A stretch of DNA of 64,000 nt. Origin: Raillietiella orientalis (Eukaryota). Positions within the stretch are counted from its first letter, which is position 1; every line of letters begins with the position of its first letter. A program made the translations under genes and the position numbers. The stretch is taken from positions 1,240,001 through 1,304,000 of the forward strand of contig JAYWIR010000002.1 of NCBI GenBank assembly GCA_036172245.1. The letters are read 5' to 3'. A model generated the notes under the pieces. The model saw only the letters and a list, made by a program, of their open reading frames with translations, was not told the origin of the DNA and ran no database searches. This document shows positions 1 through 64,000 of this stretch, piece by piece.

Positions 1-600
1 GCAGCATGCCTTTTCCTATGCTCAAATACTGAAGTGCTCAGCCCTTTTACTAGGGATTTCTAGTGGCACAGTAGTTTTCCGGTGTTCATGAACGTAAGGA
101 TCCTTGATCGTATCCATGCAGGCACTCCTTTGGTGGCGGAACTGAAACCCGATTCTTGGCATCTCCTCTCATGGTGGTCCTGTTCTCTCTTCGCTGATGA
201 TTGACGACTTCTTGGCGCGAGCAATTGGAGTGTTAGCACTCTTCCATCAACCTGGAGCATCAGGAGCAGTCGTATTTTGGAAAATATTGCTGGAATGGGT
301 GGATTCGAGGCTATCAGCCCCTAATTTTTCTGGACAACCTAGATCTGGGTTAGTGGTTCATCATGCTTGTACGTTATCATATTTGAGCTCCAAATGCAAT
401 GGCTGAAGATGCGGTTCAGTGAAGGCCTTTCACCTTTCACCTTCTGCACCCATGATCGGCTTCATCACCAATTCTCTCATAGGTTTCCCCATTCTGCAAA
501 AGTTAAATTACAGGTCTTTCTCATTATCATGCAAACTGAAGCCGTGCTTTGTAACATTCGAGCTGATTATTTTAAATGACAGCAGCATGGATGACTACAG
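1..600 (-). mobile_element. Decayed DIRS-like reverse transcriptase fragment
   Basis: Minus-strand ERPVI*LLQN (~490-520, cf. RPVIDL..LN) and PAIFSKIRLLLML (~255-295, cf. PRIFTK/GIRLLIYLDD). Many stops; by-eye match only. Confidence 0.3.
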
Positions 601-1199
601 TGCTGCTCTGTAGATTGAACCATCTGATGTGGTCAGTATGAAAAATTAACAGTGTTGCAGATCACACCTACTGATCCGCACATGTTTTGTGAGAAAATTC
701 CGTGTCCCCCTCTTCTTATTTTCCTTTTCTTGCTTCTCCCTCGTATTTATTTGAACATTCCGTAACAAGCGAGCATTTTCCAGATCATTTGAATGAAATC
801 TTTGTTCAAGGGTATCTCTTGGATGCATCGTCTGCAGCTCTGTGAGAATTGTTGTATGAGTTTCCAGACTTCTGATTGACCGACGATTCGTTCAAAATCG
901 TCTGAAAACATGACAGAATGGCTTCCTACGTGGAACGTTAAGAATGACTTGAAGTCATTCTTAACTTAAAGTCACTCTGTCAGCTGGTCATCAGGCTGAA
1001 GCACTTCTGACAGCAGCTGCACACGCGCCTTGGCTTTTCGCCTTTAGCTGCGTGAAACACCGTATGATTGTCAGAGTGAAAGCGTACAAGGAAGAATTCC
1101 ATGATTTGACAGATTGAAACTCGGGTGAAGCTCCTTGCATATTCCATGTGTAACTTCAAGATACCACGAAAATGATTTTATTTTACACTATCGGTACTT

Positions 1200-2800
1200 T
1201 CTTCAGGCGTCAGAAGTGTTTACGAGGAATATGGGGCTTGCACATCCATAACGGAAAGACTACTCAAGTTTCCATTGAAATAATGGTCTACATGAAAGTT
1301 TTGCAGTCGTCTTCCTCGTCGTCTTTGCTCTCTAAACCCATCCCTTTCCGAATTTCTGTGCCTCCACTAACTGTTCATCTTGTGGTAGAGGTGATACCAC
1401 AAGATGAAGCAATGCAGCATGTTTGCTAGTTGGTGGTGCCATCCTTATTCTTCAGCTGTGCCCACAATCACCTTTGCTATGATCGAAAACCATTCTTATA
1501 TCTGAAACCATCGTGATGTTCCTCTTGGCGGCGGCATTCGTATACGTGAATTCTCTCGCTTCCAGCTCATTACCTTGTAAATTGCCAATACATCGACCAC
1601 CCAGACGACATTTTAAGTGCTGTTCCTCTCATGATCTCTACTTTCCTCTTTGCTGTATTGAAAATTCACTGTGACAAACATCATTGCGTCCTCCAGTCCT
1701 CTGCTTTTTCTGACATGCAGTGAGAATGCATTCATTCTGTTAATCATTTCAACTTCCATCACGCCAAAGAGAGCTCTCATCTCTGTATCGTCCCTTGCGG
1801 GAGAGTTGTTAGCACTGTTGTGTTTAATGAAGGAAGCAATCTCATCCTGCTTCTACTCGAAATCGAATACGTGGAATATTTTTCCTAATTTCTGTTCGTG
1901 CCAGCGTCAGAGGTATATCAGCATTGTGTCGCAGTCCATACTCAAGAACTCAGTGCAAGTGTCTAAAGATAAAGACCGAGTGAGCTGTAGGAAGTCAGAT
2001 TCATAGCTGCGATCTCTTGCGAAGCCCATGATTTCAGCGATGGTGAACGAATCGACTGAGATGGCCCTGTTGCAGCGTCCTGGTCCGCCTGCTGCCTCGC
2101 ATATAAAACTTCCCTGCATAAAACACCTGGACCCGATTCTCATTTTTCCTGACCATCTAGTTATGCATGCCTCCCAAGTCTTCCTGGTTCTCTTGCATCT
2201 TGCTCCACGACTGAATCTCAAGAGTATCAAATAGACTTTGAAAGAAAAAGGCACTCTGAATAGAACGACGACGAAGCGAGAACACGCGTTTTCTAGACAG
2301 GAGATTGCTCCTAAGAATAAATAGGAGCGAAGTTATCCTCAGCAGATGAAAGATGAGAGTGCTTGAAGACCAGGGATACGCCATCATTGCCGCAAATGTA
2401 TCTTCTTCCAGAAAGAGGCGTTTGAGGCGTCTGTTTTCTTTTTCTTTTTTTGGTAGACAAGAAAAAAAATTGAATGGAATGTAGAATGAAAAACGTGGAA
2501 TTCTGACTTTCTCGGGATGAAAACTCTTCATTCACACTTGCTATGGGACTCTAATTTGTCTACTTTGTTTTCGAAGGAATTTCCCCGTGAATGACGAAGA
2601 AAAAGAGCAGGCAGTAGCAGTGAAGCAGGGTTTCGAGGCTTCAGGTATCCCTGTTCCTGGTCTCCAAGCACTGGAACCCAAATCACGACGGCCACACTTG
2701 CACAAGGAGCTCGTTGGCCTTCAGCTCTCAGAAAACGACAGTAAAAATCCAGTTGTGAGAGAACCGGTGGCACATGGACTGGAATGAGAATCTGTGCTTT
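1200..2800 (-). mobile_element. Decayed DIRS-like methyltransferase-like + tyrosine recombinase fragment
   Basis: ENRRLKRLF..AAMMAYPW (MT-like, ORF 2157-2531), GARCKRTRKTWEACITRW..RAISVDSFTIAEIMGF (YR N-terminal region, ORF 1907-2254), TAKRKVEI (~1630-1660, cf. SAKRVSEI). Confidence 0.45.
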
Positions 2801-3149
2801 CCTACAGGATCGTAGGCCAGCTTGGGAAAAAAAGGGGCTTGATTCTTAGAATGGTTTGTGCTATACTTTTTTTTTCAAAAAAAAAAACTGTATCGATGCC
2901 GCAATCCGGGTGTCCCAATTGTTTCTAGGAAATTCAGGAGTACGGTCATACCCGCAGGCTCATTGGAATGAAACGTCTCACTCTTAAAACGGTAAGAATC
3001 ATAAGAGTGGAGCACCTAAATCAATATTTGAGTTGGTGGTATCAGTAATGAGTGCCTTGCATGGTGCTTTGAATGCAAGTTTCATAATATGTGTGGGAAG
3101 CTGACTTTCAGAAACATGTCGCGAAGATGTGAAACGGAAAATGATGAGC

Positions 3150-3450
3150 TACGAGGGATCTGTAGCCATGCATCCTGTTAACTTAGATTGCCAGGAGCTT
3201 CTTTCTTTGCTTATCCACTCGTTTTTCTGCTTTTTCTCAGCAGTGGCGTGCCTTTTGATGACGCAGCTGCAAGGCTCTTTAGACAAAATGGTAAGGCGTG
3301 CGTCTGTACAGTTCTCCCTGAAGCACAGGCAATCAGTAGAGCAACGAAAGCTCGCAAGCACCGGTTGTGAAACTGCAGAGAAGCCACGGAATCCCTACGT
3401 TTTTCAGGAGAAATGCTGTTTGATATTTGAGAGAACTGACTACCCAAACA
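3150..3450 (-). mobile_element. Decayed DIRS-like tyrosine recombinase fragment (catalytic-Arg box)
   Basis: ORF 3211-3447 contains FVALLIACASGRTVQTHAL, close to the DIRS YR consensus VFLLALASxxRVxELHAL. Confidence 0.5.
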
Positions 3451-3749
3451 CGCTTATCTTACATGTTCTCCACACTCATCTGACATGGTGTTCATCACGT
3501 TCTCTCACAATGTAAAAAGCACTACTTCATGAGTGATTCGTTTTTCAAATTTGGTCTTGTTTGCTCATCAGAAACTGCAAAAGTACGTCTTCTTTACTTT
3601 TCTTTTTTTTCTTTCTGCTTTTTTCGTTTTTTTGATAGCAATTTTAAATACACCTTGTCATTTAGAATCATCATTTTCATAATCCTATGAAATGTATCGT
3701 AAAATATTTGCGCATCTTAATAATTCTTTCCCGATGACTTAAATTTTCG

Positions 3750-6640
3750 AGGTTCATGAATTATTTATGACCATTTGTTCCTTACTGCTGCACTTGTTAC
3801 TTCCCGGGAAGCGTTCCTCAGCCTCTTGCAAGAGGAATAGATTGCATTCTAATTTCTTACTTCCACCATTTGATGAGCCGAGAATATGCAGCCCATCTGA
3901 ACAGAGATGCATGGATCTTAGATGCAGTTTCACTCTTGCATTCATCGTTTCTTTCCCATTTCCAATCTGCATAGCCGATATTCCTAAACATTCAGGCAGG
4001 TGCGGCCCCCTCTATTTGGAAACTGAGAGTCGAATTCCTCTCCTTCGACCCATGGAAGTCCTTTCTCTAGAGATGAAACTCTGATTATCTCACCGTCTTC
4101 TTTCGTATCGTTTTCACAGAAATCGCGCACACCCAATGAACCTCGAGCTTCCTTCGTGCTAAGGCAAGTGTAACAGACGTAGGCAAAAGAAAGACAAGAC
4201 GCAAAGAAGTCCCGAAGAGGTAAGGCATACTGCTTCTAACAAAAGGCGGAAGTGACTTTGCATGATTTTTTCTATGTATTCAATCTCGGATCTCTTCAGG
4301 GTAAGCAAAATGAAAGCACAGAAGGGGTACCAAAGCATATCCTCCTGAAAACAAAGGTGAACAAGCTCACTCTGATAGAGGAGGCCCACTTCCCTTGTCA
4401 GATTCCGGCATCAGGAGAAAGAAAAAAAGCATCAGTACATTGGGAATTCGAAAGAAATTCTCGTAGCTGCTCAGAAGAAAGGAGGGGTGAAGAGAATAGG
4501 CAGTTGTACGACGCTGCACGGCAACGTTGGCCTTCTTCTCCTCGTACATGCCTTCCTGTGCTAGCACCCCATGGCCGCTGCTTGCTGCCTGCAAGTTCAT
4601 CAACTCTTCCTGGGAAGGAGCGACTGGTCTGGAGCCCGCGTCGGAGGCTTTGTGGTTAAGGCTTCCGCGCGTGGCACCATGCGTCGCGGGTTCGAATACT
4701 TCGGCAGATAACTTGACGCCACTGCGTTGTTTGGGTTCCGAGTTTCTCCTGCAACGGCGCGGGTTGGCCGAGACATTCAGGCGTGTGGCCCCGGCGGTGG
4801 ATAAAGCCGGCGGCCTCCCGATGAAGGTCGGAACAATGGGAGTCGACTTTCGGGTCCTTCCAGGAATCGAGTAGTGGGGAGTTCCTCCTCCGGTCGTGCA
4901 ACGGAGAGCGGACTCCCCCTACCGGGGGACCCCTCCGGCTCCAAGATGGAGCAGGTGCCCGTGAGGGCACCTCTCCAGTTGTTCAAAGGAGCGGACCCCC
5001 CCTGTTGCGGGGGGGACCCTCTGAGTCGTCGCCTCTTCACAGAGTGCAAGGAAGCAAGCGAGAGCGATTCCCTGCGGGAAGCTGCAGCGCCCCTTCTGAG
5101 TTTCGGAAGCGTCCCTTCGGGGTTCTCTTCAGAGGAGTGAACAGGAGCGGTTCCCTTGCGGGTTCCCTCCGGAGAAGAAATTCCTACAAGCGGATCCTTT
5201 CCGGGTTTTCTTCGGAGAAGTTGAAATGGAGAGGACCACCCCCATTAGGGGGGTGCCCCTCCGGAGAGAATGAGGAAGGAGATTCCCTTCGGGGTTCCCC
5301 TTCGGAGACAACCAGGGTGGGAGGTGCGATCCCCCCGTCCGGGGGGATCCCTCCCCAAGCGTCAGAAGAACGGACTCCGAGTCCTTCCTGGATTCATAGG
5401 GCGGACCCCCATCCCGGGGTGCCCCCTATCCTGAAGAATTACACGCCCCCCTGCGAGTTACCGTGGGCGGAAGCCTTAACCACAGGGACTCCGACGCGAC
5501 GTCGTGAACTCTGTCGAACTGGTTTGAGGTTTTTCTCCCATAACTAGCTCTTTCCCTAGCAAAAGTACGAGAAATGCAACTATCTGGTATTTTATTCATT
5601 CCACTTCAAGGTGCTCTTCGGCGAAACGTGCTCTTTATCTTAACAATCACGGTGCTGCTCGTGCGTGCAGAGAGTTCGCAGTCAGCAAAATGGGTGCTGC
5701 TTTTTGGAAGATCACTCATCGGTCACAAAGGAGTGCTCCTTTCCATGCATTCCACGAAGGGTTCGCCTTCCGCTCCGGTCTATTCCAGTCATATCCAGGT
5801 GTCCATTGCTTTTTGTTGGCAAAAATGGCAATTTGTTGGACAGCAGGAAGCCGTCTGGTTCCTTCTCCAGAGCATCCATTGCTTTCCCCAATGAGAAACC
5901 AAGTGGTTTTAGCATCGGTCTTTTTCTTGGCATAAGCTGAGTGTGATTCGCACAGACAGCAGCTGTGCTCTTCGAGATGCATCTCGCTGGAATGTTCGCT
6001 GGGAGGACCAAAACGGTTGCAGGAGATCCAGTTTGCGAAAATGGACCTGTAGTCTGATTCCCTTGACGCTCAGGAACTTGACTTCTACCACCTAACGTGG
6101 AGCATATAGGATATTTCGGCGTGATCTAGGATTCAGTGGCACTCCAAAGGGAAACCCCCTTTTAAGGTCAAAATATCCCCTTGGGAACTTTCCGGAGAAC
6201 GAGGCAAGCGAGATAAAGCAAACAGAAATAGGAGCCACAAGTTCGTTTTTCCTCTCGACTCATTCCTGGAAGAAGGAGCTTGCAGTCTGCTCACCGAACC
6301 AGTGCTGATCTCCGTCTTTCCGAGACAACCGAACCAACCTCCTGCAATGCATAAAGAACCTTTGTGACTTCTGAGAATCTTGAGGAGGCACTGAGGGCGA
6401 TCTCCTGGCAGGCTTATTGTAATTCTCCTCTCCACGCTCATCCAACAGTAACAATAACGAACTTTTTCATTCTTTCACACTCACAGAGGATGCCAAAGTC
6501 CTCGGGTGAGGGCGACTACGGTGGATATGAGTACCAGAAAAAGGGCAAGACTTCGGCTACCACAATAGGCGCGGAATGGCAGAGAGACTAGCAGAGAGTC
6601 AGGAGTCGGCCCATAGGCCTTCAGCTCAAACTAGAAGTAC
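3750..6640 (-). mobile_element. Decayed DIRS-like retrotransposon (RT 5700-6450; YR 3750-4500) interrupted by a GC-rich hairpin island
   Basis: RT: RRLVRLSRKDG, GFPFGVPLNPR, FLSVKGIRLQVHF, LKPLGFSLGK in correct order. YR: KSLPPFVRSS...LRLVFLLPTSVTLALARRKLEVH (cf. PPFEP...KTVFLLALASARRVSELH). Confidence 0.55.
4637..5534 (+). other. GC-rich structured element: tRNA-like (A/B box) head, hairpin array, complementary termini; candidate Pol III ncRNA or SINE-like element
   Basis: 32-nt inverted repeat 4637-4668 / 5467-5498 (29/32 identical), B-box-like GGTTCGAATAC 4689-4699, multiple stems with TTCG/GTGA loops, T5 at 5530-5534. Confidence 0.45.
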
Positions 6641-7049
6641 CAATCATGAAGGACCAAGGCAAAAAAAGATTTTGGAAGCAAATGACCAACAGGACTAATA
6701 TTCACAAGTTTTAAATACTGCATCCTGGGATCTAAATAGATTCTAAGGAAAAGATAAGATGTGTGGACAAATTATATGGACGAACAGGCAGATGAAGCAA
6801 TGGTGGACATGGGGAGAAAAATCTTCATAAGAAATTAATCGTGATGCAAAGGAAGAAGCTATCGGATGGATAAGAATCACTTCTAAGAACGTGTTCGTAC
6901 CATCATCATTAGGGGCAGTGAGAAAGGAAACTTCAGGATTATAATTCCAGGTTTCGAGAATAATTACAAGGCTATCGCTAGCTTAAAAAGAGGCTACCCT
7001 CCTCACTATAGTTCCTCCACTAAACAGAGACAGAAGATCTGTCGCACTC

Positions 7050-10000
7050 ATAGACACAGGTTGGAAGAAGGGTGTTTGATGAAGGTTGAGGTAGTAGATG
7101 CAAGAACAGATGGCAAGCGATGGCATGTCTCATGGACGCTGCTCACGGTCGTCCAAGGACCGGAGACAAGAAACCAACAGTGCTGTAAGCATGCAGCTTC
7201 GACAGTGATGCGAGCTTTTCGAGGAACTCTAAGGAAGGCTTCAAGCCTTATCGTGAAGAAACAGACATCATATTCCTTGATGAGTGCGCATCTTCGGAAT
7301 CGCTGCTGCTACACATATTATATCATTATCGCCGAGGAGAATTCTTCGAATAGTAATGAGCTAACAACCTACTCTGGGGAGATCTTCACTCGATCTTCAA
7401 GCCGAAGGTGCACGCTAAACATCTACTTAATCCAATTCCGCACTTAAAGATCAACAAAGCTTACAGATTCCGAGCTCAAAGAAACTACGTACAGGAGAAA
7501 AATTAAGTCCATTGCATTCATGCTCTCTTCCATGCAGAACCATGACTTCGTCTTATTCGTATCCTTCTGCCATACACAGATGCAAAGAAGTGGTTGAATC
7601 CGCAAAGCATCATTTCCTGAATTTCGAATTTTTCGTTTTTTCATGGTGATGTCTAAGACTTCTGAAGGCAGGAGATTGAGGAAAGTGAAGCGAATTGGAA
7701 TAGCTGCCTCTAGCGAAGCAGAAAAATCAGGAGCAAACAACAGTGTCTTTCAGGAGAGCACAGCGAACACAGACACGGTCTTTGCTCCTTCTTTTCCAAT
7801 TCCAATATGAATATGCTCGCTTAGCAACTGTCTGTATCAACAGCCAAGTGTACTTATTTATATTATGAAGTCTTCTACAAAAACCACAATCTGATGACCA
7901 GAATTCCGAGTAGTGCATCTCTACGTACCTTGCAACATCACGAAACAAGGGCCAGTGAATGGCTGTGCAAAAAAACTGGGAAATTCAGTTTTGTCTCAGG
8001 ACGAATTTGAGGAATAGAAAGACCGATATTGACGTATCCAATACAATGAGACGAAATGCTCCTATGGTCCCTAGTTACCTTCCTCTTAGGAAACGATTTG
8101 CATTGTTCTTGTTAGCATAAAGAGTGCTTCATATCCGTGAGGGGGAAAACGCTTATCTTCAGTCCCCATTCTTACAACAGAATCTACATTACAAAAATGC
8201 CATTCCTCATGTGGCATCTGGAATTCTCATGACAGAATTCATGAATTCCTAAAATTCCAATTCAATTATATGCCCTGGACAATCTATATGATCTGATATG
8301 AGCCCCATTGAAATCTAAATGGAATTCTATGCAAATACAAACTTTGCGTTCTCTTAGGAATTGGCAGATGTCGTCAGATTTTCAGTGAAATATTTGCTCC
8401 AACCACCATCTGTGGGAGGATGCATACTACTCGGATGGGCATAAAGACCCTGTGAAGCCCTACTACATTCGGTGCAACAGCTCTGTAAGTAAGCAAGTGC
8501 TACTCCCTTGCAAGATCAGTCGAGAAGTCGCCTGTCCTGCTGATAAAAGGTAAGACTCCTCCTTCCCAAATGGGTGCCTCACGTCTCTCTCCGAATGAGA
8601 GGCAGTGCTTGCAACCATTCTTGAGCGCCCTAATTTTCGTGATCTCCAACTGCTCATTTCTCTCAATAAAATCTGTTTCATGGACAAATGCCTTTCCAGC
8701 GCAACCATTTATCCTAGTACTGATCGTTCATTTAGCCAACGTTGGCTGCGTTTCGGATGAAGCCATTCCAGACTTCTCGGTGCAGAAAGCGAAGATGAAC
8801 GTTGAGAGATAGAAAGCACTCTCTTCTCTGGGAGCAAAGACAGTGGTAACACTGTCTTTTTACACCAATAGGGAAGGCACGCAGCGAGATTCCCGGAAGC
8901 AAACACACTACCCGCAGAATGAGAATTGTTCCAGCCTATTCTCATGCACTCGGTCCGAGTTCAGTCTGCAGAATCGCATCTATCGATCGAACAGAGAATG
9001 CAAAGAGAAGTCCCATCTCTAAATCCTTCCAGCCACGTGAACCTCTTTCAACTTCAACTTTGCATACTTCGAAATCCCGTATCTTTGGCGCCATTACGGT
9101 AACTTTAGTTGTTTTTTTCCTTCTTGTTTTGATCCTGCATCATCGCTCCAATGCAGATTCCACTCACGTGCAAGGAGTGCTGATGAGTCGATCGCTACTT
9201 TCCCGAGAGTAACAAATCACAAAAACCTACAACGCAGCTGCCTTGTAGGTTTCCCGCGGATTCCTACCGCGAAGTGACTGGAATCAAACACTGCAAAATT
9301 TTCATACCAATAGCTGATGACAAGAGACAATCACAGCACAGAAGCAATGGAATCGACCTTCCCTCTTCACAAGAAAATTTGTAACAAGTTCGCAGCTACA
9401 GTTTCTCCAAGAACGGACAACTGGGTGCAATCGATCAGAGACTTTATTCCGCTGAACTCGCATCATGTCATGACCTTCTGTTCTGATCATTCTGGATGAC
9501 CTCGTGAGAAGAGACCAAGCATCCTCGTTCCTCATTGTTCCATCCTCCACATGCTCTGAAGTGCATGAGGTACGTGTGGAGGATGGAGCAACCAGCAGAG
9601 CGAAGCCACATGCCCAAAGATAACATTGTCTACTTCGTGCGTCTGCTGTCTTTTCCAGCAGAGCCGCTTGTGCTTCCTCAAACTTTTGTCCTTATTCTGT
9701 GCCGCTTAAAGGGAAATCACGCGATTGATTTGGATTGGCAGGGACCTCGTAACTCCAGGAACTACAATGTTTCGAAAAGGCTGGAAATTCCAAGAACCTA
9801 CGCGAAATGGCTCTGCAAGTCTTTGCTGCCATTCAATGTCCAATGCAGCCTAGAAGTTTACTGGACGCATATGCCCAAACATCTTCTTAACGACCGAGCA
9901 CAGACCTACGTAGTCGAGTAGCCAGAAGAAAACTACCAACTACCACCAACTCTTCCGACTAGTACAGCTCCGAAACTCAAGAGGTTTAACAGAGGAAGCT

Positions 10001-11700
10001 TCAGGTTCTGAACGAAAGGCTGCGAGTTCGAACCATCGAGCGGAACTCTTCGGACAGAACCCCTTTCGCCCTTTCAGGGCAGAATGGCGCAAAGCCGCAC
10101 GAATCGAATCGGAAGGAGCTGCGGGAAAAATCCCTCCCTCTCATGTCTTCAAGAAATGCATTTCTTCCTGTAAAAACTCAGAATCTTCAAAGATTCGGTA
10201 TTTTGCAAGAAGTGATCGAGAAATGAAAACAGACTACGCCCTTGAAAGATCATGGATGCCTGAGGAGCTTTACAATGGTCCGCACGAGTTGTAATCACAC
10301 CAGCAGGAATCACTCGAATCCGATCCAAGGCAAGCGGCTAAAAGAGCTTGCGGAACGGCGACATTCATCATCAACGAGAGCATCTCAGGAGAACGAGTTT
10401 TCCGTATGTTCGCAGGGGAAGAAGGTTTCCCACCGTTCCTGACGAACCACTGGAAGCGTAGAGCACGTGGGGGAGACCTGAGCGTAGATACCACCTTTTT
10501 TTGCCCGTGTCAGAACGGAAGGCTCTCTACTGCACATTTTCTGGGATGCGTAATTTGGGAATCCCATTAAAGATTGCCCACTCGGCACTCACATCTACGG
10601 CAAGTTTGTTCAAAATTCCTCGTCCTCGGTTTTTCGAGCTCTTGGTGTGACTTCTCTGACGGGAAAAGATGACCTTGGTATTCCACTTTAGTCTTGAGCA
10701 CGCTGCACCAGCGATGGCAACTTTGGATTTCTGCACCTGATCACAGAATATGTCTATGAGCCAACCCGACAACGGCAACTCGTTGCCGAGGTGCTCAAGA
10801 CCGACAACATTCAGCAGAACACTTTCGAAATCCCCCACATGCTTCTGCTGCCTCTTTTCTTTTGAAGGCAGAAGCTGGTAAGCAGAGGAGACGAAATAGA
10901 CGAAGAGGATGAGCCATTGACAACATCCTCCGGATCTGAGAAAGCTCCGCTTGCATGTTGGTGAAGGGGTCATTCATGAGGACAGCAACCAATCCGCACG
11001 TTCGAGCTTGCAGGCAGAATTTGCAACTGACGTTCAAAATGGTGAATCCGGCACTGTCTCTTCGGTGGCGGCCTGTTAGCTCCACACGTCCTGACGAGGA
11101 GGATCGAGCATGCTAGAGTAGCCAAGCCCGAAGGATGCGGCTCCTTTCGCGGCTTCATGGGGGTACGCTGGGCACCGACATGCTCTCAAAGCCAGCGCGC
11201 CGGCGAAAAAGCAGCGACCTGAGCGGCCGACGTTGCTCGAAGTGAGTTGGGAGGGGAGGGAAAAGTGACAAAGGAAAAGGGATAGCGATCAGACCTCGGG
11301 ATCCCTTCTTGAAATCCTCGCCGCTGGGACAGCCCTCGCGCTCAAGAGGACGTGACCCACATCACGGCTCATGTTTGGTATGCGGGAAGGATGAGAAGAT
11401 CCTCCAGGAAAAACGCACGCTCGACGGAGATTCCAAATCCCACAGCGTCGCCAAGTCCAACCCTGCAGCAATGAAGTCGTCGCTCTGACCTTCCCGCGGA
11501 AGCTCCTCCCTCAGGAAACCGCTCTGAGTAAAGTTTGATCTGCTGAGGGCGCAAGCAGCAAAACGCTTGCCGTTCGCGTCCTTGGAGACCGCAGTTGCAG
11601 ACACCAAGGAGCTGGAGCGCTTGGTTGGGGTGCAGCAGACCAAGTTCGAGTCCATGCCTTCGCGTTAGCTCTTGAAGCGCACCCTATTCATAATGGTGAA
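7050..11700 (-). mobile_element. Decayed, near full-length DIRS-like retrotransposon (gag-like, RT, RNase H, MT-like, YR)
   Basis: Ordered motifs: GC-rich Cys-containing gag-like region 10450-11650; RT LSFGAVLVGRV..LRRCLGICV (~9860-9990); RNase H end LKLKEVHVAGRI*RWDF (~9010-9060); MT-like VFASGNLAACLPYWC (~8860-8905); YR LLIQTVAKRAYS (~7810-7850); HxxR motif DAHSSR (AHSSR at 7275-7289). Confidence 0.55.
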
Positions 11701-11953
11701 AACAGGCATGGGAAATCAACTGACGAAAAGTGATTCATCTCAGTGTAGCGTGTCCGTCGCAGTGCTCACTCGCTTTTCTTTTTCTCCCTTTGGGTGATCT
11801 GTAGATGTGCGCTGAGGCAGGGCTATGCTTTCCGTGGGTCGGGAAACAGCCGCGAAAGCTTCCGCGCTTTCCAGCATAAGAACGAACCCACTGGAAACTT
11901 ACATGCTTTCTTTCCAGTGCTCCTAAATATTTCCTCAGAGACAAAGAACAATT

Positions 11954-13352
11954 ATGGTGAGCATCCGAGCGGTTGTTCTCTGCCTTTGTCTTTGTGTGGC
12001 AGTTCAAGGACGTCGGAAGCTGAACTCTCTTGAGAACGAACTACTAACATACTTGCAAAATGAAAAAAACGAAAACTATGGATACAGCGTATATTACTAT
12101 TTCCAGGATGCTTCTATAACTCGTTTGATGGGTATGCAAGCGCGTGCTATGAAACCTGCGTTCATTTCTCATTTCGTTTCTCATTTGTGCGCATTAAGAT
12201 GTCTTGCTGAGATGACTTTCACGAACTTTTCTTTTCAAAGTCTCCATCTCGCCTTCGAAACACCTGACCCCATCCCACTGAAACGACGTGCGACTTGGAA
12301 GCAACGCGTTGAGCTCTTTCCTCATCTTCTCTTCGGGAAAGAATGGCACAGTTTGCATCCTTGTCCCAAGATGGAACCGGAACAAATGCTCGGTTCCCAA
12401 GATGGAACCGAGCATTCGTTCCATAGTGTCTTCGAATCCCACTACTTCCCATAGCGGACTCTCAAGGCAAGCCGGCAATTCTCCAACCAGCAGACATCTG
12501 CCAGCCTCCGAGCACACATGCAGCAGGAGAGCAGTTTTGAGAGCCCAGCCATCTTTTCGACAACTCTTTCAGCCCTTTGCCTACTTCCCAGTCCTGGACT
12601 GCTAGATCACTTTAGTAGTCACGTCACCAGATTCCAATGCTCTAAGTCTCTTCTTCCGTCCACCTTACAGAGGTCCCCCTACTGTTTTTCCTACGTGTTG
12701 TTGAGTGAAGGGCATCATCTTTCCATCCTCCCCCATATTTGCAGCTCTTTTGCACTGACTTTACCAGCTTGAGACCTGATCTTGCAAGCATTGAAACGAG
12801 ACCTGACGCAGGTGTGCCTTTGAGCCGTAGTTACATCAATGATGTCTTCCTACAGCTAGACCACACGCTTCACATCTTTGTTTTCAGAAAGAATCCCTTT
12901 TCAATCTTTGACATTTTTTCATTAAGTTTCTCTTGGTAGATCCTGAAAAGCACTACACCCTCTTCCTGCCATCGAAAGAGGCAATCGATGATGTTTTCTC
13001 CGTTGTTAATGGCATTGATATTCTCATAAAGCATCCCGAACTTCGCGACGAGGTAGTTCTCAATTGGATCTCCCCAACTGAATCTCTGACGAACACTAAA
13101 GGAACTCGGATGCTGACAGCCCTAGGAGGAAAACAAATTAACCTCAGGAATTCAGGTAGGAAAGATAAGAAATACATGTTGATTGCGGGTCCTGTTGTAG
13201 GCAAAGGATTAGCAGTGAACGGTGTCCGAATTCTTTACAAGATAAAAAAACAGCATTTCGATGCATATATCACAGAGAAAGTCTTGTTTCTCACAAAAGA
13301 TAGAGTAAAGGAAGCAGCCATGGATGTCAACGTACCTTTGTCTACCGCTTGA
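11954..13352 (+). CDS. Secreted single fasciclin (FAS1) domain protein, ~196 aa, 2 exons
   Basis: Exons 11954-12131 and 12940-13352 join in frame across a GT..AG intron (G|AT=Asp). N-terminal signal peptide MVSIRAVVLCLCLCVAVQG, FAS1 H1-like motif YTLFLPSKEAI, H2-like YITEKVLF, and AATAAA at 13415-13420. Confidence 0.75.
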
Positions 13353-13497
13353 CTCTCCCTGACTCTCTTAATGTCACAAGTGTTAAGAGCGAAAATGAGA
13401 AACATATTCATAGAAATAAAGATTTAAAGACTTTGTAGAGGCTCATTTTTAATGAAGACAACACGGTGATCAGCGATCAACTCTTGCTCTTGCCAGA

Positions 13498-14855
13498 TGT
13501 TGACCTCGATCGATTACCACACATGATATTTACCGAAATAATTCGGAGACTCTTCCTTGAAAGACATCTCTCGTTATGAAGAAAACCCCGTTTGGAAGAA
13601 CGTGACAAGAAGTGATGTAGTGATCCGCAATTGGATACGTCAAGTTTAATGCATTGGAACGGAGACTGGGGGATGTGGTTCTTTGATTATCGTACGGATC
13701 TCTAATCCTCGTAGTAGCAGAGTGGAAATATCTGAAGTATCCTGTTCGCCTCCTTCCTGTCAGCGGTAGCATTTTCATCTCCTGCCGCGCACTTTCGGAA
13801 GGCTAAGGGCAACTGAGCGGCCTCCCGGCACACTCCAATTACACATTCGGGTTTCAGGCGTCCCGAACTGACACCGGGAGCTGTCCGCCCAGACAACGTG
13901 CACCCCATTCCCAGGAACATTACCCCCCTGTCCTACGGCACGGAGTCGTGATGGCAGCTTAGCGCAACTGATGGGTCCCTTACACGAGACGGTCAGCCCA
14001 CTCTGAGTAGCCCCACGAAAAACGAAATCACAGGCGCAGAAGAGAACACCCCCAGCGAGCGGCTCGTGCCATAAACTGGGTCCTCTCGCTCGTTAGAAAG
14101 ACTCGGTTCCGGGGACAGGCCAAATGCCCGCCTTCACCAGATCGGCGAGAATATGCTTTTTCCAGAACAGAGAACGCTCGTACAAACTAAGTCTCGGCTT
14201 CCTGATCACCCTCGTGAACGCGTTTGGAACTCCGTAGAAGGTCAGGACACTGTCCAGTCTGCCAAAGGTAAGTCAAGACATGCCAGAACGCATCATCGGC
14301 TCAAAAAGATGTAGGACGTGTTGCAGAACCCGAGGTGGGAAACAACCTGAAAATGTGGTTTGGATCGCAGTGTGCGAATATTCAATTTGCCAAAGTGGGA
14401 TAGAAGGAAGGGGAGTAGAATAGACCGCAAGGGAGGAAGAGTACCCGCAAATTCTGGCACTCGTTGTAGATTTCGAAAACGTGAACGGGGACCTCTAGAC
14501 ACTTGCGGGTTGCCTCAGGCTATCTCATAGCCTTCTGGGATAGCTGTACTCTCTCTGGGAGAGAACAGCTTCATTCTCTTTAGAGTCTGCCGTACTCAAG
14601 GTGCGAAGGATGTCGCGTGCCATGGATGCAGGTAGAACTTGACCATCTCTCCCCAGTTGACACGGATCTCCGTTCTGTCTCCCATTGATTGATCAGCCTC
14701 CACGCCACCCTCGGAGGCCCGCAACAACGTTTCCCTTGTGCTCCTGCCTCACTTAATCCCGGCGGTCTAACTCGAGAAACCACCCGAACCGGTTGCCCAG
14801 GTAGTAGACACGAAGATGGACACAAACGTGCCGAGGGCTGGTCCTTATGTCAACA
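13498..14855. mobile_element. GC-rich insertion, probable transposon/LTR remnant
   Basis: GC/CpG-rich block between the convergent FAS1 and NBAS 3' ends, bounded by TGTTGAC...GTCAACA. Minus-strand AGGGGGGTAA-TGT at 13917-13929 resembles a polypurine tract/LTR junction. No TSD or recognisable ORF. Confidence 0.25.
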
Positions 14856-15249
14856 TTGCTGAGATAATTCCAAAATATCAACTGTTTCTCAGCAACTTAT
14901 AAATGATACCAAGCGCACAGAAATATAAAAACCATAAAAACGATGGTACCAATAACATTCAAAACTAAGATTCATGCAGTCGAATTTCCATTTCTAGAAG
15001 GAAAAACTTAAAGTAATTATATTTTTACAATCACGTAGGATGATGATAAGCTTTCAAATTCAAAAAGACCCAATGTTTCATGAATACGATTTGAATATTC
15101 ATAAAATGAAATGGCTGCTGACATGTTTCATAAACTAATGTTACATACCAATTAGTGCCACCATAAGGCAAGCAACAAATTTTTTTTTTAATAACTAAAA
15201 AACATAACAAGACTTGGTAATCTTGCTGTAGTTAATAATCAAATCTTAT

Positions 15250-18200
15250 TTATTCTTTATAACTTAACAAGTAGTTAAGAGCAACTAAAGAATTTTGTGC
15301 ATCACACAAATTATCGGGGACTTTATGATACCTGAGCAAAATGCACCCAGCATCCCAATCTTTGTGCACTTTTAGTAAGTCATAACAAACACTTTCAACT
15401 CTTGATTGATCTCCTTTGACTAAGTGTTCACAGATTGCAGCAAATAACCATGATTTAGTCACTTTTTCAACCAGGTGTTTGTCTATTAATAAATTAAGGA
15501 GCTGATCATCAAATGCAATATTTTCAGCATTCTTCTCCAACTGGCTTAAACACATGTTATCAGTTTCAGCATCTCCGAACAATAATCCTAATTTAAGCCA
15601 AGATTGAAGAGATAGTTTATCCATACCAAAATCAAGAATTTCTTTCAATTCCTAAAACATTTTTACATACAAAATTAGAGAGCCTAAAATAAAGGTTTTT
15701 GAGATTGCCAACATTTTTTTTGTCAAATGATCACACAGTAGTTTGAGATCACCGAAATGCTCAATGGTTATAACATGAAAACATTAATTAATACTAATTA
15801 TATCCGAAAGTGTTAAAATTAATACACTTTAAAAAACATTCACACTTCCATTTCCACCAATAATTTTTTTTGTTTTTTGTTTCTTGTTTTTTGAAATCCA
15901 ACTTTAAAAACATTAATTTTACCCTTATAATTGGATATGAAGGCATGGCAACTGTACTGATTAATGAGTAGCCATGAGGTAAAAAAAAACTATGAGACAA
16001 TAACCATTTTTAGTTCTTTTGTCAGGTTTATTGTTAAACATCTGACAAAAGAAGTGTTCTCAGTCATAAAACTCTACAATAACAACACAGCATAGGATCA
16101 TTCATTCACTATGGTAAAAGCGAAACAGCATAAATAAACTTGTTTAATGTTTTATGAATGTTTACATTAAAATTACATATTTCTAAAAAATAACAAAATC
16201 AAGAATAAAGGGAACATATGGTACCGCAATTAGGAATAAAATGTACTTACTTCAGGATGCAAGTCACTTGGTTTAAAATACTCAAACAGATCCAATGTTA
16301 ACAAGTTATTTTGAATGCAGTATATGAAAAACTTTTTCCATAAACTTCGATAAACACAGTTATTGACAGGACATTTGATCTACCTTAAAATATACATACC
16401 TTGCAGTGGTACTGAACCATTCTTGTAAAACAATTCCAAAACGGATCACATGATTTTTTGTTGAAACTTTTGGCAGCAAAGTGTGGAAAACATTTTTACA
16501 CCATGTGGCAATATCCAAATCATTATTTCTGCTGATGGGACTCAAAATCCCAACCAAACAATTAGCTATATAATACTCATAGTCAGATTCAGGTACAAAT
16601 GATTTTAAGCATCGAATAATCTCTGTTTTTAGAGTAATCGACGAACAAGAGTTTTCACAAAAATGAATGACTTTCTGCACAACATCTGATATCAAATGTG
16701 GAAATTCTGAATGAAAACAAGACATGATGAGCTTGATAGATGGTGCACAGTCTATGTGCTCCTTTTGCAACTCACATTCTAGGCAATGGACAAGAATGTC
16801 TTCTAATTTGAATTGGTTAAGAACAGGTAGAGTCAACAAGGGTTTGATATACATTATGGGAACTTTTGATAGCATGTTGGTAATGGTTTCCACTTCACAA
16901 TCCCAGGAAACCTGTAACTGTCCCAGGCAATCTTCAACATCTTTGCCTCCTTCATGCACCAAATCCACAATATGCTTTTCTTGAATAGCTTCCATGAGTT
17001 CTAACCACTTAGAAAGTTTTTTGTTGAGATTTTGCCAAGACGGATCATTTTCTTTTCGAGTGCTTATGTGAGCATGAATTTTTTTTCCCATTCGACGCCG
17101 TTCTTCAATAGTGCAAAAATTTAAGAAGCGATCATCAAGGAAGGTAGACTTCATGAAACCAACAAGTTCACCAGGAGGAAACTGCAAACACTGGTTATAG
17201 CAGGTGTCAAAATGACTGCTCCAATCCAAACAATCTGGTTTGTCCCAAAAGCATTTAACCATCCAAACTCTTTGTACAACATAAGATCCAGGTATTAAGC
17301 TTTCCACAATATGTGATAAGACATTCACATTGTCCTCTGTCAAATGAGAAATTAAAACAGATGGAAGATTAGATGCTTCTTGCAATTTATGATACTTCAA
17401 TCCTGGAGCTATGTCCTTGAGAATCCGCAAATTCTTAATGTGCAGCTGAACATCATTGTGTTCTGAAATCCCATCATTACACTGTTGTAATACTTCATAG
17501 AAAGCAAGTAAGCAACTATGATTAGCATCATCCAACAGTGGAAGCACATGAGACAAAAGCCACTGTTTCAATTGTAAAGGATTCTGAAACAATTCATGCA
17601 GAACTTTCTCCTTCCAAGATGTTGTTTCCCAAAGACCACTTAGAAGCAAGTGGGAGAGATGTGCTAACTGCATATCTTCTCTTGATATATTATGACGTTT
17701 TGCAAGCAAAAGGGCATTTTCTAAAATGCTTTCTTTTTCACATCTAAATGCATACAAGAAATAATAATAATGATAAAAAGCTTTTGTATGTAACTTACAA
17801 AGCCATACTTTTAATTGTCTCTTGCTGGAAAGTTATGTCTTCTAAAAATTGTCCCAGGTCCACTGTGTCACCTAGACTTTTCAATGATGCATAATAGCAT
17901 ACATCTTCCAAATTCTGTAAGATTTGCAAGAATGCCAGAATCCACTCATCAGAAACGTCCGTGGTCTCAACAAAATTCCGAACAATCAAGAAGGCCTAGA
18001 ACGCATATAGCTAATTCTTTTAGGTGACAACTTACCAAGTGAGGAGGAATTGTGCAAACTGCCTCAGAGCCATTTCTGGGAACCAAATGATATTGTGTAA
18101 GAATCCGAAGAACTACAGAAAATAGTTGCATTTCTAAACCTATTTTGAATCTGAACAGGATTCTTGAAGGATGCACATAAGTCAAAAGCAATCCCAGAGC

Positions 18201-21200
18201 CCAAATTGAATCTTCAAAAAATACAGCTGTGATTAAACAGTCTAAAACTTTATCCGAGCTTGTTATCCAAGCATCAATTTTGGCCTCTGACTTACGATTT
18301 GAAAGTGAAGAAAGACTGATATCTGTTTGAGAATCTAACAATTCTCTTAAAAGTTCGTTTGCCCATTGAACAGAAGTTGCAGCACATTCTTTATAACTTG
18401 AAATCCAATGAATTGGATATTTATTAAACACGTAATAAAAATCTAACGACCCAAATTCTTTCCCTGGTTCATCAGAAATTGGAGTCGATTCCAGCAATGG
18501 TCTACAAAATGCTACACTTGGATGATGAACAGTAAAAATATTACAATTAAACACAAGCACAATAAAAAGAATACCTGACAACTTTGTCACATAATCTCTC
18601 CAAATCCACTTTGCTGCCTTCTTCAACTATTTGCAAATCCAAAAGTAATTTTTGTTGTAGTAAAAACTTCCTAAAATAAGAAATATCGAAATTATATAAA
18701 CCATGCTCTGCCAAACCTCATGTTAAGAATTTCCAGAATTTTGTTGCTTATGCAATAAGTTACAATAAAACTAAGCATTTCCAGTGCCCAACCAATGTTA
18801 TCTCCTAGAGTATGCTGTACTAGTTCCCAGCAAACTTTCCATGCTTCACCAAATTCCCACTGAACCAACTTCTCACACAATTGCTTGCAATATTTTACAT
18901 TCTGAGCTTGGAGTGCAGCTTCAGCACATAATACATAGACATATTTGCTTAGATACTCATGTTGGTCAGGAATAGCAAAGTAGCCAACTAAAGAGACCAA
19001 TAATTTGGTCTGATGATAATTTTGTGGAGAAACTGATAAGCATTTTTTAATCAAAGACAAAACATCCACACAATGGCGAACTACTAAGCAAACGATTTAT
19101 TAGCATCCACCGAGATTTCATGGTTTCACCTTCAAATGGAAGAATGTCCATACCAAGCTTCCTCAGAACTCCTAGGCCATCAAGAAGTTGTTGCTCCTTT
19201 TGCAATCTGGTTGAAAGTGAAGGTAATATATCGAGGCAGTTTCTGAAAATCTACGATGGAATCTGATATTGCTGTTTTACAAATACCTAGCCAGCTGTAA
19301 ATTGGAATCCATCAAGCTTCCAGATGAGTCTATGTAAGCATGAACAGCTTGCTGCACAAGACGAGTAGCTACATCTTGACCATCCAGAGAGCGAATGTTT
19401 TGCAAAAATTCAACAGAATTAAGAATAACCTCTGAGTGACCAGATGTAAGCATTGCATTTGCCACAATCTCATAGCAGTTTGACACTGTTACATTACAAG
19501 GCACCTTTTGACAAACCATAAGCATATCATCAATCAGATTTCTCCAAGTTGCTGTAGGAGCTTTAGGTTTGATGCATTCAACCAATTGCTTCAGAAGAGT
19601 GACTGAGTTTTCATAATTATCACGGCACAAATGCACTTCAAGTGCAGATGCAGATAGACCCCATGAATTGAAGCGATTTACAACAACCAATTCTTTATGC
19701 AAGTCATCTACTTTATCATGCAACTCATCAGATCCAACCCCATAGTCCCTCTGTGGCAAGCACTCCAAAATCTGATAAGCTAAAGGTAACTGATCCATAT
19801 AAGAATTCGCATAAACACACTCTAGGGCTAAACTAATAACTAAACTAGGATCTTTTATCACAGGATCAGCTGAATCAACCAAAGAGTTTTGAAAAATCTG
19901 CAAGCTGAATTAGGAAACATTACTTATTATCCAACATTCCTTACTTTTAGAGGAATACTAAGATCATTTGCTGCAACTTTTCTCAGATAAAAGAAGAATA
20001 GTTCAGTCCCTCTTTCATGACATGATAAAATAGGCAGTAAGCGATAATGATAGGCAGATACTACTTGCTCAGCTGTACAATCTTTCATTAGCAAACAAAC
20101 TTGCTCTTCTGAAGTGAGGTCTTTAAGTGAACTGAGCTGCAAGTTCTCAATTCCAACTTCATACACCAATGCTCTCAAAGTCATTAGTTTCACTTCTAAA
20201 TTTTTTAATGCTGGGATATTGTGATCACAACCTATTTGAATGAGAGCCAAGGCATGATCTACTTGCCCTGACCTCTCCTCAATTTGTTCAGCTCTTTGCA
20301 AATACCATTCAGATATTAGAGTTGAAGATAAACAACGTGCCTCAAAAACACGTAACCAAGGTTCTTCTCTGTAAAGCCATTCTATATCTGGATCCTCATC
20401 ATATTCTTCAGGATTAGCTGAAGGCAATTTCTGCACAAACTGGACTTTCCCATTCAGTCCACATACAGGCAGCAGTGGCTCATACTCATGAGGAGAGAAT
20501 GTCTCAGGGAAACTAGACAGCACAGCAAGCCAGTATGGTAGCATATGACTGCCATTAATGGTAAACAAACAACCCACAGCTGCAGTATTGGCTTTACGAG
20601 CAAAATGAATAGCAGAATAAATTAACGATTGATCCCGAAACCATCGAAACAAATGAGGATCAAAAGTATTTTCTCCATGGAAAGAATAATTCATGATTTT
20701 CTGAAATTCATATTTATTTGCCTAATATTTTGCTTGATATATTCATGGATTTACCTTATATATGGCCATTTTATTGAGATATTTTCTGATTTTCTTAGCC
20801 ATGATACTTTCTCCATCTTTTTTACTAATGTACTTCAAACCATAATGTAACAACTCTTCCATAGCTTCTGAAGTTTCCGGAATGCATTCCAATACCTCTT
20901 TAAGGATCCACTTTTTATCATGAATTTTTGATAAATATTCATGAATACAGAATACTGATGCTTTGCTTCGTTTCCATTGTCGCTGATAAACCAAATCTGT
21001 GTCCAGTGCATATGTATGAGCAATACTAAGGGCCTGCTCATATTCTTCAGTTTCAATCTTCTGCATATATAAATCCTTAGGTAAAACTGATCGGAATGTA
21101 AAAAGCCTAAAAGTTCGAAACATTTTTTTCTTTCTTATGGTGGAATACTTTTCCAAAACTGCAAAGAACCATGGAATGAGTAAAGGAATATATTTTATTA

Positions 21201-22815
21201 ATTTAGAATTTGGAGCACTCTGCACATCAATGCTTTCTTTTCTATGCACAAAACTTTGCTGGATATCACTCAACTTTTGAGAAGTCTCCTTGCAAATAAT
21301 TTTGCACTCCAAAATAAGGCAGGCCTCATTTCCTAATAATTGCATTTCTGGAATAGGAGGACTTGCAAAAGTTTCAGGAATAACATTTAAAAGACTGTCT
21401 AGAGTTGATGAAGATATAATGGTTAAAATCCCATCAATATTTATAACAACTAAGGCCTAAATAAACTGCCTATTAATACATAGTCATTGTAAAGATTTTA
21501 CTTACTCTCTCACCCCACCAACAAAGGCTCACAGGATACTGTTCTTTTCTTACTGATTTTTGCAAATCACATTGAATTTGTAATGACTTATATTGCAGCT
21601 GCTGCAAAGATGGCAAAGACCAAATAGATATTGCACCAGATAAGTGAATACAGGCCATCTGGAGACCACTTGGGGAAATAGAAAATGAACAGATATGGCT
21701 GCATCTAAATGAGCTATTAAAACCCATGTATAATAAGAATCTTTGAAACAAGGAGCAGTTCCTCTGCATTAAAGAAGAAGGTATATGATGCACTGTTATA
21801 ATCTGAACATAATAAGGAGATTCATCACAAATACGCCAAATGGTAATGCCATACTTCTGTATAGAATTTGTAACATTTGAGGGGTCTGAAGCAATATATA
21901 ATAAGTTTTGATGAGGATGCTTATTTACAGCATGGATTCTAGAGCAATCTAAAGGGTATGAATGATGCAAATGCCACTCTCCGTTCAAATTTAGTCTATA
22001 TGAGGAAATTATGGCAGAGTATGTCACAGCAAGCAGTTCAGTCTTATATTCTTTGATATGGGACTGATTTTGAAGAAATAACAATGATACTAAATAAGCA
22101 TCGGATGTATTCCCTTGAGTTCTTGTAGGCAATGATAACAGGGAGGAAGCTGTCACCTCAAAAACATTTATTCTGCCATCACTATATCCAATGGCCAAGA
22201 TTGAACCATCCTGATTCCAGCAAAGTTGTCTGAAGTGAGGAAATGGATCTGTAGGTATTGAAACCTTGAATAACAAATTCTTAAAATTATTCTTTGAAGA
22301 TCTAATCTCTAAAGTACGCTCCTGTAACAACGCTATAAACTTTCCAGAGCCTCCGAGAGCTAGCTGCCAAGGATTTCTAACATAAAAAGGGGTTATCCTG
22401 GACCGAAATGTCATTTAATCTATACCTGTGATTCTTTAAAAAAGTTTTTGGTCTAAAATACCAATCCTTCAGCCAGGTGCGTGGGGCACTATATGCATCT
22501 TTCTGCAACAGAAAAAACACCGCCTCAATAACGCTTCCGAATCAAAAGTCTGTAACTGTTCTTCATGAAATTACCCCTCATTTCTCGTGCTACTTATACA
22601 TTAAACCACAAACTATGTTTCAATTAATAAGTTTTAAAACACCGAACAATGTATGCACCAAAAATGGGGTGGCATTCCTTGCAATGTCATGAAGAAATAA
22701 TTCAAAACCAAATACTCACTTTTTCGGGTATATTCTCCCAATCGATACAAGTAACCACTTCATATAAGATGCTCTGTTTGGCTTCACAGTTACACTCTTC
22801 ATGAAAGCCTTCCAT
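15250..22815 (-). CDS. NBAS: Neuroblastoma-amplified sequence (NBAS/Sec39-like NRZ tethering subunit), ~2062 aa, 14 exons
   Basis: Exons 22815-22720, 22502-22426, 22376-21506, 21456-20755, 20700-19945, 19897-19287, 19242-19130, 19080-18717, 18670-18575, 18501-18036, 17995-17799, 17743-16400, 16344-16251, 15651-15250 all have GT-AG ends and total 6189 nt in frame. NBAS-like motifs: ILYE near the N-terminus, KIETEEYEQALSIAHTYALDTDLVYQRQW, WLAVLSSFPET, WYLQRAEQIEERSGQVDHAL, ILECLPQR. Confidence 0.95.
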
Positions 22816-22819
22816 GATC

Positions 22820-25200
22820 GGATTTACGAAGGCATTCACAATAATGCCTCAGACACCATAGCCATCACATCTGAGAAGATGCACTTGACGCACATCTGCC
22901 TTACTCATGTGCAAGTACTTTAAATATTAAATATGATTTCGTTTCATGCCATGAAAATTCTCGAAAATCTTTACAAATCCGAGTTATTAAAAACGAAAAT
23001 ATTCTTGAAATGTACGTGACAATTTTATTCAAGTCTCCAAGGATGTATAGAACTTCGATGCAATGCATTCCTTGGTCATAAGTGGAGAAAAGAAGCAACC
23101 TCTAGAACATTATGAAGAATTTAATCCTTGTGTATTTTAGTACTCTTAAGGAGAATATCCAGACAAATAATGGATTAAAATCATTGGGAAGGTAATATTG
23201 TACTTGTTGATAATGACTAACGGAATATTTTGCAGAATCTGCATCGAAGTTGAAAGAAAATAAAAAGAAATAAAAGAAATAAAAACTGAAATTGCAAAAC
23301 TGCTTAAAACTGCAAAAGTTGAAAGTTGCTGAAAGAAATAAAAAACATAAATAGCATAAGAGAAATTTTATTTTACTATGTTTTATTTCTAAGAAAAATA
23401 TTTGAATATTGTCCAGGTTTTTATTGTAAATCAACATAATCAGTACATTACAATTGCATACAATGCACTAATCGACTAGGCAAATGAATCAAATAACTTC
23501 ATTTAAAGCCCATTTTACAAAATTCATTGGACCTTCCTCATTGTAAGCAGTAGAATAGCCATTTTTTTAGATGTCAAACATCTAATAAAATGGCTGTTCC
23601 TGCCTTTCTAATTTGCTCTGAATCCTTCGCAGCAATGGATTGCAGCTACTTTCTTGCATACGAGACTTTCCGACATTAGAATGCAACCTTCTTGACGCGG
23701 CAGAAATCTCTCATTACAAGCGATCTGCCTCCAATGTTTCTTCTTGTTCGAGTTTTAATATGTTATCGGTCATTACAAAATAAGATCACCTTACTACATC
23801 ATCTTATATTCCGTTTTGTGTAATAAATCTCAGTTGTCAAAGTTTGCAATTGCTACATCGATTGGAATCTTTTTTATGGCATGCTACTTAATGAAATTTA
23901 TGGTGGTTACTTGGTAACATTTGTTATTCATACCATACTTCATACTTCATTTGTCAAGGCAAAGTCATTTTCATCTATTTCAATCTTGTGCTATAAAATA
24001 AATTAAAATGGAAAATGTCTTATTTGATTAGACATTTTCTGTTGTTGCAAACACCTTATTGAATTAGAAGAGGCTATTTTGATTTTTAAGCATGCATGTT
24101 TGCAAGCACATTTGCATTTGCAAGCATTCTTACTTTTACTCTCATAAGCGACTGCCTTTAAAACTAAGTACTGCATCGAATCTGTTTTAGTCGATGAAAA
24201 ATTCAGTAATGCTTTAATTTGAAAGCATTATTCAGTAATGCACTTGATTCGCTTATTTTCCATGCTTCATGGAAATCATTTTTCTTTCAAATCTTCAGAG
24301 TTTCCATCTGGATCTTTTATTCGAAAATATGTTTTCAGAGCTTCAACTGCTTTATTTTATTCCTTTTAACTTTATTTTGTTTCCTTTCAACTGCTTTTTT
24401 TTTTTTTTTTACTTTTTAGTGCTTTTTTATCTTCTAAATTACATGTATTATCCGTAGGAATTCCATTATTGCTCTGGCTTGATCATTTTGCTCATTTCTG
24501 TTATACTCTTATCATTTTGGTGTCTTCGTGACTGATATGATTTATTCATGCGTGCAACTTAGTTATGAACATTGATCTAGCATTCTATGACAAAGTAAAA
24601 GAAATTGTTTGCAGTTCGCTTAGTAATATTCAACAGGCTTTGGAGGTTCCGTTATTCAAAGAAAATTCTTCAGTCACTGATTAAATGTGTTCGGATAGTT
24701 GATGGCTTTAAAAAGAAAATATTAACCTAAATAGCTGCATATAACGAACTTTTCATCATCAAAGCGTTCTTTTTTTTAAAATTAATTCTGGATATTTAAA
24801 GTAAACGCTAAACGTCTTTAGAGACGATGTAAAAATACTAATACTAAAAATGAATTGTATTATGAAAATGCATATTAAACTCACGAGTCTATTTCAGAAG
24901 AGTACCAAGAATGCATGGTACTCTATACGTTGTCTAATAAAGTAATTTTCATGACTGATTCGTATCCTGTACATTTACGAATATACCTGACTTTCACTTC
25001 TGACATTACTGACCATACAATCACCAGATGCCCTCTGGTTATTTGGTTTCGTATCACCTTTAATTACTCTGCTGTCTGTTGTCATCTCGCCTTAATGTTG
25101 TCAATTTATTATTTACAACTGAGCAATTACAGAATACTACTTGAACTTTTTTTCATTTTCAGCACCGATCTGTATTCCAATTTTTTAGCAGCCTTTTAGC
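22820..25200 (-). mobile_element. Very old DIRS-like relic (RNase H ~24900-25150; YR to ~22860) directly upstream of NBAS
   Basis: KVLAHE*GRCASSAS (~22880-22921; cf. KVRAHEVRAVASS, the YR HxxR box), plus weaker YR N-terminal and RNase H-like fragments further upstream. Confidence 0.3.
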
Positions 25201-28200
25201 AACGGTCTTGCGTTTGTATGTTTTAATTTTGTACGTTTCTGAAATCTAGTTTAAGCACGAAAGAAAGAAAACCATCATGTGGACACATTTTCGTATGAAG
25301 AACATATTTGGGTGTTAATGTGAACTTTGCCTGTGAGACCGAATATGAATTCTAAGATTTGCTTCAATTATTAATGCTGATAAAATTCGAAAGTTTAATA
25401 GCTTTTACCGTTTGAGGGTTTCGATATAGTTTGAAGGCAATTTACGTTGCGTCTAATGTAACTGTATCATAACTTCGTTTCGAGAGTTTTTCCCCAACTC
25501 CGATATAGTTTATTTTAGAACTTAATTATTACCATAACATAGTGCTCTTGTTGTAGTATTAATGCATACTGTGGGAAAGTAACACCAATGTTTATGGAAA
25601 AATCCACATCTGATGTTATTTTTGTTGATTGTGTTCGCATTTTTGCTTACATATACTCGGGATCTTATGTATGATAAGTAGCTGCGTTACGAATTATTTC
25701 CATATTTTCAAGTAACACAAACTAAACATTGGATTTGTCTGACCGCTTTTCCAGAATTAAAAACTACGAAATTCCAAGTGTGGAATGCTCTTTTTCTTTT
25801 TGATAACAATGCCGATATTGATTAGGCTTTGAGTTTATCAACATTGTTTTACATGAAATCTTCCTTTAATGAAGGATTCGTCAGGGATTCATGACCTACC
25901 GTCCGACATAAAAAACACACACACACACACACGTTTCAATAAGCTCAAATGCAATTTTTCATAAAACAAGTTCTAGATGGTGATTGCAGGTCAGAATATT
26001 CAAAAACACATAAGCTACTCTGAGGACCAGTTCGTTGATTTTAAAAAAAATCTTGGTCAACCAATCATTATTTGTAAAGAAACTTACTGTTCTTGCCTTG
26101 ACATTAGCAAGGTAATGCTAATAAAATGAATGATTAGACCTGATTCAGTAAATATGCTCCGGATCACACAAATAAAGCTTAATGGAACTTGGATTCATCC
26201 ACAAACTTTGAAAATATGTTCTCAACAATTAGGAAATTTGTTGGAACCTTAGAAAGCATTGAGCAGATTACCTAAGATTTAAAGATCACATACAGAGAAG
26301 GTGAAAGACAGACACCAAGCATAAAGTCATGCAAAGAATCTCTTTTGGTTTCATTTGCAGCTGAGACTGTAAATATTCAGCAAAATGTGCATAACATAAC
26401 TACTCATGGGTCATGCTTAGTATTTTTAAAACTTAGCAAACAAATAAATGTGCCAGTCTGAAATGTAAAACTAATACAAACACAACAAAAATGTTTGGAT
26501 CAAATTAGATGACTTTCGAATTTAACTGAAAGAAAACTATCAACAAATGACAATTGATGCATCATCAAGCAAACATCCACCAATCCTCAATAATGAAAAT
26601 CCTTAGATTTTTCAGTATGCATGCCCTGGTTTGGTATCACAAACCCCAAAAGGATTACAATCTGCAACAGGAGACTTACTTAAATACTTACTGGTCTTTA
26701 CAGATCTGCAAAAATTTGTGATTCAAATTTGGGAAATTAAATCTCGCACTTGCATCATATTTCAGATAATGAATTGTAAAGGGATCAATATGGTGGATAA
26801 TGGATCCAATTCTGGTGCTTATATGATGCAATGCTTCTGTGCCAAAATATGTGCACAAACAAAGGCTGAATATCATGCACAGGATTAATCTAGAATTCCA
26901 ACTGAGTTCCTGACAGCATAAAAATATTTGGCTGTATTTCACTTTTCCACTTTTCATAAATAAACCTTTGTTCTAATAACTCTTAAACAGCAAACACTGG
27001 ATTATTCCTTAATCTTATGATCTTTAATTATGAATTCTTGAAGTCTCTAACACTTCATATCTTAATTACTAATAGTTCATTTATTCTGACAGAATCTCTC
27101 ATTCTCCAACAGTTTACATTTCCATTCATTCTGTTCACAACTTTCTTGCAATCAGCAACTGTTCACTTTATGCTTTTTATCAGATGCATTATTATTAAAA
27201 TTTATGTTCTTCATTTCACACAGTACTTAAAGAAATGCATTCCTCACTTATTCCAGTTTTTATCAAGCGAAAAAAAAATAAAGCACTAGCTTCACTTTGT
27301 TGACATCCAAAACTTGGGGAGGCTAAATTTTGGAGGTTTTCAAGTCAATTGATTATGTAAATTCATTTATGAAATTTTATGTTAATAGTTCAGCAAAAAA
27401 TTGCCTTTAATCACATGTTTGATGAGACTGGTATTTTCTGGTTTAAGCTTTTTTACTCTCCAAAACTTACTGGTTCTAGATTTTATTATAAAGAAGCTCA
27501 CAACTAATTCACATTGGGATGGTGTTGCTAAATAATCAGTAATTCATGTTAGGATGATCAAGGTAAATCTAACACTTGCAGGCAATGGCACAAAAAAGTT
27601 TCAAACATTTTCTACAACATGAAAAGATGACATAAAAATGGAAAATATTTTTTACTTGAAATCTAAGCCTAAGTTCAACTCTGACTTATAGAACAAAACA
27701 AACGAAAAGCAGTTATTTAATAAATTTTATGCGATAATTCTCCCAAAGCCTTTGCTTTATTTAAAATCAGATTATTATATTTGAAATAAAAAAATCCCGA
27801 ATGCATTTTAAAGTGTCACTATTTCCCAATATCAATGCTGATTCTCATACAGTGCATGAACACTTTGATAGATGCAACTAAAATAACAATACATAAAAGA
27901 TTTAATCAGCAACAACACAGGTTTACCTTAGTTCAAAAATGTTTATATACCACTAACTTATAATAAAAGTTTTTTTTTTTTTTGAGAATGTTAATACTTC
28001 AAATATGAGAACTACAAATAAGTATTAAACAAAATTCCTTCTAAATATAAGTTTGCCTGGCATGATCACTGCATGTATGTAATAATAAACTATTCCTTAA
28101 GTAAAAATGTTATTTTTATGTGTGCATGCCATAAATGAACCTCAACCCAAACAAAGCAAATCCTTAAATTGAAATTGAGATGTGTCACTAACAAAAATTA

Positions 28201-28648
28201 ACTAAACCAAAATAAACTCTGGCCTTTCAGTTGTCAGAATTTTTCCATCTTCTATCTGAATTTGTACTTTAGAAACTCCAAGAATGCAAGAATTACTGTT
28301 AAATACTGTTGCTTTTAATTCAGAGCTGATTGAATTGATTTAACAGGATCAATAAACCTATTCTAGTTCAATATCATTGTGCTCCTAAAAGCCATTAAAT
28401 TTAACAATCTTTAGATAATCCATTAATTTTTTTTTTCACATTCATAGTATTTCTGATTCAAAAGACAATAGACAAGTGAAATGAAATAAAATTTTCTAGC
28501 TCATGCAAGAAATTTGCAGAAATCTGTTAGGTTTGCAAATAATTTAATATAATTTTAATGTATAATTTTGTACAATACAAACATACTTTGTATGTAGGGT
28601 TTTTAAGAGTAAGAATCAAAACAGTCCTCTTTCACTTGAGAAGATATA

Positions 28649-29764
28649 TTATATATCTATAATTACAAACACTTCATAATGGCCTGGATTACAATGAACC
28701 TGCATATTTGAATATGTTATTGCCTTCACTTCAGTTCCTTGAGAATGTTTGCATAAATCAAATGTTTCACCATAACCAATTGCTTTTATCTTAAATTGCT
28801 GTTCATTCAGTTCCACAACTGTGATTTTCTGAAATCATTAAATTTATAGTTACAACTCATGTTAAAACGAAAAAAAACATATAAAAATAAAAGTACAATC
28901 AAACATCATAACAAAACAACACTATTGGAGAAATTTACGAGTTGATTTAATTTGTATATATTCATGGGCATGCATGGGGCAGAACCCATAAACGTCCAAT
29001 ACTTTTCAAAACTAATTTTCCAATACCACATTCAATTGTTCCAAAATGCAAACCTTTGGAATAAAGGATGGTTCTATACTAAACAGATATAACCATTCAT
29101 CTAAAAAATGATACAAGAGACCAAGAATATCCTCAGCTTCAGCTTCTATTTCCTGTGTATATGTGGTCTCTACCTTGTCCAGATCTGTCATATAACCAAA
29201 CATGGCCATTGCACATTGTTCAAAAGCCTCTGATAAACTGGAACCCCATGCATGCAACCTGCATAGAAATATAAAATAATCAAATAGGTTTGAATATAAA
29301 TAAATACAACTGTTTAGTGTGCGAGAAACACTACTAAATAATCATTTCGCAAATTCTGGGATGAATCACAAGGACACTGGTATAAAAGTCGTACTTTTTT
29401 CACCAACTAACTTCATGATGAGTGAATGAATGGGTAAAATCGTTGGACTTTGTTATTTACTCGTTTTACTTTCTGAGCTCGACACTCAGCAAGCCACTGT
29501 GAAAAACTTAAATACCAGAACATAACTTTAAAAACCGGGTCATGAAATCTAATCATATGTTGTTACTTTTGTTTCCAGTGTGCTCACTATTTTACATGGC
29601 AATCATTAAAAACATCTGATAGAATCCGACTTACTGCACATCTGCTGGATGATCCAAATCTGCAAGAAACAAATGGCAATACTAATGTTTTCCAATTTAC
29701 AAAAATGAATCTATTTCATGCTGCATTCAACTGAGAACTTACATTCATATTTGACTTCTGTCAT
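28649..29764 (-). CDS. ZBTB8OS: Archease (RtcB tRNA-ligase cofactor), ~143 aa, 4 exons
   Basis: Exons 29764-29743, 29659-29635, 29258-29054, 28828-28649 (432 nt). Translation KYEYLDHPADVQLHAWG...EAFEQCAMAMFGYMTD...HFLDEWLY...GTEVKAITYSNMQV...VIIDI* is typical eukaryotic archease. Confidence 0.95.
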
Positions 29765-29769
29765 GACAG

Positions 29770-32700
29770 ACTTCGTGCTACATGCGGAAATATAAACTGG
29801 GCAAGTCCTCGTGACTTATGCAAAGTCCATTCTGTAGAAAAAACGACAAGGTTACATCCTCACGTTCTCAAAACACCAAGACTGATGCTCAGTTCATAGA
29901 TTTAAATCATCTTATGCAAAAATTCATTTCAATGTACGTTTGAATTCGTGAGAGAGACTGTTTCCAGAATTTTGCAAGACAAAAACCCACAAGTCGGAAA
30001 TCTCCCAAAAAAAAACCACTTGTTTCTTAAACCGTAATTTGCTGAAAGAATTCTCGAACTGATGACGTCATTACATGGGTCCTCTATACATGTTGTAGCC
30101 TTTAGGTGCAAACTGTGTTACAAAATAGTGTTTCTTTCTTCATCTGAATCAACGCTCGCATTCACCCCTTCCTCCTCAGAAGAAAACCTCAATAATCTAC
30201 TGAACCCAAGTTTTTATTTTTACTCGTTTCCAGATCCTTTTGCAGCACTGACGAAGTTCTGTATCTGAGACTTGACGAAGTTCCATTTCTGAAATGAATG
30301 GTGTCGATCACAACTATCCATAATGAAGAATGTTTAGATTCTAGAATGCACAGAGCTCTATACTGAGGTGCATTTGTCACCATTTCCTGCATCCCTATGT
30401 GCTCGATCAGGGAATATGGTAACCCAAGAATTCAGTTCTAAAGTTATCTGTGAATAATTACAATTACACAAAGCTTCCCGGTGAACCCGGAGCACCCGTG
30501 GGCAACAATTTGGCACATTGTTCTAGCATGGGTGAATCCCTAAGTGCATCAACCATTATTCCCATGTATGCGTTCATACTGTGTAGTTATGATTTCGAAT
30601 GCAAGGAGCATCTTTCGGATGCATTGCCCATTCATCAAAGTGATCTCTTGAGCAAAATTCGTTTCTCTGAAATGGTTTCGTTCCACGAGTTTCTCTTGGT
30701 TTCTGCTTTCGTGAGTGCTGATTCCATTTCTACAACTTCCTACGGAAGGAAGGAATCCTGTACACAGAAGACTTGTCTTCGTATAGAAACGACTTCAGGA
30801 TTCAAGGGAAATGGCCATTCATCGTCTCTTCCACTGAGAGATACTGCTATTGCTGGAGTCATTGTACAAGCTAGGCAAACTAGGAAAGACAAGCTATCTC
30901 AAGGAAATCGCCCTTATGCCACAAGTGGTCCACCTCAGGGCACTTACAGGCATCGTTTGTGACTTGGAACTCTAACAGTGTAGTACTTCACCTGATGTTT
31001 TAAATGAATTTGGAATTCTACACGAATACAGTCAAGAAATTGCATAAAACTATTGCGATGATTTGTAGATACATAAAAACATCCTGTGTGGATGCATGTT
31101 TGCAATTTTGTTGTAGTATGGATGTCTGAGGATGGTATAAATTACGAAATCCATAGGCTCAATGGACTTTCTATGTAATGTGATAAGAGACTGTGATTGT
31201 GATTTCATTAACATATTAGGTCATTGCACACGAATCTTTGCCAAACAGGAAAAGTAATGAGTCTGTTTTTTCTTATCATTCATCAAAAAGTGTTCTTTTA
31301 ATAATTTGCAGAATGCTACGTATTCTGAAAAGGCATGTGAAAAGTCCCGAATACAGTAAATGTACCACCTAAAGGCAAGTACATCCCAATCCTCAAAGAT
31401 GAGAGATTTCGTTAGAGATTAAGTTCTTTCAGATATCGCATTTTTGCCATGAGTTTTAAGCTTATTTCTATGATCACCCATAATAATTCATGAGTCTGAT
31501 GCTTGCATAACATGATTTCTCAAAGAACACAGAACAGTCACATATCATTCGACATCAAATCGCTATATTACATTAGATTACGTTTTTATTCTAAATATCC
31601 AAATAATCAAATATAGATTCAATTACATTAGTTTGAGTGCTTAGCGATTTGTGCACGTGTAATGTAACTGTTCGTACAAGACGCTTAAACGAAAACAGCA
31701 TTTATTTACTCCAAAAAATGTTTGATGTAATCCGAAGATCTAAGATAGTTTGTGAGTTGACAATTTGAAATCTCAGAACATGTAAACAAAGTGGTCTTTA
31801 TTGTAATTTTGGGTCTGAAAGTGCAGTGTAAGCTACATGATGATGCTCAATTGCTGAGAAACCTATCATCTGATGGAATTTTTTTTTATTTACGCGACAC
31901 ATAAGATTATCAGTTATGAAGACATACATTTTTGATATGCTTGATTAGAGATTCAGTTATGGAAAAGGCTACACCAATCACTAATTGAGGCTTCAACTTC
32001 TTTGAACTACCTAAGTGTTTGATAATAGCCAGGTATGAAGGTGTCGCCAAAGCTTTAGGATTTTATATACGAATTAGACATTAACAAATAAAAGTCTCCC
32101 CATTATATTTCATTTCCGATATTCATTTTCTTTATCATTTGCCACAAACACAAAGGTTTGTAGCAAACAAGGAAAACTAAAAAACAGGAGGCTACGTTAG
32201 CGAAGGATGCCTTGGAGTAAGCTGTTCCAGAACATTCGTCAGGCCCGAGCCAGAGTTACAGCTAAATGGAGCAAAATAAGGAAATCAGTGAGAAAGAACT
32301 GCAAAGTAGTGTGCACGCATGTGTTGTCACATGATGCATTCAGTGTTTCATTTCCTGGCTGTTTCAATTCATGCCGACCATTTAGCAATCACATCTTAAA
32401 GCTTTAGAAAAAACTTCCCTTTTCCTAAGCAGCTATTTTTGTCGCTATTGTTTTGTGAATCACTTCAGAATCTCGAGGAACTGTTCAATAACCGAAACTG
32501 AATAGCAATCAAATGTTTTTCAGAATTGCAATCTTAAGCTGAAACGAGCATTTTTCGTACTGATAAAAACCTGTTCATTACACTTCACGTATATGCGTAT
32601 ACATTGGTGTGAAGTGTGCAGAATCAGAAATATAAGATACAAAATACAGATGCACTTGAAGGCCTTATTTTTCGAAGCAACAGGGCTTTACAGACCTTAA

Positions 32701-33300
32701 ACTTTAATACATGATTGTCGTATATATAATACTACTCGAACAGAAAATTCCCATGTCAACAGGTAAAATGAATTGTACAATTTAAGTGCTTTTAATAGCC
32801 ATTATCACTCAGCATGAACATATCGTTCTGTTTGGTATTCGCAAAAAAAATGAAAACCGTGAATCCTTCTGGACTCATCTTCAACATTTCAGTTTTCTCC
32901 TTACTAATCGATAAATATGAATTGTCCATGTCCAAAGCAACGAATTTTTTAAGACACAAAAAATCAAGGGCTGATTCGGTTTCGCCGATAAAATACAATC
33001 AAACTTCGACATCTTTTTGAATCACATTCGATTCCAATCACGCTGTGCTTTTCACTGATTCCATTTACAATCTTTCGTGACTTTGAAAGCATATTTGTCT
33101 TAATACCAAGTCTGCGAACTCAGCTAGATGCCTAGTAAACCAACGAAAGCGAATCTCCCACAACCATGAAGAATGTACAGTCGTCACCTACAAATGCTAT
33201 TTTGCCGGTATGCTGTGATCCCCATCATCGACATTCATTCATGCAGGCAACGTTCATAACGTATGCTTCAAACACAAGCATTTTCACTACTTTTGGATGT
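29770..33300 (-). mobile_element. Very old DIRS-like relic between BDP1 and archease
   Basis: Ordered minus-strand fragments: L*MESVKS and FVALDMDNSYLSI (RT, 32850-33080), TLQFFLTDFLIL (YLDD-like, ~32270-32310), IAVSLSGRDDEWPFPLNPEV (RNase H end, ~30790-30855), weak YR-like pieces 29800-30400. Confidence 0.4.
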
Positions 33301-33542
33301 TGTAAAGCATTTTTCTATTGAATTCTCAGTGAAGTGGAGTGACCAGAACAGGATTTAGTCTTTTTTTAAATGCAGCAAAAACAAAAAACAAGTGTTGGGG
33401 ATCCCGAAAAATGGAGTTAGCCATGAAACTGACAGGCACCACTTAAAAGATGGAATTGATAAAAACGATGGAAACATCTGGTCACATCACAATTATGCTG
33501 AGTTGATAGAAATTAAAAACTTTTCAATGATTCACAAAAATA

Positions 33543-36500
33543 TTATTTCTGAACTGGTGCATTTAGAAGATAAACATATAAAATTTGTCCTTGCTCATTC
33601 ATATCGTTTGCAGATACATTCATCAGTCTTCCAGAACTGTTCAAACTGTTGGCCTCAGCTCCTTGCTCCACAACTGATATAGAAGAAGTACATTCCGGGG
33701 ACATTGCAACTTCAGAGAAGTGAATAGCAGATTCCTTAGGATTTGATAACTGATAATCCAGTGACTCGATCCCTATTTTTAGAAGACTTTCCGATAAATT
33801 TTTGCTAGTTCCAAGTTTTGAATTATGCTTTTTACTTTTCCTCTTTTGATTCATTTTCTGATGGTAATTTTCCGTATTCTTACTTCTTTTTTTTGAAATG
33901 GATGGGATAGGATTTTTGAGATCAAAGGTTAAATCCCTTATTTTGTTTTCACTTATTTCTTCGATCAACTCTTTTTGCACCTTTGTCCTTTTTTGAACTC
34001 CATTTACAGGTTTGCCTTCGTGAACCCAAACTATGCATTTTTAAATTTAGTCGAGTACTTACATTTGGCACTTTTAGGCTTGTCCTCATCAGAATCCCAT
34101 AATTTCTTTCTCGGTAGGCAGCGTTTTTTTTTTTTGACGGCGGATACGAAACTACTTGCTTTATCTTCTACAATTAAGGACTTTTTCATAAGAAATTTTC
34201 AAATACTTATTACCAATGTCGTTTCCATCATCTAGTTCTGAGGGATCAAAATAAAAAGAATCTTTCAGTGCTTTATCTACAAGGGCAGAATTGTGACGCA
34301 ACTCATTTTTATATTTGTTACGCAAATCTATTCTTGTTCTACCAGGAAAAATACTTTCCATCATGGAGAAATCGGTTCCAATAATACTTAATGCTTTGTA
34401 AAACCTTGCAGTTTCTATACAACATATGTATAGTCAGTCACTGATAACAGCTTTTGAAAGTTCAGATACCTTTGAGAGTCCAGTTTCGTGATCTTTTCCT
34501 TTTAAAAACCCGATACCCATAATGATGAGCATCTGAATCGAAAACAACATCTCTCTGTTCCAACATTTTGAATCGGGATGCATCTGTAGTTTCAATTATC
34601 TGCAAGAAAAATCGTACCAATGCAGACATTTTCATGCTCACCAAACTCTCTTCATCTATAGTTATTTGCCCATCTTCTCCAACACGGACTTTTGGGACCG
34701 GATTTGTGTTTTCATTAATTTGTTCTTGTAAGTCATTGTCTTCCTTTTCGGATTCATGATCGTTGACATCATCAAATATGCTATTAACACCAACATAAAC
34801 AACCAATGGAGAAAATTAAAAAATAAAACATATACTTACTTTGATTGATTGGGACTGCAGGATACTGAAGATCTAATTTCAAAAATGAGTTATTGATTCA
34901 CAAAAATATAAAAAGGAACAAAAGGGGAAAAGAACTGCATCATGTAATTTTTATAGGAGTGAAAACTTGTGTATACCTTCTTAACAATCAACAATTTGTG
35001 GAGAATTTATAAAGCAGTGAATATATGAAACTTTTCGTGCAAATCAAATTTAAGAAAATCATTCATGCTGCAAACAGGAAAATGTGAAAAATCAAAGCAC
35101 AATGAATGCAAATCATGTCATAAAATATGCTGGACACCTTTAAAAATCTGCTTTATTTAAAATTATATTATTTTGGGACTCAATTCAAGAACATACATTA
35201 CTACAACTCGTTTGCATGAAATACCGATATGACAAAGTATTCCTTGCAATGATGTGTATCAGTGATCAGAATACAATCAAAACAGCTACTCATAACGCTT
35301 CAAACTTCATAAATATGTATTTTCAAAAAGCTTACATGATTGGGTTTGTTTTTGGATTATAGAATAACAAATCTCTCATTGTAAGTTTTTCTTTTTGAAA
35401 CTTCATAGTATTTTTCAGCTTCTCCTTGAATTGTCTATGCCATTCTTTGCAAACACCTTTGGTAATCCTCTTTCGTCTTCTTATTCTACAGTTCTGTAAA
35501 TTACAACTACAAAGCAAACTTTGTTTCATTTTATGGGTAAAAATTACATGCTAAGTTCCTTCTTCTTACATTGTGTATTTTGTAGATTTTTCGAAAATGA
35601 TAACGAGCTATTTTCTAACCTATTTGAAATTGAAAAAAAAAAAAAAATTACATTTTTGAAAAGTTTTATATTCTAAAAGTACAATGCCAAGATGCTAATC
35701 AAGCATTTTATAAAAATATTAAAGACAAAAATTATGCTTAAAAGAGTCTGGGAAAATAAGTGATTACATAAAGCAGTACATTGAAATAAATGATAATCAT
35801 CTTTACGATAAAGAGGTGCAACACACTTTTAAATTTATAATTGGGACTCAAAAAGTAGCTGTCACCTTGAACAAGCTCCCTTCTCAGTAGTTTTGTTAAG
35901 ATTTTCTGATGACACTTCACAATCATTAGGTACGGCAAGCATGTAATCTGGTACCTTTTTAACACTTTCTGGTGTTGCATCTAAACATCGATATTCAGAA
36001 GTTATCAATTTAAATTGTATACCAATTTATTCACCTTCGGAAATAGTAACCTCTGTTACTGCTTCACAACTTCCGGCTGGGTAAAATGAAATACATTTTT
36101 TTTTTTTTTACAAAAAAATTGATTGAAATACCTTCTGCAATTATAACTTCTGATTCAGAAACGGTTTCTACATGCAAAGCATCTGTTAAGAGATTAATTG
36201 TTCCATCTGACTGAAGGCTATTACTAGAGGGAAGATGATCATACCTTTCATTTAAATTTTTGGCATGTGTGGCATTGCTACTTGCATTTAGGAATCCTAA
36301 ATCAGTATTTAAACATTCTAAAAGGAATTCCACGTGTACAAATTTAAAACAACCATCATACTTTCTGTGTTTGGTTTTCCCCCTATATTTGAAGACAGCA
36401 ACACTTCTGATGTACTATCTTCAATGATGTTTTTGTTGATTTCATCACAATTTTCTTTTAAATCGCCAGAACTTCTTGCAGAAGTTGGATCTTCGACCAA

Positions 36501-36554
36501 CAAACGTTTGGAGATTTTGGGAAGGACTTTTATTCGCGATCGTCGACTTGACAT
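33543..36554 (-). CDS. BDP1: TFIIIB subunit B'' (Bdp1), ~619 aa, ~12 coding exons
   Basis: SANT/Myb domain WTLKETARFYKALSIIGTDFSMMESIFPGRTRIDLRNKYKNE, upstream LTMRDLLFYNPKTNP and PKVRVGEDGQITIDEESL, N-terminus MSSRRSRIKVLPKI. Manual exons 36554-36362, 36317-36132, 36076-36035, 35980-35866, 35619-35548, 35506-35336, 34872-34840, 34780-34642, 34599-34470, 34414-34214, 34167-34063, 34015-33543. Junctions in low-complexity parts are less certain. Confidence 0.9.
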
Positions 36555-37230
36555 TATTCATTATGAAAACTAAAAAATGGAATTGAGATTACAATGTTGC
36601 TAAAAATTACCAATATAAAGATTATTGTATCATTAATAAAACGTACATACATATGCAAGGAACTGAAGAATTCAAATAATACAATTAATGAAAATTAAAA
36701 TAATAACACTGGCATCACTATAAAGACTATTCATTTATGAGTATCTTGATTTACTTTGCCTTTGAATCACATCTTAATTAATTATATAAAAAATAAACAC
36801 AAAAAGCAATGTAATGACACTCTTTTCTATCGTTAATTATATGATCAGCAAGAATGCTTCATAAATAGCAGGTTGACTAATCTACTATTTAGCAAATATT
36901 AATCCTCTGCTTACGAAACTTCAAACCTGAAAATAAATAATTATCACAAAGGCTCGCAAAATGCAAATAAACACCACTCCCATGCACTAAAGGTATTAAG
37001 AAATTTCCGAAAAAGGGGCAGACACTGCTAAAAGATAATTTTCTCTTTCTGTGGAAAAAGAATTGAGAAACATCATCACCTGAAGTATCGTATGCAATAT
37101 TTGATGATGCGTAAAAAAAATAACAGATACTCATCAAAAAGAAATTGTGTCAAACTGCATTGGAATAAAAGATAGTATGTAGTACAATTGAACTTTGCAA
37201 AACGGATTTTTTTTTGAATATATAACAAAC

Positions 37231-37281
37231 TGCATACACATACATGCATACATATATATGTATGTATGTATATGTATATGC
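37231..37281. repeat. Imperfect palindromic (TACA)n/(TATG)n microsatellite
   Basis: TGCATACACATACATGCATACATATATATGTATGTATGTATATGTATATGCA read directly. Confidence 0.7.
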
Positions 37282-40200
37282 AGCAGCCAACTCCCGATGA
37301 ATGACTGAATCATAATTAAAATACACTTTAGCTTACAAACACTAGCCTCAAGGATGCTACTGAGATTGTACAGAGTATTTGTAGAAATTCTTTGTGATAG
37401 CCAAGTGATCACAGACTTTGTATCGAAATTTTTTTCCTCAGAAATTTATCTTTTACTTTGATTACCTATTTCCTCAACAAATGCTCAAGTATTGGTATCA
37501 AAGCATCGAATTAAACTTAATTTATATACGTATTTTTAATGCATGGTTGGATTTACTTCATGTTTAAACACATCAAATTTGAATTCCATTACAACTTCTT
37601 TTCAGTAACATTAGATCCAGCACATTTTCATGATTTTAACATATCAAATAGAAATTTGTAGCTGCAGAATTGTGGTATTTCCCATTCCATGCAAATGCAA
37701 TGAAGAAGAATTTTCAGTTGAAATTTTTGTATCTCCATGTGGATATTACAGCCCCTCTGACAGCTTTCACAAGAACATTTTTTTGTCACCAATAAAGCCA
37801 TCAAAAACGCGATGTAGTTCTTCACCAACAATGTACAATTTTCATTTAAAGTTTTTACAGCTATGAAAAGCATTCTTCATTATGGGAAGGCAAAATCATG
37901 CCATGAGTGCATAGCACTGCTTCTACATTAACACATTAATCCTCATGTAACACACTTGCACAACTGAGCAAAAAATGATTAAAAAATCTCTCTAGCACAA
38001 GAATAAAGAATTACTGTATTTCAATATGGCAAAATTCTATGTTCACTTGTTCCCCAAAATGCACATGTCCCGTATTTACTAGTAGTACTGCTATATATTT
38101 CATGCATTATTTTGTATTTTAGGTTTCAAAAGTATCTCAGAACTTTTACTTTTTACCTAAGAAAATGGAAATAGCACTTAACTCACACTAAGGGAATAAA
38201 TATTAATTTATTCTTTACCCTTGATTAACTCACCAAATCTTTCAAATGCCTACTGATTGCTAGGTTTTTCTCTTTTACAATTTTCGACTAATTAAACCTC
38301 CGAAAAGAATTTCATTAAACATAGTTGTTGGGCAATTGAAAAATGAAATAAAAACAATTATTCTCATGATCACTGTTACTATTCCAACCTGTTCCTCTTG
38401 TTGTACACAACAATTCAGTGATTATTTTTTCTGACTTCTGAATCAGAATTTCTGCAAACACTGAACGTGATAGCTTTGAGTTCATATCATAAAAAAGAAT
38501 TCTTGCTGAATGAAGCATTATGCAAAACATATGAATAATTTTTTGAAACTGAACTGCATGTGTGAAAGATTTTAGAAATGAGTTACAATATTAATTCATA
38601 CCACAAATGAAAACTTCAAACCATATAATTATTTCATACCAAATGTATTAGGTGATCATATTTTTCCTAAAAGTTAAATCTGTATCTTTCCAGTTGCACA
38701 GTCTTCCATTGTTTTCAAGAAAGAAAATTTTAATACTGGCAATTTTCTTAAAGATTTTTATGAAGATACTTTGAATATTCTTAAATTAAATGCCATGTTT
38801 GTAACTGCCATTACAGTGCAAAAAAATATTTCCGAAATTTCATCATACTTCAAGAAGGAATGAAATATTCCAAATAGTTTCAATGATAAACTTTACAATA
38901 TAAAAATTAATGCTTAGTGCGATCATGTGATAAGGCAATCTGCAACAAAGTGATCTGAAATTCTAGATCAAAATGAATATATAATGAACAAACTGAACAC
39001 TCATAAGGATTAAATATATGTACTTTTTACTATCATGGTGTTCCATGGCCCATATTTTTAATATTACAAAATAGTGGTTGAATACAACCGATTTTCTGCA
39101 TTTAAAGAATAATTTATGATGGAAATTTTGTTTTCTACCAGAAGATGGAACAAGCAGTAAGCACAGTCTTCCAGAATACATTTCCTTTGAATCAGGAGGA
39201 TTCTTTTTGCCAAAGAAAGGAAATAGTTACGAAAAATTGAATACTACAAAATCTGCAGTAAACTGTTTATACTTAACTCACAATGAAGATGAGATACAAT
39301 ACAATTCATTTTGATATTAGAATTCAGTTTCAAGGAAATATACCAACACAATACCCAAGCAGTGAAAAATGAAATGCAGCATTCAAACCACTAGTAAATT
39401 AAAAATGTCCTCTGCAGAAATCCAACTTTCCATGGATATTCTTGAAAAACTATCAGTGATCGCCTGGATAAGAATCATTAAATCCAGTATCTGAATGGAT
39501 TAACTGATGGACACAGTCCAGTAATCAATGTTTTACAAAATTCACAACTTCAAATTGTTTCCTATCATCCCTATTAAAAGCTATCTGCCAAACTTTGGAA
39601 CTCCTAAAAAAATATTCTTCAAACAGTATTCAGAAAGTCTTCCTTGAGCAGGCACAATCTCAAAAATTGAATTGGTATACTTGACCAATGCAAAAGTAAT
39701 ATGACACTGTGCATTACTTAATTATAAGAAAAAACACAGTTTTTAAAATTATTTATGGGAAATTTGGAACAAAACCCTTTGATTGAAAGAAATTATACAT
39801 TTTTACAAAGTAACAAACTGGGTACTGAACCCTAAATGAAATTTGTATTTGAACACAAGCCTTCAATTTTGAAGTAAAAAAAATTCTTCTAAATCAATAC
39901 CTGCAAAAGCTCTCATGTAATTCTATCCACCCTGGGAGGTATCATATAAAAAACTGCCTTTACGGGAAATCAGTACGTGAACCAACAAAATATTGCTAGC
40001 ACAGATCAGTAGATAGTTTACAGCTACCACAATAATAAAATCAACTCATTCGCAATTTTGTTGAAAAAGTTGGAAAAGTACTAAAACTTTCCAGCTGTCA
40101 ACCTGTACCCTAATAAAGAAAACAATAATAATAATAAATATAACAGAAGTTAATATGCACTTCTCATAAGAGATTTAATTTTGATCTAATAGCATATAAA

Positions 40201-41099
40201 CCTCGCAACATGAAAAAATATTCTATCAACAGCAAAAAAAAACAAAAACAAAAAAATTCCCTAGAATTGATTCAAAAGAATTGCTTAACGGCATCATACA
40301 TGCCTTAATGAGCAGAAGATAAAAGCCAAAAACATAACAGGGGAAAACAGAATCACCAATTCATTTCGAGTTGCTGATTAAAATATTTAACATGTATGTA
40401 ACATACATATTAAGTTAAACCAACTAGTTATATTTGATCACAATTAAAGTATGTTCTGGATCTGGAAAATGTTTGAAATGCTTACTGATCCAACATTTTA
40501 CTGAATTTATTCTGTATTACCCTCAAAGTAGAACAGTGCACAAGCACAGTTGTCTGCATAAAGAATTTCCTTACATGCACGCAAACAGTTTTAGGCAATT
40601 TTATTAGCCATTTACTGTTATTTTCAGATCTTCAAAAAAAATGTGAATAACTATGAAATATTCGATTCTTTACCAGTTATATGATTTCCAGAATGGATTC
40701 TTCAAGCCTGCTCAGCATCAAAAAAATACTTTTGCTATTAAGTACACTGGTCTGAGTTAATGAAATTTCTCTATGATTTAAACAAAAGTTTTTTCATGCA
40801 TCAAATATATAAATAATTCGACATGATCATAAATAATCCATATTCTGATGAACAATTAAACCCATAAAAGTCATATACGCACCTTTGTAGATGTAAATAA
40901 GGAAAAAAAAAAGTATGGAGACCACTATACATAAAATGTCTAATAAAACTTATTTTAATACGAAATGGCGCAAAAACAAGTAAAAACGAATTTACATCAG
41001 TGCTATCAATTCGATAACTCGCTCTAATAATCTACTATCACTGTGCTTCACTTTCTTGAAAATTCTGATAATCTATTTCGGATTCCAAATAAATCTTAC

Positions 41100-43900
41100 C
41101 TCAACACAACCGCACACTTTTCACATTCTTCCTTTAACACTGAACTACAGCAGAAAGTAGATTCAGGGTGACCTCACATTTCCTAATGGATACTGCAGCA
41201 TTCATCCTGACTATCCTCAAAAGTGATGTTTGGATCACGAAGTCATACTGTAGAACCGACACGTCAAAAACACAAAGATGTATTACTGTTTTGCTTTCAG
41301 AAAACGCGAAAAATATGACTTTCTGTGTATGAAGATAAACAATTTTTTTTTATCTTAGTACAAAAACATTCGAAAATTTCGCGTGGAACTCCAAAGGTTA
41401 ATTTTCTTCGTTAAATTCATGCCTAACTCCTTCATGAAGAAACATAAATAAGGATAAAATGAGTGCTTGCTTTATATGCTTAGTTTCAAAATAAAAAATC
41501 ACATGGCTTCAAAGTTTCTGCATTCAGAATTTATTTTTTTACTCATTTGGCTGATATTTCCAATTACAGCAGTCCTTGTACTTTTGACAGTTTGCGTTAT
41601 GGGTATATTTACGATAAATAATTCAAGATAATTCATTCCTTCACGCTTACTGTTGTTCGTTTTCTATATATTTTATCCATCTCTATCGTTTTCACTATCC
41701 CTAATGCTATGCCATTGATGGAAAACTTTAAACTTACACATTCGAGTAGTGGAAAAAATTCGGACAATTCAATTATTTTCAAAGGTGTCATGGAGTATTC
41801 TAAAATATCATTCTTTTTTTCTGCTTCTTTCTTAATTTTCTAAGATTATCTGGACGAATTTGGGTTTTTGGCACCCAAACTTCGTCTCTCTTTGGCTGCA
41901 AAAAAAGTTGATTTCCTTGTTCTTTGCTGTAGGTAGTCTTGTTATCAAGGATCATCCCTTCTTCTTTGACTCCAAATTTCAGAAGGAGAGCAAAATCATA
42001 GAAAATTCTTTACAAAGGATCAGCAAATTCAGCATGACACTTAAATTAAAATGTTTAATATAATTAACATAAATTCCTTCAAGATTAAGATTCGAAACTT
42101 GGAGATGGCATCTATTACATATATTTAGTATAGCAAATAGATCACTTCTCCATCCACCTACAGGGTACTTCAAAAGCAATTGAAGTATTAAAACATTGAA
42201 GAATTCAACAATTATTGGAAAAGTGTCGACTGAAAATTTACGGAATACAATATCTCCTTAACAAGAATAGCTGATAGCAGAAGCGAATGAGAGTTTCCCC
42301 TGTTATCACATGAGTAGTTTGAAAAAGGAATTTACAAAGTGCACTGATTTACTGCAGTGATTTTACTGCAGTGATTTTATTACAAAGCAGTGACTATAAC
42401 TATTCTAAGAATTTATTGCCACTTCGATGAGTAATCTTTGGGGCATCTTAAGATAATTATGCAGAGTGAGGCAAGCTTTCAGGTGTCAGTTTATGAAAGC
42501 AAAGACTTAGTTTGGAGCCACTTTCATTCCTCACTGGAAACCTGTGCTCCTTTCTAAAAACTGACACATTATCTTGGCATGCTTTCTTTACTGACAGTCA
42601 TCTCTGTGGACTGAAACAATTTCGTGACAAGCTTCTTCAGCGAAAACATTCTGGCATTTAAGAGTTTGATCATGACACGCGTTTAGTCAGAGGTTCAATC
42701 TCTAGAATCGAGGCTATTTTTAATTAAGGATTCTCGAATCCATAGATACTTTCAAATGTTCTTTCCTTGAAAGCATAAAACCGAATAAATTTGCACTCTG
42801 GAGTACTGCCACTTAGGTCTTCAAAATATTGTGATGATAATTATTACAATTGAATTAGTCCCTCTGAGTAACGCAATGGTAATCAACGTGGTAAATTTAG
42901 CTCTCAACAACACTGATACCAATATTTTCATTTAAAGAATTAAGCACATTTAGATAATTTTTGAATAATTTTGATTCACGTGTTTTTTGAATTTAGTTTC
43001 ACAATTTGACACAATCATTCAGAATTTGGTTCCCCTTTTCCTTAGATATCCATTAATCACAATTTGAGAATGAGTGGTCCCTAGCTTTAGTGAATTAAAC
43101 AGATTCAGCTCTACTCTTATCAAGATCACTGGGAATAGCGAAAGTTGAATAAAGTTACTGTAACATTCTTAGCCTATTGAATCGTAACATTTCACAAAAA
43201 TAGATCGATCTTGTCTCCAATTCCCTTCGCTTCTTCGCAAAATTATATATATATATATAAATTTCAATCACAGACTCTCGGAGGCATATTTTCAATCTAG
43301 ATGATTCAATGATTTCCCAATAAACTCTTTCCAGGACTCAAATCCAATTGGAATTAAAGTGGGAACTTTTAATTATAATGAGAGCTGTATCTAATAAATT
43401 TGGCATTTGAGACGAATAAACCTTACTGTTGTTTGATTGCTTTTGGCGTTCAAAACATTCCATTAAACTTTTGGTTTCTGTTACTGTCAGTGCTACCATG
43501 CGTGAACGAACATTTTCCCTCGTAGATGCTTCAGGTTGGAATGGGAGATTTACTGAATAGATCCCTATAGCACATGAATGTTTGGTCTTATTTCGTGCTT
43601 TCTTCTTTATGTTGAACCTGTCTTTCTACTCACGTTTGGCAAATTGCTCAGTTTCCCTATCTAAAAAGTCTGCTCCCTCCAGAGAGCTGTCGTCGATCCT
43701 TTTATCATCATCTTCAAATAGCATACGTACTCTCGTATATTGTCGCTTCTCGGCCTTGTGGATAAGATCAAAGTGTCCAGTGTATCAAGCCCAAGTCAAG
43801 TCCATCGTCTAGAAAAGGCACATTTCTGTATTTCCTCGAAACTTCAAGAGCATTTAACTTGCATTTAACATTCATCTTTAGGTTCACGAATGTTTTTTTC
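41100..43900 (-). mobile_element. Very old DIRS-like relic upstream of BDP1
   Basis: RT-like RVRMLFEDDD..RFNIKKKARNKTKHSCAIGI (43540-43740), YR-like LSVMLNLLILCKEFSMILL (~41990-42045) and VRMNAAVSIRKCEVTLNLLSAV (~41145-41211). Confidence 0.3.
42345..42395. repeat. Short tandem repeat (~14-15 nt unit, 2-3 copies)
   Basis: TGATTTACTGCAG-TGATTTTACTGCAG-TGATTTTATTACAAAGCAGTGA. Confidence 0.6.
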
Positions 43901-45299
43901 CACCCTGAAATTAGAATGTACACCTATAAGTCAATTATACCATGTTACGTGAAATTCAGTTATCGTTCATCCAGAAGCTCCTAAATGAAATGGCTAAGAG
44001 TATCTCAGGTGTCAGGTTCTCTAATAATATCCGACATTAAACATAAGCATATTTGTGTTGTGTGATGCTCCTCGGGAAAGACTCGAAAAAAACCTAACCT
44101 AAACCTATACCGAACCTATCGCTCTGAAAGTCAGCTGATCACGTTTCACTGAATTAATTTGCCCGCTACATAAATGTATCCCGACAGCAGTGAGGACTTT
44201 ACACTTGTATCTTTTAATCTGAATTCAATGAACTGCTATTCAAGTAGTAATGTTGGATGCCTATATGAAATCTCTGTGTATTCGCTATGCATTGGTCCAC
44301 TATGTTTGCATAAATGATCGTACGTAGAGTTCTGAAATTACTACTGAGACAATCTGCATGCATCTTCACACTTTATTTCTTGAAATCGCAAAAGCCATAA
44401 AAAAAATTTCTTTTGGACAATATGATTTCTGGAGACTTAATGGCTAAAATAAATTATAGGGTAAATTACAACAGAAACTTCAAATCGGTATAAATCTTTA
44501 ATTGAAAGATGGCGCAGGATTCATGTTTTGTGATGATCTCTGATACGAAAGAAAAAATGGAAGCCTGTAAATATATGCCTGAGCAGGAAAAGCATCTAAG
44601 AAATCTCAGAATAAATACAAAACTTTGATTTCTGTGGCCTCTTCTTGTTTCTGATGTTAAAGTCAGGGCAAATGTGGTATATGTACTTCACCTAGCATTG
44701 TATTATTTCTGACTGATGTAAACAAATCCATAAAACTTATAGGCTTAAAACACAGATTTCACGAATTTTTTTTACATAAATAACTTACTAGGATATATCC
44801 CATGGAATCTCCTAGTAAATCCAGGCGCTTAATTCTAATGGAAAATCTGCATCATAGGTTTCTGCTCGTCTTGGTTTACTTGAAATAGTTTCCTTTAATC
44901 TTTGGCATTTTTATTTATTTTATCCTTGTTTTCGCTGTTTCTCAAGATACTTTTGATTGCCGGAGGGAAACCGAGCTTTTTAAAAGAAAAAAAAATGATA
45001 AAGGCATTTATATAAAAGACTGTAATGACAAACCATTGCATGAAGAAAATTTGACTTCAGAGCTCCATTTCAGAAAATTGGACTTTAATTGCACATTAAC
45101 CACAAGACAAAAAAAATACATTTTCGTAATACTGAATTCTTCAAGTTTTAAGCAATACATAAGGTTCCGCACACAGGTTGACCTTTTAATGCTTGGGACT
45201 CCAATTACATACAAAATTCTCAAAATTTCAATTGATGCTGTACTGAAGAATCTATAGGATTTCATCTGGAAATTCGAAATTTTTTTTTCCCTCAGAGAA

Positions 45300-46925
45300 T
45301 TTATTAAGAAACCTCAAAATGAAGGAAATCAGCCCGTATTTGTGATTCTTAATTTAAAGATCATTTCTCTCTTTGCTCTAGACCTAATTATATTTGCTTG
45401 GCATGAGGTCGTTTTGTCAATCTCAGCACAATCATTACCTGTCAGTTGGGTTCAGATGCATATCCATGTTGAGTCAGCCTTTGCTCTTCTAGCGAGTTGA
45501 TGTTTGCATGGTATATCGGTTTGTACTTTTAGATGAGCAATCTTGACAATTTCTCATTTATCGTTATTACCTATCTGTACTTGCATTAGCACACATTGTT
45601 CTTCATATTTTTCCGGGAGAGAATTTTCTTTGTATGTAATTGATTGAAACTTCTTATTCAGATTTAGAAAAATACGTGATTACAGTACCTTGTACAATTT
45701 GAAGAGCATGCAGTGACCATCTTTCCAACATTCTGTCTGCACAAATTTGAGACGTGAGCTTAATGCAAGCCAGCTAGTGTTGTGCTGGAGTTAATTTCAC
45801 AGTGGTTTTTTCAATAACCTGATGAAAACTAGTAATCAAACTAATAACCTTAAACTAATAATACTAACATGCAAAAATTTTTCGTTGCATGTCAGGATGT
45901 CGAAAATAATAATACTTGTAATGTGCTGAAGGTGGATCAAAAAAGGAAAAAAAAAAGATCCCTGCATAATAAACAATTTCTGAGCAAGCTCTTTAAATCT
46001 GTTCACTCATACAAGTTCTTGGTCTGCAGAGACTAAATGCGTTTCATTCAGTTTTTTTTTTTTTCTCATAATGCCTATACATATGCAGTCTACATATAAC
46101 CTCCGTGTCCACACATCTTATTAAGGATTAAACAGTACTTTCACACAACTTGTCACCAGTCGTCAACTCTGAGCCAAAGAACTGGAAGGGAACACTTCTC
46201 GTGTCGAAATGCACTCATTTGGAAATTTGTGTCAGGTGGGCATCCGTGTAGCAAGGTGGTGTTTCCGGAATAACCAGGGAATTGTTTTGAGAACTCTTCA
46301 GTTATCGAAGTGTTTGCAAAAGTTCAGCACTTGAGGTTTCTGCAGGGGCACGTTTGATGGAAAGCTTGTGTTCGTGTAGTCACTGATGAGATTTTGGAAT
46401 CTATTACATGATATGACCGAGTTCCTTGAAAATCGGCTTGTTAGGCTTGTGGATCGTGAAAGCTGAATTGTAAGCAAGTCTTTCGTGGGATTCTTCGTTT
46501 CATCTTGCTTTCCTTGCTGGTGGCAAGATGCAGTTCAGCTCGTTTGCATCCAGAGATCGTGTGCTGCACTGAAAGTGAAAGTGGAGTGGACGTGAGGGGA
46601 CACAAAGTAATCTCCACTGAAGGGTTTCCAGGTTTCTGCAAATTCGATTTCAATGATGGGAACCAGGAATGAGCGCCGAGTTCACTTTTGGATGAGTTAG
46701 CGAATTCGACAGCGCAGACGGGGAGAGGTCAAAAAGCCCTTCAGCAGCCAAACATCGCAAGTTCAGAGTGCCAAATGGTGCGTGGGTGACTGGACGCTCG
46801 TGTAGCGCGTACACGAAAGCTACCGGAGGCCCCGTTACAAGCTTTATGTACATTTGGTGTGTTCGATGTTATTTTTCCATTTGATAGTTTGCCTAAGGAT
46901 AGGTTTGAAGTGCGCTGTGTAATAC
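45300..46925 (+). mobile_element. Very old DIRS-like relic upstream of TBC1D10, on the + strand
   Basis: HGISVC followed by a frameshifted LDE (RT YLDD-like, ~45505-45540); RFLQG (~46335-46350), LRFILLSLLVARCSS (~46490-46540), KALQQPNIAS (~46733-46762), RVHE (~46806-46817) in YR order. Confidence 0.3.
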
Positions 46926-46928
46926 TCA

Positions 46929-49113
46929 ATGATGCATGGCTCGAATCATAAAGATAAGAAAGATGGAGAAATTTCGAAGAAGGCAGATTCGAATTCCATC
47001 AACAGATATGGGTTTATCGGCATCAATGGGTCCCATTCAACAAGGTATGGAAACACTTTTGATCCCCAGAATCCGAAAATTAGGGTTGTTAATGCAGTTT
47101 ATCGAAATTGATATAGCTCTTGACACATAGGAGATGGTCGTAGTTTTTGGTTGAATTATTCAGGTTATTTTAATTAGTTTACTTTGGATTCAGGTATTTG
47201 AAAGTAAGATATGTGTTTCATTTATTGTGTGCCATATCTGCGTACTTGGGGAAGATATGACTTTTAAGATAAGACTGAAATACAGTGTTACATTTGAATT
47301 GCTGGAAATCCAAAGCTTCAAGTATGTTAACCATCGAGACGTATGTGTTTCAAGAAAACATGCACACGTTTTTTATTGTGTAATTACTAATCATCTCAGT
47401 AGTATACTATTATAGAATTTACCAAATTTTTGTCCACGACATGGTCCCGCAAGAGGAAGATGTAACTACTGTTTGCATTGCTTGGTTTCACGAGACCAGT
47501 TTGTTTACAAATTATGGTTTAACATTCAGCAATACGTATACAGTAGTCTTAATGCGGGAAATATATCTCCACGCTTCTTGGCAAGTTTCTCTGTACACAC
47601 TGTTTGCATTGGTGATTTCTTTTTGCACTTTTAATACGGATACAACTATGAATCAGTAAACAGAATATAGGTGTTGGTACTGAAAGAACGTGGCAATTAG
47701 TTAATCAACAATATTCTTGAACAATATGGTAATGTTACCTTTGCATCCCCTTCTGTGCATGGGAAACTTTTACAAGGAACTCACAAACTTAACTTAAATA
47801 GCAATGCAAATTAGAGTTTACAAAATGAATCCATAAGTAAAGGTAAACTGCTAAATGGTCAAGCAGTGAATTGTTCCTGTAAAAAAAATACAATGTTCCA
47901 GTTGCAGTATGCTCCTAAAATTTGCCATGTCAAAGCTATTTTGAGCATTCAAAACGTAATTATATTTTGTTTTCAGCATTCCACCAGAAATCAGTAGAAG
48001 AAGAGAAGCCAAATGGTTGCACATGTTAGAAAACTGGAATTATTATATGTCAGAGCATTATAATAAGGTAACATAAAAAAAAATCCAATCATGTTTCATT
48101 CTTGACTGAAGATAAAAAAACGTTGCCATAAAGGCATCCCTTCATCTGTGAGACCAAGGGCATGGCAGTTTTTGTGTGGGGCTCATTTTCTAAAAGATCA
48201 CAATCGCCGTGTATATAATAATTTGATGGAATTGCCGGGAGATCCACAATATTTAAATGAAATTACCAAAGACATCCATAGACAATTTCCACATCATGAA
48301 ATGTTTATGGATTACCATGGCCATGGGTAAAGGATTATGTTATATGTAATGAGAAAAATAGAAGATAGGCAGCAGGATTTATTCAATGTGCTCAAAGCTT
48401 ATTCACTTTTGAATCCTCGTGATGGTTACTGTCAAGGACAGGCTCCTGTGGCGGCTACCTTGTTAATGCAGATGCCTGCTGAGCAAGCCTTCTGGTGTTT
48501 GGTTGCTATTTGTGATAAGTATTTGCCAGGCTATTACAGCATGAATCTGGTAAGCACTAAAATTGTGTTGAAGTTCTAATTGCTGGTGTCAAGGAAGGAA
48601 TCCAACTTGATGGTAATGTGTTATTTGGATTACTCCGTCATGTTGATCGACTAGTATATGAACATTTGGTAAGGACTTATACACAGTAGACCTAGAATAC
48701 CTGTCTTATTATGCAGAAGAACCACAAAGTAGCACCAGTGTTGTATATGACTGAGTGGTTTATGTGCATATTTTCTCGCACTCTGCCTTGGGAATGTGTG
48801 CTTCGTATCTGGGACATGTTTTTGTGTGAAGGTACGAAATAACTAACATCCTTGACACATCAAGAATTTGCTTTCAGGAGCCAAAGTCCTGTTCCTAATA
48901 GGTTTAGCATTACTTCGGTTGGCCTTAGGAAAATCTGAAGTGCGCAAACAGTGTGTCACTATGCATGATACTTTGCTTGCACTGCGTAATGTGGGAACCT
49001 TAGTGAAGGGTGAAGAGCATCTGTTAATGCAACTGCATACAATTAATGTCAGCAATGCGGAAATGGAAAAAGAACACTGGAAACAGCTGCAAGTTTGCAA
49101 ATCCCACTCCTGA
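46929..49113 (+). CDS. TBC1D10A: TBC1 domain family member 10 (EPI64/whacked-like RabGAP), ~342 aa, 7 exons
   Basis: Exons 46929-47044, 47977-48067, 48112-48326, 48369-48549, 48594-48668, 48717-48831, 48878-49113 (1029 nt). Motifs [32 protein letters not shown], Arg finger [10 protein letters not shown], Gln finger [33 protein letters not shown]. The A/B/C paralogue label is not resolvable. Confidence 0.93.
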
Positions 49114-49164
49114 TTCCCATATTCATATTAGCAAGTCCACTATGGTTGAACATGAACTTCATTC

Positions 49165-52100
49165 TTAAGCTAACGGGGTTAACAGGTGTTTTTGGGAATG
49201 GAGTTCCAACATGAAATAAATAATGCTAGCCTGGGCCATGACATCAACAGTACTGTCAGCTAGCTGATCTACATCCTTTTTGTTCATCTTATTGCTCATG
49301 CGAAGTAGTGTAGGTCCAAACACAGTTGCAAGATTGTGCAGAGACATCTTGTTAATGTTTTCCATTTCATGCACTCTATAAAATATCAAATTACCACTCA
49401 AGGACTTCAACCAAGATCACCCAACAACACCTTACCTTAGTAAATGGTCCATAAGGTACACAATGCAGTTCAGATTGATGACTGGTAATCTGGAAAGCAA
49501 TGCTAGCAAGCGTGCTCCTCTGGTAGTGGGTTCTTGAGTGGTGTAAGTTTCCAAGAATTCTGGATATAAAGCATCAGTGCATAATGCCTCAGGCAGTTCT
49601 CTCAGGTACAAGCGTAGTAGTCCTGCCACAGAATGTATATCTACTTCTTTGCTTAGTTGTTCAGCTTCATAAATATCTGTAAACATAAAAAATTATATGG
49701 TTCTTGGTGGGTCATACACACTTGATTCAAAACTTTTCTTCATTTTGAGAATATCAGAGACTGAGCCTGAAACACGATAAATGCCGACTTCAGTAAGACC
49801 ACGACGCTCAACTTCCCGTACACAACACATCATTAGAAATGGAATAGTTCGTTTCTCTTTTCTAAGAAACATTGATGATTTGTAGTGCTCCTACTAACCG
49901 ACAAGTGCTCTGGATATCAATTCCAAATACGCCTCCTGGTTTCCCTGCTGGTGTTCGATGTAAAGTGCTTTCTCTGGGTTCGTAATGTAGACTTAACACC
50001 AACATCAAGTTCTGCAAGGATACTACTTGCTGCTCATTATCATGTTTCAAAAGCCACTCATGGCTGAGCTGATCTATCAATTTAGCCAAACAGTTTTTAA
50101 ATAGAGATCTACCTGTAGTGTGGCCCAGCCAAGTAGTACATTGCTTGCATGAGGGAGTTTCTCATAACATAGAATGCGTAAATTTTGGGATTCTTCCAAT
50201 TCCATGATGAACTGTTGGTTCCACACTGCTTCTGTATTTGCATAGCAAGAGACTGTTTTGGCTTTTAGGAAAAAATGTCCACGAACATCTGTTTCAAGAC
50301 ACACAAATACATCAGCAGGGGACACAAATCCTTGCATCCAATGCAAAGTCACTTTCAAATACCCATTAAGAAATTCTGATTTAGAATTCGTCTTTGAATG
50401 GAAATTGCAACTGAAACTGTTAACTAAACTTTGGACTTCCATCAATGTTAAATTAGGTGTCACTGGAGTGGGCATAGAGCTTTGGAGGGAATGAATGGCA
50501 TCTATCCATTGCAATCTCTCAAATTCTGATGACAAAAAAAAAGTATACACTTTGCACTGGTTATGGGTAACACGAAAGACCAAAGTAGGTGACATCAGTG
50601 TGAGCTGATCCTCTAATTCTGCCAGTTTGCGTCGCAGCTTATCTGTGTTGCGCCCTATCTTCTCCATGCGCATCACTTGGTCTCTCAGATTGCTGCATTG
50701 TGATTTTAGCTGAAGCAAATTAGGTGCACTACTCTCTTGTATGTTTCCACCTAGATAACCATCTTGAAAAGGAATAATAATGCTACTGAGGGGAATGAAC
50801 CATTTTGTTTCATAAGCTATCTTCTCAACAGATAAAGATGCCTACTGGTACAAAATCTAAAAGACAATTTTCCAATGCAATGTTCCTACCTTACACCTTG
50901 TGCATATCAAAACATCACTCAGAAGAAGTACATGCCTTAACTTCCGTTGGCCATACACTAATTCGACAACATCTGCATGTTTGATTAGAGTCCTTCGCAA
51001 GGTGGACTCCTAGACAACACATAATGCTCGAGTCATTTCTCCATAAACTCACCGATAGTTGACTCCCATGGATACAAAAATCATTTAAAAATCCTTTGAC
51101 CATTGCATTGGCCTCTTGTAAATGTTTGTAGTCCTCATGATGATCTGGAAGATAACGAAGCAAATCCTAGATGCATACAAATATTTTCTCTTTAGAATTT
51201 ATCCATTTTTCCACTTACAGGAATTACAGCAACAAAATTTTGCAACCGCAACAATGGTTCCCTAATTAAATCTTCCAATTTGGGATTAGCTATTTTGTTA
51301 GAATACAAAGGGATTGACCCATCAATCTGACGAAATTGTTCATTCGTAGCACTACAGCGTTGCAAGCATTCGATGGCTTTGGGGAAATTGTTCTGAAAAT
51401 CTTGATACACTTTCAACTTTCCAATCTGAAAACTTAATGACGAAAATGGTATATGAGCTCTCAAATTACTAAATCCTTGAAGATTTTTCCTATTCTCCTA
51501 TCAACATTATTGTTATTGCATTGCTCTTGAAGCTGAGTTGCGAACTGAGAATGGATTCTATGCAAGTCAGTTATACCAAAAAAAACACATATGAAGTCAT
51601 CACGCGACATAAGAGGCTGCACCAGATCTAAAGTGGCTTTAAGGGCCTTCATGTACTAGATAACAAATGAGATTTCGTGGAACTTTTTTGAATTTCTAAC
51701 CTGCATCAGAACATTCAAATAACGCAGATATTCAGCCTCATTTTTCAGAATTTTCAAAATTATGATGTTATAAATTGTTTGCTGATCACTCAGGGAAGAG
51801 TCTTCATCTTTCTACGATTATAATCCAACATTTACTGGACAATGCGAAAGATATGTTTGTTACCGCAGATTGACCAATGTCATCCGTGATCTGCTTCTTT
51901 TCCATATCCACATGCTCTTCAGATAAAGGGAAAATGTTATCCAAAAGCACACCTAAAAGATGACATTACAACTTCTAGATACGTGATCTATACCTCTTCA
52001 AGACGCTTGCACACCGCACTGTGTTATATAATTAAAAACATTGGGGCATTTCCGATTTTGTTTTCTACTCAGAACCGCGGATGTGCAAGTGCTTCATTCA

Positions 52101-55100
52101 TTACCAATATAAATCCTTTTTCGTCCTACAGGGGAAGGGGTTGCTTGCCAAAAAATTATTACAACAGAAGAGGTCTACATGCTTTCACCACCAAAGAGTA
52201 TTGTGGACCAAACAGAGTGGAAAAGATTTCCTAAAATCTATCAGTAATAGTGGAAACCTAGGGAGTATAATTCGTCGCACCCTTGTGAACCTCAGAAGAC
52301 ATGACTTTTGTTTATATTGGATATAACGAATTACGAGGGAATTCGGAACTTTCCTGTTTTCCAATAACTGACAATTACAAAATGGGAACAGTGAAGGGCA
52401 CACACTACAACGAATCCGAAGGTTATCATTCGACGAAACCTTATCAAGGAAAAATGCACCAATGCACCTTATGCACCAATTACATATGATGAATTTGTAC
52501 AATGCTGGTAACAGAGTATGATTCTGGCAAATCCAGTGCTTCGAGAATCCTCAGGCTGTTTCCAAATGAATGGAGGAGATTTCATTTTTCAAAATAGATT
52601 ACATATACATAAAGTGAAGCTTATGAACGAAAGATTCATCAAATAACCAGTAACAAGGATGAATCGTGAAGATTACTGTAGGAAATGAATTGATTTGAAT
52701 ATTTTCGTGGATGATAAAATGTCAAAAACTTTCATTCCCACTTGTTTCAGTAGAACTCAACAAAGCAAAAAAAGGAGAGCAGAATGCAACACACAGGATA
52801 CATTATGCCTAATAGTAATTAGCATCAACTAACTGTGATATCGATTATAATCAGATATGAAGCAATGGGATTCGTTGGATGCTCCAGAAATCCATGTCTT
52901 AGGGACAATTGAGGGTAACCAAGCAACCAACTTTTATTTTTATTGTAGATATGATAATTGCCTTTTTTCGGAATTACAATTCCAAGTAAACCTTGACTTT
53001 AAACTTTCATAACAGCGAACAATCATTTCTCAAAACTCAACGCTTTTAAAATCATCAAACTGTGCACTCATTGAGTATTTGGTTATCAAAGTCCAAAATA
53101 CGTTGGTGTGCTGAAACTTCCACATTTGATTGCTGACGGATATTCAGTTTGAAATTGTAAAGCTAATGAGCAATAGAACACATTACTGTCGATACACACC
53201 GCTGCATGAATTCCATCAATGTTGTAATTCCAAGCTCCCCAGCCTTCTGGCTAAAATCAAAGTGTCTACAGGAGGCATCAAGGCATCACACCTGCATTGT
53301 AATTTCATGATGATACTAAGAATAGTTTCATAGTAGAAAGAAAAAACGATACCAATCACAAGCTAGACTGGTCCACTCTTTGTGCATTTGTAAAGCACAC
53401 AAACAAACTACTCAAGACAACACATCTGCTGCTCTATTAAAAATTGAAGTCCGAGATGTGTAAGCAGAAACCGAATTTGATATATCTGAGAACTGTGAAG
53501 TAGAAAATCAGGGAAGAAAAAACTGTGTTATGAGCTAAGCGGAAAGATACACCGGAATCGAGATCCATATTGATGCTTCTGATCAGTTCAGGAAACCATT
53601 TCCAAACGGCAGAACTGAGCATACTTAGCTTTCTTGATGCTCCACAGAAGCGAAGCACATCATCAAGTTTATTGATGATTAAATACAAGGCATTTAGCTA
53701 CTTATGACGTTGTCAGCAGCAGTCTGCCTTCTCCGATAAGAATCATCTTTTCTGAAGGAAACACTTACAGGAGCACGAGCAAGTTTCAGAAGTCAAAATT
53801 CAAGTATCTGAATTTTAATTCATGACCATTCTTGGGGAAAGACGATTCCGAAAAATGAAAGACAGGCAGCAAGGCGCATGCGAGACAAGACGATATGCTA
53901 ATATCACACCTCCGTCCGATTTTGAGACGGGGCAGCTCCCATGTGTGCTTAACAGAAAGCAGGAAATCATGATGTAATTATTTATCATAACTTTTCAAAT
54001 CCCTAGGAGATCTCCACCGAATTCTGAACATATTTTGCATTCTGACCGTCTGGGTTATGCCCATGAGCTTCAGAGAAATCCTGACGTGAACAGAAGCGTC
54101 AGGCAATGAAAACGCCATTGAGAGTATTTTGCAATTAGTGAGTATCATGGCAAGGACACAACTATTCTGCAACATCAAGGATTCGCGTGAAGTATAAAAA
54201 TCAAGTAGGAATGATCTTCCAACACTGGATTTTCTGGGACGAGAGGCACGATTTCGCGTAAATGACGTCATGCTCCTTTTTGAACCCGCAACCTGAAGAG
54301 TACGAAAACCACAATAGGAGATCCACCTTACACATAAAAGAGGAATTTTGAAGAGAGGAAAAAGATAGTTTTGTGTTTAAGGTAGACCTAGAATCTAATA
54401 AAACCAGAAAGGCAGCTCGAATTTACGATTTCGTTTATGAGGGACCAAACGGATAACATCTTCACAAAAGGTTTACGTACAAAAAGCCAAGTGACCGAAA
54501 ATTACAATAAAGTTTGCTTAAGCTGACGTGCAACAGGTTCAATCACCGCTCAACTGCTCCACCTTACTACCGTGATCCGCTCATCATTTTGCCAACTGCT
54601 CATGCACACAGTTGCTCATGTACATTGAAAGGAAGGAGAGTTCACAGCATTCGGTCCTGAGCAAATAAACCGATAACTCCAATGAGCAGAAATAACGTTA
54701 TCATTAAACGAAGACTGAATTTAGTTGTCGAACGAAAATGTTGTCATCCATTAGAAGATGACAAGGAGATCGTCAGAAGAGAATGAAATTCCGAGATACC
54801 TAGAACTGCTCGACTGTGGTTACCAACTTCAGTTCGGTTTTAATGAAAAGTAAGAACTACAAATACACTTGAACAGCACAATCTATAACATGCGTATTAT
54901 AAAAAAAATTAATCCATTGAAGATCGTGCTGTTCTCTTGCCAACGCTGCGGTGGTAACACCGAACTCTGAACAGACTGCCATATTCGATCCTTACAGGAA
55001 TCGGAAGCATGCAATGTGTTAGAATACATTACCACATGCATAGATCAACAAAAAGTGCAAAGGCTGCCGAGAATTACGTCAATGTAATTCCCTGCCATCT

Positions 55101-58100
55101 TTACTTTTGTATTTCAGAGACCTTCGTAATTAAATACGATTTGCTAAATCAACCCTTAATTATGGAGTGCACACGATGCTGTCTTGTCGAACTTCTGGGT
55201 GAAATTCCCCAAGCCCTAACACAGTTTAAACTGGCAGAAGTCGTGGGAAATGAGAATGTGCCAAGAGAAATGAAAGCATGAAGCAATAACTAAATGTCAA
55301 AGTTGAGCAGACAAGTCGATATGCAAGCGGTAAAAACATCCTTCAAATTCTAAAAAGGAAAAAAAAAAAAAAACTGTATGGTGGATTTTGGTTTTGAGAG
55401 CCTGATGATCTAAAATACTTTCATAAAACTTGAAAACTCATTCAATCAATACGTTGGAGACGTGTTAAAATCTGGCCTTCAAGCAGCCCGGACCGCATGT
55501 CCATCAAATGTCCTAACAAAGAATGTCAGGGAACCGATAAAATCATTATCATTACACATACTTTTCATGCATATTTTAAAAGTGCTGATGCTTATTACCG
55601 AGGAATATTAATATAAAAAAAAAAACGACAAGCACATCTTTGCTTCTCAGTCGAAAGCATCGATCATGGGAAAGAAATGCATGGGAATTCCAAAAAGGCA
55701 GGAGACGGAATCAGTTACGTCATTAAAAGGCCTCACCTACTCTGCTACGTAAAGGGAATGGAATACTTCCCTACACAAATAACAGATTCTTCAAACATGC
55801 ATTTATTCAGGAGAATCAACCTATCTGAACACAACTATTAATGAAAGCAATAGAGCAGTATTGCAAGATTATAACAGTTATACTGTTTGCCTGTGAACAT
55901 GATGGAACTACATGTCAATACAGAATTTTTCACGGAACATCAGAGATACATTTTTTCTGAATGAACACGCCACGTGTGTAACCACATTTTAAATTCATTC
56001 GCCCAATAACGACGATGTTTTCGATCACAATACTTAATTCGAAATGCACTGACTATTACTACGTATTTTTAATTTGGAAGCAGTTACTTAAACAAATTCG
56101 ACACTCATGAAACACAAAACGTGATCTGAAACATTCTATTGCATAACAAATGGGTGCAACACCACATGCTAAATGCAAGAAGTGAAATTTAAACCATTCA
56201 AAATATAGGAGGAACGTAAACATGAATAAAGGGGCTGATATAACAAAAAATGACGGTTTTTTGTGTTGAGAGATTTTTATCTTCAACTCAATGTTAAAAA
56301 AGTTTGAACTGATAATTCCCTATAGTGGACATAATGAACACAGCTTATTGCTAACTTCATAAAAATGACAATAAATACCCAATGAATAATGGAGGAAAGA
56401 ATCTGGGTAAGCTGTAAAAAAATATTTCAAATTCTAGTTTTGAAAACATTAGTCAGTCATTCTATCTTTTGTGAATGCAATTAATATCTTACTCTGTGCA
56501 GAAGAAGTGCTTTCATTATTTGAAATGGAATGCAGCTCAGAGAGGTCTTCACGTCTAGAAGAAATGACATCAATAAGCATACAACAGGCAACATTTGTAT
56601 CTGGCCAAAAACATGAATGATATTTACAAACGTTACGATCAAAATCACGAAACAGGGTATGGTAGGTAAATGCAATTACACATTTGAATGTAATGTATGT
56701 GAAACAAATCTCACAAAGCCAGACAATTGCCTAAAAATTCAGAAACAATGTAATGGCACATGTCGAAACATCAAATACACTGAATAAAATTCTGTTATCT
56801 ATCCTTTACAGACATCAAATTTCTGATGAAAGTTTATTTTTTGGTTCTCATAATCACACAAATGACTTTCATCCAAGCATTCAGCTATCATCATATCTAC
56901 TCTGATCATATGCTACAGTGAAATGCAACTGAAGTTCACACACTATTAGGTTACAGGATATCAGATTCAATTCATATGTCCAGGATTTTACTTTCAATCA
57001 CTGTTTTCTTTAACACAACTCAATTCTTAATACAAAGAATTTGATAAATATCACAAATGGAGATGGGAAAATCATATGAAGGGGGGAGGGGAGATGAATA
57101 AATCAATAAAAAGACTGTCAAATATCAATTAGTCTGTCAATTCTCTCATCAATAATTTGGAATAAATACATGCATCAACATTTCATAAATCATTAATAAA
57201 TGATGAGACTGATGTTTCTCACGAAAACTACCCAGAACAAAAAGCAATCACTGACATGCAAGGAACCAAACAGAAACTCTGAATACCCATTTTCATAATA
57301 ACATCATGTTAGTCTGAACAAACACAAGGCAGCACTTTTATTTCCCAACATACAATGGCAAATTTCAATTTCAACGATAATTAACATTAAGGATTGTTTA
57401 TTTCTGAGCTGCACATGCATGGTCTTTATGGTATCCAATTTAATAATGTGTTCTCAATGAGTACTTACAACTGGTTGAATCACATAATATAACACGAAAA
57501 ACAAGATATTTTCAATTCCTTCTACCAGAGACCTAATTTTCATTAAGCAACCAAGTTTTCCATGCAATGGTATTCAAGCATGCATAATTTTGGTTTACAG
57601 CATACAACATACTTTTTAATTGATAATTCAGATGACTTAAACTGGATACCAAGTCATAAGCTTTTTAGTTAAAAGATGAAAATCATTCACATTAATTTTT
57701 AATCAGCATGAAAGATGAATTTGCACTCGTGATTCGACTAAGTTACGAAGGAAACTGATAATTACTAACCTATAATTCCAGTATACTAATACTTACATCT
57801 ACACAAACATGAGGCAAACACACACATGCTAAAAATACCTACACACACACACACAAAAAAAAAGGGCTGTGCACACGGAATACACTTACATTCAAAGGCA
57901 CATTTTTAATTCCTTTCAATATTCTCTTACAATGGCTGATTTCATAAATTTTGCAGAATTTTTACAATTCTTAAGCTTAATTTTTTTATCAGTTCTTTTC
58001 AAGGACACGCTCAATCATGACAAAAATGCTAAGACTGTATCTACTTACTTAAATCGAGATTTCAGTTTGGGTGATAATGAGTACATGCGGAGTATTTTTT

Positions 58101-59418
58101 TTCCTTGTGTACCGAGCTGAAGGCGTGAAGAATTACTTGATACTGTGGAAGAATTTTCAAATGAAGATAACGAGCTTGCTGAATGAACACTGCTTGAAGT
58201 TAAGGGCAAGGATTTATTTCCACATGAAGAGTCTGTGGTTAGGTATACATAATCTCCTTCTTCAAGATCACTAGCTTCCAATGGGACACAATCATACACA
58301 TGGGTAAGGTCTAAGGCAGAATTTTCTTGTTTTGCTTCCTGATCTTCATTTGAAGTGGAATTCCAAATTAAAGCTTTCTCAGGAGGACAGTTTTCCTTCA
58401 ATATAACATCACTGTCAGACTTCTGGCAAATATCTTTTATTATTTTCTCATGATACTCTACATCATCCTGACTTGATAATGAATTATCAAGTTCCTCATC
58501 AAAAGAACTTTTTTTTCCAATACATTTTATGTCACCATCGGATATCTCTTCCCTTCTCACTCCATTATTAATTGTACAAGCTAAGTCTTTTTCTGTAAGT
58601 GGCACTTGATCTTTTGTTAACAAATGTGACAAAGGCACAGTGGATTTATTAACAGAACTGCATGATCTGAAACTTTTAGGTAAAGGCTTGGGTGGAATTT
58701 TTTGTGAAGGCAATTTACAATTTGTTTCAGGTACAATATCTAATTCAACAACTGACTGAGTTGTCTGAACAGTTTCAGAGATCAAAGTGACAACATCTGA
58801 ATGTTTATCTCCTAATGATGTATTTACATTATTCAGTGCTTCTCCCGATGTACGTTTAGCTAAATTTGATTCTTCATTTCGGAAAAGCACGCCATTATCA
58901 GGGGTTTCTTTGGGATTCTGGGAGTTAGGTAATCTGGTATCATTTTTAAATTCACCTGGTTTAACATGAATGACAGTGACAAATGCTTGTGAAAGATTTT
59001 CATTTGTATCTGCATACAGACTAGATTTCGATGATTTGGTTGGAACAGGGAGGCTATTGTTTCTATTAACCTGTGTTGTTCTTTCTTCATTTTTTTGGAT
59101 GTCTTCACAACTTAGACTTTTTACAATCAAATCAGATTTAGTAACATTTGCATATACATGTTTATCAGAATTGGCATTCTTCTCCATATCTTCCACGAAT
59201 TTTTCAAAAAACTCAACATAGTATTCTTCTTTCTCAAGCTCCTCTCTCAAATCCTGGATTTTTACTTTCACATTTTCTAACTCTTCTTTCAAAAATTCGA
59301 ATTTTTCCTTGTGAAATGCAAGCAGGGCCTGAATATCCTTTTCCCAATCCTTTGGAACTGCACATTTCGGGAATTTTCTTTTCCATGCTTCTTGAAAATT
59401 CCTAATAAAAAAACTCAT
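49165..59418 (-). CDS. BCR: BCR/ABR-family protein (N-terminal coiled coil, DH, PH, C2, RhoGAP; RhoGAP1A-like), ~1249 aa
   Basis: N-terminus FQEAWKRKFP...EELEKEEYYVEF (BCR oligomerisation-like), DH (ILKNEAEYL..YMKALKAT), PH (RKLRHVLLLSDVLICT), C2 (ETDVRGHFFLKAKT), RhoGAP (REVERRGLTEVGIYRVSG, NKMSLHNLATVFGPTLLR). Exons 59418-58049, 56554-56493 (tentative), 51952-51864, 51811-51701, 51655-51470, 51425-51219, 51166-51053, 51009-50890, 50841-50113, 50068-49899, 49861-49722, 49676-49436, 49375-49165 total 3750 nt. Confidence 0.92.
52050..55300 (-). mobile_element. Old DIRS-like relic inside the large BCR intron
   Basis: AWGISPRSSTR (RT), SWQNDER..AV (RNase H), GRSFLLDFYTSRESLMLQNSC..MAFSLP (MT-like, ORF 53978-54271), KLSMLSSAV, TLILARRLG (YR Arg box ~53238-53264), SVCPSL..VHNT (YR C-terminal, ORF 52185-52502). 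Confidence 0.4.
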
Positions 59419-59429
59419 ATTTTTTCCTC

Positions 59430-62400
59430 CATCAGGAAGTTGAGCCTTTCACATTTTCCCCGGATTATTCACGCTTAAATTTCAAAACTTGCAGCATAAT
59501 ACGACGATTTCTAAAAATACAAATTCACTGCTGCATTTGCATGCATTACGAGGAATACTTACAAGATAATTCGGTTAGGTAAAACCTTTTTCCCACATTA
59601 TGCAAAGTTTTCACAACGTACCGATTCAGACAAACATCTTAGCACATGCACAGTTCGACATCCTGCGTTTGCTCGTAATGCTTTTCATGTTTTCATTATC
59701 GTACGTTCCAACTCACATTATGCTTTGTTTCTTATCTTACACTTAAAAACTTTATCTGTCCAATCGCTGGCTGCGATAATCTCTGCACTCCGAACATTTG
59801 AGTGATAGTGTATTGACAGATTATGTAATTAGGGCAATTAATCAGTGATATAGAGTTACAATTGAATGGACACCCTAGTTATGAAAACGACTTTTTAAAA
59901 ATTCCAAGGTAATTGCAACAGCGGCAATTATGACCTCGAAATGATCAAAAACACATAAAGGGAAAAATCGAGGGAAAACTTACAAAGTTTTCCCTTCGTT
60001 TTGCTGGCTTACTAAGCTTACGCTTACATTCCTAATATGTTACTCATTGGTTTAGTTTATCACCTACAAAGAAACTTGGCTTCGGCATTCAGTTTAGGTT
60101 TTTGGTTCCATATCGAGGAAACTATTTAGCATGACTATAATTCTATGCATTGACATGTGTTTATTTATCCGACAGAAAGATAGGAACAAGCAGCATATGG
60201 CAATGCACAAAAAATAAATATACTTGCATGAAAATACAGAAAAAGAAACATAAAATCACATCCAGAAGCTGATAATAAGAATCTTCATTCTTATCACGGA
60301 AAAGGCCAGAATATACTGAATGGATGTTATTCATTTGAAAAGTTTTTTTTTTTTTTTTCCATGGTCCCCTACTTATTGGACTGTTTGCACTAATTTTAAC
60401 TTTACCTACTACTTCTACTAGATAAAGTTGAAATGTTGTACTTGTAAATGGTTGTTATCAGTACATCTACTTAGTTGCTGTCTATGTAAATGAAATGAAA
60501 AAATCCAAAGGGATATCTCATAAATTTCAATACTTTATGGATCATCGGATGCCTTTTCAAAGTTATTCACAAACTCTAACCTAGTTTTTATTGATTTTGT
60601 TTAAACTAAAAATTAGTTTGATTTGTCACACCAAGTACATGGCAAATCAAATAGTTTTGGATAGTGCACCAAAAATTAAGACCAAAGGCTTGTTCCGTTC
60701 TAGAATGAATGAATGGTATATGGTCTAAGCAAAAGCCATTGGATAAAAACACCCTGATTTACAGCCAGAATCTTGATGCTTATCCCTTGTAACTGTATGA
60801 GTATGAATGTATTCTTGTTTCTTGAACTAGGATCACTTATAAGATTTTTCGTCAGACTAATGACAATTCTTCAATAAACCAGAAGTACTTATGATTGCAT
60901 TCTCAGTGTGCATTCTCAATTCTTATTCTAAGAATAAAGCCATGCTTTAGAAGATGATCTGACATATTTGAAGTTCCTCTCGTCTGAAAGATGTGCAAAT
61001 GCTACGCAGACGCGTAAGAACAAAAATTAGAGGCAAAGTATGATGGTCCAAAGTGCCGGTTTGTGGCAATCGTGTTTGCCCTACATCCTCCACAGCTCCG
61101 GTGTTTTGTGTGTCTGCTGGAAGCTGCAAAGATCTCTATCACTGCCGAGCGGTAAACAAAGCGCGAAATATTAAGAAAAAAAGCTGCTACATAAGCAATT
61201 CGTAATCTCAAAAAGACCTCGCGTCGTAAACCTTAATTCGAAGAGCAGTTACCTATGAAGGAGATGCCTCTAGTCATACATGTGCATTGAGGGAAACTAA
61301 CAGAAAATCTGTTGCCTCCGTACAGAAGTAAGAACAACCGCAGCTTCAGCACTCACTTTGATTCCTTTTGTGACTCTATCGGACTTGAACCCGGAAGAGG
61401 AGATGCTCCCGCTCCGGTCTGAATGTTCTTACCAAAGGATCAAACTCTCAAACAGAGAAACTGGTGTGAAAGATGGCAACTTGGGCTAAGTCATGGATAG
61501 GGCAAAGACAGAGCCGTACATCAATGAAAGAGACTTCCAGAGAACCAGGAAGTTGTGATTATCAGGTTCTTAAGCTATGATGGGAGATGATAAAAATGAC
61601 TTTTCAGTGTTGGGAATGAAGAGCTTACAGAGCTTTTACAGAGCTTCTTGGCAGAGTAAGATTCTGTTAGGGAGGCACTGAGAAGAGAACCGCCATTTAA
61701 GGATAAATGACAGTCTTCTGGAAAGAGCATCCTCAACAGAGCTCCACTCCCTGTGTCCCGAAAAAAATGAAAACATTAAAGGTACTTTTATGTAATTCAC
61801 AGGATTGGAGGGTATTCTCAATCTAATGATTGGTTCTCCATACCTGATTCATCTCTTAGCGAAACGAGTCAAGCAATTCTGAAAAGATTAGCGCTCCATC
61901 CCAGACATCCCTAGAATGTGATCAAGAGTACTGAACAGAACGTGTTCCATCTTTCCATTGATTGAAGAGGTCGTAGTAGGCATCCATCTCCGCCTAAAGG
62001 AACAGGCGGTTCACTCTCATACATCTGCGAACGCTTGGATGCTCCTATTTTCGAAGAATCTCTGGAGAGAGCTTGTGGTTTCCGGACACCAAGACAATGA
62101 AACAGCTGAGCCAATCATCACAGCGATATTCAACACCACAGATCCCCGGCGCCGAGGATCTCCCGTGACTCCCAAAGCGGCTGGCTGATCTTGCAAGAAA
62201 GCGTAGAGACATCGACCTTGCATGTAACAAGAGACCCACTATCCGGTTCTTGCAGTTTAGTGCAGGGCGGAGCTGTTTCGTTCCTTCTCCGCCAGAAGAC
62301 TTTGAAACAAAGTGGTTGCGAGCTTTGGAAAACTAAATCTCCAGGAGACTCTCAAGTGGTTTTCCAGTTGGATTTTCCTGAAAGATTACCTTGGGCAGAT

Positions 62401-64000
62401 AGATCGAGCAGAACCCACTTGCCAGCAGGAAACCCGAGACTTTCGATAACAATGACAAACGCAGCTTATTAATGGAGCCATAGAATAGGACCAGTAACAA
62501 GCAGACTGAAGGTCGTGACTCCATCCTGGCTCTCTGCCTGTCCCATTCAGGAGAGAGCCATTGTTCCTGTTCCCAAAGCGATTTCTTGTCCGGAAACCAC
62601 AATGAAGCATCTGGAGGGAGCAGGAGAGTCGGAACGACGCAGAAAGAAAAGAGCAAGACCGATCGGACTCGACTCCATCTGGGAAACGCGACCTTGCCAA
62701 CTGTTGAGATGCTGCAAGAGTCATCTCTTGATTCTTTCTAGGAACGGTCGGAACCCGCCTTCTGGGTCTGTCGAGAAGGAGGAGAGAAAGAGAAAGAAAA
62801 GGAGATCTGACGAAATCCTTCCTCTCTTTCCTCGGAATGAAGAGTGTCCATGCGCAGGAAGGGCATCCACGGGTCCAGAGCATCTGCAGCAGCTGCACAA
62901 ACAGGGGGTTGGTGTCCCACAGTCAACAGCTACCCACGTCCAAGGTTCCCAGAAGAGCTAAGAGAGGAAGGGATGCTCCCAACGAGTCCATACACTTTGT
63001 TTCCTCTCCTCCTCCTTTCCCCCACTTATCCTTCCTCCTACCCAGAAAAGGGACAAAGAAAAAGTCTTCAATCCTGCTGAGATTTTCGCGTGACAGGAGC
63101 GTTAGAGAAAGAAAGAATGACTCTGATCGGCTGTACTCTTTCTGATGAGCAGGTCCAGAAAGGAGCTAGGTTCCTCATGGTGCCACCGCAGGAAGGGAAG
63201 GGCAGTTCGCCCTTCCCTTTTAGCCGAATAGCTTCAGTCTTCGACTCCCCTGGATCTTCTTGATGTCGCGAACTGCTCCCGTCTCCCAAGGGAGAAGGGG
63301 CTCTCCTGGACCTTCTCGAAGGACTGAAGGCGAGGGGCCCCCTGTAGGGAAGCAGCAGCTACAAAGGCAGGAAACGGATCCTCCTACGCCATGAGCTCTC
63401 CTCCCAGCAGGAGAGACTGCAGAGGCGTCTCTCGCGGCCAATGCGAGGAGGACGTTCGCTCTTTAGGTTTCCAGAACCAGTGGTAGGAGCTCGGGGGAAG
63501 GAAAGAGAGGCAGACTGTGCTTAGAATGGCGTCGTCAGCCGGACCTCCTTCCTCTCCGCATTACTCGTGTTGTCTCCAAAGGTAGAGCTGAGCAAGGTGT
63601 TGCCAGGGCGCCTCCCGCCTCTCCTCGGCGATCCTCAGGCGGGGGCGACTGCTGTACGAGAGCTTGCCTTCCTCTGAGGACAGCGCTTTCCGGCGGACAG
63701 AGACGATAAGGGACACAAGAGTGCTCCACCCCCCCCACCCTGTCCACCTCGGAGGGAGGTTGCGCGCTTCCTCCTCTTCCTCTGGAGGAGTCTTCCCAGC
63801 GCCACGCCCTCCGCGCCGGTGCTTCCTCAGGGCAGCAGCCGAGGCCCTTCGTCCCAGGGACGGAGACTCGAAGCGAGGGGCGGGCTCCCCCCAGCCTTCC
63901 TGCACAGCGGCGCTGCTGGTCCTGCCCTTCTCTCTTCTCCTCCGGAAAGTTTCCGTCCCTTGCTGCCGCGCGGGGGTAGCGATTCGCACTCACGCGGTGG
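59430..64000 (-). mobile_element. Decayed DIRS-like retrotransposon upstream of BCR (runs off window)
   Basis: GC-rich low-complexity gag-like region 63000-64000; RT SLLSKV..SGFCSIY..KARNHFV..GRSSAP..YRCDDWL (62100-62460); RNase H end EDALSRRLSFILKW (~61690-61735); YR YRSAVIEI (~61135-61160) and LCMC*DVCLNRYVVKT (~59605-59655). Confidence 0.5.

Follow-up and report, generated by a model that had tools for sequence, protein, structure and literature searches.

An approximately 860-base GC-rich repeat with terminal inverted repeats and a hairpin-filled interior, possibly a non-autonomous DNA transposon

Background

Several described systems come close to the locus reported here. MITEs and other non-autonomous TIR transposons are, like it, short, non-coding, multi-copy units with terminal inverted repeats and a composition unlike that of their flanks, and MITE-like elements containing tandem repeats, which have been described in bivalves, share with it an internal tandem array whose number of units varies between copies. 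The present element differs from MITEs in lacking a clear target-site duplication, in having GC-rich palindromes as internal units, and in standing at the long end of the size range: at 862 bp (positions 4637–5498 of the window, i.e., of the whole 64-kb stretch of DNA that was analysed) it is at the upper edge of the usual MITE size. The Foldback elements of Drosophila resemble it in their strong self-complementarity, internal short repeats and non-coding copies; in contrast to them, its arms are only 32 nt long and its interior repeats are local palindromes rather than two long inverted halves. Bacterial REP/BIME and Rickettsia palindromic elements are also families of GC-rich hairpins in which the stem is kept while the sequence drifts. 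These are prokaryotic and much shorter, whereas our window is eukaryotic, and no match to the element was found in plasmid and phage collections.

Two groups of retroelements must also be considered. tRNA-derived SINEs are multi-copy and non-coding, as is the element, which has box A- and box B-like motifs at plausible spacing at one end; unlike them, it lacks a 3′ tail, a target duplication and any match to a tRNA model, and carries an inverted copy of its head at the 3′ end, which to our knowledge is not a SINE feature. Most SINEs are shorter than the element, and the inverted terminal repeats of DIRS elements are much longer than its 32-nt arms. DIRS1-like retrotransposons, according to the part of their description available to us (PMC3266345), carry inverted terminal repeats and leave no target-site duplication, and the present element too has inverted ends and no clear duplication. 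They also depend on internal complementary regions in which the termini recur; the element lacks such regions, and within the frames scanned no coding for GAG, RT, RNase H, methyltransferase or tyrosine recombinase was found in or around it. Our literature search found no described family of such elements, but it was a narrow one and does not show that such a family is unpublished.

A discrete unit with inverted ends

The repeat, about 860 bases in length, GC-rich and non-coding, is real, and its interior is filled with hairpins. Its composition is foreign to its surroundings and its boundary is sharp, with a GC content of 0.62 where the window averages 0.38, and a CpG observed/expected ratio of 0.84 against 0.66. 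An earlier note on this DNA had described a GC-rich, hairpin-bearing unit of ~860 nt with self-complementary ends, and to this extent it was right: the unit is real in the window, as an island of 62% GC in 38% GC. The features are listed here; X1 is a public sequence run treated in the next section.

4637–4668, no strand assigned: left terminal inverted repeat of 32 nt, 29/32 complementary to 5467–5498; X1 contigs start matching at about 4634
4669–4899, no strand assigned: left unique region, with B-box-like GGTTCGAATAC at 4689–4699; local folding unremarkable (z –0.7 to +0.7)
4900–5435, no strand assigned: degenerate array of ~12 GC-rich palindromic units of 24–39 nt, from repeat families, alignment, stems and folding
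5467–5498, no strand assigned: right terminal inverted repeat of 32 nt; related-contig depth drops to 0 in the bin 5498–5608
4825–5547, + strand: 240-codon open frame, which we attribute to GC content and do not regard as a gene
5530–5534, + strand: T5 run, located beyond the repeated unit in the right flank, where its bin shows zero related-contig depth

The arms were recovered by blastn (1150 nt against the 64-kb window, E = 2.8e–6) as reverse complements at 29 of their 32 positions, and identity between them is limited to these outer 32 nt. Compared base by base, they have one G.A mismatch (4647/5488) and two T.G pairs (4649/5486 and 4650/5485), the latter being wobbles on the + strand only, exactly as had been claimed for two of the three differences. 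As RNA, the left arm might in addition form an imperfect hairpin by itself (single-unit fold z –1.8, not significant). There is no exact target-site duplication of at least 3 bp within 4 bases of either boundary of this one old copy save CGCG, a palindromic candidate that forms the very tip of the inverted repeat. No transposase was found in the 64-kb window, and we know of no nameable superfamily whose signature is matched by the element's terminal bases.

Related copies

Copies of the element are known from the contigs of two public runs, X1 and X2 (word shares 0.14 and 0.06), which are short contigs from other data sets; the public runs listed with element words include no RNA run. X1 yielded 118 related contigs, 80–99% alike (at least 99% for 2, 95–99% for 15, 90–95% for 42 and below 90% for 59), several of which skip internal repeat units; 10 of the joints listed skip 52–203 nt within the array. 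From X2 came one 955-nt contig that spans 4649–5451 and departs from the window ~47 nt short of the right end; because of this loose end at 5451, conservation of the right arm is not extended to the X2 organism.

Contigs of both runs match the element only, leaving the flanks unmatched. Related-contig coverage is confined to bins 4610–5497, with a depth of 0 in all 22 flanking bins of 3500–6800, and the X1 loose ends before 4634 agree with one another at just 0.53, which points to different flanks at the left boundary. Since the contigs match the element and not its flanks, and vary in unit number, we take it to be a discrete multi-copy unit.

Variation between copies in the number of units of a degenerate tandem array could also point to repeated DNA with no mobility of its own, whether part of some larger repeat or a hairpin array of minisatellite or satellite-like type that a short inverted repeat happens to flank here. 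We consider this quite unlikely, given that related-contig depth stops at both arms, that the loose ends at 4634 appear to represent differing flanks, that the window copy is solitary in 64 kb (neither blastn nor a repeat search found a second), and that Tandem Repeats Finder reported no array at a score of 30 or more.

Matches to a 17-mer of the arm at 64 metagenome loci and 2 viral contig loci were rejected as relatives. When 4501–5650 was compared by blastn with all 66 loci, the best 40 matches were of ~19–28 nt, plus one of 43 nt at 81%, and 2 of the 66 loci lay inside a prokaryotic tRNA-Met gene; no relatives were gained from this set because the matches are due to chance or to tRNA.

The hairpin array and its folding

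The units of the array follow a common plan, consisting of GGAG(N)GG, a C-run, a loop of 3–6 nt, a G-run and CCCTCCGGAG. Twelve units were aligned; the perfect stems of the array are 5–9 bp long, and six families of direct repeats (D1–D6) occur at spacings of 40, 43, 86, 92, 132, 167, 240 and 326. Across units, stems are kept with different sequence: GATC-C6/G6-GATC, CAC5/G5TG, AGGTGCCC/GGGCACCT and AUAGGG/CCCUAU. The earlier note had counted about ten related stem-loops inside the element, where we count ~12 hairpin units, and each of those it had singled out is where it was placed: 4845–4856 (GACT/TTCG/GGTC, with three Watson-Crick pairs and one T.G), 4953–4972 (an 8-bp perfect stem with a GTGA loop), 5113–5122 and 5285–5294 (both CCC-TTCG-GGG), and 5328–5349 (a 9-bp perfect stem). 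In the X2 contig, the C-run is without one base (5002) and the G-run without one G (5009 G>T), and the change 5016 A>T converts an A.A mismatch with 4995 to a pair.

Hairpins are in excess over expectation. We found 10 perfect hairpins of at least 5 bp, comprising 63 stem bp, against 5.96 ± 2.07 hairpins and 32.5 ± 11.3 bp in 500 dinucleotide shuffles (largest value 64 bp), and six of at least 6 bp, against a mean of 1.84 (largest value 6) in 500 dinucleotide shuffles. Folding of the whole element gave z = –8.4 on the + strand and –8.0 on the – strand (20 shuffles per strand), and folding of the interior without its terminal arms gave –5.35; six long array units folded one by one ranged from –1.95 to –5.65. 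Among 200-nt windows of the + strand, z fell below –2.4 only at 4800–5099 and 5300–5499, other windows of the element being unremarkable. Because so few windows stand out, much of the whole-element signal can be traced to the terminal 32-bp stem and some six strong hairpins.

Folding both strands against shuffles had been proposed as a check on the structure. The + strand does fold far beyond its shuffles, as anticipated, but the near equality of the two z scores gives no strand specificity, and a structure specific to the + strand RNA finds no support in the copies either, in which (on our reading of the run contigs) wobble-type changes favouring + are matched by those favouring –. An excess that is alike on both strands is as expected for DNA palindromes; the units being palindromic at the DNA level, either strand would fold if transcribed. 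A tally of wobbles over the local hairpins was uninformative on strand, since it contained no G.T or A.C mismatches. One strand asymmetry is not predicted by a pure DNA reading: CTTCGG occurs five times on + and not at all on –, and TTCG eight times on + and once on –. The units are paralogous, so the five CTTCGG occurrences are not five independent events.

Coding potential

The 240-codon frame might be proposed as a coding exon of a proline/glycine-rich repeat protein, since it is open throughout and its C-run/G-run units translate to PP..GG motifs. We find this extremely improbable. A frame of at least 240 codons arises in 6.9% of 1000 dinucleotide shuffles (not significant), and the 240-aa product has no Pfam family and no homologue by word search among proteins of 132–420 aa. 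Moreover the units lie in different frames, since among the eight distinct spacings only 240 and 132 are multiples of 3, and many gains and losses of 1 or 2 bases separate the copies (single-base ones being common among the 12 rows listed of 61). A phmmer search of 1.84 billion representatives returned one match, P0001, which is an unrelated repeat protein. On sequence grounds, we judge the frame to be a by-product of GC content and the element to be non-coding.

Readings at the RNA level

The element had been proposed to carry a tRNA-like Pol III head, and might thus be a Pol III-transcribed, tRNA-derived SINE-like retroposon, or some other non-autonomous retroelement, whose + RNA would be paired at its ends and carry stable tetraloop hairpins. 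The motifs that suggested this are present: AGGCTTTGTGG (4645–4655) agrees at 9 of 11 positions with what we take to be the A-box consensus, and the B-box-like motif (4689–4699) at 10 of 11 with the B-box consensus that we likewise assume; the two are 44 nt apart at the extreme 5′ end of the unit, and 4699–4705, in the left unique region, could pair with 4640–4646 in the manner of an acceptor stem. Also in keeping with such an RNA are the two arm differences that become G.U on + only, the excess of CTTCGG and TTCG on that strand, the T at 4848, which is C in other copies and leaves the window pair as G.U on +, and the multi-copy nature of the family.

We nonetheless regard this origin as unlikely. 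ARAGORN found 0 tRNAs, and Rfam gave no tRNA match at E ≤ 1 (3500–6500, 3 kb) or at E ≤ 10 (4620–4740, 121 nt). Box-like motifs occur in the window at chance frequency, with 5 B-box-like motifs where 5.3 are expected and 173 A-box-like motifs where 180 are expected, from which we estimate ~0.2 chance A+B pairs per window; we find no support for the tRNA-like head. The unit has neither an A-rich or simple-repeat tail nor a flanking duplication, its right end reading ...CTCCGACGCG, then ACGTCGTG. Both T runs of the earlier note exist, T5 at 5530–5534 and an internal T4 at 5206–5209; however, the T5 run is not supported as a terminator belonging to the unit, since it lies 32 nt past the right arm and related contigs end at or before 5497, and the T4 run is CC in other copies. 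Also against a + strand RNA are the equal folding z of the two strands and, on our reading, changes in stems that yield A.C on + (4886, 5382 and, in X1, 4914). A length of 860 nt is long for Pol III. A 9/12 direct repeat (4623–4634 vs. 5517–5528) was considered as a SINE-type duplication and rejected, with ~0.3 chance matches estimated and contigs ending by 5497.

A bolder version would make the element an RNA-level replicator, in which a + transcript started from a degenerate tRNA-like Pol III head would be closed as a panhandle by its 32-nt ends, would bear UUCG/GNRA hairpins, and would be copied to DNA by a retroelement enzyme acting in trans. This is very doubtful; if it were true, an animal-like genome would contain a panhandle SINE or viroid-like retroelement of a new class, and it is only under the + strand RNA reading that the element would gain much greater importance. 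The viroid- or retrozyme-like nature suggested earlier found no support in Rfam: with both strands of 3500–6500 searched, no ribozyme family was detected at E ≤ 1, and the whole window gave no match of any kind at gathering scores. A hammerhead-like CTGAAGA...GAAAC on the – strand near 5094–5133 was discarded, its stem II being out of register and Rfam giving it no support.

Tyrosine-recombinase elements

With inverted ends present and a target duplication not evident, the element could also derive, as a non-autonomous form, from a tyrosine-recombinase element (DIRS-like or Crypton-like), for which integration by recombination would leave no target-site duplication. We hold this to be very unlikely. 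No third copy of either terminal 16-mer was found in 4500–5650 at up to 4 mismatches, and the frames scanned in 1–16500 yielded no domain of an RT, RNase H, methyltransferase or recombinase. These Pfam searches covered six frames of 1–9000 (E ≤ 0.01, with + frames also at E ≤ 10) and four of the six frames of 9001–16500. Nor are there large repeats flanking the element, so the DIRS relic in which the earlier note had placed it could not be recognized. The term 'non-autonomous' does not appear in the part of PMC3266345 available to us.

A putative inverted-repeat transposon

Our leading, though tentative, reading is that 4637–5498 is one copy of a non-autonomous, MITE-like DNA transposon with inverted-repeat ends, whose palindromic units form an array that can expand. 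We favour it because the inverted ends coincide exactly with the limits of the repeated unit; because the unit is multi-copy, variable in unit number and non-coding; and because the folding excess is equal on both strands, stems are kept across units and the composition is foreign. The element class first put forward thus holds in part: the unit is discrete, non-coding, repeated, probably mobile and non-autonomous, with real hairpins and pairing ends, and it is the RNA-specific features that failed or are in doubt. In the MITE-like scheme, a transposase encoded elsewhere would bind both inverted ends and cut and paste the unit, while the internal hairpin units would grow or shrink by slippage or unequal exchange, in the manner of a minisatellite. 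The window copy is probably old and dead, to judge from the 3 differences among the 32 positions of its arms.

If the MITE-like reading is true, the element adds one more uncatalogued non-autonomous transposon family, which would help in annotating repeats in the source genome and in related ones. What would make it slightly unusual is its cargo, GC-rich palindromes in an array that can expand. Cruciforms or hairpin RNAs can form from arrays of this type, which can also yield small RNAs and disturb replication or sequencing.

As a separate observation on the surrounding DNA, the N-terminal ORF of an NBAS-like gene drew generic WD40 neighbours only in a protein Atlas, and a search among longer proteins returned none. 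This gene of the eukaryotic window has GT-AG introns of 37–54 nt.

Inverted ends and multiple copies

The GC-rich element (4637-5498) is bounded by inverted arms of 32 nt, 4637-4668 and 5467-5498, which match at 29 of 32 bases (E 2.8e-6 in the window), confirming the self-complementary ends described in an earlier note on this DNA. When the reverse-complemented right end is aligned to the left one, identity is limited to these 32 nt; an inverted-repeat match of 66 nt at 71% is mostly the same core.

There was no second copy in the 64-kb window; related contigs were found in two public sequencing runs, X1 and X2. When these were compared with 3500-6800 at a likeness of at least 80%, coverage was restricted to eight bins at 4610-5497, and 22 of 22 flanking bins had depth 0. 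The 118 X1 contigs comprised 2 at 99% or above, 15 at 95-99%, 42 at 90-95% and 59 under 90%; X2 gave a single 955-nt contig spanning 4649-5451. At least 10 joints in X1 contigs skip 52-203 nt within the unit array, and X1 loose ends before 4634 agree at just 0.53 among those listed, indicating different flanks (the comparison lists 40 of 113 substitutions, 12 of 61 indels, 7 of 96 loose ends and 9 of 132 pieces). On this evidence the element is discrete and multi-copy; it ends where the inverted repeat ends, and copies differ in how many internal units they contain.

Interior array and folding

Between the arms lie two parts:
4669-4899: unique part of about 230 nt, preceding the array
4900-5435: degenerate array of about 12 aligned units, 24-39 nt each

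Units follow the plan GGAG(N)GG, C-run, loop of 3-6 nt, G-run, then CCCTCCGGAG. The related stem-loops noticed earlier are indeed in excess: against 500 dinucleotide shuffles there are 10 perfect hairpins of 5-9 bp (5.96 +/- 2.07 expected) and 6 of at least 6 bp (mean 1.84), and six long units, each folded alone, give z of -1.95 to -5.65. Stems are kept with differing sequence across units (GATC-C6/G6-GATC, CAC5/G5TG, AGGTGCCC/GGGCACCT), as are outer stems (GGAG/CUCC vs AUAGGG/CCCUAU), so that palindromy itself is maintained or regenerated.

Folding of the whole element on the + strand (-446.3 kcal/mol) beat shuffles (-376.1 +/- 8.4; z -8.4); the proposed strand specificity failed, the - strand reaching -421.5 kcal/mol vs -361.5 +/- 7.5 (z -8.0; 20 shuffles for either strand). 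With both arms removed, z for the + strand is -5.35. In 200-nt windows on +, the element departs clearly from its shuffles at 4800-5099 (z -4.6, -3.1) and 5300-5499 (z -2.7) only; elsewhere in it, and in all flanks, z lies at about -1.7 to +2.3. The folding signal is genuine: the terminal stem and some six strong hairpins carry it, and it is not strand-specific.

RNA-level reading

The earlier note took the element for a + strand RNA, SINE- or viroid-like, with a tRNA-like Pol III head. Several pairings lean that way: two arm differences are G.U pairs on + only, T at 4848 is C in other copies (leaving the window copy a G.U pair on +), and C>T at 4939 and 4941 in other copies gives G.U pairs on +. 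CTTCGG occurs five times on + and never on -, although the units are paralogues and such motif counts are therefore not independent. Against this, T>C changes at 4886, at 5382 and (in X1) at 4914 give, read by eye, A.C on + in small stems, and the mismatch tally over local hairpins holds no informative mismatches.

ARAGORN found no tRNA in the window. Rfam gave no match on + or - in 3500-6500 (E<=1), none at gathering score across the whole window, and no tRNA in 4620-4740 even at E<=10. Box motifs are at chance frequency: 5 B-box-like with one mismatch vs 5.3 expected, and 173 A-box-like with two mismatches vs 180, from which we estimate ~0.2 chance A+B pairs at suitable spacing per window. 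By eye, the head can form a 7-bp acceptor-like pairing (4640-4646 with 4699-4705) but no T stem. A 17-mer from the arm is also present in a tRNA-Met gene, where it falls in the D-arm and anticodon-stem region, on two metagenome contigs (L001, 3650-3725; L044, 321-396). A short word of the arm is thus tRNA-like, too little to class the head as derived from a tRNA. The T5 at 5530 lies outside the repeated unit, and most related contigs read TTCC at the internal T4 of 5206-5209 (5208, 5209 T>C). We consider a SINE-like or RNA-level element unlikely.

Coding potential and recombinase context

The element is not coding. Of 1000 shuffles, 6.9% reach or surpass the length of its 240-codon frame at 4825-5547 (+), which has no Pfam family and no relative among 5.8 billion clusters (132-420 aa). 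The lone phmmer match among 1.84 billion representatives, an unrelated repeat protein, was rejected as spurious. The units are spaced at eight distinct distances (40, 43, 86, 92, 132, 167, 240, 326), of which just two are multiples of three, and the differences listed between copies include many 1-2-base indels. A coding exon is scarcely credible.

The proposed DIRS relic is not supported either. Families of RT, RNase H, methyltransferase and recombinase were absent from 1-9000 read in all six frames (E<=0.01, stops read as X; + frames also at E<=10) and from 9001-16500 read in three frames on + and one on -; no long repeats surround the element. The defining features of DIRS1-like elements are inverted terminal repeats together with internal complementary regions, and their insertion produces no target duplication (PMC3266345); unlike them, the element has no internal copy of either terminus. 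Its inverted ends notwithstanding, a recombinase-type element is quite improbable.

Classification

The element is a GC island (4500-5500: GC 0.61-0.62, CpG observed/expected 0.84) in a window of GC 0.38 and CpG observed/expected 0.66. Its anatomy fits a non-autonomous cut-and-paste element best: the inverted ends are exact, nothing is encoded, the composition is foreign, copies are many and the internal array varies. We tentatively classify it as a MITE-like transposon of that type. A transposase encoded elsewhere would recognise its inverted ends. The weak point of the transposon reading is the missing target-site duplication: none is exact within 4 bases of either end except CGCG, the palindromic tip of the repeat. 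A 9/12 direct repeat (4623-4634 vs 5517-5528) was rejected, being within chance by our estimate and with contig depth zero beyond 5497. We regard a non-mobile repeat as improbable.

The element is an uncatalogued family of an already known kind; no matching described family was found in a literature search too narrow for claiming absence from print. For the proposed transposon, the palindromic unit array would be mildly unusual cargo.

Surroundings

The window is eukaryotic. Other features are:
937-965: isolated palindrome, 29 nt, 96.6% (self-blast), unrelated to the element
12379-12422: isolated palindrome, 44 nt, 81.8% (self-blast), unrelated to the element
16360-22414, - strand: NBAS/Sec39-like gene (Pfam Nbas_N, E 6.4e-36; Sec39; KNTC1 ARM)
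50077-50841, - strand: 254-codon open frame, PH and C2, weak matches both under Pfam cut-offs

The NBAS/Sec39-like gene has large exons, and its introns are of the GT-AG type and about 37-54 nt long. In the ~16 kb upstream of it (1-16000), Pfam detects no coding in the frames that were scanned; GC there, at ~0.40-0.50, is above that of the genic part, and the region is much less AT-rich than the gene's coding sequence. The PH-C2 frame may belong to a larger signalling gene. At the window end, 63101-63900 forms another GC-rich island, reaching GC 0.65; it has no sequence in common with the element and may represent a CpG-island-like promoter or a first exon.
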